64,000 nt of DNA from an uncultured Gammaproteobacteria bacterium (GTDB taxonomy: Bacteria; Pseudomonadota; Gammaproteobacteria; JAURND01), in NCBI GenBank assembly GCA_963714975.1, contig CAVQQD010000002.1, positions 480,001 through 544,000 of the forward strand, read 5' to 3'. Shown in pieces: positions 1 through 64,000 of the stretch. The notes beneath the pieces were generated by a model. It saw only the letters and a list, made by a program, of their open reading frames with translations. It searched no databases and had not been told where the DNA came from. The stretch's first letter is position 1. Every line of letters begins with the position of its first letter. The position numbers and the translations under genes are program-made.

Positions 1-2
1 TT

Positions 3-725
3 CTCTCAGGACAAATTCATTTGGAAAAAATAGGTTTTCGTTATCATTCTGAGGATGCTTGGGTTTTGGAAGATATTAATATGCATATTCCTCCCGGTAA
101 AATGGTTGCTTTTGTAGGTCCGACAGGTAGCGGAAAATCAACTTTATTTCGCTTGTTGTTGGGTTTTGAAACCCCTGTGACTGGAACTGTAGCTTATGAT
201 TATCAGGATCTCAGTAAGCTTAATTTGCGCATCCTTCGAGAACAGTTAGGGGTAGTGTTGCAAAATGGAGTGTTGATGTATGGAACCATTTTTGAAAATA
301 TTGTCGGTTCATTTCCTCTGACGCAAGAGCAAGCCTGGGAAGCTGCTGCGATGGCTGGTTTAGCTAAAGATATCGAGGCAATGCCCATGGGGATGCAAAC
401 GTTAATTGCGGAAGGGGGGACCACCCTGTCGGGTGGACAGCGCCAACGTTTAATGATTGCTCGTGCTTTAGTACATAAACCACGCGTCTTATTTTTAGAT
501 GAAGCGACTTCTTCTTTGGATAATCCAACCCAGAAAGAAATAATGCAACAGTTAGAGCAATTGAAAATAACGCGAGTTATTGCGGCACATCGCCTGAGTA
601 CCGTCATTAATGCGGATTGTATTTATGTAATACAAAATGGCAAGGTCTTGCAAAGTGGTACTTATGAAAGTCTCATTGCTGAAAAAGGCTTGTTTTTAGA
701 ATTGGCAAGTAGGCAATTAATTTAA
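3..725 (+). CDS. ABC transporter ATP-binding domain, 3' part (resembles NHLM/bacteriocin-system exporter); runs in from before the window
   Basis: Walker A GPTGSGKST, signature LSGGQRQR, Walker B VLFLDEATS, H-loop AHRLST; frame open back to position 3. Confidence 0.85.
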   Translation, partial: LSGQIHLEKIGFRYHSEDAWVLEDINMHIPPGKMVAFVGPTGSGKSTLFRLLLGFETPVTGTVAYDYQDLSKLNLRILREQLGVVLQNGVLMYGTIFENIVGSFPLTQEQAWEAAAMAGLAKDIEAMPMGMQTLIAEGGTTLSGGQRQRLMIARALVHKPRVLFLDEATSSLDNPTQKEIMQQLEQLKITRVIAAHRLSTVINADCIYVIQNGKVLQSGTYESLIAEKGLFLELASRQLI

Positions 726-820
726 AATCCCCCTACCCCTTTTGTGGCCCCTCTCCCCCACCCGAGCCTCAGCGAGGGAAGGTGGGAGAGGGGGAGGCCA
801 AAAGGGGTAGGGGGATTTTA
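723..820. repeat. Composite GC-rich hairpin (family A, boxC-like) between convergent genes; probable bidirectional terminator
   Basis: Outer arms aaaatccccctacccctttt/aaaaggggtagggggatttt enclosing cccctctcccccacc/ggtgggagagggg. Confidence 0.85.
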
Positions 821-1618
821 ATTGCTTCGTCGAGTTTTTTCATGGATTAATAAGGCTCCAAACAAAATTATTAGCCAAGATATATACAACCAAACTAAAA
901 AAATGGGAATCGTCGCTAGAGCACCATAAATTAATTGGTAATCAGCGAAATTATTAATATAAAAGCTAAATCCCTTTTTGGCTAGCTCAAGTAAAATAGC
1001 TGAGATGATCCCAGCAAAAATACTATCTAAGTAGGATACTTTAAAGTTTAATACGATAAGGTAAATTACGCTTAATATAAAAGCATCGACGATTAAGGGA
1101 AAAACCGAGATAAAGAAAGGAGCTTTCGAGGCTAGCGAGAATAGAAAAACACTGAGTATTATGCTTAAGCCCATGATAAAAGGTACAATAATTAATACTG
1201 TCCAACGCAAAATGAATGAGGATTTTTTCTGGGGACATTGTTTATTATTATTAACTGCATTTAAAGAGTCGTTGACAGAAGAGATTAGCAATATTACCGT
1301 GATCACAAAAAATAAAATACTGATAGTTGGGAGTTTGGCGGCTTGATTAATAAAAAGAATGAGATAAGGGACAATTACATTTTGAGTACTGGGTAGGAAA
1401 TAAGTCAGAGCATGATCCTTAATGAAGGAAATGGTGTCATTAAAGAAAGGAAAAAATTGCAGAAAAAAGAGCATTATCACGAAAAATGGAACTATAGATA
1501 AAAGCGTGGTATAGACTAATCCTGAGGCGCGATAAGTAAAGTCTTCTTTGAACAAGCGAAGGAATGCCTGCAAAAATACCCCCAAGATTTTTGGGCGAAT
1601 TCGATCCTGTTTCTTCAT
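818..1618 (-). CDS. YihY/virulence factor BrkB family membrane protein
   Basis: RASGLVYTTLLSIVP and YQLIYGALATIPIFLVWLYISWLIILFGA motifs; ATG at 1618 preceded by GGAG. Confidence 0.85.
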   Translation of the reverse strand: MKKQDRIRPKILGVFLQAFLRLFKEDFTYRASGLVYTTLLSIVPFFVIMLFFLQFFPFFNDTISFIKDHALTYFLPSTQNVIVPYLILFINQAAKLPTISILFFVITVILLISSVNDSLNAVNNNKQCPQKKSSFILRWTVLIIVPFIMGLSIILSVFLFSLASKAPFFISVFPLIVDAFILSVIYLIVLNFKVSYLDSIFAGIISAILLELAKKGFSFYINNFADYQLIYGALATIPIFLVWLYISWLIILFGALLIHEKTRRSN

Positions 1619-1733
1619 GTTGATTACTCCAGCCAAAAACTTTAGCAAGATTTTCTTTTAAAAGCAATTGCTTGCACGCTATAATTGTCCTGTACGCGTT
1701 CCTTCTTCTCATAAACCTTCGGCGGGATATAAA

Positions 1734-2366
1734 ATGCATTTTAAAAATCGAACTGAAGCAGGGCGATTATTGGCTCAGGCCTTAAAGCAATATTGTGATC
1801 AAGACGTAGTAGTTTATGCTATCCCTCGTGGTGGGGTAGTCGTTGGGATAGAAATAGCTCATTTTTTGCGAGCACCACTGGATTTAGTGATCACTCGAAA
1901 AATTGGCCATCCTTTCCAAGAAGAATATGCGATAGCGGCTGTTGCTGAAGATGGACATATGTTAGGATCAAAAGTACAATTACAGGCCCTTGATTCAGTT
2001 TGGCTAAACCAAGAGATAGATCGGCAACGTCAGGAAGCGCGCAGAAGAAGAGAAAAATACTTGGGCAATAGGCCTAAGATTGATGTCCAGGGGAAAACCG
2101 CCATTTTGGTCGATGATGGTATTGCGACCGGGATTACGCTGCTTTTGGCTATACAAGAGCTTAAGCACTCTAAGTGCAAGCGAATAGTCGTTGCAGTTCC
2201 TGTGGCGCCTAAATCCACAGCAGTGCAAATTAAAGAAGAAGTAGATGAGTTTATTGCTTTAGATATTCCCGAAGTTTATTTGGGAGCAGTGGGGGCTTAT
2301 TATGGTAATTTTGCCCAAGTCGAAGATGAAGAAGTGATAGCAATTTTAAATCAACAAAAGGAGTAA
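1734..2366 (+). CDS. Type I phosphoribosyltransferase family protein
   Basis: MHFKNRTEAG start, AIPRGGV, RKIGHP, PRPP loop ILVDDGIATG, VGAYY. Confidence 0.85.
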   Translation: MHFKNRTEAGRLLAQALKQYCDQDVVVYAIPRGGVVVGIEIAHFLRAPLDLVITRKIGHPFQEEYAIAAVAEDGHMLGSKVQLQALDSVWLNQEIDRQRQEARRRREKYLGNRPKIDVQGKTAILVDDGIATGITLLLAIQELKHSKCKRIVVAVPVAPKSTAVQIKEEVDEFIALDIPEVYLGAVGAYYGNFAQVEDEEVIAILNQQKE

Positions 2367-2399
2367 TTAAGATGGATGAAGGTTTAAGGAGCAGTTAGC

Positions 2400-5300
2400 G
2401 TGAATGGATTTGTGAGTTTATTGGATCTGATAAGGCAGCGTGCAGCTGAATTTCCTAATCAAATTGCTTATCAATTTGTAACGAGTCATGGTACCTATGA
2501 TTCGCTTACCTATGCTCAATTAGATCACAGAGCCACGGCTGTTGCCGCCGTGTTACGGCAGAGCTCTTGTCAGGGTGAAAGAGCTGTGGTGTTATTACCC
2601 CCTGGCCTAGATTATTTGGTTGCTTTTTTTGGCTGCCTTTATGCGGGCGTCATCGCAGTGCCGGTCTATCCCCCTAGTCGAAATCGACATTCACAAAGAT
2701 TATTTAATATTATTGATGATGCTAAAGTAAATTTTTTTATTACCCATCAAGTTTTTGCTAATCAATATCCAGCAGCTCCCGCGGGGATAAAGATCATTTG
2801 TGTTGATTTAATACCAACGCAAGCTGAGCAAGCAATTCCATCGCTTACTCCAGGTCCTGATGAAATTGCTTTTTTACAATACACTTCGGGTTCGACCAAT
2901 AGCCCTAAGGGGGTTATGGTTAGCTTTGGCAATATCGCTGCTAACTTAGAGGTTCTCAAAAATAATTTTGGTGAACAATGTCATGTGACTTGCTCTTGGC
3001 TACCTCCTTACCATGATATGGGATTAGTCGCGGGAATTATTCTCCCTTTATATCTTAAATCGCGGACTATTTTGATGTCCCCCTCGTATTTTTTGCAGTC
3101 ACCTGTGCGCTGGTTGGAAATTATTTCCAAGGAAAAAGTAGTTCTAAGTGGGGCGCCTAATTTTGCCTATGATTTATGTGTCAAAAAAATTCAGGCTGAG
3201 CAATTACGAAATCTCGATCTAAGTTGCTGGAAATATGCAGTCAATGGTGCGGAAGTCGTTCGACAAGCTACAATACAACATTTTATTGATACCTTCGCGG
3301 TGGCAGGTTTTGCTCCGGAAAGAATCTATCCTTGCTATGGTTTAGCTGAAGCAACTTTGATGCTGACAGGTAAAAAAGCTGCTGCAATCACCCATTCATT
3401 ACCATTACTGAAGACAGAATTAGAACGTGGGCAAGTGGTTATAGCTACTGAAGAAAATGCAGAAAATGTGGTGAATTTTGTTTCTTGCGGCGTAGCTCAA
3501 AAAGATCATGATATTTGCATAGTCGATCCGCACACGCATAAACCTCTTCCAGAGCGAAGCTGGGGAGAAATATGGGCCTGTGGTCCCAGCATTGCTAAAG
3601 GTTATTTTAATAAGCCAGAAATGACAGAAACAATTTTTCATGCTGAATTAACTGAGCCTGTTGCCGGGAAGGAATCAAATTCCTATATGCGTACCGGTGA
3701 TTTAGGTTTTATTTATCAGAATGAGCTTTATGTTGGTGGGCGTATCAAGGACCTGATTATTATTAAAGGATTAAACTATTATCCAGAAGATATTGAATTA
3801 ACTGCCACTGCTAGTCATCCTGCATTTGTACCACATGGGGCCGCTGCTTTTTCTGTAGTGGTTGAAAATGAGGAGCATTTAGTAGTTTTGCAGGAAGTTG
3901 CCCGGGATCAATTACATAAAATTGATGTTGCAGCGGCCTTGCGTGCTATCGAAGTGGCTTTGTTAAATGAGTATGGGCTGCAAGCTTACAGTATTGTGCT
4001 CATTAAACCCCATTCTCTTGCAAAAACTTCCAGTGGGAAAATTCAGCGGTGGGTATGTCGAAGTGAATTTTTAACTAATTCACTACGTGTCCTTGCTACC
4101 TCTCACGCTGCTAACGAAGTTAATCACTCCAACTGCGAAACTTATGAGGCAACGCGAGCTTGGTTAGTCGCTTGGTTTGCTCAGCAATTGCGTGTCTCTG
4201 AGAGTGAAATTAGTGGCAGGGATTTGCATGAATTAGAATTTAGCTCTTTAACAGCCGCTGAATTAGCTAGTGAATTGTCTAATCGATTTGGTAAACGCTT
4301 TGAAATTACTAGCCTACTAGAGCAACCTTCTTTAGAAGATTTAAGCCGATTTATCACGAATCATGGAGTAGCGAAAAATGTTCAGCAAAAGAGCTCAGTA
4401 GAGATCGCAGAAAAATCTTTAGTAAAACCTTTAGACCCAGATTTATTGAGTGCAGTAAAAGATATTTACTTCAAGGTAAATGCTGGAATTTCAGCTAACA
4501 ATACTATCATTGATGGTTCGCAGTATATTAATTTTTCAGGTTACAACTATTTGGGAATGTCCGGCGATGCTCAAGTGACTGCCGCTGTGGTGGCTGCCAT
4601 TCAAGAATTTGGCACCTCAGTTTCTGCGAGTCGTTTAGTCTCTGGAGAAAAACCTTTACATCATCAATTAGAAAATGCCATTTCAAAATTAATCGGGACA
4701 GATGAGACTGCGGTTTTATCTTCGGGATATGCCACTAATTTAGCCGTGATTACCCATTTATTTGGTCCGGGAGATTTGGTTATTTACGATGCCTTAGCTC
4801 ATAACAGTATTTTGCAAGGAGCGCAATTTTCAGGCGCTACTTGCATGGCTTTCCCTCATAATGATATAGGAGCATTAGAAGCAATATTGGAGAAGAAACG
4901 CGATCAATATAGGCGGGTATTAATCGTATCCGAAGGGGTATTTAGTATGGATGGCGATATCTGTGAGGCAACAGCATTAATTGCCATTAAAAAAAGATTT
5001 CAATGCTTTCTCATGTTAGATGAGGCCCATTCCATGGGGGTTATTGGCAATACTGGTTGTGGAATCCGTGAATATTACAATCTTAATCCTAAGGATGTGG
5101 ACATATGGATGGGAACTCTGAGTAAATCATTTGCAAGTTGTGGAGGCTATATTTCAGGTAGTTCTGAATTAATTGAAAACTTTAAATATAGTTCAGCTGG
5201 GTTTGTCTATTCAGCTGGTATTTCTCCTGCTAATACTGCGGCAGCTTTTGCTGCAGTTGAGCTCATGAGACAACAACCGGAGCGGATTAATAATTTACAA

Positions 5301-5579
5301 CAACGTCATTCCTTATTATTGTCTTTATTAAGGAAGGCCAGTATTCCAACCGGCAAGAGTAGTGACACTCCGATAATTCCGCTGATGGCAGGATCAACAG
5401 AGGGGGCAATTAAATTGAGTTCTTATTTAAAGACCTGTTACATCAATGCCTTGCCGATTTTTTATCCAGCTGTTGAAAAAACTTTGGCTCGGGTCAGACT
5501 ATTTGTGAACTGTTTACATACTGAAGAACAAGTGCATTATACAGCTGATGCTATTATTGCGGGCTATCAAACATTATGA
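2400..5579 (+). CDS. Fused fatty acyl-AMP ligase (FAAL) - acyl carrier protein - PLP alpha-oxoamine synthase (SPT/AONS family)
   Basis: FAAL motifs AFLQYTSGST, SWLPPYHDMGL, PCYGLAEATL, MRTGDLGF, KTSSGKIQR; ACP-like ELEFSSL (Ser616); AOS motifs NFSGYNYLG, SEGVFSMDGD, LDEAHS, GTLSKS (Lys909). Confidence 0.9.
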   Translation: MNGFVSLLDLIRQRAAEFPNQIAYQFVTSHGTYDSLTYAQLDHRATAVAAVLRQSSCQGERAVVLLPPGLDYLVAFFGCLYAGVIAVPVYPPSRNRHSQRLFNIIDDAKVNFFITHQVFANQYPAAPAGIKIICVDLIPTQAEQAIPSLTPGPDEIAFLQYTSGSTNSPKGVMVSFGNIAANLEVLKNNFGEQCHVTCSWLPPYHDMGLVAGIILPLYLKSRTILMSPSYFLQSPVRWLEIISKEKVVLSGAPNFAYDLCVKKIQAEQLRNLDLSCWKYAVNGAEVVRQATIQHFIDTFAVAGFAPERIYPCYGLAEATLMLTGKKAAAITHSLPLLKTELERGQVVIATEENAENVVNFVSCGVAQKDHDICIVDPHTHKPLPERSWGEIWACGPSIAKGYFNKPEMTETIFHAELTEPVAGKESNSYMRTGDLGFIYQNELYVGGRIKDLIIIKGLNYYPEDIELTATASHPAFVPHGAAAFSVVVENEEHLVVLQEVARDQLHKIDVAAALRAIEVALLNEYGLQAYSIVLIKPHSLAKTSSGKIQRWVCRSEFLTNSLRVLATSHAANEVNHSNCETYEATRAWLVAWFAQQLRVSESEISGRDLHELEFSSLTAAELASELSNRFGKRFEITSLLEQPSLEDLSRFITNHGVAKNVQQKSSVEIAEKSLVKPLDPDLLSAVKDIYFKVNAGISANNTIIDGSQYINFSGYNYLGMSGDAQVTAAVVAAIQEFGTSVSASRLVSGEKPLHHQLENAISKLIGTDETAVLSSGYATNLAVITHLFGPGDLVIYDALAHNSILQGAQFSGATCMAFPHNDIGALEAILEKKRDQYRRVLIVSEGVFSMDGDICEATALIAIKKRFQCFLMLDEAHSMGVIGNTGCGIREYYNLNPKDVDIWMGTLSKSFASCGGYISGSSELIENFKYSSAGFVYSAGISPANTAAAFAAVELMRQQPERINNLQQRHSLLLSLLRKASIPTGKSSDTPIIPLMAGSTEGAIKLSSYLKTCYINALPIFYPAVEKTLARVRLFVNCLHTEEQVHYTADAIIAGYQTL

Positions 5580-6232
5580 ATAAAAATCTCTATTCAAACC
5601 AAGTAGTCAACAATGATGGCTGCAGTCCTAGATTATTTGCTAATCCTATTTTAGAGCGTTTAAGTTGTACCTTACCAAGAACCCTATTTTTTGCTTACGC
5701 GCCGCTGGTAGTTTTTTTTCTGTACCAATCTACTAGGCAATGTGCTTATGGGAAAACTGTATTAATTTTTTGTCTAGGTATCTTTCTTTGGAGCTTTGTT
5801 GAGTATTTAATTCATCGTTTTGTTTTCCATTATGTGCCTACACAATCAAAGTGGGAAAAAATAAACCCGCTTTTTTATGGCAATTTTATTCACAACATTC
5901 ATCACGCTTACCCGAAAGATCCCTTGCGGTTGGTGACCCCGTTGGTAGTTACTTTACCCTTAGCAGTAATTTTTTATGGGTTATTTCATATTATATTCGC
6001 TAGCTATGCTCCAGGATTATTTGCTGGTTTTTTGCTAGGGTACCTTGGCTATGATTTGTTGCACGCGTTTACTCATGTTGCTCCTATGCGCAGCCGCTTA
6101 GGGAGATTTTTGAAGCGTTACCATATGCAGCACCATTACTTAGTAGAATACCAATCATTTGGGGTCAGTAGTCCTTTATGGGACTATATTTTTAATACTG
6201 TTCAATCAAAACCTAATAAGAACAGTAAATAA
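5576..6232 (+). CDS. Fatty acid hydroxylase / sterol desaturase family (FA2H/Scs7-like)
   Basis: His boxes EYLIHRFVFH, HNIHHAYP, YDLLHAFTH, HMQHHY, and FGVSSPLWD; ATGA overlap with upstream gene. Confidence 0.9.
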   Translation: MNKNLYSNQVVNNDGCSPRLFANPILERLSCTLPRTLFFAYAPLVVFFLYQSTRQCAYGKTVLIFCLGIFLWSFVEYLIHRFVFHYVPTQSKWEKINPLFYGNFIHNIHHAYPKDPLRLVTPLVVTLPLAVIFYGLFHIIFASYAPGLFAGFLLGYLGYDLLHAFTHVAPMRSRLGRFLKRYHMQHHYLVEYQSFGVSSPLWDYIFNTVQSKPNKNSK

Positions 6233-6247
6233 TTGAGGTAAACTGCG

Positions 6248-7375
6248 ATGTCCATCCAAATCGTTCCAGTTAGTTCAAGACAACATTGGAAGCATTTTCT
6301 ACAATTACCAAACGTGTTACATCAACATGATCCCAATTGGGTTCCCCCCTTACAAATTTCAGTCAAAAATATTTTAAATCACAAAAATCCTTTTTTTAAA
6401 CGGGCTAAAGTGCAATATTGGTTGGCTTATCAGCATGAAAAACCTGTAGCGCGTATAGCTGGTATTATTAATGAGGTACATAACGAATTTCACGAAGAAA
6501 AAGTGGCCTTTTGGGGCTATTTTGAGTCTATAGATAATACTCAAGTAGCAGCGCAACTGTTTGTTGCATTGTCACATTGGGTAAGTGGATATGGAATAAC
6601 CACTTTGCGTGGACCAGTCAATCTTTCTACTAATTACGAATGTGGTATGCAAATATCTGCTTTTGACACTAAGCCTTTTGTGATGACGCAGCAGAATCCC
6701 GCCTATTATCCTCACTTGATCGAGTCTTTAGGTTTTGTTAAAGTCAAAGATTTAGAAGCCTGGAAAATGGATCATAAAACAGCAAAATTGGATCCGCGAT
6801 TGTTGGAACGGACAAAAAAATTTGCACAAATGAATGCTATTACAATTCGAACTATTCGCTTAGATCAATTTGATCAGGAAATTTCCGCAATTTATCATTG
6901 TTACAACGATGCTTGGGAACGAAATTGGGGATTTGTCCCCATGCCAAAGGATGAATTTTTATTTCTCGCCAAAGAAATGAAGAGCATTCTTATGCCAGAA
7001 TTTTGTTTTATTATAGAGGTCGCTGGGGAAGTTGCTGGTTTTTCTATCTGGTTGCCCGATATTAATCAGATAGTCATTAAAATTCGGGATGGAAAGTTAT
7101 TTCCTACAGGGTTGTTCAAGCTATTCTGGTATTCGAAAGTACGCAAGGTAATCAATCAAGGAAGAATTATTGCTTTAGGAGTTCGAAAAAAATTTCGACA
7201 TTTAAACTTAGGTTCATTGTTATATAATAAATATTTTGAAACGCTCCCGGCGGCAGGTTACCCAATCAGTGAATGCTCTTGGGTATTAGAGGATAATGAG
7301 GCAATGCGGACTGCGTTGCAGTTTATGAATGGGGAAGTGTATAAGCATTATCGGCTATATGAAAAAGCAATATAA
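6248..7375 (+). CDS. GNAT-fold acyltransferase, bacterial ceramide synthase (bCerS)-like
   Basis: 375 aa; DPNWVPPL, ARIAG, GYFESID, LRGP, NPAYY, YNDAWERNWGFVP, LPDINQ, LGV, SWVLEDN motifs typical of this family; context. Confidence 0.7.
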   Translation: MSIQIVPVSSRQHWKHFLQLPNVLHQHDPNWVPPLQISVKNILNHKNPFFKRAKVQYWLAYQHEKPVARIAGIINEVHNEFHEEKVAFWGYFESIDNTQVAAQLFVALSHWVSGYGITTLRGPVNLSTNYECGMQISAFDTKPFVMTQQNPAYYPHLIESLGFVKVKDLEAWKMDHKTAKLDPRLLERTKKFAQMNAITIRTIRLDQFDQEISAIYHCYNDAWERNWGFVPMPKDEFLFLAKEMKSILMPEFCFIIEVAGEVAGFSIWLPDINQIVIKIRDGKLFPTGLFKLFWYSKVRKVINQGRIIALGVRKKFRHLNLGSLLYNKYFETLPAAGYPISECSWVLEDNEAMRTALQFMNGEVYKHYRLYEKAI

Positions 7376-7378
7376 CTT

Positions 7379-8371
7379 ATGAAAGTTTTATTAACAGGTG
7401 CTTCTGGGTTTTTAGGTTCTCACACGGCTGAATGTTTAGTGCAGCATGGTTATCAAGTGCGTTGCTTGGTTCGTCCCAGTGCTAGCCTTAATTTTATCAA
7501 GGAATTTACCTCTGCACTTGAGTTAATTGAAGGGTCTTTAGAAAATACTTCGTCCTTGCAACAGGCGGTGGCTGGAGTAGATGCTATTATTCATTGCGCA
7601 GGTTTGATAAAGGCTAGGACTTCCACGGATTTTTTTAACACGAATGCTAGTGGTACCTTATCTCTACTGGAAGCTGCAAGAAAAACGACACCTTGTTTAC
7701 GGCGTTTTATTTTAGTATCTAGTTTAGCAGCCTGCGGCGCTGCATTAAATAATTTTCAGCCTACTTCAGGTGAGATACTACCTCAACCCGTGAGTAATTA
7801 TGGCCGCAGTAAACTGCAGGCTGAAGTGAACGCAATAAAATATGCTGAAGCGTTTCCGGTCACAATTATTCGTCCCTCTATTGTCTATGGTCCCCGCGAT
7901 TTAAGTATGTTAACGCTTTTTAAAGCTTTTAATCGGGGGATTATTCCGCTGATTGAGGGTGGCGCAGGCGCAGTGAGTACCATTTATGTCAGGGATGCTG
8001 CACAAGCTTTGGTTAAAGCCGTAGCGGCAGAGGTCCCTAGCGGTAACGCTTATTTCTTAGAAGATGGCAGGACTATGACTTGGCGGGAAAGGTATTCTAT
8101 CTGGTCCCAAGCTATTTTAACTGGAAAAAATATTAAAATTCCCGTACCGAATCTATTCCTGGGTCTAACAGCCTGGGCTAACGAATGTTATGGAGCATTG
8201 ACCAAAAAAACAGTATTTTTAACTCGGGATAAATTACGCGAACTGCAGCAAACTTATTGGGTATGCAGCAGTGCTGCAGCTTCACAAGACTTATCATGGA
8301 AGGCTGCCGTTTCTTGGGTAGAGGGAAGCAAGTTAACTTATCAGTGGTATAAAAAAGAGGATTGGTTGTGA
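7379..8371 (+). CDS. NAD-dependent epimerase/dehydratase (extended SDR), candidate oxidized-ceramide reductase
   Basis: TGASGFLG Rossmann motif, HCAG, SSLAA, catalytic YGRSK. Confidence 0.85.
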   Translation: MKVLLTGASGFLGSHTAECLVQHGYQVRCLVRPSASLNFIKEFTSALELIEGSLENTSSLQQAVAGVDAIIHCAGLIKARTSTDFFNTNASGTLSLLEAARKTTPCLRRFILVSSLAACGAALNNFQPTSGEILPQPVSNYGRSKLQAEVNAIKYAEAFPVTIIRPSIVYGPRDLSMLTLFKAFNRGIIPLIEGGAGAVSTIYVRDAAQALVKAVAAEVPSGNAYFLEDGRTMTWRERYSIWSQAILTGKNIKIPVPNLFLGLTAWANECYGALTKKTVFLTRDKLRELQQTYWVCSSAAASQDLSWKAAVSWVEGSKLTYQWYKKEDWL

Positions 8372-8733
8372 AAAAATTTCTTGAGAAATTATATTGGGCA
8401 ACTGTTTTTTCTTTGCGGGGATTGCGTGCTGCTTGGCATTTTCAATGGGCATTTCGGTTGGAAGTTTTGGCCTTTATCTGTGGCATACCTTTGGCTATTT
8501 ATTTTGGACACGAGACCTGGCAAAAATTTATTTTAATATTTTCTTTGCTTTGGATATTAGTAGCAGAACTGCTTAATAGCGCGATTGAAACGATAGTGGA
8601 TCGCATTGGAACAGATCATCATGAATTATCAGGCCGAGCAAAAAATCTGGGGTCAGCTGCGGTATTCATTTTGGTATTAAATGCTTTGCTCACTTGGGGG
8701 ATTATTTTATTGGGAAACCCCCCTTCTCTCTAA
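8368..8733 (+). CDS. dgkA: Integral-membrane diacylglycerol kinase
   Basis: SLRGLRAAW, AFRLE, AELLNSAIETIVDRIG, ELSGRAKNLGSAAV; GTG start overlapping upstream TGA with GAGG RBS. Confidence 0.9.
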   Translation: MKKFLEKLYWATVFSLRGLRAAWHFQWAFRLEVLAFICGIPLAIYFGHETWQKFILIFSLLWILVAELLNSAIETIVDRIGTDHHELSGRAKNLGSAAVFILVLNALLTWGIILLGNPPSL

Positions 8734-8782
8734 CCCTCTCCCACCTACCCTCGCTGGCGTACGGGTGGGGGAGAGGGGATTT
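8716..8782. repeat. Family A palindrome overlapping the 3' ends of dgkA and the PAP2-like gene
   Basis: ccccttctctctaaccctctcccacctaccc...gggtgggggagaggggatt. Confidence 0.8.
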
Positions 8783-9602
8783 CTAAAGCATAGCTGGGGA
8801 TAAATTTGGGCTTAAAGTAGGCTAACTGATAAGTTACCAAGGAGATTAGCAGTAGGGCAATGCAGGAGTAAGCAATCAGGACGTTGTTTCTAGGATACAT
8901 ATTAGCAAAACGTTGCAAATAACCTTGTATTTTCACGGTCTTAAATAATTGATAGGCACATTCGGAAATGATAATGCCGACGATTCCATCCAGCAAAATA
9001 TGAATTTTCAGAGTGAAGGCGCCAATAGACATGCCAATAAACCAAAGTAAATAGATATAACTTAGTAATTTAAATCGTTCAAAGCTATAGCGCAGGATTA
9101 TCCAGCCACTACCGATGTGATACGAGGGAAAAGAATTCCAAGGAGAAGTGATAGACATAATAAATCGAACATTGGCTGTTAGCCAGTCTGTGTCCTGTGT
9201 TTGCCAAAATGTTATAAATCCAGGATCTTCCCATAGTGGAACTTGGGTAGGAAATAGGAAATACAGGGCATAATGAATGGATAGTACTAATAAACAGGTG
9301 AAAAAGATTCGATAAAATAGCAGAAAATTGAGCCTTGATTGAACAATAATGATCCAGGACATCAGAAAAGGAACAATTAAGGCACTGGAATAGAACAATG
9401 ACCAAGAAATTGTAAAATGGATGTTTTTATCGATAGGTGTAGTAATTAACTCGATATAATTTACTTGGCGATAACCGACCAGATCGCCAATAAATCCATA
9501 TTGCGCCCAATAGCAAAGAGTGATAAGAAATAAAACCGCTATTTCTAGAAATCGTAATAATGGGGTTGAATGAGTATTTACGTGTATTTCTTGCTGCAAC
9601 AT
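8745..9602 (-). CDS. PAP2/Aur1-like (inositol phosphorylceramide synthase-like) membrane phosphotransferase/phosphatase
   Basis: Multiple hydrophobic segments; NSFPSYH and HILLD motifs give the His-His-Asp triad. Confidence 0.7.
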   Translation of the reverse strand: MLQQEIHVNTHSTPLLRFLEIAVLFLITLCYWAQYGFIGDLVGYRQVNYIELITTPIDKNIHFTISWSLFYSSALIVPFLMSWIIIVQSRLNFLLFYRIFFTCLLVLSIHYALYFLFPTQVPLWEDPGFITFWQTQDTDWLTANVRFIMSITSPWNSFPSYHIGSGWIILRYSFERFKLLSYIYLLWFIGMSIGAFTLKIHILLDGIVGIIISECAYQLFKTVKIQGYLQRFANMYPRNNVLIAYSCIALLLISLVTYQLAYFKPKFIPSYALEIPSPPPVRQRG

Positions 9603-9704
9603 GGGCTTTGGTACCTTCGAAATTAGGAGAGAATTATAGCGCTTATCTTTGCTTCGTCAATCCTATATAATCCGTTAACCAATTATCGTTAAGAGGAGAA
9701 TGCT

Positions 9705-10748
9705 ATGCTGCCCACACGTGGTTATGCTGCTGTAAGTGCGGATGCGCCTTTACAAGCTTTTAATTTTGAAAGACGTGAGCTTGGCCCTCACGATGTTTTT
9801 ATTAAGATACTTTATTGTGGCGTTTGCCATTCTGATATCCATCAAGTCCGTAATGAATGGGGGCACACGACCTATCCGGTGGTGCCAGGCCATGAAATTG
9901 TGGGCAAAGTGGCTGGTATAGGCAGTGCGGTTACGAAATTTAAAATAGAAGATATTGTTGGCGTAGGTTGCTTTGTCGATTCTTGTCGGCAATGTCTTAA
10001 CTGCCAAGAAGGTGAAGAGCAATTCTGTGAAAACGGTGTTTCCTATACCTATTGTGGGACAGAGCAGGATAAGAAAACTTCAACTCAAGGGGGTTATTCT
10101 GCACAAATTGTCGTCGATGAGAATTATGTCTTAAAAATTTCTGCAAAATTATCCTTGGCTAATGCTGCCCCGCTGTTGTGTGCAGGCATTACCACCTATG
10201 CACCTTTGAAACGGTTTAAAATAGGGGCTGGTCACAAAGTAGGCATTATTGGGTTAGGTGGTTTAGGCCATATGGCGGTGAAATTTGCTGCTGCTTTTGG
10301 GGCAGAAGTGACTGTTTTTAGTACTTCTGCCGCTAAAGAGGCGGATGCACGCCGTTTTGGAGCCAAGCATTTTGTGCTTACCAACAAACCCGAAACCCTG
10401 CAACCTTTGCTAGGACAGTTTGATTTTATTCTGGATACGGTTTCGGCAAAGCATGACATCAATAGGTATTTAAGTCTGCTTAAACGAGGGGGTACTTTAG
10501 TACTGGTAGGTGTCCCAGAACATCCGTTTGAAGTTCAGCCATTTGCATTACTTGCGAACCGTAGAAGCTTTGCTGGCTCTAATATTGGTGGCATTCGAGA
10601 GACTCAAGAGATGCTAGATTATTGTGCTAAACATAATATTAGTTCAGAAGTCGAAGTAATTCCCATCCACGAAATTGAAGCAGCCTTCGCGCGTACGATT
10701 AAGGGCGATGTGCGTTTTCGATTCGTTATTGATATGGCGAGTTTATAG
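9705..10748 (+). CDS. NADP-dependent zinc alcohol dehydrogenase (CAD/YahK-like)
   Basis: CGVCHSD, VPGHE, structural Zn cysteines, PLLCAGIT, GLGGLG, RFRFVID. Confidence 0.95.
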   Translation: MLPTRGYAAVSADAPLQAFNFERRELGPHDVFIKILYCGVCHSDIHQVRNEWGHTTYPVVPGHEIVGKVAGIGSAVTKFKIEDIVGVGCFVDSCRQCLNCQEGEEQFCENGVSYTYCGTEQDKKTSTQGGYSAQIVVDENYVLKISAKLSLANAAPLLCAGITTYAPLKRFKIGAGHKVGIIGLGGLGHMAVKFAAAFGAEVTVFSTSAAKEADARRFGAKHFVLTNKPETLQPLLGQFDFILDTVSAKHDINRYLSLLKRGGTLVLVGVPEHPFEVQPFALLANRRSFAGSNIGGIRETQEMLDYCAKHNISSEVEVIPIHEIEAAFARTIKGDVRFRFVIDMASL

Positions 10749-10771
10749 AAAATCCCTTCTCCCCTTGTGGG

Positions 10772-10908
10772 AGCTATCCGATGCACACAAATCGGTCAGC
10801 AATTCCGCTGAAGCCTTGCTCCCCGGCGGGTCCTGCCGGCTGCGGCACCCGCCGGTCTAATGACGGAGCAGCGACAATTGCTGACCGATTTGTGTACATC
10901 GGATAGCT
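10772..10908. repeat. MITE-like element (family D) with 33-bp terminal inverted repeats, nested in a family A repeat
   Basis: agctatccgatgcacacaaatcggtcagcaatt at 10772-10804 and its inverse at 10876-10908 (1 mismatch); partial inverted copy at 30436-30531. Confidence 0.85.
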
Positions 10909-11057
10909 TGTAGCTGAAGGTCGGATGATGGTGCATCATTATTCGGCTTTTAATACGGGAATACGGTATTGGACTTTCATTTAATCAGTTAAGCTTCCTT
11001 GGCTAGTTTGTTACTAGCAATGATAAAACCTATTTTAACTATTAAAGGAGCACACTT

Positions 11058-11378
11058 ATGCTATATCGTATTATTCTTCAGGGCTGTTTGATTTTTTCTT
11101 TGTTGTTTTCAGGACTTGCAGGCGCAGAACCAAGTTCCAAAATGGTTTCTGTGAGTGGGACCCAAGCTTCACCAACCATCAATATTAATATCGCCGACAG
11201 CAATCAGCTGCGAACTCTCAAAGGAGTGGGGGCTAATAAAGCTCAGGCTATTCTCGATTATCGGGCACAACATGGGGCATTTAAATCTGTCGATGAACTA
11301 GCAAATGTCAAAGGCATTGGCGAGAGACGCTTTGCTCAAATACAGAAAAAGAATCCCGGTAGAATTGTAGTGCAGTAG
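11058..11378 (+). CDS. comEA: ComEA-family helix-hairpin-helix DNA-binding protein
   Basis: Signal peptide, ININIAD, LKGVGANKAQAILDYR, FKSVDEL, VKGIG. Confidence 0.9.
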   Translation: MLYRIILQGCLIFSLLFSGLAGAEPSSKMVSVSGTQASPTININIADSNQLRTLKGVGANKAQAILDYRAQHGAFKSVDELANVKGIGERRFAQIQKKNPGRIVVQ

Positions 11379-11389
11379 TTTTGTTGAGT

Positions 11390-11414
11390 TCCCTCTCCCG
11401 CAAGCGGGAGAGGA
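11390..11414. repeat. Family A short hairpin, likely comEA terminator
   Basis: tccctctcccgcaagcgggagagga followed by tttt. Confidence 0.7.
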
Positions 11415-11597
11415 TTTTCCAATAAGGCAGGCCCAGGATTGATTCTCCTGTGTGCTGCTCTTGCTTTTCGGTATATAAACAGCAGGCCCTCCTTTGATAC
11501 GGCACAAATGGAGGACTCAACAACTAAATCGGCAGCAGCTTTAACTCAGCTCCAGCAACCGGGTAGAGGCTGATTATTAATGCAAGCCCTTAATCTT

Positions 11598-12803
11598 CTA
11601 TGAGCTCAGTTTTTTCCTTCTGGGAAAATCTGGCATGATCCGTTTCATGAATTCTCCAAATAATGGCACTGTAAAGGCAGTGTCGCCATGTTTTGGGCTA
11701 TAAATCATCCCTTTTTTTATTAAATTATTCCGCAGAGGGGCCACGCTTTGTACATCGAGGCCGAGTTCTTCGGCGATTTCTCCAGATCGTTGAGCGGCAG
11801 CGCCTAATTCAGCAAGCGCTCTGAGATATTCTTTTTCTCTTGGGGTTAAACGGTCAAACCGAACGCGAAAAAAATTTTGGTCGAGCTTTTGAATGGCAGT
11901 AGTTGTGGCTTGTTTTGCCACATCAATGTCTATGGGCGATTTAGTAGCAAGATTCCATGCTGAGTAACCCCATTCTTGAAGAAAATAAGGATAGCCTTCA
12001 GTGACCCGAAGGATTTCATCTAAGGCTTTTTCTGTGAAACTTACTCCTTCTCGCTTAACGGGGGCTTGTAAAGCTACCTTTGCATCTTCCTTTTTTAAAG
12101 GCCCTAATTCTGGAAAGTCAAAAAGTCGCTCGGCATAGGATTTAGCGAGCCCTGTTTTTCTCACAAGTTGGGGTAGTCCAGCCCCAATGAGGACTACTGG
12201 CAGGGATTTTTGTGATAGTTTGTGTTGAGCCATAATAAGTGAACTTAATTCTTCTTCATTTAAATATTGGAGCTCATCAATAATAATAGCGATGGCGGTA
12301 TTACGCGTTTTTGCTGCTTCTCCAATAGCAATAAAAACCTGAGCGAGATCAGCTTCTAAGTCGCCACTGTCAGCGATTCCTTTTTCAGGGTCGATATCCA
12401 AACCTAAATCGATATTTTGGATTTTAATGTTAAGATTAATTCTCGATATAAAGCTTTTTAAAATCCGCAGGGCTCTTTTTACTTTACTATTTACTTCCTT
12501 GTCATCAAGCACGAAAAGTATTCGACGTAGCTCAGGGAGTAATAATTCAGGAAGTAATTTTTTTTCATGAGCTTCTATCATAGCCATTTGATATCCTTCC
12601 AATTCTGCTAATTTAGAAATTTCATGTAAAAGAACAGTCTTACCTGTTCCCCGTAATCCAATAAGTAGAATACTTTTTTCAGCTCGACCACGCTTGACCC
12701 GTGCCAAGGTCATCATAGCCTGTTTTAGAATATCGCTTCTGCCCGCGAGTTCTGGGGGAGGGGTGCCAGCGCCAGGAGAAAAAGGGTTATGTAAGGGATT
12801 CAT
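11598..12803 (-). CDS. AAA-family ATPase with C-terminal winged helix
   Basis: NPFSPGAGTPPPELAGR, Walker A GLRGTGKT, Walker B IIIDELQ, GYPYFLQ. Confidence 0.85.
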   Translation of the reverse strand: MNPLHNPFSPGAGTPPPELAGRSDILKQAMMTLARVKRGRAEKSILLIGLRGTGKTVLLHEISKLAELEGYQMAMIEAHEKKLLPELLLPELRRILFVLDDKEVNSKVKRALRILKSFISRINLNIKIQNIDLGLDIDPEKGIADSGDLEADLAQVFIAIGEAAKTRNTAIAIIIDELQYLNEEELSSLIMAQHKLSQKSLPVVLIGAGLPQLVRKTGLAKSYAERLFDFPELGPLKKEDAKVALQAPVKREGVSFTEKALDEILRVTEGYPYFLQEWGYSAWNLATKSPIDIDVAKQATTTAIQKLDQNFFRVRFDRLTPREKEYLRALAELGAAAQRSGEIAEELGLDVQSVAPLRNNLIKKGMIYSPKHGDTAFTVPLFGEFMKRIMPDFPRRKKLSS

Positions 12804-12962
12804 TTATAACAACCTTATCTTAGTTTATCAATGTTACTGATTTTATCGAATACATAGATAAGGTCAAGTAATTTAGCTATAAATAGATTTGATAAACTCC
12901 TACCTGCGGCCACTTTCTCCCAAAATCCAAAGGGGAGGGGGTAGGGGGGGGCCCCGCCCGCA

Positions 12963-14462
12963 TCACTTCTTCTGTATAAACCCCACAATGATCAGCATGA
13001 GCATGATTAATAATATCGGGTAACTCCCCATTTTCATCCAGGGGGTACTTCCGATCATGGCATGGATGGTGCCGGTTAATACCGCAACTTGGTACAGGGG
13101 GGCAAAAGCAATTACTTTTCCTTGAGGATTAATAATGGCAGTGATTGCATCATTAGTGCTCATTAAGAGATAACGCCCTGTTTCGAGAGCACGCATTTGT
13201 GCGATTTCAACATGCTGAGCCGCGGCGAAGGATTTTCCGAACCAGCTATCGTCACTCAAAGTAATGAGCAATTGTCCCTCGGGTAAGCTACGCAGGACGA
13301 GTTCTGGAAAGGCGATTTCATAGCAAATATAGGTGGCTACTGGAATGCCATTGGCAATAATTAAAGGTTGATGGTGAGAGCCACTACTGAAATCCGACAT
13401 AGGAATTTGTAAATAATTGCCAAACCACTCGAGTAGAAATCGTAATGGGATATATTCGCCAAATGGCACCAGATGTTGTTTTAAATAAATTCCAGTACCA
13501 TTGCCGATCGCAATTGCGCCATTATAAAAACGATTATCTTGGTCTACAGGAATTCCAGTAATTAAGGCACTATTCTGAGATTTTAATTTATCATTGAGTT
13601 TGTTAATAAACCCTTCCGCTTGGTTCAAGGGATAGGCGATAGCTGCCTCTGGCCAGACAATGATTTGATTATCCTGTAAAGGATAGGTCAGTTTTTCGTA
13701 CAAATTTAAGCTGGCAATAGTATGTGCCTCATCCCATTTTATTTGAGTTGGGATATTTCCTTGGACTAGACTGACTTTAGTAGCTGGACCTATGGGTTGG
13801 GTCCATTGGATGTGGGTTAAGGCGAAACCCAATGACCAAACTCCAATGAACAATACTATGATCATCAGGGTTAGGCCTAATTTTTTTCGGGCAAATACGA
13901 AAAGCACAACCAGCAAACTACTAGAAAATGCTACGGCCCAAGAGATTCCATAGATTCCTGTAACAGGCGCTAAACCTCGTAAAGGGGTGGCAACTTGCGA
14001 ATATCCTAAAAACAGCCAAGGAAAGCCGGTTAATAGCCAAGACCGTACCCATTCAAGTAATACCCATAAATTCGGGAAAATTAATAGTAGTTTAAAAAGG
14101 TTATTTTTAGGAAAAAATTTTGTCAATAAAACCCCCAGCACAGCTGGGAATAAGGCCATAAATAAAATAAGTAATGCAGTCAGAAGAACTGACACGAAAT
14201 GGCTGGCATGGCCAAACACATGTAAACTGACATAAACCCATGAAATACTGATGCCAAAAAAACCTATGCCAAACAGCTCTCCTCTAAGGAAAGCACGAAG
14301 TGGGGAAACCCAAAGCCAGCTGATTAAGAGCAGGGCCGGACACAGGATAGCAAGTGCGTATAGGTTGAAAGGAGCAAAAGCTAAGGATAGGAGTGCACCC
14401 GAAGCTAAAGCACCTAAATCAGCATACCAACGAGCTGGTTTCTTGAGGTCATGAATTTGCAT
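12963..14462 (-). CDS. lnt: Apolipoprotein N-acyltransferase
   Basis: TGFPW, VQGNI, WPEAA, KQHLVPFGEY, ICYEI, MRALETGR. Confidence 0.95.
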   Translation of the reverse strand: MQIHDLKKPARWYADLGALASGALLSLAFAPFNLYALAILCPALLLISWLWVSPLRAFLRGELFGIGFFGISISWVYVSLHVFGHASHFVSVLLTALLILFMALFPAVLGVLLTKFFPKNNLFKLLLIFPNLWVLLEWVRSWLLTGFPWLFLGYSQVATPLRGLAPVTGIYGISWAVAFSSSLLVVLFVFARKKLGLTLMIIVLFIGVWSLGFALTHIQWTQPIGPATKVSLVQGNIPTQIKWDEAHTIASLNLYEKLTYPLQDNQIIVWPEAAIAYPLNQAEGFINKLNDKLKSQNSALITGIPVDQDNRFYNGAIAIGNGTGIYLKQHLVPFGEYIPLRFLLEWFGNYLQIPMSDFSSGSHHQPLIIANGIPVATYICYEIAFPELVLRSLPEGQLLITLSDDSWFGKSFAAAQHVEIAQMRALETGRYLLMSTNDAITAIINPQGKVIAFAPLYQVAVLTGTIHAMIGSTPWMKMGSYPILLIMLMLIIVGFIQKK

Positions 14463-14475
14463 AAATTATTTATTA

Positions 14476-15327
14476 TTATTTTCGTTCTTGATTTAATGGG
14501 CTCGGTAATGTGACTTGTAATAAGCGTATTCTGCGTTTATCTGCATAGAGTACTCTGAATTCAATCTCTTCATACATGACAAATTCATTGCGCTTAGGCA
14601 GGTAGCCAAAGCAGCTAGTGATTAAGCCTCCTACGGTATCGAATTCCTCGTCACTAAAGTTGGTGGAAAAAAAATGATTAAAATCACTAATTTTAGTAAG
14701 TGCATTAAGGGTATATTGCGTTTCATTAATTTGGGAAATAGTACTTGATCCCTCATCGATATCGTATTCATCTTCAATTTCGCCAACAATCAGTTCAAGC
14801 ACATCTTCAATCGTTAACAGGCCGGAAACGCCACCATATTCATCAGCAACAATTGCCATGTGATTACGTGTACCTCGAAATTCTTCTAACAAGACATTCA
14901 GTCGTTTGCTTTCAGGAATAAAAGCGGCTGGCCTTAATAATTGTTTTAAATTGAATTCCTCTTCTTCTTGTTTATGTGAAGTAAAACGCAATAAATCTTT
15001 AGCCAGCAAAATTCCTACCACTTCATCGCGGTTTTCTTTAATGACAGGAAAACGTGAGTGCGCTGAGGAAATGATAATGGGCAAAATTTCCTCTAAAGAT
15101 CCATCCTGAGGAATTACTATCATTTGTGAGCGTGGAATCATGATATCGCGTACATGCATATCATAGACTTGCAGAACCCCTTCCATCATGCGTAGGGCAT
15201 CACGTTCTATAAGATGGTGTTCAACAGCATCTTGTAGACAGGTGAGAAGCTCTTCTTGGTTTTTGGGACGTGAAAGAGCTTGGGCTAAACGTTCTAACCA
15301 AGATTTATTGGATGAGTCATGGTTCAT
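14476..15327 (-). CDS. corC: CBS-domain Mg/Co efflux protein
   Basis: VRDIMIPRSQM, HSRFPV, AIVADEYGGVSGLLTIED; adjacent to lnt. Confidence 0.9.
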   Translation of the reverse strand: MNHDSSNKSWLERLAQALSRPKNQEELLTCLQDAVEHHLIERDALRMMEGVLQVYDMHVRDIMIPRSQMIVIPQDGSLEEILPIIISSAHSRFPVIKENRDEVVGILLAKDLLRFTSHKQEEEEFNLKQLLRPAAFIPESKRLNVLLEEFRGTRNHMAIVADEYGGVSGLLTIEDVLELIVGEIEDEYDIDEGSSTISQINETQYTLNALTKISDFNHFFSTNFSDEEFDTVGGLITSCFGYLPKRNEFVMYEEIEFRVLYADKRRIRLLQVTLPSPLNQERK

Positions 15328-15330
15328 TTA

Positions 15331-15618
15331 TTACATGTTCTCCTGTGGTGGAGAAGCTACTTCCTGTGCTCCTTTTTTGAGCCGTCGTTTAAGCACGCGC
15401 AGTTCTTGCTTTAATTTTAAGAATGGAAAAATCGTGGTAAGCAATCCAAGTAAGATTCCTAATCCTAATACATACACGAGTAACAAAGAAAGTGAAATCT
15501 GTGTAGTTCCGAGGTAATAATTTAAACGAATAGGACTTGCATTGAGTGCAGCAAAAGTGATTGCAAGTATAATAATAATTAATAAGAAGATGTATGAAAT
15601 AATCCGGGTGATTTTCAT
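15331..15618 (-). CDS. lapA: Lipopolysaccharide assembly protein LapA family
   Basis: Two TM segments, FAALN..LNYY motif, basic coiled tail; downstream of rpsA. Confidence 0.75.
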   Translation of the reverse strand: MKITRIISYIFLLIIIILAITFAALNASPIRLNYYLGTTQISLSLLLVYVLGLGILLGLLTTIFPFLKLKQELRVLKRRLKKGAQEVASPPQENM

Positions 15619-15637
15619 GGTTATCCCTTTAAGAAAA

Positions 15638-15690
15638 CTTCCCCCTGACAAAAAGGGGGAATGTTTAACCCCCTTTTTTCAAAGGGGGAA
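15638..15690. repeat. Paired short C/G-run hairpins (family A-related) between rpsA and lapA
   Basis: cttccccct..aagggggaa and aacccccttttttcaaagggggaa. Confidence 0.55.
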
Positions 15691-15693
15691 TGT

Positions 15694-17376
15694 TTACTTA
15701 GAATCATCCTTGCCTTCAACCTGTTCGCGAAACAAATCACCTAAGGTTGTGTTGACGACGGTATCTTTTTTGCTTGGTGTAGTACGGGTTTCTTTGGGGG
15801 ATTCTTCATTTAATGCCTTTAAAGATAAGCTAAAGACCCCAAATTTACGATCCACTCCAATCAATTTGGCCGTTACTTCTTCTCCGACTTTAAGGAATTC
15901 TTGTACATCCTTGACTGGTTCCGTGCTGATCTCTTGAGCCCGAATATGTCCTTGTAATTCGCCGCCCAAATCGATGACTGCCCGCTTGGTATCTACAGAA
16001 AGTACGTGGCCAGTTACAATTGTTCCTTTGGGATGTTCTTCCAAATATTTCGCAAATGGATCATTTTCTATTTGTTTAATGCCAAGTGAGATGCGTTCTC
16101 GTTCTGGATCAATAGCAAGGATGATGGCATCAATCTGATCTCCCTTGCGGAAGCGACGAATTGCGGCTTCTCCTGACTCTTTCCAGGAAATATCAGATAA
16201 ATGCACTAATCCATCAATACCACCATCCAGGCCGATAAATACGCCAAAATCAGTAATAGACTTGACAGTGCCAGTAACTTTTTCACCTTTATTATGATTA
16301 TGCGCAAACTCTTCCCAAGGATTGGGCTGACATTGCTTCATGCCCAGTGAAATGCGGCGTCGGTCTTCGTCAATTTCTAATACCAGCACTTCCACTTCTT
16401 CACCAGGTTGTACTAATTTAGCTGGATGTACATTCTTGTTAGTCCAGTCCATTTCAGACATATGAACCAAACCTTCAATCCCGTCTTCAATTTGTACAAA
16501 GCAGCCGTAATCTGTGATATTTGTCACTTTGCCAAATAAGCGTGAGTTAACCGGGTAGCGACGTGCGATGTCTGACCATGGGTCTTCACCCAATTGTTTA
16601 AGTCCTAGGGATACGCGTCTCTTTTCTCTGTCGTATTTGAGTACTTTCACTTTGATTTCATCACCGACTTTTAAAATTTCGTTGGGATGTTTTACCCGCT
16701 TCCAGGCCATGTCAGTAATGTGTAATAAACCATCAATGCCACCAAGATCAATAAAGGCGCCGTAATCGGTAATGTTTTTGACTACTCCTACAAATTCTTG
16801 CCCTTCTTGTAGGGTTTCTAGTAATACTTGGCGTTCACTACCGGCTTCTTCTTCCACTACAGCGCGGCGGGAGACCACAACGTTATTACGTTTTTGATCC
16901 ATCTTGATGACTTTGAGTTCTAAGCTTTTTCCTTCAAGAATCGAAGTTTCACGCGCTGCTGAGCGGGCATCAACCAGAGAACCAGGTAAAAATGCACGAA
17001 CTGAGTCAAGATCAACTGTGAATCCACCTTTGACTCGTTCAGTGACTAAACCTAGTACAGTTTCGCCTGCTTCATAGGCTTTTTCTAATTTTTGCCATGC
17101 TTCAGTGCGTCGGGCTTTTTCTCGGGATACACGAGTGGACCCATGACCATCTTCTAAAGCCTCTACCACAACCGCAACTTCATTACCTATCTGGATGGTT
17201 TCGCCACGAAATTCTTCTTTGGGAATAAAAGCATCGGACTTAAGTCCTGTGCTGACGACCACGGCGTCTGGGGTAACATTAATAATCTTGGCATTAACAG
17301 TTGTTCCTGGCCGAATATTGGCGCTGACAAGGGATTCCTCTAATAAATCAGCAAAGCTCTCGCTGGATGCGTTCAT
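15694..17376 (-). CDS. rpsA: 30S ribosomal protein S1
   Basis: Six S1 repeats; [28 protein letters not shown]. Confidence 0.98.
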
Positions 17377-17421
17377 AATAAGTTATTTCCGAATTAAACG
17401 TTGTTTCATTTTGATTACTTA

Positions 17422-17514
17422 CGTCGTCCTGGCATGGATGCCAGGATCCAGTTCACAAGGATGTGAAAGCATTGCTTCCTGCGAACTGGATCCCTGCATC
17501 CTGCAGGGACGACG
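17422..17514. repeat. Family B double-hairpin palindrome upstream of rpsA
   Basis: cgtcgtcctggcatggatgccaggatccag...ctggatccctgcatcctgcagggacgacg; siblings at 31816 and 60144. Confidence 0.9.
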
Positions 17515-17714
17515 GTTACGAAAAATCTTTCGAAAATATGCACGAAAGCATACACAATAAACACTAACAATGAGGTGGCAACGAAGGAGGGCTATAAGAG
17601 CAAAGTAGAAATTGTTTGTCATGTAGTATTCAATGTTTAGACTGTGCTCATGGTTTGTTTTAGTGTTTATCTCGAAAGACCCCTTGAGCTGTAAATTCAA
17701 CAGCTCTTCAATGA

Positions 17715-18878
17715 TTATTGCCAGCTTTGCACCAGAATTTCCACGGGTTGCATAACCTGAGAAAGCACTTGCTCCACATCCAGATGAGTTGTGTCAATTA
17801 CTAAAGCATCATCAGCGGGCTTAAGTGGTGCTGTGTTACGCTCTTGATCGCGGGCATCACGCTGGATCAAATCTCGCAAAATCTCCGCAAGACTAGCATG
17901 GACACCTTGTTTTTTCAACTGATTAAATCGTCTTTTTGCACGTTCATCCGATGTTGCTTGCAAGAAGAATTTCAAATTAGCATCAGGAAAAATAACGGTT
18001 CCCATATCCCGGCCATCTGTTACCAGCCCAGGCCATTGTCGAAAGGCACGTTGCTTTTCTAACAAAGCATGGCGAACTAAGGGCAATACCGCAATTTTTG
18101 AGGCAGTAATACCGCATTGCTCAGTACGAATAGCCGAGGTGATGTTCTCCCCAGATAAAAAGATGCAGGTAGTATCCTCTTCCTCAGTAAAATGCGCGTC
18201 TAAAGAATAGGCCAAGTCTTGTAGCTTGGCTTCATTCTCTAGATCTATTGACTTAAGTAGGGCGCTGTAAGCTAATATCCGATAAAGTGAGCCACTATCT
18301 AAGTAGTGCCACCCTAATTTTTTAGCTAATTGCCGACTTATGGTGCCCTTTCCTGTGCCGCTTGGTCCATCAAAAGTAATGACAGGCGGAAATTCTTCAA
18401 CTGGTTCCTTGCAAAGTGCTAGTAAGCCTTCTAAAGCCACTTGGACTGTTTTAGCTCTTACGGTTTGTCGGTCGCCGTGAAAAAGATGGTGTTGGACTTG
18501 CGTTGGAAAGTCCCTCCTCGCAAAAGCGATCCATACCGTTCCTATGGGCTTATTCTCAAACCCGCCTTCAGGGCCCGCGATGCCAGTTGTGCTTACGGCG
18601 ATTTGGGCCTGACTTGAGTTCAGAGCTCCTTCAGCCATTTCTTTAGCAGTGGCTTCACTCACTGCTCCCTCTCGAGTTAGAGTAGCAGTGCTAACTCCGA
18701 GCATTTCTTGTTTTGCAGTGTTGCTGTAGCAGACAAATCCTCGATCGAACCATTGCGAACTTCCTGGAATTGAGGTTACAGTTTCTGCAATCCCGCCCCC
18801 AGTACAAGATTCTGCGGTGGTTAGTAGCCAAGATTTTTTTTTTAATGCCTTGCCTAATTGTTCAGTGAGTTCTAACAT
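17715..18878 (-). CDS. pncC-cmk: Fusion: PncC/CinA NMN amidohydrolase + cytidylate kinase
   Basis: N-half AESCTGG, GSSQWF, YSNTAK, GAVS, TGIAGP; C-half ITFDGPSGTGKGT, LDSGSLYR, DGRDMGTVIFPDA; one uninterrupted 387-aa ORF. Confidence 0.9.
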   Translation of the reverse strand: MLELTEQLGKALKKKSWLLTTAESCTGGGIAETVTSIPGSSQWFDRGFVCYSNTAKQEMLGVSTATLTREGAVSEATAKEMAEGALNSSQAQIAVSTTGIAGPEGGFENKPIGTVWIAFARRDFPTQVQHHLFHGDRQTVRAKTVQVALEGLLALCKEPVEEFPPVITFDGPSGTGKGTISRQLAKKLGWHYLDSGSLYRILAYSALLKSIDLENEAKLQDLAYSLDAHFTEEEDTTCIFLSGENITSAIRTEQCGITASKIAVLPLVRHALLEKQRAFRQWPGLVTDGRDMGTVIFPDANLKFFLQATSDERAKRRFNQLKKQGVHASLAEILRDLIQRDARDQERNTAPLKPADDALVIDTTHLDVEQVLSQVMQPVEILVQSWQ

Positions 18879-18919
18879 AATTATCTTTTAATAATAAAGT
18901 GCCTTGTTAGAATACCCTT

Positions 18920-21340
18920 ATGGAAACAGAGAACGCAATAATAAGTTCAGAAATCCTTTCTGCACATACCCCAGTGATGCAGCAATACTTGCGTCTGAAA
19001 GCACAATACCCAGATATGTTGCTTTTTTACCGTATGGGTGATTTTTATGAATTATTTTATGCTGATGCAGAAAAAGCCGCACAGTTACTTAATATTACTT
19101 TGACCTCCCGGGGTCAATCTGCTGGCAAGTCAATACCGATGGCTGGGGTACCCTATCATGCTCTGGAAAGCTATCTAGCGAAACTTGTTCAGTTAGGGGA
19201 ATCCGTTGCCTTGTGTGAACAAATAGGTGATCCAGCTGCGAGCAAAGGTCCAGTAGAGCGGCAAGTAACGCGAATCATCACGCCAGGAACGGTCAGTGAT
19301 GAAGCGCTTTTGGATGAACGAAATGATAATCTGCTGCTAGCTCTTTGCCATGAACGAAATTGTTTTGGCATGGCTTACTTGGATATTACCAGTGGTCGTT
19401 TTGCTATTCTTGAGGTTCAGGGGGAAGATGCCTTGCTAGCTGAGCTAGAGCGCTTACAACCGGCTGAAGTTTTGTTCAGTGAAGATCTCTCCCTGACCTT
19501 ACACCTGCCAGAACGCCGACTACGCCGTCGCCCTCCCTGGGAATTTGACTTAGATACTGCAGTGCGTTTATTGATCCAGCAATTCCAAACTCAAGATTTA
19601 AGTGCTTATGGCTGCGAACATTGCACTTTGGCCCTCTGCGCAGCGGGAGGGCTACTCCATTATGTCCAATATACTCAACGCGCTGCTTTACCACATATTG
19701 TAGGTTTGACCGTGGAGCATCGTGAAGAAACCTTGATACTGGATGCAAGCGCCCAGAAAAATTTGGAATTAGTAACCAACTTGGTCGGAGGTAAGGAACA
19801 TACCTTGATTGAAATTCTCGATAACACTGTGACGTCCATGGGCAGTCGTTTATTAAGGCGCTGGTTAATTCGCCCATTACGAGATCCGCAAGTTTTACTG
19901 GCTCGGCAAGGCGCCATTGCTGAATTGCAAAACGAAGCCCGAAATCATGCATTATTCACTATACTGCGTGGTATCGGAGATATGGAACGTATTTTGGCTC
20001 GTATTGCCTTAAAATCAGCCCGTCCTCGTGATTTGCTACAATTTCGTGAAGCGCTACGACGCTTACCTGAAGTACGGCATAGCTTGAAAAGCTGTGGTCA
20101 ACCGCGCCTACAAGTATTAGCCAATCAATTAGGTGAATATCCTCAATTATTCATGTTGTTGCAACAAGCTCTGGTCGACAATCCGCCTGCTTTGCTGCGC
20201 GAGGGTGGGGTGATAGCCGCAGGTTATGATGCTGAATTAGATGAATATCGGCAGCTCAGTGAACACAGCGACCAGTTTTTATTAGACTTAGAACAAAGAG
20301 AACGGCAACGAACCGGCATTACCCATTTAAAAGTAGGGTATAACCGCATCCATGGATTTTTTATTGAAATTAGTCGTGGCCAATCCTCTTTGGCCCCTGC
20401 GGATTATATTCGTCGTCAAACTTTAAAGAATGCTGAGCGCTATGTCACCCCGGAATTAAAACAATTTGAGGATAAGGTGTTAAGCAGTAAAGCCCGCGCC
20501 TTAGCTCGGGAAAAATGTCTTTATGAAGCATTGCTCGAGACATTGATCCAATCCTTAGCTTCATTCCGACAAACCGCAGAAAGTCTCGCTGAATTGGATG
20601 TGTTAAATAATTTAGCGGAGCGGGCTAACCAGTTAAATTTGGTGGCACCAGAATTTTCGTCAACTCCGGGAATCCATATCGAAAGTGGCCGGCATTTAGT
20701 GGTGGAACAAGTCACAGAAACTCCCTTTGTGCCCAATGATACCGAGCTTCAGGCTCAGCGCCGAATGCTGATTATTACTGGTCCTAATATGGGGGGGAAG
20801 TCCACCTATATGCGACAGACAGCTTTGATTGTATTATTGGCTTATGTGGGTAGTTTTGTGCCAGCCAAGCGAGTGGTGGTGGGTCCTGTGGATCGAATTT
20901 TTACTCGGATTGGGGCGAGCGATGATCTTGCCAGTGGTCGTTCCACTTTTATGTTAGAGATGACGGAGACGGCGACGATTTTGCACAATGCAACGGCACA
21001 AAGTTTGGTGTTGATGGACGAAGTAGGGCGCGGGACTAGCACCTTTGATGGTTTGGCGCTAGCCTTTGCTTGTGCGGATTATTTAGCACGTGAAATTCGG
21101 GCTTTGACCTTATTTGCAACGCATTATTTTGAATTAACGCAATTACCCGAACAATGTTCTGAGATAGCCAATGTTCATCTCCAGGCGATTGAGTATCACG
21201 ATAAAATCGTATTTTTACATACGGTCAATGAAGGAGCTGCTAGTCAAAGTTATGGACTCCAAGTGGCGCAATTAGCGGGTATTCCGCCTAAGGTTATTGC
21301 AAAAGCTAAAGAAAAATTACTTGCTTTGGAAGGTGGGTAG
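18920..21340 (+). CDS. mutS: DNA mismatch repair protein MutS (ends right after the ATPase/HTH region)
   Basis: [40 protein letters not shown]. Confidence 0.97.
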
Positions 21341-21348
21341 GTAGGATT

Positions 21349-23301
21349 ATGATCTGGAACAAAATTCGCAATTTTTTTATTGGATTGCCACTCAATCCGT
21401 TTGACAAAACTACGCGCAAAAATATTGCGCTTGTCGCCTTTTTAGCCTGGATTGGATTGGGGGCTGATGGTCTTTCTTCGACTTCCTATGGTCCTGAGCA
21501 AGCTTTTTTGGCATTGGGATCTCACTACCACTTAGCACTTTATTTAGCCATTTTAGTGGCAATCACCGTGTTCATTATTTCTCTTGCTTATAATCAGGTC
21601 ATTGAACTTTTTCCAACCGGGGGAGGCGGATACAAGGTAGCCAGCAAACTAATTGGCAGACATGCGGGGGCTATTTCTGGTTCGGCCTTAATTGTGGATT
21701 ATGTGTTAACCATCGCTATTTCTATTGCGAGTGGGGTGGATGCCGTATTTAGCTTATTACCTGTAGCCGGACAAGACTACAAATTATATATCGAAGTGAT
21801 TGCTTTAGTGATTTTGATCATATTGAATCTTCGTGGGATGAAAGAATCTATTAAAATCCTAATGCCGATTTTTTTAGGGTTTATTCTTACCCATGCCGCG
21901 CTTATTTTTTATGGAATTACTTTACATGGTGCAAATTTATCCCATATGGTCCATGCCACTGTGGACGACACGCGCGAATTTATTACTCATAGCGGTTGGT
22001 TTGTCGTTTTGGCTTTGTTTTTACGTGCTTATTCATTGGGAGGCGGAACCTATACTGGGATAGAAGCCGTTTCAAATAATATTAATCATTTGGCTGAACC
22101 CCGGGTAAAGACGGGGAAATGGACCATGTTTTATATGGCTGTTTCTTTAAGTTTCACGGCGGGTGGAATTATCCTGCTTTATTTATTATGGGACGTAAAA
22201 CCGGTCAATGGTGAGACGTTAAATGCCGTAGTATTTCGCTCAGTTTTAGGTGATCTTCCTTTTAGTGGAATTATTTTAGTGATTGTCTTGTTTTTTGAAG
22301 CAGGACTATTATTTGTGGCCGCCAATACCGGATTTTTAGGGGGGCCTGCAGTCTTGGCAAACATGTCGATTGATGCTTGGATTCCAAAACAATTCCGCAG
22401 CTTGTCCACTCGTTTAGTTACACAAAATGGGATTTTAGTTTTTGGCTTGCTGGCTATTTTGATTTTATTGGGTACGGGTGGTGAAGTGTCGATGCTGGTC
22501 GTGCTTTATAGCATGAATGTGTTTTTAACTTTTTCATTATCTTTATTAGGGCTCTGTATTTATTGGTGGCGACATAAGCAGTGGACCTGGAATTGGCTTT
22601 TCCGCATGGCGCTCTCTGGTATTGGTTTGCTGGTATGCGTTAGTATTTTATTAGTCACGTTGTTGGAAAAATTTACGGTAGGTGGTTGGCTAACCGTGCT
22701 AATTACTAGTAGCGTGGTAATATTTTGTTTAATCGTCAATAGACATTATGAGGCTATCAATAAGCAACTAAAATATCTGGACAAGGTGATGACCTTGCCA
22801 TTAACTGGCTTCATTCCTAATGTCCCAAAACTAGATCCCCAGCTGCCTAGCGCGGTATTTTTAATTGGTAATAGCATTGGCGAAGGAATGCATACTTTAT
22901 TATGGGTCCAGCGAACTTTCCCCAAGCATTTTAAAAATTTCGTTTTTTTAAGTGTGGGTGTTGTTGATGTTGGCAGTTATGGTAGTGACAAGGCTTTGGA
23001 GAGATTGCGCGAACAAATTCAAGCAAGGATGAAGTATTTTATCGAATTTTCGCACGAGCATGGTTTTGCTGCGACATCGGTGGTGGATTACAGTAACGAT
23101 TTGGTGTCTGGCATCGTTAAATTAGCGGAACAAGTTAGCCAGCAATATTCGAATTGCGTATTTTTTGCCGCTTCATTGATTTCGAAAAAAGATAATTGGT
23201 TCCATCGACGTTTACATGGTGATATTTCTATCAACTTACAACGCCATTTAAATTTGCGGGGGTTACAATTGGTTGTGATGCCTGTTAAACTTGAGCGGTG
23301 A
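21349..23301 (+). CDS. APC-family permease (KimA/YdaO-like)
   Basis: DGLSSTSYGPE, YNQVIELFPTGGGGY, TGIEAVSN, many TM segments plus soluble C-terminal domain. Confidence 0.8.
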   Translation: MIWNKIRNFFIGLPLNPFDKTTRKNIALVAFLAWIGLGADGLSSTSYGPEQAFLALGSHYHLALYLAILVAITVFIISLAYNQVIELFPTGGGGYKVASKLIGRHAGAISGSALIVDYVLTIAISIASGVDAVFSLLPVAGQDYKLYIEVIALVILIILNLRGMKESIKILMPIFLGFILTHAALIFYGITLHGANLSHMVHATVDDTREFITHSGWFVVLALFLRAYSLGGGTYTGIEAVSNNINHLAEPRVKTGKWTMFYMAVSLSFTAGGIILLYLLWDVKPVNGETLNAVVFRSVLGDLPFSGIILVIVLFFEAGLLFVAANTGFLGGPAVLANMSIDAWIPKQFRSLSTRLVTQNGILVFGLLAILILLGTGGEVSMLVVLYSMNVFLTFSLSLLGLCIYWWRHKQWTWNWLFRMALSGIGLLVCVSILLVTLLEKFTVGGWLTVLITSSVVIFCLIVNRHYEAINKQLKYLDKVMTLPLTGFIPNVPKLDPQLPSAVFLIGNSIGEGMHTLLWVQRTFPKHFKNFVFLSVGVVDVGSYGSDKALERLREQIQARMKYFIEFSHEHGFAATSVVDYSNDLVSGIVKLAEQVSQQYSNCVFFAASLISKKDNWFHRRLHGDISINLQRHLNLRGLQLVVMPVKLER

Positions 23302-23312
23302 GGATTTAAACT

Positions 23313-23795
23313 ATGCCATCATTTGATATTGTTAGCAAAGTTGACCTGCATGAAGTCACAAATGCAGTCGATCAGGCCAATCGTGAGGTAGGTACGCGCT
23401 TTGATTTTAAAGGCAGTAATGCTCGTTTTGAGTGGCTGGAGAATAAAATTAACTTACTCGCTGAAACGGATTTTCAATTAAAGCAGATGATTGAAGTTTT
23501 ACTGGGAAAATTAGCGAAGCGTGGCATTGATGTGCAATGTCTTGACTATAAAGAGCCAGAAATTAGCCATCGTCAAGCCAAGCAAGAAATAGAGCTAAAA
23601 CAGGGAATTGCAACGGAAACAGCAAGAAAAATTGTGAAATTCATTAAAGATCATAAATTAAAAGTACAAGCTGCAATTCAAGGTGATCAAGTTCGTGTGA
23701 CTGGTAAAAAACGTGATGATTTACAAACGGTGATTGCAGTTTTACGCAAAGAAAATTTTGGGTTGCCCTTGCAGTTTGAGAATTTTAGGGAATAA
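23313..23795 (+). CDS. yajQ: YajQ family nucleotide/c-di-GMP-binding protein
   Basis: MPSFDIVS, RFDFKG, IQGDQVRVTGKKRDDLQ, QFENFRE. Confidence 0.95.
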   Translation: MPSFDIVSKVDLHEVTNAVDQANREVGTRFDFKGSNARFEWLENKINLLAETDFQLKQMIEVLLGKLAKRGIDVQCLDYKEPEISHRQAKQEIELKQGIATETARKIVKFIKDHKLKVQAAIQGDQVRVTGKKRDDLQTVIAVLRKENFGLPLQFENFRE

Positions 23796-23800
23796 TCCTT

Positions 23801-24601
23801 ATGCCCCCCTTACCTAGCTTTAATACTTTAATTCTGGAGACTATCCAGCCTTATTTGTTAAAAATAACTCTAAATCGTCCCCAAGTTTTGAATGCGCTTA
23901 ATGCAGAAATGATGGAAGATCTACGCCAATTATGGGCTTGGCTTTATGCTAATGCAGACCCATTTCGTTGTATCATTCTCACGGGAGCAGGTGAAAAAGC
24001 CTTTTGTGCAGGAGCAGATCTTAAAGAGCGCTATCAGCTTGATATGCGTACTTGGCAACAACAACATGCCCGTTTGCAGCAAGCGATGTTGGGGATGATG
24101 GATTGTCCCTTACCGATTATTGCTGCTGTCAATGGGGTGGCTTTTGGCGGGGGTTTAGAATTATCTTTAGGCAGTGATTTTGCGTATGCATCCGATTTAG
24201 CTATTTTTGCCCTACCAGAAACGAAGTTAGGAATTATGCCTGGCGCGATGGGTACCCAAAATTTGCCGCGAGCTTGTGGTTTGCGTCGCGCAAAAGAATT
24301 GTGTTTTACTTCTGAACGTTTTTCAGCGCAACAAGCTTTTGAATGGGGCATTGTCAACCAAGTTTTGAAGCCACAGGAGTTAATGCCAGCCGTGGTTGCA
24401 GTGGCAGAAAAGATTGCTAACAATGCTCCCTTAGCAGTCAGGCAGGTAAAAAAAGCCTTAAGCATGTCGCTGCAGACTGATTGGAAATCAGGCTATACTT
24501 TTGAAGTGCAAGCCTATAATTATCTGTTAACCACCCGTGATCGAGAAGAAGGAATTAACGCGTTTAATCAAAAACGTGCTCCTGTTTTCCAAGGTGAGTA
24601 G
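23801..24601 (+). CDS. Enoyl-CoA hydratase/isomerase (possibly methylglutaconyl-CoA hydratase)
   Basis: AFCAGADLKE, AFGGGLE, PETKLGIMPG. Confidence 0.9.
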   Translation: MPPLPSFNTLILETIQPYLLKITLNRPQVLNALNAEMMEDLRQLWAWLYANADPFRCIILTGAGEKAFCAGADLKERYQLDMRTWQQQHARLQQAMLGMMDCPLPIIAAVNGVAFGGGLELSLGSDFAYASDLAIFALPETKLGIMPGAMGTQNLPRACGLRRAKELCFTSERFSAQQAFEWGIVNQVLKPQELMPAVVAVAEKIANNAPLAVRQVKKALSMSLQTDWKSGYTFEVQAYNYLLTTRDREEGINAFNQKRAPVFQGE

Positions 24602-24603
24602 GT

Positions 24604-25482
24604 ATGAGTGTAATTAATTGTGACGAAATTGATGATTGGAATGTAGAGCGTCCTGCATCACTGAAAACCTACCTGATTAATTCGCTTGAATCAGGCGCAT
24701 TGCTTTTTTTGCCTAGACTTGCTTTTTTATTAAAGGATGAAGAACGAAAATTTTTGTCGCCGCAGTTTGTGCAGAAAAAAGTAAAAAATATTAGCTTTAA
24801 TCCTGCTTTGCAGTCGCTCAAGGGAGTTGTTGGTTCTGCTACAGAATGCCAACAAATCCAAGCAATGTTGGCACGTTTTTCGCAGCAATCGCAACTCATT
24901 ATCCAGATTTTATTTCCCCATTATGCCAATGCGTTACAAATGGGGCGTACTAGTTTTCGTCCTTGTGAAGTGAGCAAGCGACGACTTTCCTATCGTAAAG
25001 ATGACCGCCTCTTACATGTCGATGCATTTCCTAGTTCTCCCAATCACGGCCAACGATTATTGCGCGTATTTAGTAATGTAAATCCGCATGGCCAGGATCG
25101 AGTGTGGCGTATAGGCGAGCCGTTTGCATCCGTTGCACAACGCTTTCTGCCCTTGATTCCCAGGCCTTGGCCGGGAAGTAGTCAATTACTACGTTGGCTG
25201 AAGATTGCTAAAACTTTAAGAACTGAATATGATCATCTTATGTTGCAAATACATGATCGAATGAAGGCAGATGCCTTTTATCAACAAAATGTTGATCAAA
25301 TCCAATTACGCTTACCTCCTGGAACTAGCTGGATTGTACAAACTGACCATGTTTCTCATGCGGCGATGAGTGGCCAATATATGTTTGAACAGACATTTTA
25401 TTTGCCTGCCCAAGCAATGTTGGATCCAGGGAAATCACCGTTGAAAATTTTAGAAGGGATGTTGAGCAGGAATTTGGTTTAG
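24604..25482 (+). CDS. kdoO: Kdo hydroxylase family (KdoO) dioxygenase
   Basis: RTSFRP, RKDDRLLHVDAFPS, LRVFSNVNP, YDHLMLQIHDRMK, HAAMSGQ. Confidence 0.85.
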   Translation: MSVINCDEIDDWNVERPASLKTYLINSLESGALLFLPRLAFLLKDEERKFLSPQFVQKKVKNISFNPALQSLKGVVGSATECQQIQAMLARFSQQSQLIIQILFPHYANALQMGRTSFRPCEVSKRRLSYRKDDRLLHVDAFPSSPNHGQRLLRVFSNVNPHGQDRVWRIGEPFASVAQRFLPLIPRPWPGSSQLLRWLKIAKTLRTEYDHLMLQIHDRMKADAFYQQNVDQIQLRLPPGTSWIVQTDHVSHAAMSGQYMFEQTFYLPAQAMLDPGKSPLKILEGMLSRNLV

Positions 25483-25502
25483 TGGAGAAAATAATCCCTA
25501 TC

Positions 25503-25681
25503 TTTAACACCGCAATTCATCCAGGTTAATGTCATCCAGCCCAGAGGGCTCCCGGCACCTTCTCCCACAAGGGGAGAAGGATATATGTACCCACTCAAAT
25601 CTTCATAGAGCCAATATTTGATTTTAGGAAGTGAAGTGCTGATACTACTATTCGTCGCTATCTTGATATTTTGTATGGAAC
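25503..25681. pseudogene. Mosaic of remnant fragments of acetoacetate-CoA ligase 3' end, HMG-CoA lyase upstream region and DUF4143 ATPase, plus a family A hairpin
   Basis: 25503-25523=30558-30578; 25533-25545=33519-33531; 25612-25633=33689-33710; 25633-25681~34029-34077. Confidence 0.8.
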
Positions 25682-25701
25682 CTGTGGGCAAGAGCATATT
25701 T

Positions 25702-26634
25702 TCATAAATCTTTTGCGACACTTGCCATTTGCTGCTGTGATCTGATGGTCGCAATTACTCCGGAAATGAGCAACAAAATAGCAATAAATTCATTCAGATA
25801 AGGCAAACGGTGTTGAAAAATAAAGCTGTAAATTAATCCGAATACAGTTTCCGACACGATGAGCGTACCGTAAATGGACGGCGGAGTATTTCTGCAACAA
25901 TAGGCCCAGAAGAAATTAGCTATCCAGGAAGCGCCAATGCCCATAATACCACCCCACACTATCAGTTGAGGAAATTGTGGGTGAGTAATCATCGGTTGTA
26001 TATCATGAGTCAGTAGAAAAATAGGTAGCATAAAAACCAAACTTATAATACCCATAAGGGACGTGTAATCCAACGAGCTCATCTGCATATGTTTTAGAAT
26101 AAAACGGGAATTGGTAATCGCATACCAGGTCCACATGATTAATGCACAGAATAATAAAACAATGCCTGACAAATGGACATTGCGCAGTGAGGATCCTATC
26201 GTATCCTGCAGCAGAGGCGCGACCAATAACACGATGATTCCTGCCAGAATCAATGTTAAACCAAATACTAATTTATAATTAAATGTCGGTTTGCTGCATA
26301 GTGTGATCGTTAACGGTAATGTACCTATAATCAAAGCTGAGATCACACCATTAGTCAGCTTTACGCCAAAAAATAAGATAATCGTATATAACCAGAATCC
26401 AGTGGCACAAACCAAAATGGCCTGTAGAAAATCATTAAAAGTAAATTTTCTCAATAGCAGTATCAGTCTAGGCAAGAATATAAAACTGATCATTCCAAAA
26501 AATAAAAAACGTGAAAACGCGATTTCAATTGAGGAATACCCACTAAGAATTAAAGGCGCAAGAAAAGGTGTACCCCAAAAAGCACCGGATAAAATACCTG
26601 CGGTTATTGCTTTAGTTTGCAATTTTGACATCAA
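25702..26634 (-). CDS. DMT/EamA family transporter
   Basis: About ten hydrophobic segments; FWG, RFLFFG, LIVSETVFGL. Confidence 0.85.
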   Translation of the reverse strand: MMSKLQTKAITAGILSGAFWGTPFLAPLILSGYSSIEIAFSRFLFFGMISFIFLPRLILLLRKFTFNDFLQAILVCATGFWLYTIILFFGVKLTNGVISALIIGTLPLTITLCSKPTFNYKLVFGLTLILAGIIVLLVAPLLQDTIGSSLRNVHLSGIVLLFCALIMWTWYAITNSRFILKHMQMSSLDYTSLMGIISLVFMLPIFLLTHDIQPMITHPQFPQLIVWGGIMGIGASWIANFFWAYCCRNTPPSIYGTLIVSETVFGLIYSFIFQHRLPYLNEFIAILLLISGVIATIRSQQQMASVAKDL

Positions 26635-26862
26635 GGCACCTACTCATTCGAGGATCATTTTTTTGCGATTTCTATTGGATTATATTCTTATTATAAGGGC
26701 CAAATCATAACATGGTTCATCATGTTCATTCAATCATCGCAATTTCCTTCGAGTTATGGGCTATAATCACCATTAACTCCGCAAGAATGATCAAATCTAA
26801 AAGATAAATAACCAGTATAGTGGTCCTTGTTCTTACACAAATAGATTGGAAGCGAAAAATAC

Positions 26863-27711
26863 ATGCGTTATCAGCAACGTTTAACAAAAGTCATTGACTT
26901 TATTGGTAAGCATTTAGACGAAGACATTACTCTTGAGCAATTAAGTGCTGCTTTTTGTGTTTCAAAATTTCACTTTCATCATTTGTTTACGGCACTAACA
27001 GGATTATCCTTACAACAGTATATCCGATGGCTGCGTTTGAAGCGTGCAGCACATCAGTTAATTGTTACCCAGGAACAATCGATCATTAACATTGCAATCA
27101 ATGCAGGGTTTGCTTCTCATGAGGCATTTTCTCGCGCTTTTAAGAAAACTTGTGGATTAACCCCCAGTGAGTTTAGACGGCAGGGCAACTGGTCTTGTTG
27201 GAATACGCCACCGTATTGTTTGCCTAAACAAGGTAAAATTGAAATGAAAGTAGAAATTAAACAAGTTGATAAAATCCGCTTAGCAGTGGTAGAGCATCGA
27301 GGTGATCCTCAATTTGTTGGTAACAGTGTCAACAAATTGATCAATTGGGCAAAAGCGCAAGTGATTAATCTAAAACCTAAGCCTGGTGAAGCGTTTGCAA
27401 TTGCTTATGATGATCCTAAAACCACTCCGCCAGAACAATTTCGGATGGACTTGGGCATAAAAATTCCAGCAAGCCTTAAGTTAAATAATATTGTAATTGA
27501 AAAATACCTACCAGCCGGTCGTTATGCAGTTACCATGCATCAAGGTTCTCGTGACAAGCTAGGTGATACGGTTTATCCCTTATATCGTGAATGGTTGCCA
27601 ACTTCTGGAGAAGAATTAGGCGATCTCCCTTGCATATTTTGTTATTATAATTTTGATTATGAAGTTGCGGAAACAGAAAGCTTAACAGAAGTTTGGCTTC
27701 TACTACGTTGA
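26863..27711 (+). CDS. AraC-family regulator with GyrI-like effector domain
   Basis: SKFHFH, RLKRAA, GFASHEAFSRAFKK, YDDP, GRYAV, WLP.SG. Confidence 0.92.
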   Translation: MRYQQRLTKVIDFIGKHLDEDITLEQLSAAFCVSKFHFHHLFTALTGLSLQQYIRWLRLKRAAHQLIVTQEQSIINIAINAGFASHEAFSRAFKKTCGLTPSEFRRQGNWSCWNTPPYCLPKQGKIEMKVEIKQVDKIRLAVVEHRGDPQFVGNSVNKLINWAKAQVINLKPKPGEAFAIAYDDPKTTPPEQFRMDLGIKIPASLKLNNIVIEKYLPAGRYAVTMHQGSRDKLGDTVYPLYREWLPTSGEELGDLPCIFCYYNFDYEVAETESLTEVWLLLR

Positions 27712-27780
27712 CATCCTCTCCGGCATAAATGCCGGAGATTCCATACATGTGGCTGTGCCACGAGTATGAGGTTCTCGTTT

Positions 27781-28953
27781 CTACGCCGCACCCAACGCGC
27801 TTGCTCCACGAGCCATCACAGCATGCCCTGCTGCTAAAATATTTTTCGCCGCGTTCAAGTCAGCATTTGCTGCATATCCGCACGATACACACACAAATTC
27901 ACTTTGGGTCTGACGGTTTTCCTTGGCAACATGCAAACAATGAGAACAACGCTGGCTGGTATAGTGGGGTGATACTTCAATGAACATCCCTCCATTCCAC
28001 GTCAGCTTATATCCCAATTGTCGCCTGAATTCATACCAGCCCTGGTCTAATATCGCCTTGTTTAATCCAGACTTCGCAGCAACATTCACCCCGGGATTTT
28101 GTAAGTCTCCCGATGCGGATCGACTCATATTTTTTACTTGCAAATCTTCCACAACCACTACCGCGTGGCTTTTGCTGATGCGGGTTGTAGTCTTGTGTAA
28201 AAAATCTCGTCTCATGTTCGATGCTTTTTGATGCAGTGCCTCTACTCGAGCCACTTGCTTCTTCCATCGCCCAGAAAATTTTTGCTTCTTCGCTAATTTG
28301 CGCTGCTCTATCCCTAATCTTTTTTCTATCTGCCTAAAACTATTCAAGGATTCTATAGTGTCACCATTGGATAGGGTCGCGAATTTTGCAATGCCTGCGT
28401 CTATACCTACGCTATCGACTGCTGTTGACTGCGAAGAGATGTCTTGTTGTACTTGGATACTGATATACCAATGTTTTCCTTGCCGCGATACCGTTACATT
28501 TCGTATGTCCCCTATGACCTCCTGGCTTCGGTAAAAATGAATCCAACCTAATTTCGGTAATTTCAGACGGTTGCCTTCTAATTCGATTTGCTTCGGCTCC
28601 GGAAATCGAAAACTATCGTGACGACCTTTTTTCTTGAAGCGGGGTAATCGTTTATTTGGCTGCGTTTTGTTAAATGCATCGGAAAATGCTCGATCTAAAT
28701 CACGCAATTTTTGTTGCACGATATGTGCTGGACATTCTTTCAAAAAACCATATTCTGCAGATTGCTTCCATTGCTTCACCCAAAAATCAAATTCTGCATA
28801 GCGCAGAATACGCTCCTGTCGTTGCAAGCGTTCCAAATTCATGCGGCAACATTTATTCCATACAAATCGACAATGTCCTGCATAAGCGGACAGTTGCTGC
28901 TCAATCTCTTGGCTGGGTTTTAAGCGAAAACGATAGGCTTTTTTGATTTTCAT
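27781..28953 (-). CDS. tnpB: TnpB RNA-guided endonuclease
   Basis: KAYRFRL HTH, RuvC GIDAG / VEDL / NADLNAA, Zn ribbon CSHC..CVSC. Confidence 0.95.
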   Translation of the reverse strand: MKIKKAYRFRLKPSQEIEQQLSAYAGHCRFVWNKCCRMNLERLQRQERILRYAEFDFWVKQWKQSAEYGFLKECPAHIVQQKLRDLDRAFSDAFNKTQPNKRLPRFKKKGRHDSFRFPEPKQIELEGNRLKLPKLGWIHFYRSQEVIGDIRNVTVSRQGKHWYISIQVQQDISSQSTAVDSVGIDAGIAKFATLSNGDTIESLNSFRQIEKRLGIEQRKLAKKQKFSGRWKKQVARVEALHQKASNMRRDFLHKTTTRISKSHAVVVVEDLQVKNMSRSASGDLQNPGVNVAAKSGLNKAILDQGWYEFRRQLGYKLTWNGGMFIEVSPHYTSQRCSHCLHVAKENRQTQSEFVCVSCGYAANADLNAAKNILAAGHAVMARGASALGAA

Positions 28954-28979
28954 AGTACCAATGAATATACTATTGGTCT

Positions 28980-29393
28980 ATGAATAGTTCAATGGACATC
29001 CGACACGGCAGACATTGTGTTTTTAATTTACATGCTCACTTGGTATTTGTGACAAAGTATCGCAAATGTGTTTTTACAAAACCCATGCTAGAGCTCTTGA
29101 GTGAAGTATTTTATAGTGCCTGCGAAGACTTTGACGCAACATTGGTCGAAATGGAAGGAGAGCGTGACCATGTGCACTTATTGGTTAATTAGCCACCCAA
29201 AATATCGTTGTCACGGTTAGTCAATAGCCTCAAAGGCGTTTCTTCTCGTCGCCTTCGCCAAGCACACTCTCAAAATCTGCAGTGTTATTGGAAAGGAGTA
29301 CTGTGGTCTCCCAGTTACTTTGTTGCTTCCTGTGGAGGAGCGCCCATCTCTGTCATTCGACACTATATTGAGCAACAGAACTCTCCCCACTAA
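28980..29393 (+). pseudogene. tnpA: TnpA Y1 transposase with internal amber stop at 29190-29192
   Basis: HLVFVTKYR, DHVHLL, then VN*PPK (usually VNYPP), LKGVSSR, LWSPSYF, YIEQQ all in one frame. Confidence 0.9.
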
Positions 29394-29662
29394 GCGCTCA
29401 CTTCGCTTCGCGGTTGTGCGCCTTATATCCTCGTCATGAATGACGGGGTTTTACGGCGCCAGGAGGATAAACTTGCAGGAATTGTGGAGGAAAGGACATT
29501 TTCATAAATCTTTTGCTACACTTGTTAATTTTTCCTTAAGCTTGTAGACTGTCGCCGTGGTTGGGCAGTGTCGCAAGTGCGGCAGACCAATTCACTGTTA
29601 TTCTGAGCGAACCGAAGGACCTCCTTCGTAAGTGGCACCATATAGCAGGGATGTTTTCTATA

Positions 29663-29712
29663 AAAGAAAATTTTGGATTGCCCTTGCAGTTTGAGAATTT
29701 TCGGAAATAATC
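29663..29712 (+). pseudogene. Remnant copy of the yajQ 3' end
   Basis: 47/50 identity with 23748-23797. Confidence 0.85.
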
Positions 29713-29758
29713 TCCTCTTTTGTTGATGGGAGAAAGTTAGGGAGAGGGGGTATTAATT

Positions 29759-30247
29759 ATGCTCACAGCTACTTTTGCTGCAGGATGTTTCTGGGGAGTG
29801 GAAGAGGCGTTTCGAACTTTGCCGGGTGTTCTTACAACTGCAGTGGGATATTCAGGGGGAAGTTTTGAAAATCCTACTTATGAAGATGTTTGTAGTCATA
29901 CGACAGGACATGCTGAAGTAGTACGTATTGACTATGATCCCTCGCAAATTTCCTATGAACAACTGCTTGAGGTGTTTTGGAATATTCACAATCCTACTCA
30001 GTTAAATCGTCAAGGACTTGATGTTGGATCTCAGTACCGATCTGCAATTTTTTTCCATACCAATGAACAGAAGCAAATTGCTCTACAATCCAAGAAAAAT
30101 TTGCAAAGTTCAGGAAAATTTGCTGAAAAAATTGTGACCGAGATTACTCCTGTGGGTAAATTTTATCGAGCTGAAGAATATCATCAAAAATACTTGTATA
30201 AAAATAAGTTAGGTGCTTGTCAGGTGCCGGAGGATAAAAATAAATGA
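29759..30247 (+). CDS. msrA: Peptide methionine (S)-sulfoxide reductase
   Basis: [30 protein letters not shown]. Confidence 0.96.
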
Positions 30248-30372
30248 CCTTACCTCGCTTTAATACTTTAATTCTGGAGACTATCCAGCCTTATCTGTTA
30301 AAAATAACCCTAAATCGTCCCCAAGTTTTGAATGCGATTAACGCGGAAATGATGGAAGAGCTTAATTCCTGA
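30244..30372 (+). pseudogene. Remnant 5' copy of the enoyl-CoA hydratase gene
   Basis: 30248-30359 matches 23808-23919 (106/112); ATG overlaps msrA stop (ATGA). Confidence 0.85.
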
Positions 30373-30435
30373 GTATTAATGAAATTCGAAATTATAGAGA
30401 AGCTGAATTGCGGGCAATGAGATCAACGTAAAAAG

Positions 30436-30531
30436 CAGCAATTCTCGCTGCTCCGTCATGAGACCGGCAGGACCCGTCGGGGAGCAAGGCTTCAGCGGAA
30501 TTGCTGACCGATATGTGTGCATCGGATAGCT
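30436..30531. repeat. Family D element, truncated inverted copy
   Basis: Reverse complement of most of 10772-10883 with an internal deletion. Confidence 0.85.
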
Positions 30532-30558
30532 ACAGAGGGAGATTTGTTTGCAAAATAT

Positions 30559-32610
30559 TTAACACCGCAATTCATCCAAGTTTTTGAAATATTCCAAGCT
30601 TTCTGGATTCACTAAAGAATCAATATTTTTGACTGCGCGGCCATTAATGACATCGCTGACTGCTAGTTCCACCATTTTTCCACTTAAGGTTTTTGGCATA
30701 TCAGGGACAGCGATAATTTTTGCGGGCACATGGTGGGGAGAAGCATTTTGCCGCAATAGAGAATTGATTTGATCCTTTAATTCTTCGGTAAGCAGGAAAT
30801 TATCCTGTAATTTAACAAATAAAATAATGCGCACGTCGTGGTTCCATTGTTGGCCGACTGCTAAACTTTCTACCACTTCAGGAATTCGTTCTACTTGACG
30901 ATAGATTTCTGCAGTGCCAATGCGTATTCCGCCTGGATTTAAGGCAGCATCAGAGCGGCCATAAATAATTAATCCCCCATGGGAGGTGATTTCAGCATAA
31001 TCGCCATGTGCCCATACCCCTTTAAATTTTTCAAAATAAGCATGATGATATTTCGCCCCTTGCGGATCGTTCCAAAAATAAATTGGCATTGCCGGAAAGG
31101 GGGCGGTACACACCAATTCGCCAGGTTGGTTCAACACAGCATTGCCCGACTCATTATATATTTCTACTTTCAACCCCAGGCCGCGGCACTGTAGTTCGCC
31201 AGGATATATGGGTAGTAGGGGATTCCCTAGCGCGAAGCATGAAACAATATCCGTACCGCCAGAAATCGAAGATAATTGCACATCGGTTTTTATATGCTGA
31301 TAGACATAGTCATAATTCATCGATAATAAGGGTGAGCCCGTAGATAAAATACATTTCAGCGCAGTTAAATGATGAGTTTTTCGTGGTGAAAGACCGGCTT
31401 TTTCTATCGCCGATAGATACTTGGCGCTGGCGCCAAAATGAGTAATGTGTTCTTCATCGATTAAATTAAATAAACTATTGCATGGATATAAAGCAGCACC
31501 GTCGTAAAGTATTAAGGTCGCTCCGGTGACTAGACCACTGACTAACCAATTCCACATCATCCAACCACAGCTGGTATAGTAAAAAAACACGTCGTGGCGG
31601 TGAAGGTCAGTGTGCAACATTAATTCCTTCATATGCTGTAATAAAATTCCTCCAGCGCCATGCACAATGCATTTCGGAAAACCTGTAGTGCCTGAGGAAT
31701 AAAGAATGTAGATTGGATGATCAAAAGCAAGTTGGACAAAGCTAAATGTCGGAAGTGGTGATGGCGAAGCTACAAAGTCAGCATAAAAAATTTGCGTTAT
31801 TCTGGCACTCGTGCTCGTCATCCCGGCATGGATGCCGGGATCCAGATCGCAGGGATGCAAAACTTTCACATCCATGTGACCTGGATCCCGGCATCCTGCC
31901 GGGACGACGGCGTGTGTAGCCAGATAAGGGACGACAATAATTTTTTCTAAACAATTAATTTGCTGGGCTACTGCGGTGATTTTTTCATGCAAAGAATAAA
32001 TCTTACCGTTGTACGGATAGCCATCGGTAGTAAAAAGGATTTTCGGTTGAATCTGCCCAAAGCGATCTACTAGGGCACTGCTGCCAAAATCAGCAGCGCA
32101 ACAAGACCAAATAGCCCCTAGACTGAGGGTGGCTAACATGGCAATAAGCGTTTCAGGGATGTTAGGCATTACGCCTACCACTCGGTCCTGTGGTGAAACT
32201 CCGGCCCTTTGTAGTGCTGTGGCTAATTGTACCACCGCTGTGTAAAGTTCAGCGTAGCTCAATACACGACGTTGCCCTTGTTCATTGCGAAAAATGATGG
32301 CTGTTTTCTCATCGCGAAAACGTAATAAATTTTCCGCAAAATTAAGCCGTGCGCCTAGAAACCATTGCGCTCCCGGCATTTTGTTCCCGTTAACGAGCAC
32401 TTCAGTCCACGGCTGTGTTGCCTGAACACCACAGAAGCGCCAAATCGCGGGCCAAAAATATTCTGGATAATTAATCGACCATTGGTAGAGGGCGGCGTAA
32501 TCCGTGCAGTTCACTCCATATTCGTGCTGAACAAAGCGCATAAATGCATACATCTGTGAATTTGCACTCGACGCAGCAGAAGGGCGCCAAACAGGCGCTA
32601 ATGAGGCCAT
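30559..32610 (-). CDS. Acetoacetate-CoA ligase with in-frame repeat-derived insertion
   Basis: WRPS, LNFAENLL, YSSGTTGFPKCIVH, GWMMWNWL, SISGGTD, WAHGD. Confidence 0.92.
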   Translation of the reverse strand: MASLAPVWRPSAASSANSQMYAFMRFVQHEYGVNCTDYAALYQWSINYPEYFWPAIWRFCGVQATQPWTEVLVNGNKMPGAQWFLGARLNFAENLLRFRDEKTAIIFRNEQGQRRVLSYAELYTAVVQLATALQRAGVSPQDRVVGVMPNIPETLIAMLATLSLGAIWSCCAADFGSSALVDRFGQIQPKILFTTDGYPYNGKIYSLHEKITAVAQQINCLEKIIVVPYLATHAVVPAGCRDPGHMDVKVLHPCDLDPGIHAGMTSTSARITQIFYADFVASPSPLPTFSFVQLAFDHPIYILYSSGTTGFPKCIVHGAGGILLQHMKELMLHTDLHRHDVFFYYTSCGWMMWNWLVSGLVTGATLILYDGAALYPCNSLFNLIDEEHITHFGASAKYLSAIEKAGLSPRKTHHLTALKCILSTGSPLLSMNYDYVYQHIKTDVQLSSISGGTDIVSCFALGNPLLPIYPGELQCRGLGLKVEIYNESGNAVLNQPGELVCTAPFPAMPIYFWNDPQGAKYHHAYFEKFKGVWAHGDYAEITSHGGLIIYGRSDAALNPGGIRIGTAEIYRQVERIPEVVESLAVGQQWNHDVRIILFVKLQDNFLLTEELKDQINSLLRQNASPHHVPAKIIAVPDMPKTLSGKMVELAVSDVINGRAVKNIDSLVNPESLEYFKNLDELRC
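31816..31909. repeat. Family B palindrome inserted in frame in acetoacetate-CoA ligase
   Basis: cgtcatcccggcatggatgccgggatccag...ctggatcccggcatcctgccgggacgacg. Confidence 0.92.
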
Positions 32611-33500
32611 TGGTGTGCCAAAGCTACTTTAGAGCGAGAAGGTCGGCCAAGGTATTGGCTAATAAAGTGTCCTGTGTCGCAAAGTTTGTTTAGATCTACC
32701 CCAGTGGTAATATCCAAACCATTGAGCAGATAAAGCACATCTTCACTCGCCACATTACCCGAAGCGCCTGGCGCATAAGGGCAACCACCTAGGCCGGCGA
32801 CAGAACTATCGATCACGGCAATCCCTTGCTCTAAAGCCGCATAAATATTTGCCAATGCTTGGCCATAAGTATCATGAAAATGCACGGCAATTTGGCTGAT
32901 AGGGATTTCTTTGGCAATTGCTTGAATAAGTGTCACCGCTTTACCCGGAGTACCCACGCCAATTGTGTCTCCAACGGAAATTTCAATGCAGCCCAAGGTA
33001 AATAATTTTTTTGCGACAGCGACGACGGCTTGAGGATTCACTGCTCCTTCATAGGGGCAGCCTAAGGCACAGGATACATAACCTCGCACGCGAATATTAT
33101 GTTCCTTGGCCAAATTAATCACCGCAGCGTAACGATCGAGGCTTTCGCTAATAGAGCAGTGAATATTTCGTTGCGAAAATGTTTCAGTAGCAGCAGCAAA
33201 GACTGCAATCTCTCGTACTCCCGCAGCTAGCGCATTTTTCAAGCCTTGTAGATTGGGCACCAACACTGGATAACTAATGGACGGATCTTTAGGTAGCTGT
33301 GGAAATAATTCGGCTGAATCTGCAAGCTGTGGAATAGCTTTGGATGATACAAAACTGGTGGCTTCAATAGTTTTTAACCCAGTGCTAGTTAAGCGCTGAA
33401 TCAATTCTAGCTTGATGTTAGTCGGAATAAAGCCAGCCTCATGTTGCAAGCCATCGCGAGGGCCGACTTCCACCATCTTCACTTGATTGGGTAATGCCAT
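32598..33500 (-). CDS. hmgL: Hydroxymethylglutaryl-CoA lyase
   Basis: EVGPRDGLQ, GDTIGVG, HFHDTYGQA, GLGGCPYAPGASGN. Confidence 0.95.
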   Translation of the reverse strand: MALPNQVKMVEVGPRDGLQHEAGFIPTNIKLELIQRLTSTGLKTIEATSFVSSKAIPQLADSAELFPQLPKDPSISYPVLVPNLQGLKNALAAGVREIAVFAAATETFSQRNIHCSISESLDRYAAVINLAKEHNIRVRGYVSCALGCPYEGAVNPQAVVAVAKKLFTLGCIEISVGDTIGVGTPGKAVTLIQAIAKEIPISQIAVHFHDTYGQALANIYAALEQGIAVIDSSVAGLGGCPYAPGASGNVASEDVLYLLNGLDITTGVDLNKLCDTGHFISQYLGRPSRSKVALAHQWPH

Positions 33501-33550
33501 TGAAACTCCCTGAAATACCATCCAGCCCAGATGGGCGCTCCTAAAACCCA

Positions 33551-34129
33551 GTGGATGCTGTCCGCCTGGAGAACCCTAAGCTTACCTTGGAGCCTTTGCA
33601 AGGTATCATTGTGATCGACCAGATTCAATATATACCTGACATTTTTAAATTAATTCGGGTATTGGTGGATAAAAAAACTTTACAACAACAATATTTGATT
33701 TTAGGAAGTGCTTCTCGAGAGCTGCTCAAACAATCTGCAGAAAGCCTGGCGGGTCGAATCAGTTACCTAGAATTAACCCCTTTCTCCTATTCTGAAGCCA
33801 AAGACTTAGCGGCACTATGGTTGCGAGGTGGTTTTCCTAAGTCTTATTTAGCAGATACATTAGAGGATAGCTATGAATGGCGTGAATCTTATATCACAAC
33901 GTATTTAGAGCATGATTTGCCTGCGCTAGGGATTCAGATTGCCTCACAGTCATTGCGGCGTTTTTGGCAAATGCTCGCTCATTATCACGGGAATGTATTG
34001 AATGCTTCAGAATTAGGGCGTTCATTTGGAAGTGCTGATACTACTATTCGTCGCTATCTTGATATTTTGTCTGGAACTTTCATGATGCGCCAATTGCAAC
34101 CGTGGCAGGTGAGGGCACCGCTTGCGTAG
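33551..34129 (+). pseudogene. Internal fragment of AAA_14/DUF4143 ATPase
   Basis: IVIDQIQ (degenerate Walker B), LILGSAS, ESLAGRI, LWLRGGFP; lacks Walker A and C-terminus. Confidence 0.8.
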
Positions 34130-34249
34130 CTTGTGGAGAGAAGACGCAGTCAGGTCGCTCGAGGAAGCAAGAACCCACTGAAGCGAGTTGCGCACAGGTT
34201 GCGTAACCGCAGTAGGAATCCTCGCCCTTCAGGGCGAGGCAGATGTCAA
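34110..34249 (+). mobile_element. Orphan IS605-type right end / TnpB omega-RNA-like remnant
   Basis: gggca..gcttgtggag..gaagcaagaacc..ggaatcctcgcccttcagggcgagg..atgTCAA, same layout as the end at 27708-27835. Confidence 0.8.
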
Positions 34250-34369
34250 TTTCTGAATTAGTAATACCAGAAAACCCTTTGCCATCGTTACAAAGTATGA
34301 ATTCCTGATTTTTTCTTGCTAGCTATACCATAAAATACTATTATGTAATACAGAATTGGGAGGTTATTT

Positions 34370-34609
34370 ATGCATAGAAATACAAGTGTTACTTTGGGGG
34401 GGCATTTTGAGCAATTTATTGATGCTCAAGTGAGGGATGGGCGATACCATTCAACTAGCGAGGTTATTAGGGCTGGGCTCCGTTTGCTCGAAGAAAGAGA
34501 AAATAAGGTGGCCGCCTTGCGGTCGGCATTAATTGCTGGCGAGAAAAGTGGATTTGTTGATTATTCCTTACAAGATATCATTGCAGGGTTAGATGAAGAG
34601 ATAAAATAA
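34370..34609 (+). CDS. parD: ParD-family (RHH) antitoxin
   Basis: NTSVTLG..FI..QV..GRY...SEVIRAGLRLLEERE. Confidence 0.9.
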   Translation: MHRNTSVTLGGHFEQFIDAQVRDGRYHSTSEVIRAGLRLLEERENKVAALRSALIAGEKSGFVDYSLQDIIAGLDEEIK

Positions 34610-34610
34610 A

Positions 34611-34901
34611 TTGCTTAAATTACGTGTTAGCACACTTGCGCGCGAGGATTTAAAAAATATCGGGCGTTATACTCTGAAACATTGGGGCGCAGTACAAAGG
34701 AATCAATATTTATCACAGCTAACTGTTTGTTTTGAGAAATTGTTGACTACGCCACATATGGGTTCGAGTTGTGGTGCTATTAGGAAAGGATATCACCGAT
34801 TTCGCGTAGGGGAGCATGTTATTTTCTACTGTGTCAATGAGTTGACTCTTGATATTGTTCGGGTTTTGCACAAAAGCATGGATGTGGAAAATCATCTTTA
34901 A
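34611..34901 (+). CDS. parE: ParE-family toxin
   Basis: AREDLKNIGRYT..WG, HVIFY, IVRVLHKSMD. Confidence 0.9.
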   Translation: MLKLRVSTLAREDLKNIGRYTLKHWGAVQRNQYLSQLTVCFEKLLTTPHMGSSCGAIRKGYHRFRVGEHVIFYCVNELTLDIVRVLHKSMDVENHL

Positions 34902-34958
34902 ACCATGAAATGTATGTTATTATCTCATTTTCCAGAGAAATAGGCTTTTTTGATGACA

Positions 34959-37498
34959 ATGAATGCTAAAGAAATTATTCGCGTTTCGCTCGAACAAGAA
35001 ATGAAACAGTCCTATCTGGATTATGCGATGAGCGTTATCGTTGGCCGTGCGTTTCCTGATGTGCGAGATGGTTTAAAACCAGTGCATCGTCGCGTTTTAT
35101 TTGCCATGCAGGAATTGGGTAATGATTGGAATAAACCCTATAAAAAATCTGCTCGTATTGTCGGTGATGTGATCGGTAAATACCATCCTCATGGTGATAC
35201 CGCGGTATATGACACCATCGTGCGTATGGCACAGCCATTTTCCATGCGTTATTTATTGGTAGATGGTCAAGGAAATTTTGGTTCAGTCGATGGCGATGCC
35301 CCTGCTGCCATGCGTTATACCGAAATTCGCATGTCGCGTTTTGCCCATACATTATTGGCTGATTTAGAAAAAGAAACCGTTGATTTTGCACCCAATTATG
35401 ATGGTCAGAACGAAATTGCCCAGTGTTATTACCGACACGCGTTCCTAATTTATTAGTCAATGGTTCTTCGGGTATTGCGGTGGGTATGGCAACCAATATT
35501 CCGCCGCATAATTTAAACGAAGTCATTGATGCTTGTATTGCCTTGATGGATAATCCAGAAATTCCGTTAGATGACATTAATGGAATATGTTCCTGGCCCT
35601 GATTTTCCAACAGCTGGCATTATTAATGGTCGAGCAGGTATTTTACAAGCCTATCAAACAGGGCGTGGGCGTATTTATGTGCGCGCTAAAACCGAAATCG
35701 AAGACACGATAAAGTACAGGAAAAACAAGCGATCATAGTGCACTGAACTACCCTTATCAAGTGAATAAAGCGACGATTGATTGAACGAATTGCCGAACTG
35801 GTGAAAGAAAAGAAAATTGAGGGCATTACCGCGATGCGTGATGAATCAGATAGAGAGGGTATGCGCATTGTCATTGAATTACGTCGTGATGAAAATGCCG
35901 GAAGTGATATTAAATAATTTATTTGTGCAGACCCAATTACAAGTGGTTTTTGGTATTAATATAGTGGCATTAGATCGATGGCCGACCGCAGCGTGATTAA
36001 ATCTTAAAGCAATTATTTGAAGCTTTATTCAGCATCGTCGCGAGGTGGTGACACGGCGCACGCATTTTTGAATTACGAAAAGCCCGTGAACGTGCGCATA
36101 TTTTAGAAGGGTTAGGTGTTGCGTTGGCCAATATCGATCGAAATGATTGCTTTAATCAAAGCAGCTGCCTGATCCTGCTAAAGCTAAACAACAATTATTA
36201 GCGAAGACTGGCCTGCCGGCTTGGTGCTAGCAATTGCTGAATCGATCCTGACAGCGAAATGTTCAAGTCCGGAAGGATTGAGCCTGAATATGGCTTATCT
36301 GAGCAGGGTTATCGTTTATCTCCTGAGCAAGCACAAGCGATTTTGGATTTTCGCTTACATCGTTTCACGGCTTTGAACAAGATAAAATTTTCAATGAATA
36401 CCATGAATTATTAACGATAATCAAAGATTTATTCGAAATATTGACTAATCCTGATCGTTTATTACAAGTGATTCGGAACGAATTGCTCGAAATTAAGGAA
36501 CAATTTGGTGATGCAAGACGTACTCAAATTCGTTGAAAGGTGATGAAGATTTTACTGCTGAAGATTTAATTCCACATGAAGAAATGGTTGTCACGGTTTC
36601 ACATGAAGGCTATGCCAAAACACAACTTTTGGATGATTATCAAGCACAACATCGCGGCGGCAAAGGCAAATCGGCTACCACGATGAAAGAGGAAGATTTT
36701 GTTCAACAATTACAGATAGTGAATACTCATGATACCTTATTGTGTTTTTCTAATTATGGCAAAGTGTATTGGTTGAAAGCGTATATACTACCAGCAGGCC
36801 AGCCGATTAGCCCGTGGTCGACCCTTTGGTTAATTTATTACCTCTGGCCGAAAGATGAACGTATTAGCGCAATGTTAGGGTTGCGCCTGTATGCGGAAAA
36901 TCAGTTTGTTGTTATGGCCACTGCCGCTGGGACTATTAAAAAAGTGCCGTTGAGTAATTTTTCCCGTCCACGCGCCGATGGTATTATTGCTATCCTATTA
37001 GATGAAGGCGATCAGTTGGTGGGGGTTGATATTACCAATGGAGAAAGTGAAGTCCTGTTGTTTAGTGATGTAGGAAAGGTCATACGTTTCCACGAATCCC
37101 ATTTGAGACCAATGGGACGTAAAACTCGTGGAGTGCGTGGCATTCGCTTACAGGAGAAGCAACGGATGATTGCTATGATCATTGCCAAGGCAAAGGGTAG
37201 TATTTTAACTGCGACTGCGAATGGTTTTGGTAAGCGTACCCCGATTGAAGAATATCGGCAGACGGCAAGGGGTGTGCAAGGGGTGATTTCCATTCGAGTG
37301 AATGAACGAAATGGCAAAGTGATTGGTGCGTTAGAAGTTTTTGAGGGTGATGAGCTGATGTTAATCAGCGATCAAGCACGCTTGATACGCACTCGGGTGG
37401 ATGAGCTCAGGGAAATAGGTCGTAATGCTCAGGGAGTTAAATTGATTCATCTCAATGAAGGTGAACATCTGGTTGGTTTACAAAGAATAGTTGAGTAA
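34959..37498 (+). pseudogene. gyrA: DNA gyrase subunit A, multiply frameshifted as sequenced
   Basis: [30 protein letters not shown], GyrA box QHRGGKG; frame breaks from about 35410 to 36530 and near 36800. Confidence 0.9.
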
Positions 37499-37512
37499 GG
37501 GGGGATTCTTTT

Positions 37513-38601
37513 ATGACACGTGTTTATAATTTTTATCCAGGTCCGGCAACATTACCAGAAGAAGTGCTGCTGCAAGTGCAAGAAGAATTGCTTAATTGGC
37601 AAGGGCTCGGATTGTCCGAGATGGAAATCAGCCATCATGCGCCAGAATTTGTGCGTATGACCGAGACAGTTGAAGCCGATTTGCGTGAATTGATGGCAAT
37701 TCCGGCACACTATAAAGTGCTGTTTGTCCCTGGTGGCGGTAGAGGGCAGTTTGCTATGGTGCCCTTAAATTTACTCGGGGAGAAGATCCACAGCGGATTA
37801 TATAGAAACGGGAATTTGGTCTAACATGGCAATTGCAGAAGCAGGACGTTATTGCCAGGTAAATGTGGCGGCGAACAGTGCAGCACAACAATATTCTACC
37901 ATTCCACCTGTTTCAGAATGGCGTTGTAATCCTAATGCGGCTTATTTGCATTACACCGATAATGAAACAGTCAATGGGGTGGAATTTGCCAGCATTCCTG
38001 AAGTGGCTGTTCCCCTCATTATCGGATATATCTTCAGGTTTGGCCACTCGAGTCATAGAGGTAGAAGAATTTGGCGTGGTATGTGCGGCAGCGAAAAAAA
38101 TCTGTCGGTCCCGCAGAGTGACAGTAGTGATAGTTCGCGAGGATTTATTTAGATGGGCTTTGTCATTACTCCCAGTATGTTTACATTACAAGGCTGATGC
38201 CGATGCCAGATCTATTTATAATACTCCCTCCACTTTCCCGTGGTACGTGTTAGGGTTGGTATTGCAATGGTTAAAGCGACAAGGCGGAGTTGCTGCGATC
38301 GAAGCCATCAATCGCCGTAAAGCTTTGATAAATTATATCGATTGATGCGATCACTCCGATTTCTATCGAAATAGTATTGAACCTCGTTATCGCTCACGAA
38401 TGAATGTCGTTTTCGTTTAGCCAATGAAAGTTTAATCGAGCGGATTTTACAAGAATCGAGCCACGAGCAGGTTTAGTCGGTCTAAAAGGACATAGGAAGG
38501 TAGGTGGTATGCGCCGGCAGTTCTTTATCGCCATGCCGAAAGCTGGTGTTGATGCTCTGAGTCCTCTTCTATGACTGATTTCGAGCAGCGTTGCGGCTCA
38601 A
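37513..38601 (+). pseudogene. serC: Phosphoserine aminotransferase, multiply frameshifted as sequenced
   Basis: [37 protein letters not shown] spread over several frames. Confidence 0.85.
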
Positions 38602-38742
38602 GTATCGCCGTCGTAAATCCCTTCTCCCCTTGGGGAGGTTGCTGACTGTTGTCTATTGAAATTCCTTAATGCAAATAGAAAAAGACGAGATTCGTAAAGT
38701 TAACAAACCCACTGACGAGTAAGAATATAGCTTCCTATTTGA

Positions 38743-38876
38743 TCAATCTGACCATGATGTTGCATTCCATTTAATACCCACAGCGACCGCCAATTCAACG
38801 AAACTCCCACAACATAAAACAAGCCCGATGCATCCAGCACGGTGTACATTTTTTTCAGTGTTTGTGGTTGACATAT
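38743..38876 (-). pseudogene. Frameshifted tandem paralog of the 93-aa membrane protein
   Basis: MSTTNTEKNVHRAG...GIKWNAT vs MSNTEKNIVRAG...GIKWNAT. Confidence 0.65.
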
Positions 38877-38881
38877 AGCAC

Positions 38882-39163
38882 CTATATCGACACCAGGCAG
38901 CTTTTGGGAGTGTCAGGATTTTGGGCATCAGCAGCGGGATATCGTCTGTTAAAATAAATGAGTGCACCTGCCAAAAGAAAAACCCCTATACCCGCAGCAG
39001 CTACTGCTGAGTCTAGGAAATAACTTCCTATCTGATCCATTTGGCTATGGGGCGTTGCATTCCATTTAATGCCCATACCAGTCATGGCTACAACTATACT
39101 TGCACCATACAATCCAAGCCCAACGACTCCAGCGCGAACTATATTTTTTTCAGTGTTTGACAT
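38882..39163 (-). CDS. Hypothetical two-TM membrane protein
   Basis: 93-aa ORF, AGGA RBS, two hydrophobic stretches, has an adjacent paralog. Confidence 0.65.
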   Translation of the reverse strand: MSNTEKNIVRAGVVGLGLYGASIVVAMTGMGIKWNATPHSQMDQIGSYFLDSAVAAAGIGVFLLAGALIYFNRRYPAADAQNPDTPKSCLVSI

Positions 39164-39256
39164 AAGATCTTCCTATAGTAAAAATTTATAAGGATTATGG
39201 CAAATGCAAAGATAATTTTCAATAAATTTTATTAAAAACTAATTCGCTCAACTTCT

Positions 39257-39422
39257 TCCCTTCTCTCCCTGGAAAGAAGGTGGCCGTAGGCCGGATGAGG
39301 GTGTTTTTTCTAGCTTTAAGCTATTTCAAACACCCTCACCCGCCTTCGGCATCCTCTCCCGCAAGCGGGAGAGGGGATTAAGTGCGGCCCCCTCGGCACC
39401 TTCTTCCACAAGCAGGGGAGAA
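39257..39422. repeat. Cluster of three family A palindromes, two inside the MFS 3' end
   Basis: cccttctctccc..ggccggatgaggg; caccctcacccgccttcggcatcctctcccgcaagcgggagagggg; ggcaccttcttccacaagcaggggagaa. Confidence 0.85.
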
Positions 39423-40620
39423 AATTGAATCTTTTTCTGCAGTGGTAAATACCCACCAAACTCATCGCAATTACCCCAAGCCCCATCAGTAATAAATAGA
39501 GATTCACCTGGTTAAAATGGATCATAGAACTTAATACCAGCGGTAACCCTCCGATAATGACGGCGGTGGAAAAATTAACACTAATAGTATAAATACTATT
39601 CCGATAGGCTTCAGGAGATGCGCGTACGATTAATTGTGGAATCGCGATAAATACTAAACCTGATAAAGCGGCTTGGCTGTAATAAAAAATTAAAATCCAT
39701 TGTGGTGTACCGGCAATGAATAATATGCCCATTAGGATATGTAATGTGACAATCATGGTTATGATTAGAGGAATTTGCCAGTTTTTAAATCCAGATTTAA
39801 AGAACAATCGTCCTGATAGAAAACAGCTAAGACTGGCAATAATGCCGCAGATTAATCCGGTATGCGGGCTGTTAATTTGATATTTTTCTAAAATGCTAGT
39901 GCTGGTCATCATATAAAGCCAGTTAATGTTCACCAGGCAATTCGCAAAACATCCAAATAAAACCGGTTTTAGATGGTTCGAAAATAAATCATAAATACTC
40001 ACTTGATGCCTGCGCTCTGGAAATTGAATGGTGCGGCGGATTAAATACACGGCCAAACCAAAAATTCCGCCAAAAATAAACGGCAAGCGCCAGTAAAAAG
40101 ACATCGAACCGGTACTTTTGACCAATAAGACAATTAAGCAAGCGATGACAAAACCGCCAAAAAGGAAGGTATAAAGTACGCTGTGGTTTTTATAGCGTTG
40201 TTCTGGCTTGGATTGTTCAAAGAGCAGCACAATCGCTGAGCTGAGCTCACCACTGATCGACACGCCTTGCAGCATTCTCAAGGCTAACAGTAAGATGGGG
40301 GCCGCCATACCAATTTGGTCATAAGTGGGTAAGAAGCCAATCAACATCGTCACGACCGCCATAAACAACATGGAATTACGAAACACCCAAGACTTTCCTG
40401 ATTTATCTCCTAAAATTCCCCACAGCACACCACTGATGGGGCGGATGATAAATATAATGGAAAAACTCAGTGTGGCGAGAAATTCCTGGTGCGCGCTAAA
40501 TTTTAAAAAATTCCTGGCGATTTCCGGCATTAAAAAGGCGAATAAATAACTATCGTAGACTTCTAAAAAAGTGCCAGCGCAAATAATGAAAATGTGTTTT
40601 AAGGAAAAATTTTGGGACAT
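39316..40620 (-). CDS. MFS transporter (ProP/MHS-like)
   Basis: GTFLEVYD, RPISG..WG.LGDKSG, LPTYDQIG, RMLQGVSISGE, WRLPF. Confidence 0.9.
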   Translation of the reverse strand: MSQNFSLKHIFIICAGTFLEVYDSYLFAFLMPEIARNFLKFSAHQEFLATLSFSIIFIIRPISGVLWGILGDKSGKSWVFRNSMLFMAVVTMLIGFLPTYDQIGMAAPILLLALRMLQGVSISGELSSAIVLLFEQSKPEQRYKNHSVLYTFLFGGFVIACLIVLLVKSTGSMSFYWRLPFIFGGIFGLAVYLIRRTIQFPERRHQVSIYDLFSNHLKPVLFGCFANCLVNINWLYMMTSTSILEKYQINSPHTGLICGIIASLSCFLSGRLFFKSGFKNWQIPLIITMIVTLHILMGILFIAGTPQWILIFYYSQAALSGLVFIAIPQLIVRASPEAYRNSIYTISVNFSTAVIIGGLPLVLSSMIHFNQVNLYLLLMGLGVIAMSLVGIYHCRKRFNFLPCLWKKVPRGPHLIPSPACGRGCRRRVRVFEIA

Positions 40621-40625
40621 GGTGG

Positions 40626-41850
40626 TTAGTCATCTGGCTTAATTTTCTTTTTTCGTGCTGAAGCATGACGTTCACGCAATTCAATGTCAATGTACTTGTC
40701 GGTAATAGCGCTAGAGCTGTGCCCAGCGTCATCACGCACGTGCTCACGTGGGCGGTGCTTCACATCATCTGAAATCCCGGTATGTCTTAGCCAATGCACC
40801 GTGGCTGCTTTTAATTGTTCAGCTTCTTCAATAAATTGATCTTTCTGTAGGCGCAAAATTGCTTGATCAAAGCAATGTTGAACAATAATGCGAATTTGTC
40901 GTGTGCTGCTGATAGCACCGCGGCCGCGATTTTTTTTCAGTAATGGGGTGGTTTCCCCTGGATAGGGCAGGGGGGTAAATTTAAATATTGGCGATACTGC
41001 TTTAATGCCGCCAGCATATCATCACTGACACTGATGATGCGTTGTTTATTGCCTTTGCCTACTGTAGTAAACCACCAGTGACCATCTTGATCGTGGTGAA
41101 AATGCCCCATTTGGGGTTCCCAACGTTTTGACACCGCCAATTCTGAGATCCGCAGATACATACTATATAACGCTTTGATTATGAATAAACTGCGTTCGTG
41201 GATCTCGGGCTCTGCCTGTGCCATGAGTTCTGTGGTTTCAATGACGTAGGCCCATTGGGTCTCGCTTAGACGGCGGATGATCGGTTTACTTTGATATTTA
41301 CGTAGAAATTTACTTTTTTGCCGAATTTGCGTGACCGGGTTGACCTCGACATAGTTCTCTTGCAGTAGATAATTAAAAAAACTGCCGCTAATTGCAAATA
41401 GTGCCTGTAATGCCTGTTGCGAGGGGGTATATTTCGAGGGCTCTGGTTGTTCACCATGGCTATGTGCGATCTTAGTTACCGTCGCGATAAAAGGTCGCCA
41501 TTGCGGATTAGCGATCCGTTCGCCCAGATGTTGAGAAAGCGCGGCGCTTGTTTAACGCCAATCCAGGCATTTGGTGGTCTTTGACAGAATTCCACCCATT
41601 GTTCAATATCCGTCCGTTTAATAGCGGGTAGATTTTTGTTAGCCACTCTCCAAGTCCATTGCAGAAGACGCTCGATTTCACGCCGATAAGCATTAAAAGT
41701 AGCCTCACTGCCTCGATACATGCGTAAAAATTGGCAAGCATGGAAATAATCTTTTTGCTGTTCTGCCTGCAGGGTAAGTCGTGAGGCATGGTTATCCAGA
41801 TAATCAAGCTTGTCAAATAAGGGCTGAGGAGGCTGTTTTAGGTATTCCAT
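40626..41850 (-). pseudogene. Tyrosine recombinase/integrase, frameshifted as sequenced
   Basis: YRREIERLLQW, YLRISEL (R), GKGNK (K), HWLRHT (HxxR), AGH, TDKY; breaks near 41440-41520 and 40940. Confidence 0.8.
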
Positions 41851-41991
41851 AAGAGCTCATTGTAATCATTAGGCTAAAAAAAGAAACAGCCTTTTCTGGA
41901 TTATCTTGCCTTATTGCTAATAATCCTAAAAACGGCAGTTATACTAAGTTTGACGCAATCTAAATAATATTGAAATAGGAGGGGTACGTTC

Positions 41992-42519
41992 ATGAAAAAT
42001 ACCAGCTTAAAAATCTCTGCACTAACAGTTTCACTGTTAGGTTTTATGAGTTTTGCTTATGCAAATGACCTCAATGTGAATTTTGATTCTGTTGCTTCAG
42101 GTAAAAGCACTGAGCAGCGTATTGATGCCCAGCAAAACCCAAATGCCGCCAGCACAATTCAATGTAATATTTTATCCAATGCGCCAAAAATCGCTACAGG
42201 ACAATCGACAATTTGGTTGAAATCTGATCAAGGGTCTACAAATCGTGTTGGTGCCTTAGATAAAAATAATGATACATCCGCTGAATTTACGCTTAATGCC
42301 AATTCAATTCCCGGGAGTGTTTATCTCGATACTACTCCAGATTTGGTTTTAGAAAATAATGCTGCTTCTACCTCAGTACAGTGCACAGTTAAAAATGTTG
42401 CTCCTACTGCAGCCGGCGCTTACACAACGGCCCCTGCTGCACCTGGGACTTATCCAACCGAACCTGCTGCCCCCCCAGCTGCACCCATAGCGCCTACCCA
42501 GGATAATATGGGACAGTAA
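41992..42519 (+). CDS. Hypothetical secreted protein with Pro/Ala-rich tail
   Basis: Signal peptide ending AYA; AGGAGG RBS. Confidence 0.75.
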   Translation: MKNTSLKISALTVSLLGFMSFAYANDLNVNFDSVASGKSTEQRIDAQQNPNAASTIQCNILSNAPKIATGQSTIWLKSDQGSTNRVGALDKNNDTSAEFTLNANSIPGSVYLDTTPDLVLENNAASTSVQCTVKNVAPTAAGAYTTAPAAPGTYPTEPAAPPAAPIAPTQDNMGQ

Positions 42520-42555
42520 TCGTTGCTGCTAATCTTTTTCCTAAATTGTTTAATA

Positions 42556-42622
42556 CCCTCTCCCACAAATCCCCCCTACCCCCCTTTTTTAAAGGGGGGT
42601 AGGGGGGATTTGTGGGAGAGGG
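42556..42622. terminator. Perfect 32-bp-arm hairpin (family A composite) between convergent genes
   Basis: ccctctcccacaaatcccccctaccccccttt, 3-nt loop, exact inverse. Confidence 0.8.
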
Positions 42623-42634
42623 CTTCCATAAAAG

Positions 42635-43516
42635 CTATAACGCAGACCTTAGGTTAGAAACTTCTAGTTGTTGAGTGGAGTTTATTTGGGACGGCGCTGT
42701 AGTTGCGACACTCAGCATCCGATCCTGCTCTTGAGTAGTACGGGCCATGGCTCTTGCTAATTCATGCTGAATGGCAGTTGCCTGAGGATCTTGCATGCGC
42801 TGTGCGGAATTATAGACAATGCTAGCAAGCCAGGCAGGAAACTCTGCATTTCCCAGGTTGCGAATGCTTATCGCCACGGTACCATTGGGGCCTGATAATG
42901 TAGCCAGGCCTTGCATGTAGTTAGTATAGCTTTGGGAATCTTTCGCCAATGCTGCTGCCTGAATAGCCATCGCATAGGTCCACATGACATTGGAAAGAGA
43001 AGCTTTAATCTCCCTCTCCCCCGAAGATGGGAGAGAGTTGAGGAGAGGGGGCTCATAGTGCCCGTGTTGATATTGGACTGCCGCTTGGAGTGCTGCTTTA
43101 TTGGCTTCATAGGCAGATTTATTATGCAATGCATAGTAAGAAAGCAGATAACCCAGGGCCCAACCAGCAAAAGCAGTATTTTCGCTATAATTTGCTTGAG
43201 TGGGAGCATACCGGGTTGAAGTGAGTGCAGGCCGCAAATCGGCTGCAATGCGGGCCGCTTCTTTTTCTTGACTGGCATGCATGGCAATTAATAATTGACG
43301 CCCTTTCATCCATAAACCAAATTCCAGACCTTCTTTGCCTTCAGCCAATAATGTTTTGAATTGCTCCGCAATTTTTGGATTCGTGTAATGCTTTGGATTA
43401 GCTAATAAAGGCATACTCATCTGGTAGGCAGTTTTAGCTTCTTGCAAATATTTTCCTGCTAATTCATTCACATTAACTGTCACTTGTTTGTGTTCTTGAA
43501 AATAACGGCTGCTCAT
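42635..43516 (-). CDS. Hypothetical protein containing an in-frame family A repeat (43011-43051)
   Basis: ATG at 43516 with GAGGA RBS; repeat encodes PPLLNSLPSSGERE. Confidence 0.7.
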   Translation of the reverse strand: MSSRYFQEHKQVTVNVNELAGKYLQEAKTAYQMSMPLLANPKHYTNPKIAEQFKTLLAEGKEGLEFGLWMKGRQLLIAMHASQEKEAARIAADLRPALTSTRYAPTQANYSENTAFAGWALGYLLSYYALHNKSAYEANKAALQAAVQYQHGHYEPPLLNSLPSSGEREIKASLSNVMWTYAMAIQAAALAKDSQSYTNYMQGLATLSGPNGTVAISIRNLGNAEFPAWLASIVYNSAQRMQDPQATAIQHELARAMARTTQEQDRMLSVATTAPSQINSTQQLEVSNLRSAL

Positions 43517-43752
43517 GGGTTCCTCTGTTGTTGTTATGGATAAACTACTGATTGAATCAAGCCCCAGGAGAAATCCTGTGACCACGATCACGACTATGTG
43601 CATAATATCTCTCTTTAACTTCATCGCTATTTCGAGGTTGCTATTGTAGCACGGGGGCTTATAATGACAAGCTGCAGTGTGAGCGTGTCGAAGGGGCATC
43701 TTCTCCCAAGGGGAGAGGAAATAATGTTGATGATAATAATAGAGAGAGTGAT

Positions 43753-44559
43753 ATGAGAAGATACTTATTAGCTGGTTTGATGTTTGTCTGGTGTATTGGT
43801 TCTTTGGCAGAAGCGCCACACGGGCCGGCATGCCGTCCTGGAGAAATTACGACGGCAAATGATTACATGGCAATTCAGTGGTATCGTACTTCCGCAGAGA
43901 AAAATGCTTTATACCGCGAGATATTTTCCATGGCTGAGCAACAAGTTCGGGCAAAAAAACGCTTTTTGAAACTAGAGCCACAGCAATGGGGAGTTGTTTT
44001 TGATATTGATGATACGTTACTTGATAATAGCCTACACAGCTATGAAAATGCCTTGTACTGTGCTGGCCAACATTCTATTGGTTCAACCGCTTTCTTTGTG
44101 CGAGAAGTTTCCGTCCCGACACCGGGTGCTAAAAAAATTACCTGTGATATTCGCAAGATGGGTGGTTATGTGTCATTAGTGAGCAATCGTGATGGGAATC
44201 AGACCGATCCACGGACTGGAAAGAATTTACTCGACGCCACTGTAGAAAATTTAAAGAAAGCAGGCATTTGTTTTGATCAAGTAGTGCTGGCCAATTCAGT
44301 GAATGGGAATAAAAATCCGCGTTTCCAAGCCATTAACTCAGGCGAATATCCTGCGGATATGATTGTGACTCGCAAGCTGCCGGCGCATCGCGTCATCGCT
44401 TACTTTGGTGATAATATCCAGGACTTTCCCAATACATTTCAGCAAGAAATGAAGCAAGAAAATCCTGAAGGACAGGCTTATGCTAATTTTGGAATTTCTT
44501 ATTTTGTGTTGCCAAATCCACTTTACGGTAGTTGGCAGCATGCCACAAAAAAACCTTAA
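43753..44559 (+). CDS. Class C acid phosphatase / e(P4)-type 5'-nucleotidase (HAD)
   Basis: QWYRTSAE, VFDIDDTLLDN, GDNIQDF, LPNPLYGSW; signal peptide. Confidence 0.88.
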   Translation: MRRYLLAGLMFVWCIGSLAEAPHGPACRPGEITTANDYMAIQWYRTSAEKNALYREIFSMAEQQVRAKKRFLKLEPQQWGVVFDIDDTLLDNSLHSYENALYCAGQHSIGSTAFFVREVSVPTPGAKKITCDIRKMGGYVSLVSNRDGNQTDPRTGKNLLDATVENLKKAGICFDQVVLANSVNGNKNPRFQAINSGEYPADMIVTRKLPAHRVIAYFGDNIQDFPNTFQQEMKQENPEGQAYANFGISYFVLPNPLYGSWQHATKKP

Positions 44560-44568
44560 GGAGTATTT

Positions 44569-45090
44569 ATGGACACCCAGGAATTAAAAAATTTAATCCG
44601 CGAGATCCCCGATTTTCCAAAACCGGGTATCAACTTTTATGACATCACTACGCTACTTAAAGACAAGGTCGGATTACGAATGGCCATGGATGCTTTGGCT
44701 GTGCCCTATATTAAGCGACATGTCGATTGTGTCGTCGGTGTTGAAGCACGAGGTTTTATTTTTGCTTCTGCGATCGCTTATCAATTAAATGCGGGTTTTG
44801 TTCCAGCACGCAAAGCAAAAAAGCTCCCAGGTGAAGTCACACGGATGGTTTACGATTTAGAATATGGCGAAGAGATGTTAGAAATCCACAAAGATGCCAT
44901 TATTACCGGACAAAAGGTGTTAATTATTGATGACGTATTGGCGACTGGCGGCACGGCAGCTGCTACGATTGAGCTAGTAGAAATGCTTGGCGGGGAAGTA
45001 CTCGGGTTGGGGTTTCTGATGGAGCTTGGATTTTTAAATGGTCGAGATAAATTAAAAGGCTATGAAGTCTTTACCGTATTGCAGTACTAG
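44569..45090 (+). CDS. apt: Adenine phosphoribosyltransferase
   Basis: [28 protein letters not shown]. Confidence 0.96.
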
Positions 45091-46470
45091 CTGTTGTTTA
45101 ATCTGCTCAAGACCTGGTTCAACCAGCAAGGGATAAGTTTCGCTAGGATGGGTAGCTTGGAAATCCGCTAATTGCTTTTGGCAGCGCTGCTGGATTTCGG
45201 GTAGGCTAGGTTTCTTATACACACACAGCCCTTGCTGGAAAATCGGTGTTAGTAAATCTTCATAATGCGTGGCAGATTGAACTAGTGGAATGTCGTCCGC
45301 ATTTAGGCCGGTAGGCAGATCGAAGAGTACATCCGCCAAATAGTTTTGATGCTGAAAATAACGGCGTACTTGCAAAATTCCTGGATAAGTTGCTTTGTTC
45401 GGTGAATCAGAGATTTTTATTTTATAATCCCAAGTGCCTGTGTCATTTGCGATGGCTGTTAGCTTATAAATCATATCCAAAGCAGGATGCTCATAGGCTG
45501 TTATTAGCCGAGTGCCTACTCCCCAACTATCAATGGGTGCGCCTTCTCCTTTTAACTTAGCAATACTGTATTCATCCAAATCGCCGCTGGCTAGGATTTT
45601 CGTTGCGGTAAATCCAGCAGCATCTAACCGTTGCCGGGCTGTGCGACTTAATTCTGCTAAATCACCTGAATCAAGGCGAATGGCTTGTAATGAGTAACCT
45701 TGGGCTTGCAATTGCTTACCGGTGTTAATGGCATTTTCAATGCCGGTAATGGTGTGGTAAGTATCAACGAGCAATGTTACCTGATCTGGAATGGCAGTAG
45801 CAAAACTGTTGAAAGCTGCAGCCTCATCTGCAAAAGCCATAATCCAGCTATGCGCCTGAGTTCCTTGCACCGGGATCCCATAAAGTTTACCAGCTAACAC
45901 ATTGGAGGTACTGTTGCATCCCCCAATATACGCAGCTCGGCTGGCGCTTAAGCCGCCGTTGGGACCTTGTGAGCGACGTAAGCCAAATTCGATTACTGTA
46001 TCTTGTTGCGCCGCTTGTCGCACGCGGCTGGCTTTAGTGGCAATTAAACTCGAAAATTGCAATAAATTAGTCAGCGCGGTTTCTAACAACTGGCATTGTA
46101 ACAGTGGCGCTTTTATTCTTAACAAAGGCTCATTAGGAAATACCGGGGTACCCTCGGGGATCACATCAATATCGCCAGTGAAGGCCAGTTGAGACAGATA
46201 GTGGAGGAATTCTTGGGTAAATAGCGGCTGGTGAGCACGATTTGTAAGTGAGCTTAGGTAATCAAGATCTGATTGGCTGAATTTCCAAGCGTGGATAAAA
46301 TCAATTACTAGTTCTAAGCCAGCACAAACGGTGTAGTTGCTGTTGAAGGGATTGTGACGAAAAAAATTTTGGAAGACGGCTTCTTGTTCGGCCTTACCCA
46401 AGCGCCAATAACCATAGGCCATAACTATTTCATATTGGTCAGTAAAGAGCGGGCTGTGGGCGGTTTCCAT
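45052..46470 (-). CDS. pncB: Nicotinate phosphoribosyltransferase
   Basis: FTDQYE, QLLET, EFGLRR, GTQAHSW, LVDTY, IRLDSGD, GVGT. Confidence 0.93.
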
Positions 46471-46490
46471 TGGTATTCCTTTAGCAGCAG

Positions 46491-46540
46491 TCACCCCTCA
46501 TCCGCCCTTCGGGCACCTTCTCCCACAGGGGGAGAAGGAA
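46491..46540. repeat. Family A palindrome
   Basis: cccctcatccgcccttcgggcaccttctcccacagggggagaagg. Confidence 0.85.
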
Positions 46541-46549
46541 TTATTCAGG

Positions 46550-47908
46550 CTATTCAGGAAGATCAGGTGGCAACATTCCCTTCATATTTTGCATCATGCG
46601 ATTCATTCCGCCACCTTTCATTTTCTTCAGCATTTTTTGTGTTTGTAAGAAATGCTTGATGAGGCGATTGACATCTTGGACTTGGGTGCCAGAGCCATTA
46701 GCAATTCGGCGTTTCCGGGAGCCATTAATTAAATCAATATAATGTCTTTCTTCCTGGGTCATGGAATTAATAATGGCTTCCATTTGCGTGACAAATTTAT
46801 CGTTCATCATATTTTTGGCCGCTTGAGGAATTTGTCCCATGCCCGGAATTTTTCCCATAATGCTGGCGATGCCTCCTAACTTGCGCATTTGCTGCAATTG
46901 TTCGCGAAAATCTTCTAGATCAAATTCCTTGCCTTTTTTAAATTTTTTCTCAAGCTTCTCTGCTTGTTTTTGATCCATCTTCCGCTGAGCTTCTTCGACC
47001 AAGGTGAGAATATCACCCATGCCTAAAATACGCGAAGCCATCCGTTCAGGATGAAAGGGCTCAAAAGCATCAATTTTTTCACCAACGCCCACAAACTTAA
47101 TCGGCTTACCGGTAATGGACTTAATGGAAAGAGCGGCGCCTCCGCGCGCATCGCCATCTGTTTTGGTGAGGATTACGCCAGTCAGGGTTAATGCATCATT
47201 AAATGCTTTGGCAGTATTCGCCGCGTCTTGGCCTGTCATACTATCAACGACAAATAAGGTTTCTGTCGGTTTAATTGCGGTATGAATTTTTTGGATTTCC
47301 GCCATCATCTCTTGATCAATATGTAAGCGGCCAGCGGTATCGATAATCACAACATCGAGCAGGTGGGTTTTAGCATATTGCACTGCGCCAGTAGCAATGG
47401 CGATGGGAGATTGGGAAGGGTTACTGGCAAAAAACTCTACGCCTATTTGCGTAGCTAAAACTTTTAACTGTTCGATGGCCGCGGGTCGATAAATATCAGC
47501 GCTGGCAATTAATACGGATTTTTCATTTCTGGTTTTTAATAAATTAGCCAATTTAGCCACAGTCGTGGTTTTACCGGAACCTTGCAGTCCCGCCATTAAG
47601 ATGACGATCGGGGCTTGGGCTTTAAGATTGAGATCGGTTAAGCTGGGTCCTAGCAGGTCAACTAAGGCGTCATTGACGACCTTGATTAGAGCATCGCCTG
47701 GCTTTATGCTGCGGATGACTTCTTTGCCAACCGCCTTACTGCGAATGGTCTCGGTAAAGGTTTTAACCACCGGCAGCGCAACATCGGCATCCAATAGCGC
47801 AGAGCGGACTTCCTTTAGGGTCTCCTGGATGTTTTCCTCAGTTAAGCGCCCTTTGCCAGTCAGGCGTTGCATGGTTTTGGTCAATTTACTCGATAATGTT
47901 TCAAACAT
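46550..47908 (-). CDS. ffh: Signal recognition particle protein
   Basis: MFETLS start, GLQGSGKTT, DTAGR, DARGGA, SRKRRIANGSG. Confidence 0.97.
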   Translation of the reverse strand: MFETLSSKLTKTMQRLTGKGRLTEENIQETLKEVRSALLDADVALPVVKTFTETIRSKAVGKEVIRSIKPGDALIKVVNDALVDLLGPSLTDLNLKAQAPIVILMAGLQGSGKTTTVAKLANLLKTRNEKSVLIASADIYRPAAIEQLKVLATQIGVEFFASNPSQSPIAIATGAVQYAKTHLLDVVIIDTAGRLHIDQEMMAEIQKIHTAIKPTETLFVVDSMTGQDAANTAKAFNDALTLTGVILTKTDGDARGGAALSIKSITGKPIKFVGVGEKIDAFEPFHPERMASRILGMGDILTLVEEAQRKMDQKQAEKLEKKFKKGKEFDLEDFREQLQQMRKLGGIASIMGKIPGMGQIPQAAKNMMNDKFVTQMEAIINSMTQEERHYIDLINGSRKRRIANGSGTQVQDVNRLIKHFLQTQKMLKKMKGGGMNRMMQNMKGMLPPDLPE

Positions 47909-48004
47909 ACAAATAATGAATCCTGTCTGGTATACTTTTGTAACGATTAGTGGAACCGCGCCAAGTATACCCCTAACTCCACTCAGGAAAAAGGCCCAAA
48001 TAAC

Positions 48005-48439
48005 ATGCAAAATGTGCTAACAGCTTTAGGCGTCAAAGAGCTTATTCATGTTTTATCTGCAATGGCCGCTTTTAGCGTTATCTGTCTTGGCACTCTGCAA
48101 GCCATATTTGTTGCGATTCAAGAACATTTGCTGCGTTATAATTATGCGGGTACGGTGATCAAAAAATTGCCTCCGTTAGAGAGGATGGAGACAATCCTAT
48201 TTCAACTCATTTGGCTAGGATTTATTCTGCTAAGTTTGGTTCTAATTAGCAGCTTATTCTTTTTCTATCCAGTTTTTTCCCCTTTCTTGTTAGAAAAAAC
48301 CTTATTAGCAAGTTTTGCTTGGATGATTTATGCTATTTTGTTATTAGGTCGTTATTTCGTTGGTTGGCGAGGTCGGAAGATTATTTATTACACATTATGT
48401 GGGTTTGCCTTATTGGTTATTGTTTATTTTTGTCAGTAG
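48005..48439 (+). CDS. YpjD/CcsA-like cytochrome c assembly family protein (short form)
   Basis: LPPLERME..LF, EKT, GR..GWRG; divergent from ffh as usual. Confidence 0.75.
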   Translation: MQNVLTALGVKELIHVLSAMAAFSVICLGTLQAIFVAIQEHLLRYNYAGTVIKKLPPLERMETILFQLIWLGFILLSLVLISSLFFFYPVFSPFLLEKTLLASFAWMIYAILLLGRYFVGWRGRKIIYYTLCGFALLVIVYFCQ

Positions 48440-48474
48440 TTTTGTTTAGACTGTAGAAATGGGAGCTTTTATAC

Positions 48475-49734
48475 ATGTATTTGCTGTTCCTCGGTTTGGG
48501 TTTCTTAATTTCCGTCTCTAGTTTTTTTTCAGGATCAGAAACAGCCATGATGGCAATTAATCGTTATCGCTTACGGCACTTAGTCAGTAAGCAGCATCCT
48601 GCAGCCATGCGCGTCAGTCGTTTACTGGAACGACCTGATCGATTGCTGGGAGTCGTGTTGATCGGTAATACTTTCACCAATATGCTTATTTCTGCGGTAG
48701 CCAGCTTAGTAGCCATTCATTTGTTCGGACCAGTTGCTGTTATTCCTGCTTCCATTGCGATGGCGCTGATCGTACTTATTTTTGCCGAGGTGGTTCCTAA
48801 AACCTTAGCTGCACTACGCCCGGAAAGTTTTGCGTTCCCTGCTTCAGGACTACTTGCAATATTATTAACTGTGTTATACCCCCTGGTTTGGTGTGCTAAT
48901 GCAATTTCCAATGGATTCTTGCGTTTATTCAATGTGAATATAAAATTGTACGGGAAGGTGCTGGACCATTTAACTGGGGAAGAAGTGCGCACGATTGTGC
49001 ATGAAGCAACCCACCAATTGACTACGGGTTCCAAGCATATGATGTTAGGAGTTCTAGATTTAAGTGCTATTACGGTGGATGATGTTTCAGTGCCGCGCAA
49101 TGATATTGTCGGGATTGACCTTGAGGATTCTTGGCCGGTGATATTAGAACAACTAGCCGCTTCAGAACATACGCGATTACCGGTATTTAACAGCAATATC
49201 GATCAAGTCCAGGGAGTTTTGCATGTTCGTAAGGCTTTAAATTTAGCGACGCAAGGGCAATTGAGCAAAACAACATTAATGAACAATTTGGAAGATGTTT
49301 ATTTTATTCCCGAAGGAACCCCCCTGAATGTGCAATTATTAAATTTTCGGCAAGCAAAACGTCGCATCGGCTTGGTGGTTGATGAATATGGAGATATTCA
49401 GGGACTGATTACTTTAGACGATATACTTGAGGAGATTGTTGGAGAATATACGACTAATTTAGCGGCATCTTATAAAAATATCCAACGGCAACCGGATGGG
49501 AGTTATTTGATTGATGGTGGAGCAAGCATCCGAGAGCTCAATCGGCGTTTTCAGTGGGGGCTACCCACCAGCGGTCCCAAAACCTTAAGTGGGCTGATTG
49601 TTGAATATCTGGAAATGATTCCTACTGCTGGAGTGGGCTTGCGCATCAGCGGTTATCCGATAGAAGTTTTAGAAATGGAAGAAAATACCATTAAGGTGGT
49701 GAGGATTTGGCCAGAACGGCGCCGTTATGAATAA
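48475..49734 (+). CDS. CNNM/HlyC-CorC family transporter (YfjD-like)
   Basis: FFSGSETAMM, LIGN, FAEVVPKT, CBS pair, VVDEYG. Confidence 0.92.
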   Translation: MYLLFLGLGFLISVSSFFSGSETAMMAINRYRLRHLVSKQHPAAMRVSRLLERPDRLLGVVLIGNTFTNMLISAVASLVAIHLFGPVAVIPASIAMALIVLIFAEVVPKTLAALRPESFAFPASGLLAILLTVLYPLVWCANAISNGFLRLFNVNIKLYGKVLDHLTGEEVRTIVHEATHQLTTGSKHMMLGVLDLSAITVDDVSVPRNDIVGIDLEDSWPVILEQLAASEHTRLPVFNSNIDQVQGVLHVRKALNLATQGQLSKTTLMNNLEDVYFIPEGTPLNVQLLNFRQAKRRIGLVVDEYGDIQGLITLDDILEEIVGEYTTNLAASYKNIQRQPDGSYLIDGGASIRELNRRFQWGLPTSGPKTLSGLIVEYLEMIPTAGVGLRISGYPIEVLEMEENTIKVVRIWPERRRYE

Positions 49735-50185
49735 TTTGTTCGAGCTGTTACTCGTTTTATTTATTGTCAGTATTTTACTGATGGCTGCTGTACCTTCCGG
49801 ACGGAAATTTTTAGTAGAAAAAACTACGGCTACCGCGATTAATTCTTTAGTGGCTGGTTTAAATTTTGCTCGTAGTGAGGCCATTCACCGTAGTGAAAAA
49901 CTGCTATTTTGTAAGAGTTCTAATCACAAAACTTGTGGTGGAAATTGGGCCGATGGGCAGCTGGTCGTGAACCACTCAGGAGTAGTTTTGAAAGTGTTAC
50001 CAGCAATCCCCAAAGCTGCGCATTTAGCGTGGAATAGTAGCGGCGGTAAAGACGATTTTCTGGAGTGGTTGCCTACAGGCTATACCAATGGTCAACGTGG
50101 CACTTTTTACTATACTGCGCCTGGAAGTCAAGCCAATTCACAGGCGATCGTAGTTTTAAACACCGGGAGAATTAGTGTGCAATGA
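49727..50185 (+). CDS. FimT/GspH-like minor pilin
   Basis: ELLLVLFIVSILL hydrophobic helix, FARSEAI, C..TC.GNW, terminal TGR. Confidence 0.75.
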   Translation: MNNLFELLLVLFIVSILLMAAVPSGRKFLVEKTTATAINSLVAGLNFARSEAIHRSEKLLFCKSSNHKTCGGNWADGQLVVNHSGVVLKVLPAIPKAAHLAWNSSGGKDDFLEWLPTGYTNGQRGTFYYTAPGSQANSQAIVVLNTGRISVQ

Positions 50186-51335
50186 ATTCTAGGAGAGGGG
50201 AGGTGCTGTCCAGAGCATTTTTAATCTCATCCATCATCCCATAAAAATCTGGGTTGTAGTTTAAGCGTTGAATTACATGATGAAGTAAATTGGTCGGCTG
50301 CAGTGATCCAAGATAAATGTCGCCTAATTTGGGCGGTACGGAATGGGGATAATGGATGAATTCTTGATAATCTCCTTGTCTGCCATAATGAGGATTCTCG
50401 GGAGAATTGGGGATGCTTGTATGAGCAAAATCTAAGATTTTTTCTTCGGGAAAATAACTGCTGCGCTCAATGATACGTGGATCTGGCAGATGGAGTGGTT
50501 TTTTTGTATAAACTAGTAAACGATTTTGCGGGTTTTGATAGTGGCTAAAAAAATCATAAACAGCCTTGGTGACAATGACTTCATCCTCATGACTGAGAGC
50601 GATAAATAGTTGGGGTAGCTGAGGATTTAATGCCAGTAATCGGCGAGTTCTTTGGATTAATCGATAGCATTGATAACCCGCATTAAAGCAAAAGGACTCA
50701 TATTTAGCATAATTTTTGAGTGGTGATCGTTTGTACCATTTAAGTGCATTAAAAGCCCAATCAATTAAGTGGAACCAAACGCTTAAACGAATGATTCCCT
50801 CTCCATAGAATTTTAAGGCGGGAGCAAATAGGATTAAGCCTTGGATATGGCTATTATTGATAGCTTGGTCGAGGGCCAAAATTGCCCCTGTTGAATGTCC
50901 CCCTATATAGACCTGATCTACAACTTTCGTCAATTCTTTGATCCCATAGTGGGCTGCCTTAATCCATTCTTGATAACGAATATTAAGTAAATCGCCAGGT
51001 ACGGTACCATGACCTGGAAGCAATAGCCCATACACTAAAAAGCCTTGCTCTTGCAATTGACGACCTACATCGCGCATACCAAAGGGAGAATCATAAAGAC
51101 CATGAATTAATAAAATGCCACGACGTATTGAAGATGATTTTGTGGGCTCAAAGATAAAGGGGCTATTTGCTGCTATGATATGCTCCTGGTGAATATTTTC
51201 ATGCGATGATAAATCCAGGCGAGCTTGGCGGATCATTTTTTGAGTTTCCGCGATATAGGAAGAAAAAGATAATCCTTCACCAATAAATTGGTTATTTAGG
51301 CCTGAGGGTTTTAGTAATCGCGGATCATAGTACAT
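50172..51335 (-). CDS. Alpha/beta hydrolase (esterase/lipase-like)
   Basis: LIHGLYDSP, LPGHGT, nucleophile elbow GHSTG. Confidence 0.85.
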   Translation of the reverse strand: MYYDPRLLKPSGLNNQFIGEGLSFSSYIAETQKMIRQARLDLSSHENIHQEHIIAANSPFIFEPTKSSSIRRGILLIHGLYDSPFGMRDVGRQLQEQGFLVYGLLLPGHGTVPGDLLNIRYQEWIKAAHYGIKELTKVVDQVYIGGHSTGAILALDQAINNSHIQGLILFAPALKFYGEGIIRLSVWFHLIDWAFNALKWYKRSPLKNYAKYESFCFNAGYQCYRLIQRTRRLLALNPQLPQLFIALSHEDEVIVTKAVYDFFSHYQNPQNRLLVYTKKPLHLPDPRIIERSSYFPEEKILDFAHTSIPNSPENPHYGRQGDYQEFIHYPHSVPPKLGDIYLGSLQPTNLLHHVIQRLNYNPDFYGMMDEIKNALDSTSPLLEFIAH

Positions 51336-51439
51336 GCGGCTATCATAGCAAAAATTAACTAGCAATTCCCACTGCTTCAGAGCTACAGGACCTGATAACC
51401 TTGAAGTGATATAGTACTTCACAGCCTGGAGAGTTTGAA

Positions 51440-52849
51440 ATGGTGTTTAATCGTGATTATTTGTCCCAGATATTGCAGCAATTAAATTTACCACCTCAGA
51501 TTATGGTTGCTTATAGCGGCGGCTTAGATTCCCACGCGCTGTTATATGCCCTAGTTGAGTTACGCAACTTAAATCCAGGACTTTCCTTGCGGGCAGTGCA
51601 TATCGATCATGGCCTTAGTGCGCGTTCCGTCGAATGGAGTGCGCATTGTGTTAGGGTATGTCAACAATTAGCAATCGAATGTATCATCAAGAAAATCCAA
51701 GTTATAGCCGCCGAGGATAGTTTGGAAGAAGTGGCGCGAAATTTAAGATATGCCGCTTTCGCTGAAATAATGATGCCCGGCGAATGTCTGGTGACGGCAC
51801 ACACCGTGGATGATCAAGCCGAAACCGTCTTGCTGCAATTATTGCGAGGAGCAGGCATTCCAGGTTTGGCAGCAATGCCCGTGGTTAAACCATTGGGACC
51901 GGGTAAATTAGCTCGCCCGCTATTATCCATAAGTCGAGCAGCATTACATACTTTTGCGTGCGAAAAGCAATTACGTTGGATTGAAGATGAAAGTAACTTA
52001 AATACTAATTTTGATCGCAATTTTATTCGCCATCAGGTCTTGCCGATACTACGAAAGCGTTGGCCCAGTACGGCTAAAGTAATCGCCCGAACCGCGCGCC
52101 ATTGTGCAGAAGCCAATGATTTACTAGCCGAACTTGCCACATCTGCAATTCCCGCTGAAGCCCTGTTCCCCGACGGGTCCTGCCGCGCGGGCAACCCGCC
52201 GTGCTCGCACACTGCGCGCGGCGTTGTTGCCCCACGCGTCACCCGTCGGCCAAAGTACTATAGAGCGGAAATTGCTGATTCCATACTGGGCGGAAGGAGG
52301 GGAAATTTCGCGTTAACCATCTCATGCTTACAATCATTTGATCCTAGTCAGCAAAAAAATGTATTGCGGGTGTGGCTGCGATCTCAGCAGTTTCGGGTGC
52401 CAAGTGAGGTGAAATTACATCAATTACAACAAGACTTTTTACACTCCAAAGCGAGTGCAACGCCCTATATGCAATGGGCGGGAGTAGAGGTGCGACGTTT
52501 TAAGGATAATTTATACGCCATGCCACCCTTGTCCGCTCATGATCCCGGAATAATCCTAACTTGGGATTTGCACCAGCCCCTGGCTTTACCCTCAGGTATC
52601 GGCGTTTTGCAACCGCACATGCTGGCAGCAGAAGGTGTCGATCTCTCAAATGGTTCTTTAGTGACGATCCGTTTTCGGCAGGGGGGCGAACGGTTTAAGC
52701 CAGCAGGCCGTTTTGGGTCTCATCCTTTAAAAAAACTTTTTCAAGAATGGCAAGTACCGCCTTGGCTGCGTGATCGTATACCGCTCATTTATTTGGAAGG
52801 ACATTTGGTCGCCGTGATTTGGCGGCCTTTTATTAGGGATGTGGAGTAA
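51440..52849 (+). CDS. tilS: tRNA(Ile)-lysidine synthetase with in-frame repeat insertion
   Basis: AYSGGLDS, HIDHGL, TAH..DQAET, RPLL, EDESN, LKKLFQE, PPWLR. Confidence 0.95.
   Translation: MVFNRDYLSQILQQLNLPPQIMVAYSGGLDSHALLYALVELRNLNPGLSLRAVHIDHGLSARSVEWSAHCVRVCQQLAIECIIKKIQVIAAEDSLEEVARNLRYAAFAEIMMPGECLVTAHTVDDQAETVLLQLLRGAGIPGLAAMPVVKPLGPGKLARPLLSISRAALHTFACEKQLRWIEDESNLNTNFDRNFIRHQVLPILRKRWPSTAKVIARTARHCAEANDLLAELATSAIPAEALFPDGSCRAGNPPCSHTARGVVAPRVTRRPKYYRAEIADSILGGRRGNFALTISCLQSFDPSQQKNVLRVWLRSQQFRVPSEVKLHQLQQDFLHSKASATPYMQWAGVEVRRFKDNLYAMPPLSAHDPGIILTWDLHQPLALPSGIGVLQPHMLAAEGVDLSNGSLVTIRFRQGGERFKPAGRFGSHPLKKLFQEWQVPPWLRDRIPLIYLEGHLVAVIWRPFIRDVE
52145..52275. repeat. Family D-related palindrome in frame in tilS
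   Basis: gcaattcccgctgaagccctgttccccgacgggtcctgccg...gcggaaattgc; matches 10799-10840 and the nlpD insert. Confidence 0.88.
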
Positions 52850-53126
52850 TGGCTAAGATAGTGATTGCTTTTTTATTAGGTCCATAATACCAAAAAATGC
52901 GATAAGCTGCCGGAGTGTTATTTTCAGCATAAGCTTCAAAAATTTCTTCCCCATGAGGTCCCTGCAGGGAAGAGAATTTATGAGTATTAAGACTTGAGTG
53001 TTTAGGGTTTGTTTCTAAGTAGCCTAAGGCTTTACGGACAGCTTTAAAGCGTTTTGATAACGCAGCACTTTGTTCAAGTTCATCTAAATCATGACTGGCT
53101 TGGGTACTAAATAATAGTTTGAACAT
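52833..53126 (-). CDS. RelE/ParE-like toxin
   Basis: 97 aa; HSSLNTH, FEAY, YRIFWYYG, ILAITPHP; downstream of an AbrB-like gene. Confidence 0.7.
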   Translation of the reverse strand: MFKLLFSTQASHDLDELEQSAALSKRFKAVRKALGYLETNPKHSSLNTHKFSSLQGPHGEEIFEAYAENNTPAAYRIFWYYGPNKKAITILAITPHP

Positions 53127-53144
53127 TTCAATTGTAATTGTTAG

Positions 53145-53417
53145 TTAGTCGATATCATCCTCATCGACATATTTTGCAAAGCTGCCTTTTTCGTGGACTT
53201 GCTGTGAAGCAGCATCTTTTATTCCTTGTGCCACTTTTTTCAAAGCAGCTTTATTATCAAATAACCATTTTTCGCGTGCTGGGATTTCGGTATAAGGCTC
53301 TAAAATAATTCGGTCATCTTTATCTTTTTTGATTAAAAATCCACTCACACCCTCTGCCCATCGACCTAGGGTAATTCTGCCTTTGGAATCTGGTCTTACC
53401 ATTTTTACACATTTCAT
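53145..53417 (-). CDS. AbrB/MazE-like antitoxin
   Basis: DSKGRITLG, IILEP, EKWL, acidic tail; GAGGTG RBS. Confidence 0.7.
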   Translation of the reverse strand: MKCVKMVRPDSKGRITLGRWAEGVSGFLIKKDKDDRIILEPYTEIPAREKWLFDNKAALKKVAQGIKDAASQQVHEKGSFAKYVDEDDID

Positions 53418-53629
53418 TTCACTCACCTCACAAAAAAGAATAGCCCTATGTGGGATATAATTCAAGTGGGAAATAAGAAAATGTCGGAACTCAGTGAAAA
53501 TGTCCCCATAAAAACTCAATAGAAATCCCCCTTTGAAAAAGGGGGGGTAGGGATTAAAGAGGTTGACAACTACACAGCCAACGAACGGCGGCCGTTCTTG
53601 ATTCTCAAAAAAGTAACCTGTTGGTGGCT

Positions 53630-54042
53630 GCGACAAAACTAATCTATTTAGTATTTGTTCGCATAATTCATATAGTACGGGTTTGTGCAGAAATCCGCCT
53701 AATTCTAGGTTTCGCGCTTCAGTTTTTAGTTTTTCATCCCCATGCGCGGTGGCGATGAGAATTGGTGTTTGGCTATATAGGGCCTGGGCTGTGCCGAAAC
53801 TGGCGAGCAACTTCCATCCCATTTAAGTCGGGCAGACCCAGGTCACAGATGATTAACAGGTAGGGGTTATGCAGCTTCTCCAATGCGACTAGCCCACAAT
53901 TGGCTATATCCACATGACAACCAAGCTGTTTAAAGGAGCCGCTGATGGCGCGGGTGGCCATTGGTTCGTCATCTCTGAAGGATGAAGACATTAATAATTT
54001 GATGGATGCTACTTTTAGAGATGGTTCTACTATAAGAAGCAC
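53630..54042 (-). pseudogene. Response regulator receiver domain, frameshifted/decayed
   Basis: DDEP, CDLGLPDLNG in one frame; PILIATAH, FLHKP in another. Confidence 0.7.
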
Positions 54043-54354
54043 GTGGTAGTAATTAAATGAAATAGTGTTTCTTTGTTATCTTTTATTTGTTTCACATACC
54101 TCACCTCACAAAGAAGAATGGCCTAATGTGGGATGTAATTCAAGTGAGAAACAAGAAAAACATATGTTGAAATGATTAATTGCCTTTCTTTATTGAGTGT
54201 GATAAGTTTTCTAAGATTTTTAACAAAAAATATTGTAACTATTCACCACAATTTTGGTTGCAATACTCCTTCTCCCCTTGTGGGAGAAAGAGTTCGCCCC
54301 ATATCATGCTGAATGGTTACAAAATATTTTTAACTACATATATAGAGGTGATTT

Positions 54355-54837
54355 ATGGCGGAGATCAGCATTGAAAGCAAAAGACCTGCGCAGCCAGGGT
54401 TTTTTGAAAGATTAATTTTACCTCCAGCACGATTAAATAAAGAGGATGAGATTATTAAAGGCTTTACTCTTGAGGGAAAAGAAAAAGAAAAAGAAAAAGA
54501 ACAACTGATAAATTGGGTAAATAATAGCAAGTTTTGGCTCTGGGAAGGTAGGCTTGGAGCTATATTGTTTGGTGTGCTAGATACGACCCTCATTAGTATG
54601 CATTTTGGTTATGGGCAGAAGGCTAGCCCAAGTGATGTAGGCCTATATTTTATCGGATTGCTATCCGCGGTGTTTTTATATTTCGTTGTTAAGGGTGTCG
54701 TGGGTTATTGCTGTAAATTACAGGGCATCGCGGACTTGACTGAGAGCTTACAACAAAAGAACTGGGGGGAGGATGAGATTAATAAGGTGATAGATGGTAC
54801 TTTTGGAAATGATGCTACTATAAGAAGTACGCGGTAG
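54355..54837 (+). CDS. Hypothetical two-TM protein
   Basis: 160-aa ORF with GAGGTG RBS; its 3' end is echoed at 53978-54052. Confidence 0.65.
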   Translation: MAEISIESKRPAQPGFFERLILPPARLNKEDEIIKGFTLEGKEKEKEKEQLINWVNNSKFWLWEGRLGAILFGVLDTTLISMHFGYGQKASPSDVGLYFIGLLSAVFLYFVVKGVVGYCCKLQGIADLTESLQQKNWGEDEINKVIDGTFGNDATIRSTR

Positions 54838-54908
54838 TAAGCAATCCATACCTCGGTTTGTAGATCAACTAGGTCCTCGTTTTTTCGTAACCATCCACCA
54901 CGATTTTG

Positions 54909-55053
54909 CCTCTCCCCTTGTGGGAGAGGCCGCCGCGCCGTAAGGCGCGCGGGTGAGGGGTAGGCAGCATTTAGCTAATAAAATGCTTCTTGCTGATTTC
55001 AAGGTTACCCCTCATCCGCCCTTTCGGGCACCTTCTCCCACAAGGGGAGAAGG
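54909..55053. repeat. Inverted pair of family A palindromes upstream of pyrG
   Basis: cctctccccttgtgggagagg..gggtgagggg and cccctcatccg..ccttctcccacaaggggagaagg. Confidence 0.88.
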
Positions 55054-55102
55054 ATCAATAGACTGGGTCTGCTCTTGTTGTTAAAATGCCAGCTGTTCCT
55101 GA

Positions 55103-56938
<1,836 letters not shown>

Positions 56939-56942
56939 TTTC

Positions 56943-57761
56943 GTGAAAATCGGTCCCTATCAGGTAGGTATCCAACATCCCTTTTTTTTAATTGCGGGTC
57001 CTTGTGTCATTGAAAGCGAGCAGCTCGCTTTAGATACGGCGGCAGAATTGCAAGCAGTAACCCAAAGTTTGAATATTCCTTTTATTTATAAGTCTTCTTT
57101 TGATAAGGCAAATCGTACCTCAAATAAAAGTTTTCGTGGTTTGGGATTTGAAAAAGGCTTGCAAATCCTAGAAAAAGTGAAAAATAGCTTAGGGGTTTTG
57201 GTGCTAACCGATGTACACGAGGATACGCCTTTGCAGGAAGTGGCGCAGGTGGTGGATGTGTTACAGACCCCAGCCTTTTTATGTCGGCAAACTAATTTTA
57301 TTCAAAAAGTAGCTGCTTGCGGCAAGCCCATGAATATCAAAAAGGGACAATTTTTGGCGCCGGGGGACATGTCCCATGTGGTTGAAAAAGCCCAGGCGAT
57401 GGGGAATCAACAAATAATGGTTTGTGAACGTGGGGTGTCATTTGGGTATAACAATTTAGTTGCGGATATGCGTTCTTTAATGATCATGCGCCAGTGTGGT
57501 GTTCCTGTGGTGTTTGATGCTACCCATTCAGTGCAACTTCCAGGAGGAGCAGGAGGTAAATCCGGTGGGCAGCGCGAATTTATCCCTGCCTTAGCACGAG
57601 CTGCTATGGCGGTTGGGATTGCAGGGATATTTATGGAAACTCATCCCGACCCGGATAAAGCTTTAAGTGATGGCCCTAATTCATGGCCCTTAAATAAAAT
57701 GCCTGCATTATTGAAAACATTGCAAGCTATTGATCAGATAGTTAAGGCGAAAGAAGGATAA
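56943..57761 (+). CDS. kdsA: KDO8P synthase
   Basis: [33 protein letters not shown]. Confidence 0.97.
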
Positions 57762-59042
<1,281 letters not shown>

Positions 59043-59085
59043 TCCCCTTTCCCCCGAAGGTGGGAGAGGGTTAGGGAGAGGGGGA
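59043..59085. repeat. Family A palindrome between eno and ftsB
   Basis: tcccctttcccccgaaggtgggagagggttagggagaggggga abutting a GTG start. Confidence 0.85.
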
Positions 59086-59364
59086 GTGAAACCAGCAACG
59101 ATCTTTCTAGTTTCGTTAGTAATTTTACTTGCTGTATTGCAATATAAACTTTGGGTCTCTCCCGAGGGGGTCCCCCAATTTTGGAAATTAAAACATAGCA
59201 TTCAGCAAGTACATAAAGAAAATGCAGTTCTCCAAGAAAGAAATGCTTGGGTAGTGAGGGAGGTCAAGGAATTAAAGCATGGTATGGACGGAGTTGAAGA
59301 ACGCGCTCGTGATGATTTTGGTTTAACTAAACAAGGGGAAGTTTTTTATCAGATTGTTGAATAA
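59086..59364 (+). CDS. ftsB: Cell division protein FtsB
   Basis: LQYKLW, N..L..RN, EERAR..FGLTK.GEVFYQ; after eno. Confidence 0.9.
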   Translation: MKPATIFLVSLVILLAVLQYKLWVSPEGVPQFWKLKHSIQQVHKENAVLQERNAWVVREVKELKHGMDGVEERARDDFGLTKQGEVFYQIVE

Positions 59365-60103
59365 TTCCTTGGCCCCCCTCACCCTAACCCTCTCCCACGA
59401 GGGGAGAGGGGATTTTATAAAATACTGGGCTATTATTCCTGCTGCAGGTCTTGGTAGACGGTTTGGTTCTGACACGCCGAAACAATACCTAATGCTCAAG
59501 GATAAAACTATCTTAGAACATACCCTCAATGTTCTCTTATCCTATCCTTTGTTTCAAAAAATAGTCGTTGTGCTAGCTTCAGCAGATCCTTATTGGTCAA
59601 CATTAACATTACCCAGTCGCACTAAAGAGCGGATTATCTGCGTTACTGGGGGCCAAGAGCGTTACATTTCGGTATATCAAGGTCTGGAAGTCCTTGATAA
59701 AATAGCCGCTCCTGAGGATTGGGTACTGGTGCATGATGCGGTGCGCCCTTGTCTTAACCATGCTGATTTAGATCGGCTTATCCAGGCATTAAAAGATCAT
59801 CCCGTAGGAGGGCTACTTGGCATTCCAGCGCAGGACAGTTTAAAAGCAGTTGATCCACAGCAGAATGTGCAGCACACCGTAGATCGATCCAACATTTGGC
59901 AAGCGCAATCACCACAAATGTTTCGGTTCAATAAATTAAAGCAAGCTTTGGAAAAAGTGATTCGAGAACAACAGTCAGTGACTGATGATGCGGGGGCCAT
60001 TCAGCTATTAGGCGAATCACCCCTGATGGTTGAAGGTAGTCGAGAGAACATAAAAATAACACGTCCCGAAGATTTGTTACTGGCAGAGAAGTTTATGCTA
60101 TAA
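59354..60103 (+). CDS. ispD: 2-C-methyl-D-erythritol 4-phosphate cytidylyltransferase; N-terminus includes a family A repeat (59372-59412)
   Basis: IIPAAGLGRRFG, PKQY, LVHDAVRP, QSPQ, NIKITRPEDL; start uncertain (TTG). Confidence 0.93.
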   Translation: MLNNSLAPLTLTLSHEGRGDFIKYWAIIPAAGLGRRFGSDTPKQYLMLKDKTILEHTLNVLLSYPLFQKIVVVLASADPYWSTLTLPSRTKERIICVTGGQERYISVYQGLEVLDKIAAPEDWVLVHDAVRPCLNHADLDRLIQALKDHPVGGLLGIPAQDSLKAVDPQQNVQHTVDRSNIWQAQSPQMFRFNKLKQALEKVIREQQSVTDDAGAIQLLGESPLMVEGSRENIKITRPEDLLLAEKFML

Positions 60104-60104
60104 A

Positions 60105-60237
60105 TCCCCTCTCCCGCTTGCGAGAGCGGGTGCTGAAGGGGAACGTCGTCCCGGCATGGATGCCGGGATCCAGGGCATAAGGACATGAAACTTTAACGTC
60201 CTTGTTAACTGGATCCCGGCATCCTGCCGGGACGACG
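60105..60237. repeat. Family A hairpin plus family B palindrome (60144-60237) between ispD and ispF
   Basis: cgtcgtcccggcatggatgccgggatccag...ctggatcccggcatcctgccgggacgacg. Confidence 0.9.
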
Positions 60238-60251
60238 GTTGGGGGAACATT

Positions 60252-60761
60252 ATGCGCATTGGCCATGGTTTTGATATTCATTGCTTCGAGCCAGAAAAAC
60301 CTCTGATGTTAGGTGGCGTTCATATTCCTTTCCCGCAAGGGATGAAAGCCCATTCCGATGGTGATGTTCTCTTACATGCCCTCTGCGATGCTTTGTTGGG
60401 TGCCTTAGCTTTGGGCGATATTGGCCAACATTTTCCCGATACTGACCCTGAGTTTCGTTTGGCGGATAGCCGTCAGCTTTTGAGAAATGTGCTAGTATTG
60501 ATAGAGAGTCATGGTTATGTTGTTGAAAATATAGATGCGACAGTGATTGCCCAAGTCCCAAAACTCTCGCCTTATATTGAGCCAATGCGAGTCAATATAG
60601 CCCATGATTTAACAATTGACACGCAGTGTGTCAGCATTAAGGCAACTACGATGGAAAAACTGGGTCCGATTGGAGCAGGTCAAGCCATTGCAGTGCACGC
60701 CGTTGTTTTGTTAAAACGTAAGACAGAGGGTGTGCCAAAGAATGAACATACTCGTTTGTAA
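60252..60761 (+). CDS. ispF: MECDP synthase
   Basis: RIGHGFDIH, HSDGDV, GDIGQHFPD, KATT. Confidence 0.96.
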   Translation: MRIGHGFDIHCFEPEKPLMLGGVHIPFPQGMKAHSDGDVLLHALCDALLGALALGDIGQHFPDTDPEFRLADSRQLLRNVLVLIESHGYVVENIDATVIAQVPKLSPYIEPMRVNIAHDLTIDTQCVSIKATTMEKLGPIGAGQAIAVHAVVLLKRKTEGVPKNEHTRL

Positions 60762-61512
60762 TGATGATGGAGTCTATGCAGAGGGAATGCGCTTATTAGC
60801 AAATTCTCTGCGTAAAATTGGCAAAGTGACCATTATTGCGCCAGATCGTAATCGTAGTGGTGCTAGCAACTCCTTAACTCTTGACCATCCCGTGCGGGTA
60901 AAAGCCTTGGAAGAAAACGTTATCAGTGTTGAAGGCACTCCCACCGACTGCGTGCATTTGGCGCTAACTGGCTTATTAAAAGAACCGCAAGATATCGTTG
61001 TTTCAGGTGTCAATGAGGGTTCGAATTTAGGTGACGACGTGTTGTATTCAGGCACCGTAGCGGCTGCTATTGAGGGACGCTTTTTAGGATTACCGGCAAT
61101 CGCAATTTCCCTGGGCGCCCAAGGAGGTGTGAATGCCTTGACTTCCTTGTATTATGAAACTGCTTGTCATGTGGCTTCTCGTCTAGTGCAGCATCTCAAT
61201 GCCGATCCCTTACCAGCTACTACCATTCTGAATATCAATGTGCCTAATGTGCCATTACAAGAATTAGTTGGGTATCAGGTGACTCGCTTAGGGACGCGCC
61301 ATCAGGCCGAACCGACTATCCGTCAGCTAGATCCTCGAGGGCGTCCGGTGTATTGGGTCGGCCCCCCAGGTTTAGAGCAAGATGCAGGGCCAGGAACTGA
61401 TTTTCATGCTATTCACTCCCGATGTGTATCAATCACGCCTTTGCAGGTTGATTTCACTCACTATCAAGTGTTCGATCAACTCGTTAAATGGATCGATGGA
61501 CTAAAAGAATAA
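60742..61512 (+). CDS. surE: 5'/3'-nucleotidase SurE
   Basis: NDDG, RSGASNSLT, GTPTDCV, YSGTVAAA. Confidence 0.96.
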   Translation: MNILVCNDDGVYAEGMRLLANSLRKIGKVTIIAPDRNRSGASNSLTLDHPVRVKALEENVISVEGTPTDCVHLALTGLLKEPQDIVVSGVNEGSNLGDDVLYSGTVAAAIEGRFLGLPAIAISLGAQGGVNALTSLYYETACHVASRLVQHLNADPLPATTILNINVPNVPLQELVGYQVTRLGTRHQAEPTIRQLDPRGRPVYWVGPPGLEQDAGPGTDFHAIHSRCVSITPLQVDFTHYQVFDQLVKWIDGLKE

Positions 61513-61564
61513 TCTATGTAAATATGCCGCATAAAATCCCTCTGCTAATAAACCTCGGCATTGT

Positions 61565-61617
61565 TCCTTCTCCCCTTGTGGGAGAAGGTGGCCGCAGGCC
61601 GGATGAGGGGAGAGGGG
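61565..61617. repeat. Family A palindrome directly before the yqaA start
   Basis: tccttctccccttgtgggagaaggtggccgcaggccggatgaggggagagggg. Confidence 0.88.
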
Positions 61618-61621
61618 TAAT

Positions 61622-62206
61622 ATGCGTCTTTTTTCTAAATTATATAATCTGGTGATGAGTTGGTCTCAAAATCGTCATGCCCCTTATTACTTAGGTGCGG
61701 TCAGTTTTATTGAGTCTTCCCTATTTCCTATTCCCCCTGATGTCATGTTAGCGCCGATGGTGATGGCCAAACCTGAGTCTGCTTGGCGCTATGCAGCATT
61801 GACAACTATCGCTTCGGTGTTGGGGGCGTTGTTTGGCTATGTATTAGGCATGTTTTTTTTCCATTGGATCATGCCTTATTTTGAGCATTTGGGTTATCTC
61901 TCTGCCTACCAGCATGTGCAAACATGGTTTGCCGAATGGGGGGGCTGGGTTTTACTCGTGGTGGGTTTTACGCCCATTCCGTTTAAACTATTTACCATTG
62001 GCGCGGGAGCTCTGCATATGAGCTTGCTACCTTTTACTGTAGGGGTCTTTGTGGGAAGGGGTATGCGTTTTTATTTGGTATCTGGGTTTATGAAGTGGGG
62101 TGGAGCTAGCATGGATGCATTACTGCGACGCAGTGTTGATTGGATTGGCTGGAGTGTAGTTGGTCTGATTATCGCAGGATATAGCATTTATGCCCTTTGG
62201 AAATAA
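61622..62206 (+). CDS. YqaA/DedA-family membrane protein
   Basis: SFIESSLFPIPPD, GFTPIPFKLFTI, GRGMRF. Confidence 0.9.
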   Translation: MRLFSKLYNLVMSWSQNRHAPYYLGAVSFIESSLFPIPPDVMLAPMVMAKPESAWRYAALTTIASVLGALFGYVLGMFFFHWIMPYFEHLGYLSAYQHVQTWFAEWGGWVLLVVGFTPIPFKLFTIGAGALHMSLLPFTVGVFVGRGMRFYLVSGFMKWGGASMDALLRRSVDWIGWSVVGLIIAGYSIYALWK

Positions 62207-62984
62207 ATTTAAAGCGGGAATTGCGGTTCTAATCCTAAGTTTATTGACACCGGCCTGCACGCTAACTCCCACGGAGGAGGCGCCGATCATTGATGGCTGG
62301 CAACAGCCGGCATTCAGTGGGGATTATCGAGTGCAGCCTGGGGACACTATTTATTCCATTGCTTGGTCTTTTGGGATGGATTATCGTGCTATTGCTAAGT
62401 TCAATCAGCTCACTGAGCCTTACCACTTACATCCTGGACAGTGGTTGTATATGGCTTCTCGTCCCGCAATTTCTGCTGCAGCTCTGATCCCCGAGGGTGT
62501 TGCCCCACGCGTCACCCGTCGGAGCACGGTGGGGTGCCGCAGCGGCAGGACCCGTCGGGCATCAGGGCTGCAGCGGGAATTGCTGAAGGATCCAGTGCAC
62601 AGAGATGTGAAAGCGTCGTCCTGGCAATGGCCAACGGTTGGTAAAGTGGTACGTGGTTATTCACCTGCCTTTGGCGGCAATCGTGGTTTGGATATTAAGG
62701 GTAAGTTTAATCAACCGGTGTTAGCCGCTGCGGCAGGTAAAGTCGTTTATACCGGGTCAAGTATGCCGGGTTATGGTAATTTAATTATCATTAAGCATAA
62801 TGATAATGATTTGAGCGCTTATGCGTTTAATAAGACCCTGATGGTGACGGAAGGCCAGATAGTGAAGACGGGTCAGACGATCGCGATGATGGGGAAAAAT
62901 GAGCGTGGTGAAACCATGTTGCATTTTGAAATTCGTCGAAGTGGCAAGCCTGTAGATCCTAGGAGATACTTAAAGAATGATTGA
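62190..62984 (+). CDS. nlpD: LysM + M23 lipoprotein NlpD with repeat-derived linker
   Basis: Lipobox-like TPAC, Lys[36 protein letters not shown]. Confidence 0.9.
62466..62612. repeat. Family D-related palindrome (62466-62583) plus half family B unit, in frame in nlpD
   Basis: gcaatttctgctgcagctctgat...atcagggctgcagcgggaattgc then ggatccagtgcacagagatgtgaaa. Confidence 0.85.
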
Positions 62985-64000
62985 GCGCATCCAACGATTA
63001 GATACTTTATTAGCAAACCAAATTGCTGCCGGAGAAGTGGTGAGCCGTCCTGCCTCTGCGTTGAAAGAGTTAGTTGAAAATAGCTTGGATGCGGGGGCAA
63101 CGCAGATTGAAGTGACGTTAGAAAAAGGCGGTATTCAATTAATTCGCGTCCGGGATAATGGTCGGGGGATTCATAAAGAAGATTTACCGTTGGCTTTAAG
63201 CCGACACGCCACCAGTAAAATTTCCACGCTGGAAGAGTTAGAATGCATCCAATCCTTAGGTTTTCGTGGAGAAGCTTTGGCGAGCATTGCTTCGGTATCA
63301 CGTTTGGTTTTAACTTCGCGCCAAGCCAATGAAACTTTGGCCTGGCAAATTAAAGCGGAAGGTCGGACGGCAGAAATTGAATTTAATCCGGTATCTCATC
63401 CCATGGGCAGCACTATTGAAGTGCGCGATTTATTTTTTAATACACCAGCGCGGCGAAAATTTTTACGCTCAGAAAAAACCGAATATTCCCACTGTGAGGA
63501 ATTGATTAATCGCATTGCATTAGCTTCTTTTCATGTTGCTTTTGTGCTGAAACATAATCAAAAAACTATTTTGCAATTGCCTCCCGCTATTTCTCAAGCA
63601 GAACAAGAGCAACGCGTGGGCAAATTGTGCGGAAATTTTTTTATCGAACAAGCCAAGGCTATACAGATTGGAAACCATTCACCCGTCGTCCCGCTCCCGC
63701 GACTTGATCGCGGGATTGTCCGCGGGATCCAGGATCCAGAAAGCAGGGATGCAGGATTTTCATTAGCGGGTTGGTTGGGCTTGCCGATTATTTCGCGCGC
63801 GCAGGCTGATTTGCAATATTTCTATGTCAATGGGCGCATGGTCCGTGATAAGTTAATTACTCACGCCATTAAACAAGCGTACCACGATGTAATGTATGGT
63901 CATCGCTATCCCGCCTATGTGTTATTTCTTAGTTTGGATCCAACTTTGGTTGATGTTAATGTGCACCCCACAAAATCCGAGGTGCGGTTTCGTGACAGTC
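62977..64000 (+). CDS. mutL: DNA mismatch repair protein MutL, runs off the window; absent from the ORF track
   Basis: My translation: [65 protein letters not shown]. Confidence 0.96.
63684..63738. repeat. Nested family B-like palindrome in frame in mutL
   Basis: cgtcgtcccgc[tcccgcgacttgatcgcggga]ttgtccgcgggatccaggatccag. Confidence 0.8.

Follow-up and report, generated by a model that had tools for sequence, protein, structure and literature searches.

A compact gene block that probably encodes ceramide synthesis, with a three-domain first enzyme, in a gammaproteobacterium

The block described here occupies positions 2400-9602 of the window, the 64,000-nucleotide stretch of an uncultured gammaproteobacterium that we analysed, and consists of five tightly packed genes on the + strand followed by a convergent PAP2_3 gene (Table 1). 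Open reading frames and Pfam domains agree on this six-gene layout, which the initial annotation had already described. The fusion gene starts at GTG 2400, 8 nt downstream of an AGGAG resembling a ribosome-binding site, and overlaps the hydroxylase gene by 4 nt (ATGA); gaps of 15 nt and 3 nt precede the GNAT and SDR genes, and the SDR and DgkA genes as called overlap by 10 nt. The DgkA start is more likely GTG 8368, which would give a 4-nt GTGA overlap with the SDR stop. Between the DgkA stop and that of the PAP2 gene lie 11 nt. The promoter-like site upstream of the PAP2_3 gene is the top-scoring one in 1500-10000 but is weak, because the 28 sites found in total are not above shuffles (22.8 +/- 4.7). 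The block had been called self-contained; its pathway genes do lie together, but the term is too strong, since the block holds neither a phosphopantetheinyl transferase gene nor an electron donor for the hydroxylase.

Table 1. Genes, domains and promoter-like site of the block (window positions unless stated as aa)
Feature	Position	Strand	Size or basis
Gene 1, tri-domain FAAL-ACP-oxoamine synthase fusion	2400..5579	+	1059 aa
FAAL domain of gene 1	about aa 1-570	+	Pfam, NCBIfam
Carrier domain of gene 1, Ser615/616 in EFSSLT	aa 588-652	+	Pfam, NCBIfam
Alpha-oxoamine synthase (Spt-like) domain of gene 1	aa 708-1052; nt 4521..5555	+	SPT alignment, tree
Gene 2, Scs7/FA2H-type hydroxylase	5576..6232	+	218 aa
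Gene 3, bCerS-family N-acyltransferase (GNAT)	6248..7375	+	375 aa
Gene 4, CerR-type extended SDR (putative 3-keto reduction)	7379..8371	+	330 aa
Gene 5, DgkA-type integral membrane lipid kinase	8362..8733	+	123 aa
Gene 6, PAP2_3 membrane protein	8745..9602	-	285 aa
Promoter-like site, TTGACG, 16 nt, TATAAT, upstream of the PAP2_3 gene	9633..9660	-	11/12 positions

In the product of gene 1, Pfam recognises AMP-binding (203.5 bits), a DIP2-like C-terminal AMP domain, PP-binding (41.2 bits) and Aminotran_1_2 (154.4 bits). The top solved relatives of the FAAL part are FAAL structures (7r7f, 485 bits; 3kxw, 413 bits), and the E. coli FAAL 3pbk scores 244 bits. For the oxoamine domain the best PDB matches are the serine palmitoyltransferases (SPTs) LCB2a (215 bits), that of S. 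multivorum (204) and SPTLC2 (190), with Kbl (about 176 bits) and BioF (153-133 bits) below them. Aligned to S. multivorum SPT (8guh/3a2b), the domain retains its catalytic residues (His801, Thr906, Ser908, Lys909 and Arg1033); the roles of His138, Thr241, Ser243 and Lys244 are as given in PMC10196870. It is also 31% identical to the PLP enzyme of a Sphingomonas sphingolipid locus, which we read as the Spt of that genus. In a 61-row tree, made by a quick search with three outgroup rows only, the seven domains that are fused or ACP-fused group together (SH-aLRT 100). Their sister group of 51 stand-alone enzymes (96) includes the Sphingomonas Spt, and E. coli Kbl, E. coli BioF and the one other paralogue in the genome fall outside the union of the two (92). 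We propose from these comparisons that the fusion combines the functions of an acyl-ACP synthetase, an ACP and a serine palmitoyltransferase.

The GNAT protein (Acetyltransf_1, 25.5 bits against a cut-off of 20.7) is soluble, with no hydrophobic segment, and has more than 7,240 relatives. It aligns over its full length with the N-acetyltransferase from the sphingolipid locus of Sphingomonas parapaucimobilis (30.5% identity, E 4e-47) and with its homologue YghO of E. coli (33.8% identity), and the three are members of one large family. The Sphingomonas locus is ordered NAD(P)H-binding protein, ACP, PLP enzyme, LptF/G paralogues, desaturase and N-acetyltransferase; YghO adjoins an E. coli FAAL/epimerase/ACP/oxoamine-synthase operon that follows the aasR-cerR-acpR-spt order of Caulobacter, as given in PMC11324152. 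In a tree built without an outgroup and without Caulobacter proteins, the window's GNAT takes a branch different from the Sphingomonas/E. coli type. Homology and tree keep it in the same large family, on another branch; this check against the Sphingomonas and E. coli proteins did not refute its assignment to the bCerS-family ceramide synthases, and the ceramide interpretation of the cluster made in the initial annotation is supported. When 84 GNAT loci from many phyla were searched by tblastn with the window's proteins as queries, 57 held an oxoamine synthase and 46 the SDR type.

The SDR (Epimerase, 119.1 bits) is homologous to those of the Sphingomonas locus (29% identity, E 1e-32) and the E. 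coli locus (31%, E 5e-43), and its PDB matches include NDUFA9-type 39-kDa subunits. Its best genome-wide match is the GNAT-adjacent SDR in four of five genomes tested, the match in the fifth being cut by a contig end. The hydroxylase (FA_hydroxylase, 56.8 bits) has yeast Scs7 (4zr1, E 4.3e-25) as its only solved relative below E 0.1, and the alignment spans the entire hydroxylase domain with the His motifs aligned. By its sequence it is a di-iron fatty acid 2-hydroxylase of the Scs7/FA2H type, and the earlier call was right.

We are fairly confident that the core of the block (steps 1-4) is a compacted form of the Spt/bCerS/CerR-type bacterial ceramide pathway, and its predicted product is probably a ceramide-type N-acyl long-chain base. 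In step 1 the FAAL domain would adenylate a free long-chain fatty acid and load the carrier domain of the same polypeptide, and the Spt-like domain would condense the acyl chain with an amino acid, most likely L-serine, into a 3-keto long-chain base; with three domains in one polypeptide, one protein would cover the AasR, AcpR and Spt roles of Caulobacter. In steps 2 and 3, whose order is borrowed from the Caulobacter work, the GNAT would N-acylate this base and the SDR would reduce its 3-keto group. The hydroxylase would 2-hydroxylate the amide-linked chain (step 4), with an electron donor encoded elsewhere. In step 5, the least certain, the PAP2_3 protein would act like sphingomyelin and IPC synthases and move a phospho-head group from a glycerophospholipid to the C1-OH of ceramide, and the block's DgkA paralogue would return the released diacylglycerol to phosphatidic acid. 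The most likely product is a hydroxylated ceramide, which probably receives a phosphate head group. From sequence the ceramide reading is well supported, whereas we infer the head-group step, the serine specificity and all chemistry of the block; of the hydroxylated ceramide with a phospho-headgroup proposed initially, the first part is supported and the second, still conditional, is better founded than before.

The PAP2_3 protein (39.0 bits against a cut-off of 27) belongs to the Pfam family that had been given for Aur1, in agreement with its earlier naming as Aur1/PAP2-like. Its catalytic His/His/Asp are invariant (His162 in FPSYH, His201 and Asp205 in KxHxxxD), and the first phosphatase motif, KxxxxxxRP, is absent. 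A PDB sequence search with the protein gave no match, Foldseek with its model nothing at E <= 0.001, and Pfam no PAP2_C match for the window's protein itself. The best three structural matches of the model were SMSr (Z 11.5) and an IPC synthase (10.2), both with ceramide, and Aur1 (10.2), ahead of PgpB (8.4) by only 2-3 Z units, the model being middling (pLDDT 71.6, 8 rows) and Z below about 13 possibly trivial for helical bundles. In an unrelated gammaproteobacterial MAG a PAP2_3 gene heads an SDR/fusion/GNAT operon, and related proteins encoded next to the GNAT gene in other phyla score above the PAP2_C threshold and contain PSGHT and HYxVDV, motifs typical of sphingomyelin synthases. From sequence and model we propose that the PAP2_3 protein is a ceramide phospho-head-group transferase; the products of SMSr are ceramide phosphoethanolamine and diacylglycerol, according to PMC7988496. 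A head-group module of transferase plus diacylglycerol recycling is the reading that we tentatively adopt.

An unplanned observation was that a PAP2_3 family HMM has matches in 23 of the 86 GNAT loci searched (1.35 Mb), most of them no more than 50 nt from the GNAT gene. These 23 loci are not independent, since 12 are Acidobacteriota, and four (L009, L091-L093) lie within or near the HMM training set. All eight matches checked are PAP2_3 above the Pfam cut-off, four of them passing the cut-off of the sphingomyelin-synthase-type family PAP2_C too, and hhalign between the two protein groups gave 96.5% probability. The HMM found one strong match in the window's own 2.56-Mb genome, the cluster gene, and none at the GNAT loci of Bdellovibrionota (0/7), Bacteroidota (0/4) or Myxococcota (0/2).

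With the same core, the head-group module could instead be a kinase/phosphatase pair, which we consider unlikely: DgkA would phosphorylate ceramide to ceramide-1-phosphate, replacing the soluble CpgB, and the PAP2_3 protein would dephosphorylate this product or use it for further transfer. In Caulobacter the first phosphosphingolipid intermediate is ceramide-1-phosphate (as stated in PMC11324152). The DgkA gene shows translational coupling to the SDR gene, and each of the four copies of the block with intact order has it at the same position. However, DgkA accompanies the GNAT in only 3 of the 84 loci, all from the window's own family, while PAP2_3 recurs across phyla without DgkA; the block DgkA (DAGK_prokar, 103.7 bits) is an ordinary sequence and no divergent lineage; and the first phosphatase motif is missing from the PAP2_3 protein, whose nearest folds in the model are, by the narrow Z difference above, transferases and not phosphatases.

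Serine is reasonably likely to be the amino-acid substrate of the oxoamine domain. It is improbable that the fused enzyme takes alanine, glycine or another non-serine amino acid and yields a 1-deoxy- or non-canonical N-acyl amino lipid in place of a true ceramide. This idea draws on NCBIfam, where bioF is the highest model (344.6 bits, under its cut-off of 426) and all three SPT equivalogs are far from passed (272 of 640, 247 of 500 and 189 of 670), and on the tree, in which the fused clade lies outside, not within, the clade of the one named Spt. Natural 1-deoxyceramides are described alongside Spt-like genes in PMC11334938, and the A-CP-PLP architecture had its function left open in the 2013 catalogue (PMC3870968). 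It is countered by the top solved relatives, SPTs from plants, Bacteroidota and humans, by the YNYLG stretch from aa 715, which agrees with aligned LCB2a and Sphingomonas Spt, and by the C1 hydroxyl, on which a PAP2_3/DgkA module would act and which a 1-deoxy base would not offer.

The gene order was also found elsewhere. Three genomes of the window's own family but of different genera (G002, G006 and G003) carry the same eight parts in identical order and orientation, PAP2_3 and DgkA included, and G003 holds a second, decayed copy; the flanking genes vary between genera and the chromosomal sites differ. This arrangement is beyond chance. It bears on the quite improbable case that the pathway consists of the first four genes only, DgkA and PAP2_3 being neighbouring envelope housekeeping (diacylglycerol recycling; a PgpB- or UppP-like phosphatase). 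DgkA is the sole copy found in the genome (93.75% complete), typical in sequence, and could be no more than the housekeeping enzyme; among envelope phosphatases PAP2 enzymes are common, with PF14378 matches in 11 of 14 control genomes, and the PAP2_3 gene stands on the opposite strand with its own promoter-like site. Yet both genes move with the block to different sites in the three other genomes, and are present in the decayed duplicate. In G002 and G006 there is another DgkA outside the block, and the DgkA copies of the block group together (SH-aLRT 91) next to the other copies of the family. The window's PAP2_3 lineage is moreover rare: it has 163 representatives at E <= 0.001 out of 1.84 billion, and 4 of the 400 genomes sampled in the class carry it. 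PAP2_3 genes adjoin the GNAT gene in other phyla. Very improbable is a diffusible or secondary metabolite (an alpha-hydroxyketone-type signal or aminoketone natural product) in place of a membrane lipid: FAAL-ACP-oxoamine fusions do occur inside larger natural-product-like proteins of Nostoc and Chloroflexota, such as ones that also have acyl-CoA dehydrogenase or luciferase-like domains, and the oxoamine domain weakly resembles autoinducer synthases (NF005526, 163 bits; CqsA, 92 bits), but these scores are far under those of SPTs, the gene partners are the ceramide synthesis set and membrane lipid enzymes make up three of the six proteins.

The organism is a gammaproteobacterium of host-associated type. 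The trait had been called not typical for Gammaproteobacteria, which fits its count of 25 in 401 sampled genomes of the class, and the suggestion that the organism could be intracellular agrees with three DotI/IcmL matches in its genome against none in 14 control genomes. Several Legionella species possess a fusion and also a GNAT that are about 50% identical to the window's proteins, and ceramides are reported from Legionella gormanii in PMC9146996.

The Caulobacter crescentus pathway, as described in PMC11324152 and PMC11087976, comprises AasR (CC_1165), CerR (CC_1164), AcpR (CC_1163), Spt (CC_1162) and CerS/bCerS (CC_1154). The block would share its five functions, namely acyl activation, a dedicated carrier, oxoamine condensation, a GNAT N-acyltransferase and an NDUFA9-like extended SDR; for each part, homology was shown to its counterparts in Sphingomonas and E. 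coli. Unlike Caulobacter, the block fuses three of the five functions in one 1059-aa protein, places its oxoamine domain and GNAT on branches other than the alpha/beta/gamma-proteobacterial type, and contains no LptF/G paralogues or CpgA/B/C-type head-group genes. Hydroxylation of Caulobacter ceramide is ascribed to a DesA-family enzyme in PMC11324152; the block's hydroxylase instead resembles yeast Scs7 and mammalian FA2H in its whole hydroxylase domain (E 4e-25), His motifs and four hydrophobic, membrane segments, but lacks their N-terminal cytochrome b5 domain. In 2013 Milano et al. catalogued the AMP-binding/carrier/PLP order and gave SPT as the closest relative (PMC3870968), a source that, as cited here, leaves its function open and makes no tie to GNAT/SDR ceramide genes. 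The SgaA/SgaB system of Pseudomonas fluorescens MYb115, which makes PKS-derived sphingolipids by passing a carrier-bound acyl to an SPT-active oxoamine synthase (PMC12134224), is likewise a non-canonical route, although there SgaB is an enzyme distinct from the PKS SgaA, where the block has one fusion.

For the head group, the block has an ordinary E. coli-like DgkA beside a putative transferase, one expected to release diacylglycerol. Ceramide too is a substrate of E. coli DgkA, according to PMC2196395, and the Caulobacter ceramide kinase CpgB is of an unrelated soluble kinase family, according to PMC10331486. Phosphoethanolamine transferase genes linked to dgkA or a PAP2 gene (mcr-3-dgkA, mcr-1-hpap2) are described in PMC7559476; here, by contrast, the partner of DgkA is a PAP2_3 gene within a ceramide block, with no lipid A phosphoethanolamine transferase. 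The PAP2_3 protein differs from sphingomyelin synthase/SMSr and the fungal IPC synthase Aur1, members of the lipid phosphate phosphotransferase branch within the PAP2 superfamily, in being bacterial, without a Kei1-like partner and without PDB sequence or PAP2_C matches, and is like them in its His/His/Asp motifs without the first phosphatase motif and in its best structural matches, as modelled. The novelty of the block would lie in its three-in-one first enzyme together with a sphingomyelin-synthase-like membrane protein, the latter not yet described for bacterial sphingolipids.

Both ORF calling and direct reading of the sequence recovered, at window 2400-9602, exactly the six open reading frames listed in the initial annotation, which had read them as an operon for a hydroxylated ceramide with a phospho-head group. 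On the plus strand, genes 1 and 2 share a 4-nt ATGA overlap, genes 2 and 3 are 15 nt apart, genes 3 and 4 are 3 nt apart, and the SDR and DgkA genes overlap; the PAP2_3 gene lies convergent to these five, 11 nt past the DgkA stop codon. DgkA is listed as starting with the TTG at 8362, but a GTG at 8368, preceded by a GAGGA and sharing a GTGA with the SDR stop codon, is probably the likelier start and gives a protein of 121 aa. A promoter and terminator scan of the block region returned sites not in excess of those in shuffled sequence. Base composition (36-43% G+C in the block vs 42-45% in the contigs) is too weak a signal for use, and a genomic island defined on that basis was discarded. The genome, G000, comprises 2.56 Mb in three contigs and is 93.75% complete. 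The window is positions 480001-544000 of its contig C2, and the block is surrounded there by core genes of an ordinary kind, among them those for Lnt, CorC, ribosomal protein S1, Cmk and MutS. In a collection of 15 billion proteins the window's own proteins are singletons, and a query for public sequencing runs listed none. Elsewhere in the window, one 387-aa ORF joins a CinA domain (aa 3-154) to a cytidylate kinase (aa 167-379). All results reported here are computed, and the trees were built with FastTree or fast search settings, their outgroups being few or absent.

Coordinates of the block genes and of other features mentioned in the text (plain numbers are window positions; those with a C number are contig positions in G000 or, for L123, in the compared genome G199)
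Feature	Location	Strand	Domains (source)	Hydrophobic segments
Gene 1, FAAL-ACP-oxoamine synthase fusion	2400-5579	+	AMP-binding + FAAL-type C-terminal domain, then PP-binding, then Aminotran_1_2 (Pfam/NCBIfam)	
Gene 2, hydroxylase	5576-6232	+	FA_hydroxylase (Pfam/NCBIfam)	four
Gene 3, GNAT	6248-7375	+	GNAT, weak yet over threshold (Pfam)	zero
Gene 4, SDR	7379-8371	+	extended SDR (Pfam)	zero
Gene 5, DgkA	8362-8733	+	DAGK_prokar (Pfam)	three
Gene 6, PAP2_3	8745-9602	-	PAP2_3 (Pfam)	about six
CinA-cytidylate kinase ORF	17715-18878	-		
DotI/IcmL match	G000:C3:380872-381402			
DotI/IcmL match	G000:C2:884966-885973			
Second FAAL-like gene	C2:893555-895272			
Adenylation-domain cluster (example)	C2:1111586-1116601			
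Adenylation-domain cluster (example)	C2:1168911-1174637			
Adenylation-domain cluster (example)	C2:1219870-1224783			
Adenylation-domain cluster (example)	C3:741159-749560			
L123, PAP2_3 profile match	G199:C11:11640-12203			

The GNAT protein (375 aa) carries an Acetyltransf_1 domain at aa 214-353 (25.5 bits vs a cut-off of 20.7), has no hydrophobic segment and falls within the size range (~340-390 aa) of the soluble bacterial ceramide synthases (bCerS) with a C-terminal GNAT domain. We used as anchors two named loci, both obtained from a protein search of a plasmid collection, which stand in for the Caulobacter ceramide synthase and its reductase, CerR. The window protein is 30.5% identical, over aa 1-375 (E 4e-47), to the N-acetyltransferase of a locus from an established sphingolipid producer, Sphingomonas parapaucimobilis, and 33.8% identical to E. 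coli YghO. The Sphingomonas record contains, in order, an NAD(P)H-binding protein, an ACP, a PLP-dependent enzyme, LptF/LptG paralogues, a desaturase and the N-acetyltransferase; we read its PLP-dependent enzyme as the putative serine palmitoyltransferase (Spt) of that genus. YghO adjoins a FAAL, an epimerase, an ACP and an oxoamine synthase, and the aasR-cerR-acpR-spt order given for Caulobacter in PMC11324152 is the order at the E. coli yghO locus. This E. coli operon (L089, NZ_MG591698.1, next to glcC) also includes LptF/LptG paralogues in a Caulobacter-like layout. To our knowledge, E. coli is not a known sphingolipid producer. Searches with the window GNAT gave nothing in PDB sequences at E <= 1 and 0 matches in NCBIfam. 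The expectation that it would group with bCerS was not contradicted: in a FastTree of 109 rows, without an outgroup and with all rows from one family, the protein belongs to the same family as the Sphingomonas and E. coli locus enzymes. These form another branch; the window GNAT clusters with homologues from its own bacterial family and from another lineage of Gammaproteobacteria, and Bacteriovoracaceae are adjacent.

The GNAT family is very large, with at least 7,240 proteins at E <= 0.001 when 8,000 candidates were scored; its named members include proteins of several Legionella species, at 46-51% identity, and of Bdellovibrionota. Scanning one genome per species yielded 80 GNAT loci from many phyla (37-53% identity), none of them from Caulobacter. 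To these we added four short loci of relatives and searched the resulting 84 by tblastn with the window's proteins, finding an oxoamine synthase in 57, an SDR of this type in 46, the hydroxylase in 7 and the FAAL in 6; these counts come from loci picked by GNAT, related genomes included, and are floors because many contigs are short. Within the class, the GNAT was detected in 25 of 401 sampled genomes (E <= 1e-20), representing 18 of 321 genera. It is thus a minority trait in Gammaproteobacteria, though not unheard of, in agreement with the earlier view that sphingolipid synthesis is not typical of them.

The first gene is predicted to join three activities in one chain. Its FAAL part has FAAL structures as best PDB relatives, including E. 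coli FAAL and a Legionella pneumophila deposit named 'saframycin Mx1 synthetase B', and is 32% identical (E 9e-76) to the FAAL of the E. coli yghO locus. The oxoamine part is 31% identical (E 7e-47) to the putative Sphingomonas Spt. Among PDB entries it scores highest with Arabidopsis LCB2a (215 bits), ahead of Sphingobacterium multivorum SPT (204) and human SPTLC2 (190), followed by Thermus AOS/Kbl and Kbl (186-171), Sphingomonas SPTs (156-151), BioF (153-133), cysteate acyltransferase (142) and CqsA (92). The PLP lysine of S. multivorum SPT (8guh), Lys244, is kept as Lys909, and its His138, Thr241, Ser243 and conserved C-terminal Arg correspond to His801, Thr906, Ser908 and Arg1033; the roles of these residues are described in PMC10196870. 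The NCBIfam SPT equivalogs score below their curated thresholds (272.5/640, 247.3/500 and 189.5/670), and the top NCBIfam model for the domain is bioF, at 344.6 bits vs a cut-off of 426. Sixty-one oxoamine synthases were placed in a quick IQ-TREE, where a single clade (SH-aLRT 100) unites the seven domains that are fused or ACP-fused, namely those of the window, its relatives G002 and G006, one gammaproteobacterial MAG, two genomes of Gemmatimonadota and one of Acidobacteriota. This clade is sister to, not within, 51 stand-alone GNAT-adjacent enzymes that include the Sphingomonas Spt (SH-aLRT 96), and the two clades jointly (92) leave out the three outgroup rows, E. coli Kbl, E. coli BioF and the sole other paralogue in G000. 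We interpret the domain as serine palmitoyltransferase-like, with L-serine as putative substrate. A BioF or Kbl identity was set aside as less likely, given a separate BioF-like paralogue in the genome and the contrary gene context.

Fusions of this kind are widespread, matching 6,887 of 8,000 scored candidates (582-1854 aa). The matches include proteins of six named Legionella species, at about 50% identity, which bear no annotation beyond acyl-CoA synthetase, aminotransferase, 'saframycin Mx1 synthetase B' or 8-amino-7-oxononanoate synthase. Some relatives carry additional acyl-CoA dehydrogenase or luciferase-like domains, and therefore some of these fusions may have roles other than in ceramide synthesis. 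A 2013 catalogue already lists the AMP-binding/carrier/PLP domain order, naming SPT as its closest relative and leaving its function open (PMC3870968); two FAAL reviews or studies that we searched do not mention it.

The SDR protein, a putative ceramide reductase of the NDUFA9-like CerR type, has the N-terminal GxxGxxG glycine motif, as TGASGFLG at aa 6-13, and aligns over nearly its full length with the SDRs of the Sphingomonas (29%, E 1e-32) and E. coli (31%, E 5e-43) loci; 39-kDa complex I subunits are among its PDB matches. Its best genome-wide match lies within 3-4 kb of a GNAT homologue in four compared genomes (G025, G169, G213 and G333), and in a fifth, G191, the GNAT-linked SDR copy is cut by the contig end. 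The assignment of the second gene as an FA2H/Scs7-type hydroxylase was borne out: the protein aligns with Scs7 (4zr1) over aa 18-209, with E 4.3e-25 and the His motifs covered. Scs7 is its sole PDB relative below E 0.1, the next match being at E 0.26, and the 218-aa protein covers residues 183-371 of Scs7 chain 4zr0_A. Hydroxylase homologues of 33-39% identity also occur within a few kb of the GNAT in a Sulfitobacter MAG (L022), in Bdellovibrionota (L031, L074) and in a Mucilaginibacter MAG (L039). Since an Scs7-like hydroxylase is found near the GNAT in such distant taxa, it is a recurrent but optional member of these clusters.

The GNAT is present in 3 of the 8 other genomes of the window's family and, G000 counted, in 4 of the 9 genomes that make up its order. 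A search for the same gene order elsewhere was successful: the full set of eight parts (FAAL, carrier, oxoamine synthase, hydroxylase, GNAT, SDR, DgkA and a convergent PAP2_3) recurs with order and orientation unchanged in G002, G006 and G003, at 45% to 77% identity. The first three parts are a single open frame of 1095 codons in G002 and of 1107 codons in G006. G003 has the block twice (L093, G003:C2, and L095, G003:C1). In one copy the tri-domain gene is broken into four frames, and in the other every gene is decayed, with frameshifts and stops, which suggests either that the pathway is being lost or that the assembly contains errors. The block is flanked by a DnaJ/CbpA-like gene and a MerR_2 gene in G002 and G006, whereas its G003 neighbours are peptide deformylase and mevalonate diphosphate decarboxylase; the genes next to it in the window are absent from its surroundings in all three genomes. 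The six genes, PAP2_3 included, thus move and decay as a unit.

The Aur1/PAP2-like call on the facing gene was confirmed by Pfam, where the protein reaches 39.0 bits for PAP2_3 vs a cut-off of 27; it does not match PAP2_C (sphingomyelin synthase) at the Pfam threshold. Across eight sequences of its lineage, FPSYH and KxHxxxD are invariant, as are His162, His201 and Asp205, and the KxxxxxxRP motif is absent. The lineage is rare, with 7 proteins in a word-indexed search and 163 representatives at E <= 0.001 among 1.84 billion; a distant relative bears the name of a PAP2 protein from Legionella anisa. Of 400 genomes sampled from the class, 4 contain the lineage. The profile's only match in the class sample outside the window's family, L123, lies inside an 836-codon open frame and may be a fused PAP2_3 form.

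A tblastn search of the first 84 GNAT loci with the window's PAP2 protein gave 0/84, a result of low sensitivity, since a family HMM (49 family representatives plus the protein of L009; E <= 1e-9) matched ORFs in 23 of 86 GNAT loci, 1.35 Mb in all. On the 2.56 Mb of G000 the same HMM gave one strong and one weak match. Positive loci were found in Acidobacteriota (12/15), Gemmatimonadota (4/8), Latescibacterota (1/1), Verrucomicrobiota (1/1), Pseudomonadota (1/3) and unlabelled genomes (4/18, three of them of the window's family); 4 of the 23 are in or near the HMM training set, and the Acidobacteriota loci are kin. The HMM had no match in the loci of Bdellovibrionota (0/7), Zixibacteria (0/5), Bacteroidota, Spirochaetota and Chloroflexota (0/4 each), Planctomycetota and Ignavibacteriota (0/3 each), Myxococcota and Bacillota (0/2 each) and six single-locus phyla. 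About 17 of the 23 matches abut or overlap the GNAT gene, measured stop-to-stop; a scripted tally places 17 within 300 nt and 20 within 2 kb, with three of its distances negative owing to a coordinate error. PAP2_3 genes directly beside the GNAT were seen in Acidobacteriota (L018, L021, L023, L024, L026, L028, L032, L038, L064 and L084), in Gemmatimonadota (L035, L068, L069 and L072) and in L040, L045, L085 and L009. In L009, from an unrelated gammaproteobacterial MAG, the PAP2_3 gene (48.7 bits) heads an SDR/fusion/GNAT operon. Pfam, which is separate from our HMM, assigned all eight GNAT-adjacent proteins checked to PAP2_3 (60-78 bits), and four of the eight also reach the PAP2_C cut-off. 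In the alignment of GNAT-adjacent PAP2 proteins from other phyla, PSxH and HYxxD are invariant (consensus PSGHT and HYxVDV), and hhalign relates this group to that of the window with 96.5% probability. The GNAT-adjacent PAP2_3 genes may represent a general family of bacterial phosphosphingolipid synthases.

A PDB sequence search with the PAP2_3 protein found nothing at E <= 10. We obtained an AlphaFold model from 8 alignment rows (pLDDT 71.6), for which Foldseek found nothing in the PDB at E <= 0.001, the best E being 0.21. The three entries at the top of the Foldseek ranking hold up with VIA-align, where the model compares best with human SMSr with ceramide (Z 11.5, rmsd 3.9, 200 aligned), IPC synthase with ceramide (Z 10.2) and Aur1 (Z 10.2), values that are modest for helical membrane proteins, vs 8.6 for G6PC1, 8.4 for PgpB and 5.4-6.8 for acid phosphatases.

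The DgkA protein scores 103.7 bits vs a cut-off of 22.3 for Pfam PF01219, has three membrane segments and is the only DgkA match in G000. G002 and G006 have a second DgkA away from the block, and both copies in G003 are block-linked. No DgkA was found in G001, G004, G005 and G007 (95, 96, 63 and 63% complete), and G008 (67% complete), which lacks the block, has one. In the tree the block's four DgkAs make up a clade (SH-aLRT 91) adjoining the remaining DgkAs of the family (seven rows, 92), and they are 40-52% identical to most other compared DgkAs of the class, and 33% to one. The protein is thus an ordinary DgkA that was recruited in this lineage. By tblastn, a DgkA is present in 3 of the 84 GNAT loci, all in the window's family.

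The best-supported reading of the first four steps is, on sequence grounds, the synthesis of a ceramide core plus its 2-hydroxylation. The phosphate head group is the step at which readings diverge. In the model that we prefer, the PAP2_3 protein would transfer a phospho-head group from a glycerophospholipid to ceramide, as sphingomyelin synthases do, and the diacylglycerol so released would be recycled by DgkA. The reaction type is on record for SMSr (PMC7988496), and the pairing of a head-group transferase with dgkA for mcr-3 (PMC7559476). The main rival makes DgkA itself a ceramide kinase. E. coli DgkA phosphorylates ceramide in vitro (PMC2196395), and ceramide-1-phosphate is the entry to Caulobacter phosphosphingolipids (PMC11324152, PMC10331486); in Caulobacter it is made by CpgB, which these sources describe as unrelated to DgkA. 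We prefer the transferase model because PAP2_3 is the partner that recurs across phyla, because it has the transferase-type motif set and its predicted model ranks transferases, at modest Z scores, as the nearest folds, and because DgkA is a late, lineage-specific and unremarkable addition.

G000 has three DotI/IcmL matches, the best at 202.6 bits, vs 0 in 14 control genomes, this being the only family searched; the matches fit a Legionella-like, host-associated way of life. DotI/IcmL is a type IVB secretion component; the table gives the C3 and C2 intervals of the three matches, and on C2, about 8 kb from two of them, there is another FAAL-like gene, which shares 35% identity with the FAAL domain of the block. 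Weaker matches to adenylation domains, some two dozen in all, are clustered on C2 and C3, which suggests several NRPS/PKS-type loci in this 2.56-Mb genome. Ceramides and hexosylceramides, including trihydroxy and 'oxidised' species, have been reported from Legionella gormanii (PMC9146996). That article puts forward just two oxoamine synthase homologues as candidates, one of them an 'aminotransferase class I/II-fold PLP-dependent enzyme' 31% identical to Sphingomonas SPT (PMC9146996). Its annotation and identity appear to match those of the fused proteins in other Legionella species. In the literature on Legionella ceramides, the only gene proposal that we found was a hypothetical Spt homologue, and our literature searches showed neither a FAAL-ACP-oxoamine fusion nor a PAP2/SMS-like enzyme connected with ceramide genes of bacteria; the taxon lists of the founding study may include this lineage or Legionella. 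The block is a concrete candidate gene set for the ceramides reported in that genus.

Tentatively, and with somewhat less than even confidence, we propose one joint reading of these data. The bCerS-adjacent PAP2_3/PAP2_C proteins of the window's family, of a second gammaproteobacterial lineage, of Acidobacteriota and of Gemmatimonadota would be the missing bacterial phosphosphingolipid synthases, counterparts of the eukaryotic sphingomyelin and IPC synthases; in the window bacterium, PAP2_3 would have as its partner a DgkA paralogue, recruited to recycle the diacylglycerol set free; and the FAAL-ACP-Spt fusion, found also in several Legionella species, would be the unrecognised genetic basis of the Legionella gormanii ceramides. 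If so, the cell would display a 2-hydroxylated, eukaryote-like phosphosphingolipid made wholly by its own genes. The initial annotation had raised host mimicry, and hydroxylated eukaryote-like sphingolipids in a host-associated bacterium would be relevant to membrane mimicry and to polymyxin-type sensitivity, to which a sphingolipid link has been shown for Caulobacter.

Bacterial ceramide synthesis has been worked out only of late, chiefly in Caulobacter, and the block is a variant form of the known pathway. Its natural fusion of fatty acid activation, carrier and condensing enzyme favours the idea that, in bacteria, the acyl chain reaches the enzyme on a dedicated carrier. PAP2_3, which neighbours the ceramide synthase gene in several phyla, emerges as a candidate family for attaching the head group, and the block shows the lineage-specific recruitment of a diacylglycerol kinase. 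With yeast Scs7, the ceramide very-long-chain fatty acid 2-hydroxylase, the window protein shares the hydroxylase domain but not the cytochrome b5 domain.

Follow-up and report, generated by a model that had tools for sequence, protein, structure and literature searches.

The gene at 2400-5579 (+ strand) of the window, by which we mean the whole stretch of 64,000 nucleotides analysed here, encodes a FAAL domain, a carrier domain and an SPT-like alpha-oxoamine synthase (AOS) domain in a single open frame of 1059 amino acids. Judging from the sequence, we consider it probable that this protein is a self-contained long-chain-base synthase, with which a bacterial ceramide pathway would start. Most likely it amounts to the AasR, AcpR and Spt system joined covalently in one chain, as its domains suggest; as a fusion of what is known from three separate proteins, it does not involve new chemistry. 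The gene belongs to a six-gene block (2400-9602) that comprises the fusion, a hydroxylase, an N-acyltransferase, a reductase, a DgkA-like kinase and a convergent PAP2_3 gene, and this six-gene operon most likely serves to make ceramide-type lipids, as the families of its products suggest.

Translation of the fusion gene would start at a GTG codon, with a Shine-Dalgarno-like AAGGAG, read off the sequence, 8 nt upstream (2386-2391, + strand). The frame is not a chance one, since full-length relatives of the protein were found at 47-69% identity, and all of its Pfam matches exceed their cut-offs. The tri-domain polypeptide proposed in the original prediction is thus borne out by Pfam domains in an intact frame, and the two residues then singled out, Ser616 and Lys909, were found at the same positions, namely, within EFSSL (residues 613-617) and LSKSF (907-911). 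The motifs EATL and SASRLVSG, discussed below, occupy residues 317-320 and 742-749, respectively. Conservation was counted in alignments of 110 fused relatives, with a second set of 67 for Ser616.

The FAAL domain (2433-4094, + strand; residues 12-565) consists of an AMP-binding region (PF00501, residues 12-403, E 6.1e-60) and a FAAL/DIP2-type C-terminal subdomain (PF23024, residues 451-565). FAAL models score 443 (PRK05850 of NCBIfam), 384 and 383 bits on this domain, versus 114 bits for FadD, and solved FAALs are matched at 485 bits (PDB 7r7f) and 413 bits (3kxw, from L. pneumophila). The extra segment noticed earlier after EATL is real: residues 317-365 align to 7r7f and 3kxw, interrupted by gaps of one or two residues at most. 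Judged against FAAL structures and the FadD model, the domain therefore combines FAAL-type scoring with the post-GLAEAT segment that is absent from FACLs. It also has the adenylation motifs of ANL enzymes, with a YTSGST-type A3 motif (residues 161-166) and the A10 lysine within SSGK547IQR; Y161, T162, S163, G164, T166 and K547 are invariant in the 110 fused relatives, of which 105 have S and five have T at position 165. The closest functional precedent, AasR from E. coli BL21, is 31.7% identical over 562 amino acids (E 1e-79). Together with the AasR/AcpR precedent, the FAAL type of this domain supports the idea, already put forward, that a free fatty acid would be handed to the condensing domain without CoA. 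The fatty acid may derive from a host, as suggested originally, but the genome encodes a FabF/B-type ketosynthase, so that the cell's own fatty acids are a possible acyl source, too.

The carrier domain (4161-4355, + strand; residues 588-652) scores 41.2 bits with the PF00550 model (cut-off 20.8), and its attachment residue, Ser616 (nt 4245-4247), is a serine in every member of both sets of fused relatives (110/110 and 67/67). The surrounding motif is as atypical as had been suspected: at position 613 the relatives have G in 106 cases and E, as here, in two, and at position 615 they have D in 84, N in 22 and S, as here, in two, such that both flanks belong to a minority. Direct comparison with E. 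coli AcpR gave no significant similarity (E 5.4). One PF01648 PPTase gene, with an open frame of 242 amino acids, is present in the genome, which speaks for a capacity for phosphopantetheinylation only.

The PLP-dependent AOS domain (4521-5555, + strand; residues 708-1052) is covered by an Aminotran_1_2 match (PF00155, E 6e-45), and compares with E. coli BL21 Spt at E 2e-56. Its closest solved relatives are SPT catalytic subunits, namely, LCB2a (215.5 bits), SmSPT (204.2) and SPTLC2 (190.5), with which the PLP lysine (Lys909, nt 5124-5126), the stacking histidine, the Asp and His of DEAHS and the carboxylate-binding arginine align; H801, D874, H877, K909, R1031 and R1033 are invariant in the 110 fused relatives. 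The domain stays under every curated SPT equivalog cut-off, with 272.5 of 640 bits for NF047600, 247.3 of 500 for NF047599 and 189.5 of 670 for NF047603. In the original prediction the loop SASRLVSG had been taken as a hint that the amino acid may not be serine. We find that it is no evidence against serine, since S744 and R745 are invariant in the 110 fused relatives and Ser/Thr-Arg occurs at the matching loop of SmSPT (GSRFLNG), plant LCB2a (SSRVDAG) and human SPTLC2 (STRQEIG). Moreover, the ceramide-type neighbour genes are an argument for serine as the substrate. In our tree, the AOS domain forms one clade (support 99/99) with AOS genes that follow PKS genes (L041, L026, L029 and L044), which share YNYLG, SASR and NPKDVDIWMGTLSK with it. 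A long branch (2.27) separates this fused and PKS-linked clade from E. coli BL21 Spt, in a tree that lacks Bacteroidetes and Sphingomonas SPTs, Kbl and LCB2 and thus does not place the clade relative to proven SPTs. Naming by homology carries a risk, since a putative SPT of the AOS family from Nostoc, a stand-alone protein rather than a fusion, was inactive as an SPT, according to PMC8895605.

The genes that accompany the fusion fit a ceramide pathway. The start of a fatty-acid hydroxylase-family gene (5576-6232, + strand; 218 amino acids, PF04116) overlaps the stop of the fusion gene, and residues 18-209 of its product match Scs7 (4zr1, E 4.3e-25), the very-long-chain fatty-acid hydroxylase of yeast ceramide. 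It is followed by a GNAT-like N-acyltransferase of the YghO/CC_1154 family (6248-7375, + strand; 375 amino acids), a candidate bacterial ceramide synthase that is 33.5% identical to E. coli BL21 YghO over its full length (382 columns, E 5e-71); yghO (ECD_02850) is described as a homologue of CC_1154 in PMC9386255. Full-length YghO homology and linkage to an spt-type gene, which characterize the ceramide synthase family, are therefore both found for this gene. Next comes a CerR-like reductase of the NAD-dependent epimerase/dehydratase family (SDR; 7379-8371, + strand; 330 amino acids, PF01370), 31.3% identical over 313 amino acids to the epimerase of the E. coli BL21 spt cluster (E 2.5e-42). 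Adjoining bCerS and CerR genes serve to recognize 'Spt-like' proteins in PMC11334938, and the GNAT and SDR genes are homologues of just these two.

The block is completed by a gene of the prokaryotic diacylglycerol kinase family (DgkA-type; 8362-8733, + strand; 123 amino acids, PF01219 at 103.7 bits, full length) and by a convergent gene for a PAP2_3 membrane phosphotransferase or phosphatase (8745-9602, - strand; 285 amino acids, PF14378 at 39 bits), in which H162, H201 and D205 are invariant in four of four orthologues. We take PF14378 to be linked to the Aur1/Ipt1 inositol-phosphoceramide synthases, although a literature search on this family turned up nothing but 'PAP23' papers on other subjects. 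Protein-atlas look-ups returned only generic GNAT and PAP2_3 clusters, apart from a weak lead (0.90) from the PAP2 protein to clusters named 'putative sphingomyelin synthase family', and no NCBIfam model matched the hydroxylase, GNAT, DgkA-like or PAP2 genes. As PDB sequence searches found no solved relatives of the GNAT and PAP2 proteins, and a four-row PAP2 profile likewise found none, the head-group step is a guess. A promoter-like site of the PAP2_3 gene at 9660-9633 (11/12) is a consensus match only; across 1500-10000, promoter-like sites (28, versus 22.8 +/- 4.7 in shuffles) and terminator-like sites (11, versus 7.1 +/- 2.7) are not above expectation from shuffled sequence. A sequencing-run search for 2400-9602 listed no run and no RNA dataset. 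The Zn-dehydrogenase gene at 9705-10748 was rejected as a member of the block, having no match in the three genomes with the same block (L013, L054 and L068).

From these parts we infer the following route, including the use of serine, the independence from CoA and the head group. The FAAL domain would adenylate a free long-chain fatty acid and load the acyl group, rather than onto CoA, onto the phosphopantetheine attached to Ser616 in the carrier domain of the same protein. The PLP domain, with Lys909 and presumably dimeric like other alpha-oxoamine synthases, would then condense the carrier-bound acyl group with L-serine, releasing a 3-keto long-chain base with loss of CO2. A second chain would be added by the YghO/CC_1154-type N-acyltransferase, the 3-keto group reduced by the CerR-type reductase and an acyl chain hydroxylated by the Scs7-like enzyme. 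Finally, the PAP2_3 enzyme and the DgkA-like kinase may add or recycle a phosphate-linked head group, either by moving it from a glycerophospholipid onto ceramide, in which case the diacylglycerol left behind would be re-phosphorylated by DgkA, or by direct phosphorylation of ceramide.

Other readings of the AOS domain have to be weighed against this route. The same mechanism could operate with another amino acid, namely, glycine or alanine, leading to 1-deoxy-type bases, or cysteate, leading to bases of the capnine or sulfonolipid type. The failure to reach any SPT equivalog cut-off and a loop unlike the GSRxLNG of SmSPT would fit such a substrate, and PMC10196870 and PMC11334938, respectively, report that SPTs use Ala and Gly at low efficiency and discuss bacterial (1-deoxy)ceramides. 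Yet Ser744-Arg745 and YNYLG are shared with LCB2a and SPTLC2, the cysteate acyltransferase 28eh scores 142.1 bits where SPTs score 204-215, and the block's two phosphate-handling enzymes, the kinase and the PAP2 phosphotransferase, suggest a free hydroxyl for a head group; we therefore regard a different amino acid as unlikely, though worth keeping in mind. A role as housekeeping BioF or Kbl, fused by chance, is scarcely credible. The bioF model TIGR00858 is indeed the best-scoring AOS model, but its 344.6 bits are under the cut-off of 426.45, Kbl reaches 274.6 bits against 460, and elsewhere in the genome lies a canonical bioA / bioF-bioC-bioD locus, whose BioF is only 32% identical and reads SSASP in place of Ser-Arg.

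Two further readings concern the product. Since the superfamily of this enzyme includes CqsA and LqsA, the latter of which is used by Legionella relatives, a diffusible alpha-hydroxyketone or aminoketone signal could be thought of, all the more as an autoinducer-synthase model matches the domain. Its 163.1 bits are far under the cut-off of 428 and under all SPT, BioF and Kbl scores, CAI-1 synthase structures reach only 93 bits and the neighbours are lipid-building enzymes, which makes a signal very improbable. The product could also anchor a surface polysaccharide or be a PKS-type secondary metabolite, rather than a bulk membrane ceramide, as at rkp/wcb-type or SgaAB-type loci. In line with this, the nearest stand-alone AOS relatives are immediately preceded by iterative type I PKS genes in L041 and L026, or fused to such a PKS in L029, and a polysaccharide-export gene lies near the AOS gene of L044. 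Nevertheless, no PKS, KpsC/KpsS or export genes were found in or beside the block, which instead holds a ceramide set of N-acyltransferase, reductase and Scs7-like hydroxylase, and we give such a product little chance. A serine-using long-chain-base synthase feeding a ceramide pathway is thus the reading that we retain.

The distribution of the fusion gene and its neighbours is consistent with a ceramide pathway. A domain-architecture search, the check suggested along with the original prediction, found PF00501 and PF00155 together in 120 of the 120 best database matches, and the FAAL-carrier-AOS fusion is common in databases, occurring in Legionella species, Pirellulales and others. The same six-gene block, with different flanks, is present in three other genomes of the order (L013, L054 and L068), in each of which the hydroxylase, DgkA-type and PAP2_3 genes are all kept by the fusion. 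The SDR gene adjoins the fusion in these and in L073, and GNAT and SDR neighbours also occur in L072/L073 and L018. Among nine genomes of one order, which are kin and not independent, a GNAT homologue is found in four of four with the fusion and in none of five without it. Farther afield, the order SDR-fusion-GNAT recurs in a second gammaproteobacterial family and AOS-SDR-hydroxylase-GNAT in a Chlamydiae MAG, and the accession numbers of fusion and GNAT are neighbours in both L. gratiana and L. wadsworthii. Pirellulales relatives are 38-42% identical over the full length of the fusion protein; no ceramide genes lie within 10 kb of their fusion gene, versus the full ceramide set in the window's operon, and an unlinked GNAT homologue is present in five of five Pirellulales genomes with the fusion.

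Our literature searches found no description of a FAAL-carrier-SPT fusion, no reported activity for any member of the fused family and no paper naming Legionella sphingolipid synthesis genes. The accessible parts of PMC9386255, PMC11334938 and PMC12134224 make no mention of a relevant fused form, and supplements of the bCerS/CerR, PMC9386255 and PMC11324152 work may list such forms. In a study of L. gormanii, where ceramides have been reported, KEGG mapping gave no SPT (PMC9146996). Since look-ups by orthology miss the fused family, as this mapping and the three failed curated cut-offs indicate, the range of bacteria capable of making sphingolipids is probably underestimated. It is tempting to go further and to suppose that sphingoid bases have a second point of entry that does not depend on CoA, namely, the clade of carrier-tethered AOS domains, which would obtain their acyl chains from a fused FAAL-carrier or from a PKS and which escape the usual SPT searches. 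We offer this as a tentative idea, more doubtful than not, and the same doubt extends to its consequences for producers, for the operon's product and for L. gormanii. Were it true, Legionella species, the Legionella-like order, Pirellulales, Acidobacteria and others would be true sphingolipid producers; hydroxylated phosphosphingolipids resembling those of eukaryotes (IPC, CPE or sphingomyelin type) would be made by the operon's Scs7-like hydroxylase, PAP2_3 and DgkA, with recycling of diacylglycerol and possibly in mimicry of host membranes; and the missing genes behind the L. gormanii ceramides would be supplied. A natural ligase-carrier-SPT fusion provides independent genomic support for the model in which many bacterial SPTs are fed by a dedicated carrier, not by acyl-CoA. 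The operon would be a compact gene set leading from a fatty acid to a decorated ceramide, testable in a heterologous host, and might account for the ceramides of Legionella relatives.

The fusion would work like the rhodobacterial three-protein system of AasR (by annotation a fatty acyl-AMP ligase), AcpR and Spt, but is not a member of it. According to PMC9386255 and PMC11324152, this system, with CerR (epi) and CerS (CC_1154/YghO), is found in Caulobacter crescentus and E. coli BL21(DE3); the former source includes tests of AasR, AcpR and Spt of the BL21(DE3) sphingolipid cluster and gives acyl-AcpR as the preferred substrate of the SPT. In that system a dedicated ligase loads a dedicated carrier and the SPT takes acyl-carrier instead of acyl-CoA, as we would expect here by analogy, and the accompanying N-acyltransferase and epimerase-family reductase are of the same families as those of the window. 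The differences are that AasR, AcpR and Spt are separate proteins whereas the window has one polypeptide, that the window's carrier lacks significant similarity to AcpR, and that its AOS belongs to another, long-branched clade than E. coli Spt. In addition, the block has an Scs7-like hydroxylase, DgkA and PAP2_3, where the Caulobacter locus has cpg and lptF/G-type genes.

The next nearest known system is the pair PfSgaAB from Pseudomonas fluorescens MYb115, an iterative type I PKS with an AOS that has SPT activity, according to PMC12134224. There, as proposed here, the AOS receives its acyl chain from a carrier domain instead of from acyl-CoA, but the chain is supplied by a PKS, whereas in the window a FAAL and a carrier would act on a ready-made fatty acid. 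PfSgaB probably belongs to the PKS-linked clade mentioned above, in a tree taken without PfSgaB itself. Solved SPTs (3a2b and 8guh from Sphingobacterium multivorum; 7yjo, LCB2a; 7k0i, SPTLC2) are the best solved relatives and align with the window's AOS even at the Ser-Arg loop and the C-terminal arginine, yet they are stand-alone enzymes or subunits of membrane complexes that use acyl-CoA. Prodiginine PigH and RedL/RedN, with which the fusion had been compared at the outset, carry a carrier domain and a PLP AOS domain on one chain and act on pyrrolyl or polyketide intermediates in pigment assembly lines; to our knowledge they have no ceramide-type neighbours. Nothing here brings them closer than AasR, AcpR and Spt, which form the nearest known system and whose cluster is matched by the window's domains and neighbours alike.

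The fusion gene (2400-5579, + strand) is a single uninterrupted frame of 1059 aa, with GTG as its start codon and AAGGAG 8 nt upstream. Pfam models scored above their cut-offs for an AMP-binding domain (residues 12-403), the FAAL/DIP2-type C-terminal subdomain PF23024 (451-565), a PP-binding domain (588-652) and a class I/II aminotransferase fold (708-1052). This confirms the three-domain protein of the original prediction, whose named residues were found at EATL 317-320, EFSSL 613-617 (Ser616), SASRLVSG 742-749 and LSKSF 907-911 (Lys909). The FAAL-carrier-AOS (alpha-oxoamine synthase) architecture is common in databases, as PF00501 and PF00155 were both present in all 120 best matches to the fusion.

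Judged by sequence comparison, the N-terminal domain is a fatty acyl-AMP ligase rather than an acyl-CoA ligase. Its scores with FAAL models were 443, 384 and 383 bits, that with FadD 114 bits, and its top solved relatives are FAALs, namely 7r7f (485 bits) and 3kxw (413 bits). The latter comes from L. pneumophila, and its deposited name, 'saframycin Mx1 synthetase B', is misleading for a FAAL. The extra segment expected after GLAEATL does align to both structures, with gaps of only 1-2 residues. In another genome of the order, G006, a frame of 1740 aa that lies 25 kb upstream of the block includes a FAAL (G006:C28:152918-154837).

The attachment motif of the carrier had been called atypical, and it is: at position 613 the protein has Glu against Gly in 106 of the 110 fused relatives, and at position 615 Ser against Asp in 84 and Asn in 22. 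Ser616 itself is Ser in 110/110. This set derives from 120 sequences (P0001 and P0003-P0121), of which those of length 1000-1250 were kept and the other 10 removed. BLASTP gave no significant match between the carrier domain and AcpR of E. coli BL21(DE3). The window's genome has one PPTase gene (PF01648); at a distance of about 20 kb there is a second FAAL gene with a 629-aa open frame, and a 2652-aa frame elsewhere has an adenylation-like part (PPTase, second FAAL and adenylation-like set: G000:C2:871904-872227, 893878-895266 and 1115192-1116601).

The PLP domain has as its closest solved relatives, by sequence score, SPT catalytic subunits: plant LCB2a (215.5 bits), Sphingobacterium SPT (204.2) and human SPTLC2 (190.5), followed by a Kbl structure (177), Sphingomonas SPT (about 154), BioF structures (133-153), cysteate acyltransferase (142) and CAI-1 synthase (93). 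None of the curated SPT, BioF and Kbl cut-offs is reached, which counts against a simple 'SPT' label. A BioF role for this domain is argued against by a separate bioA/bioF-bioC-bioD locus elsewhere in the genome. H801, D874, H877, K909, R1031 and R1033 are each conserved in all 110 fused relatives, and YNYLG is common to the domain, LCB2a and SPTLC2. The suggestion that SASRLVSG hints at an amino acid other than serine did not hold, since all 110 fused relatives keep S744 and R745 and solved SPTs align a Ser/Thr-Arg here as well (SmSPT GSRFLNG, LCB2a SSRVDAG, SPTLC2 STRQEIG). In the Gly80-Asn85 loop of SmSPT, Ser81 is described as reaching the substrate carboxylate via water molecules (PMC10196870). 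As far as such comparisons go, the loop neither casts doubt on serine nor proves it.

The fusion is the first gene of a tight block. Its stop is overlapped by the start of a fatty-acid hydroxylase gene (5576-6232, +) matching yeast Scs7, a ceramide fatty-acid hydroxylase (E 4.3e-25), followed by genes annotated as a 375-aa GNAT-like protein (6248-7375, +), an epimerase-family SDR (7379-8371, +), a DgkA-type kinase (8362-8733, +) and a convergent PAP2_3 protein (8745-9602, -). Just beyond lies an AAA_16/STAND-like ATPase gene (11598-12803, -) with weak C-terminal winged-helix matches, not conserved beside the block in relatives. Elsewhere the window encodes a Kdo hydroxylase for LPS inner-core modification (24604-25482, +; PF11004, E 3.4e-110), after an enoyl-CoA hydratase gene; an IS605 OrfB/TnpB-like protein (27781-28953, -) with OrfB_IS605 and Cas12f1-like TNB domains; and a 321-aa ORF composed entirely of beta-propeller repeats as in the C-terminus of DNA gyrase A (36533-37498, +), perhaps a GyrA C-terminal domain encoded on its own or perhaps the result of a truncated ORF call.

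The complete six-gene block recurs in three further genomes of the same GTDB order (loci L013, L068 and L054 of G002, G006 and G003), at 50-75% identity per gene; flanks unlike the window's in these loci place the block borders at 2400 and 9602. Counting the window's genome, 4 of 9 genomes of the order have the fusion, and the GNAT occurs in the same four and in none of the remaining five (two 95-96% complete, three 63-67%). As these genomes are kin, this is a single block inherited together, not five independent tests. In G003, a 100% complete MAG, the main-block fusion gene is split into at least four ORFs (L054 9652-12925, contig C2), and a second fusion and GNAT copy on another contig (G003:C1:75020-79978) is full of stops; these could be a decaying duplicate or assembly errors.

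More widely, of 400 gammaproteobacterial genomes sampled and scored, only 5 gave near-full-length matches to the fusion, and the two outside the order (G191 and G350) have SDR-fusion-GNAT. A Chlamydiae MAG has AOS (stand-alone)-SDR-hydroxylase-GNAT. Fusions about 50% identical occur in Legionella gratiana, wadsworthii, anisa, sainthelensi, parisiensis, santicrucis and resiliens, and named species of this genus seem to have kept the block's core, given neighbouring fusion/GNAT accession numbers in L. gratiana (KTD12093/KTD12096; P0010/P0159) and L. wadsworthii (STY28936/STY28937; P0016/P0226). One GNAT cluster, P0182, carries the label L. pneumophila. For L. gormanii, PMC9146996 describes ceramides, reports a KEGG mapping that gave no SPT, and proposes from PSI-BLAST only two AOS homologues; one of them, A8O30_RS00250, shares its PGAP name with the fused Legionella proteins. 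Pirellulales fusions are 38-42% identical, with no ceramide genes linked to them; an unlinked GNAT homologue (31-35% identity) was present in all five fusion-bearing Pirellulales genomes tested.

From the anatomy, homology and synteny of fusion and block we infer all chemical steps, and consider the following mechanism the most likely and, on balance, a probable one. The FAAL domain would adenylate a free fatty acid and place it on the phosphopantetheine of Ser616; the dimeric PLP domain would catalyse condensation of the carrier-bound acyl group and serine, yielding a 3-keto long-chain base; the YghO-type, CerR-type and Scs7-like enzymes would N-acylate, reduce and hydroxylate; and PAP2_3 and DgkA would handle a phosphate-linked head group. 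Literature searches found no assay of any fused-family member. The fatty acid, which the original prediction took to be possibly host-derived, need not be, since the genome encodes a FabF/B-type ketosynthase.

In an AOS tree of 36 rows, hand-chosen from the loci and proteins at hand and without Bacteroidetes or Sphingomonas SPT, Kbl, LCB2 or PfSgaB, every FAAL-fused and every PKS-linked AOS falls, together with a few stand-alone ones, into a single clade (support 99/99), on a long branch apart from E. coli Spt and the genome's own BioF. Its nearest stand-alone AOS lie behind iterative type I PKS genes in L041 (Hansschlegelia, 2184-11197) and L026 (a gammaproteobacterial MAG, 3211-11104), the PKS being directly upstream; a YghO-like gene follows the pair in Hansschlegelia. 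Another is fused to an iterative type I PKS in L029, a Myxococcales MAG, as a single 2362-aa KS-AT-ACP-KR-DH-AOS polypeptide (4079-11167), and one lies within an rkp-like locus (L044). YNYLG, SASR and NPKDVDIWMGTLSK are common to these four and the window's domain. This looks like a carrier-fed AOS family in which PKS and FAAL-carrier pair have replaced one another as acyl supplier.

The window contributes a full ceramide gene set within one operon and a tie to Legionella relatives. Among known systems, the PKS-linked AOS seem to resemble the PfSgaAB type, whose SPT activity is reported as demonstrated (PMC12134224). The ligase, carrier and SPT of the sphingolipid cluster in E. coli BL21(DE3), AasR, AcpR and Spt, are described as experimentally tested in PMC9386255, which gives CC_1154 (CerS) and CC_1164 (CerR) as the Caulobacter homologues of the cluster's yghO and epimerase genes. 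By BLASTP, the FAAL domain is 31.7% identical to AasR over 562 aa (E 1e-79), the AOS domain 31.1% to Spt (E 2e-56), the GNAT 33.5% to YghO over its full length (E 5e-71) and the SDR 31.3% to the epimerase (E 2.5e-42). The fusion would work in the same way as AasR, AcpR and Spt but stands beside that system rather than as a member of it; its carrier and AOS come from other lineages and its parts are fused.
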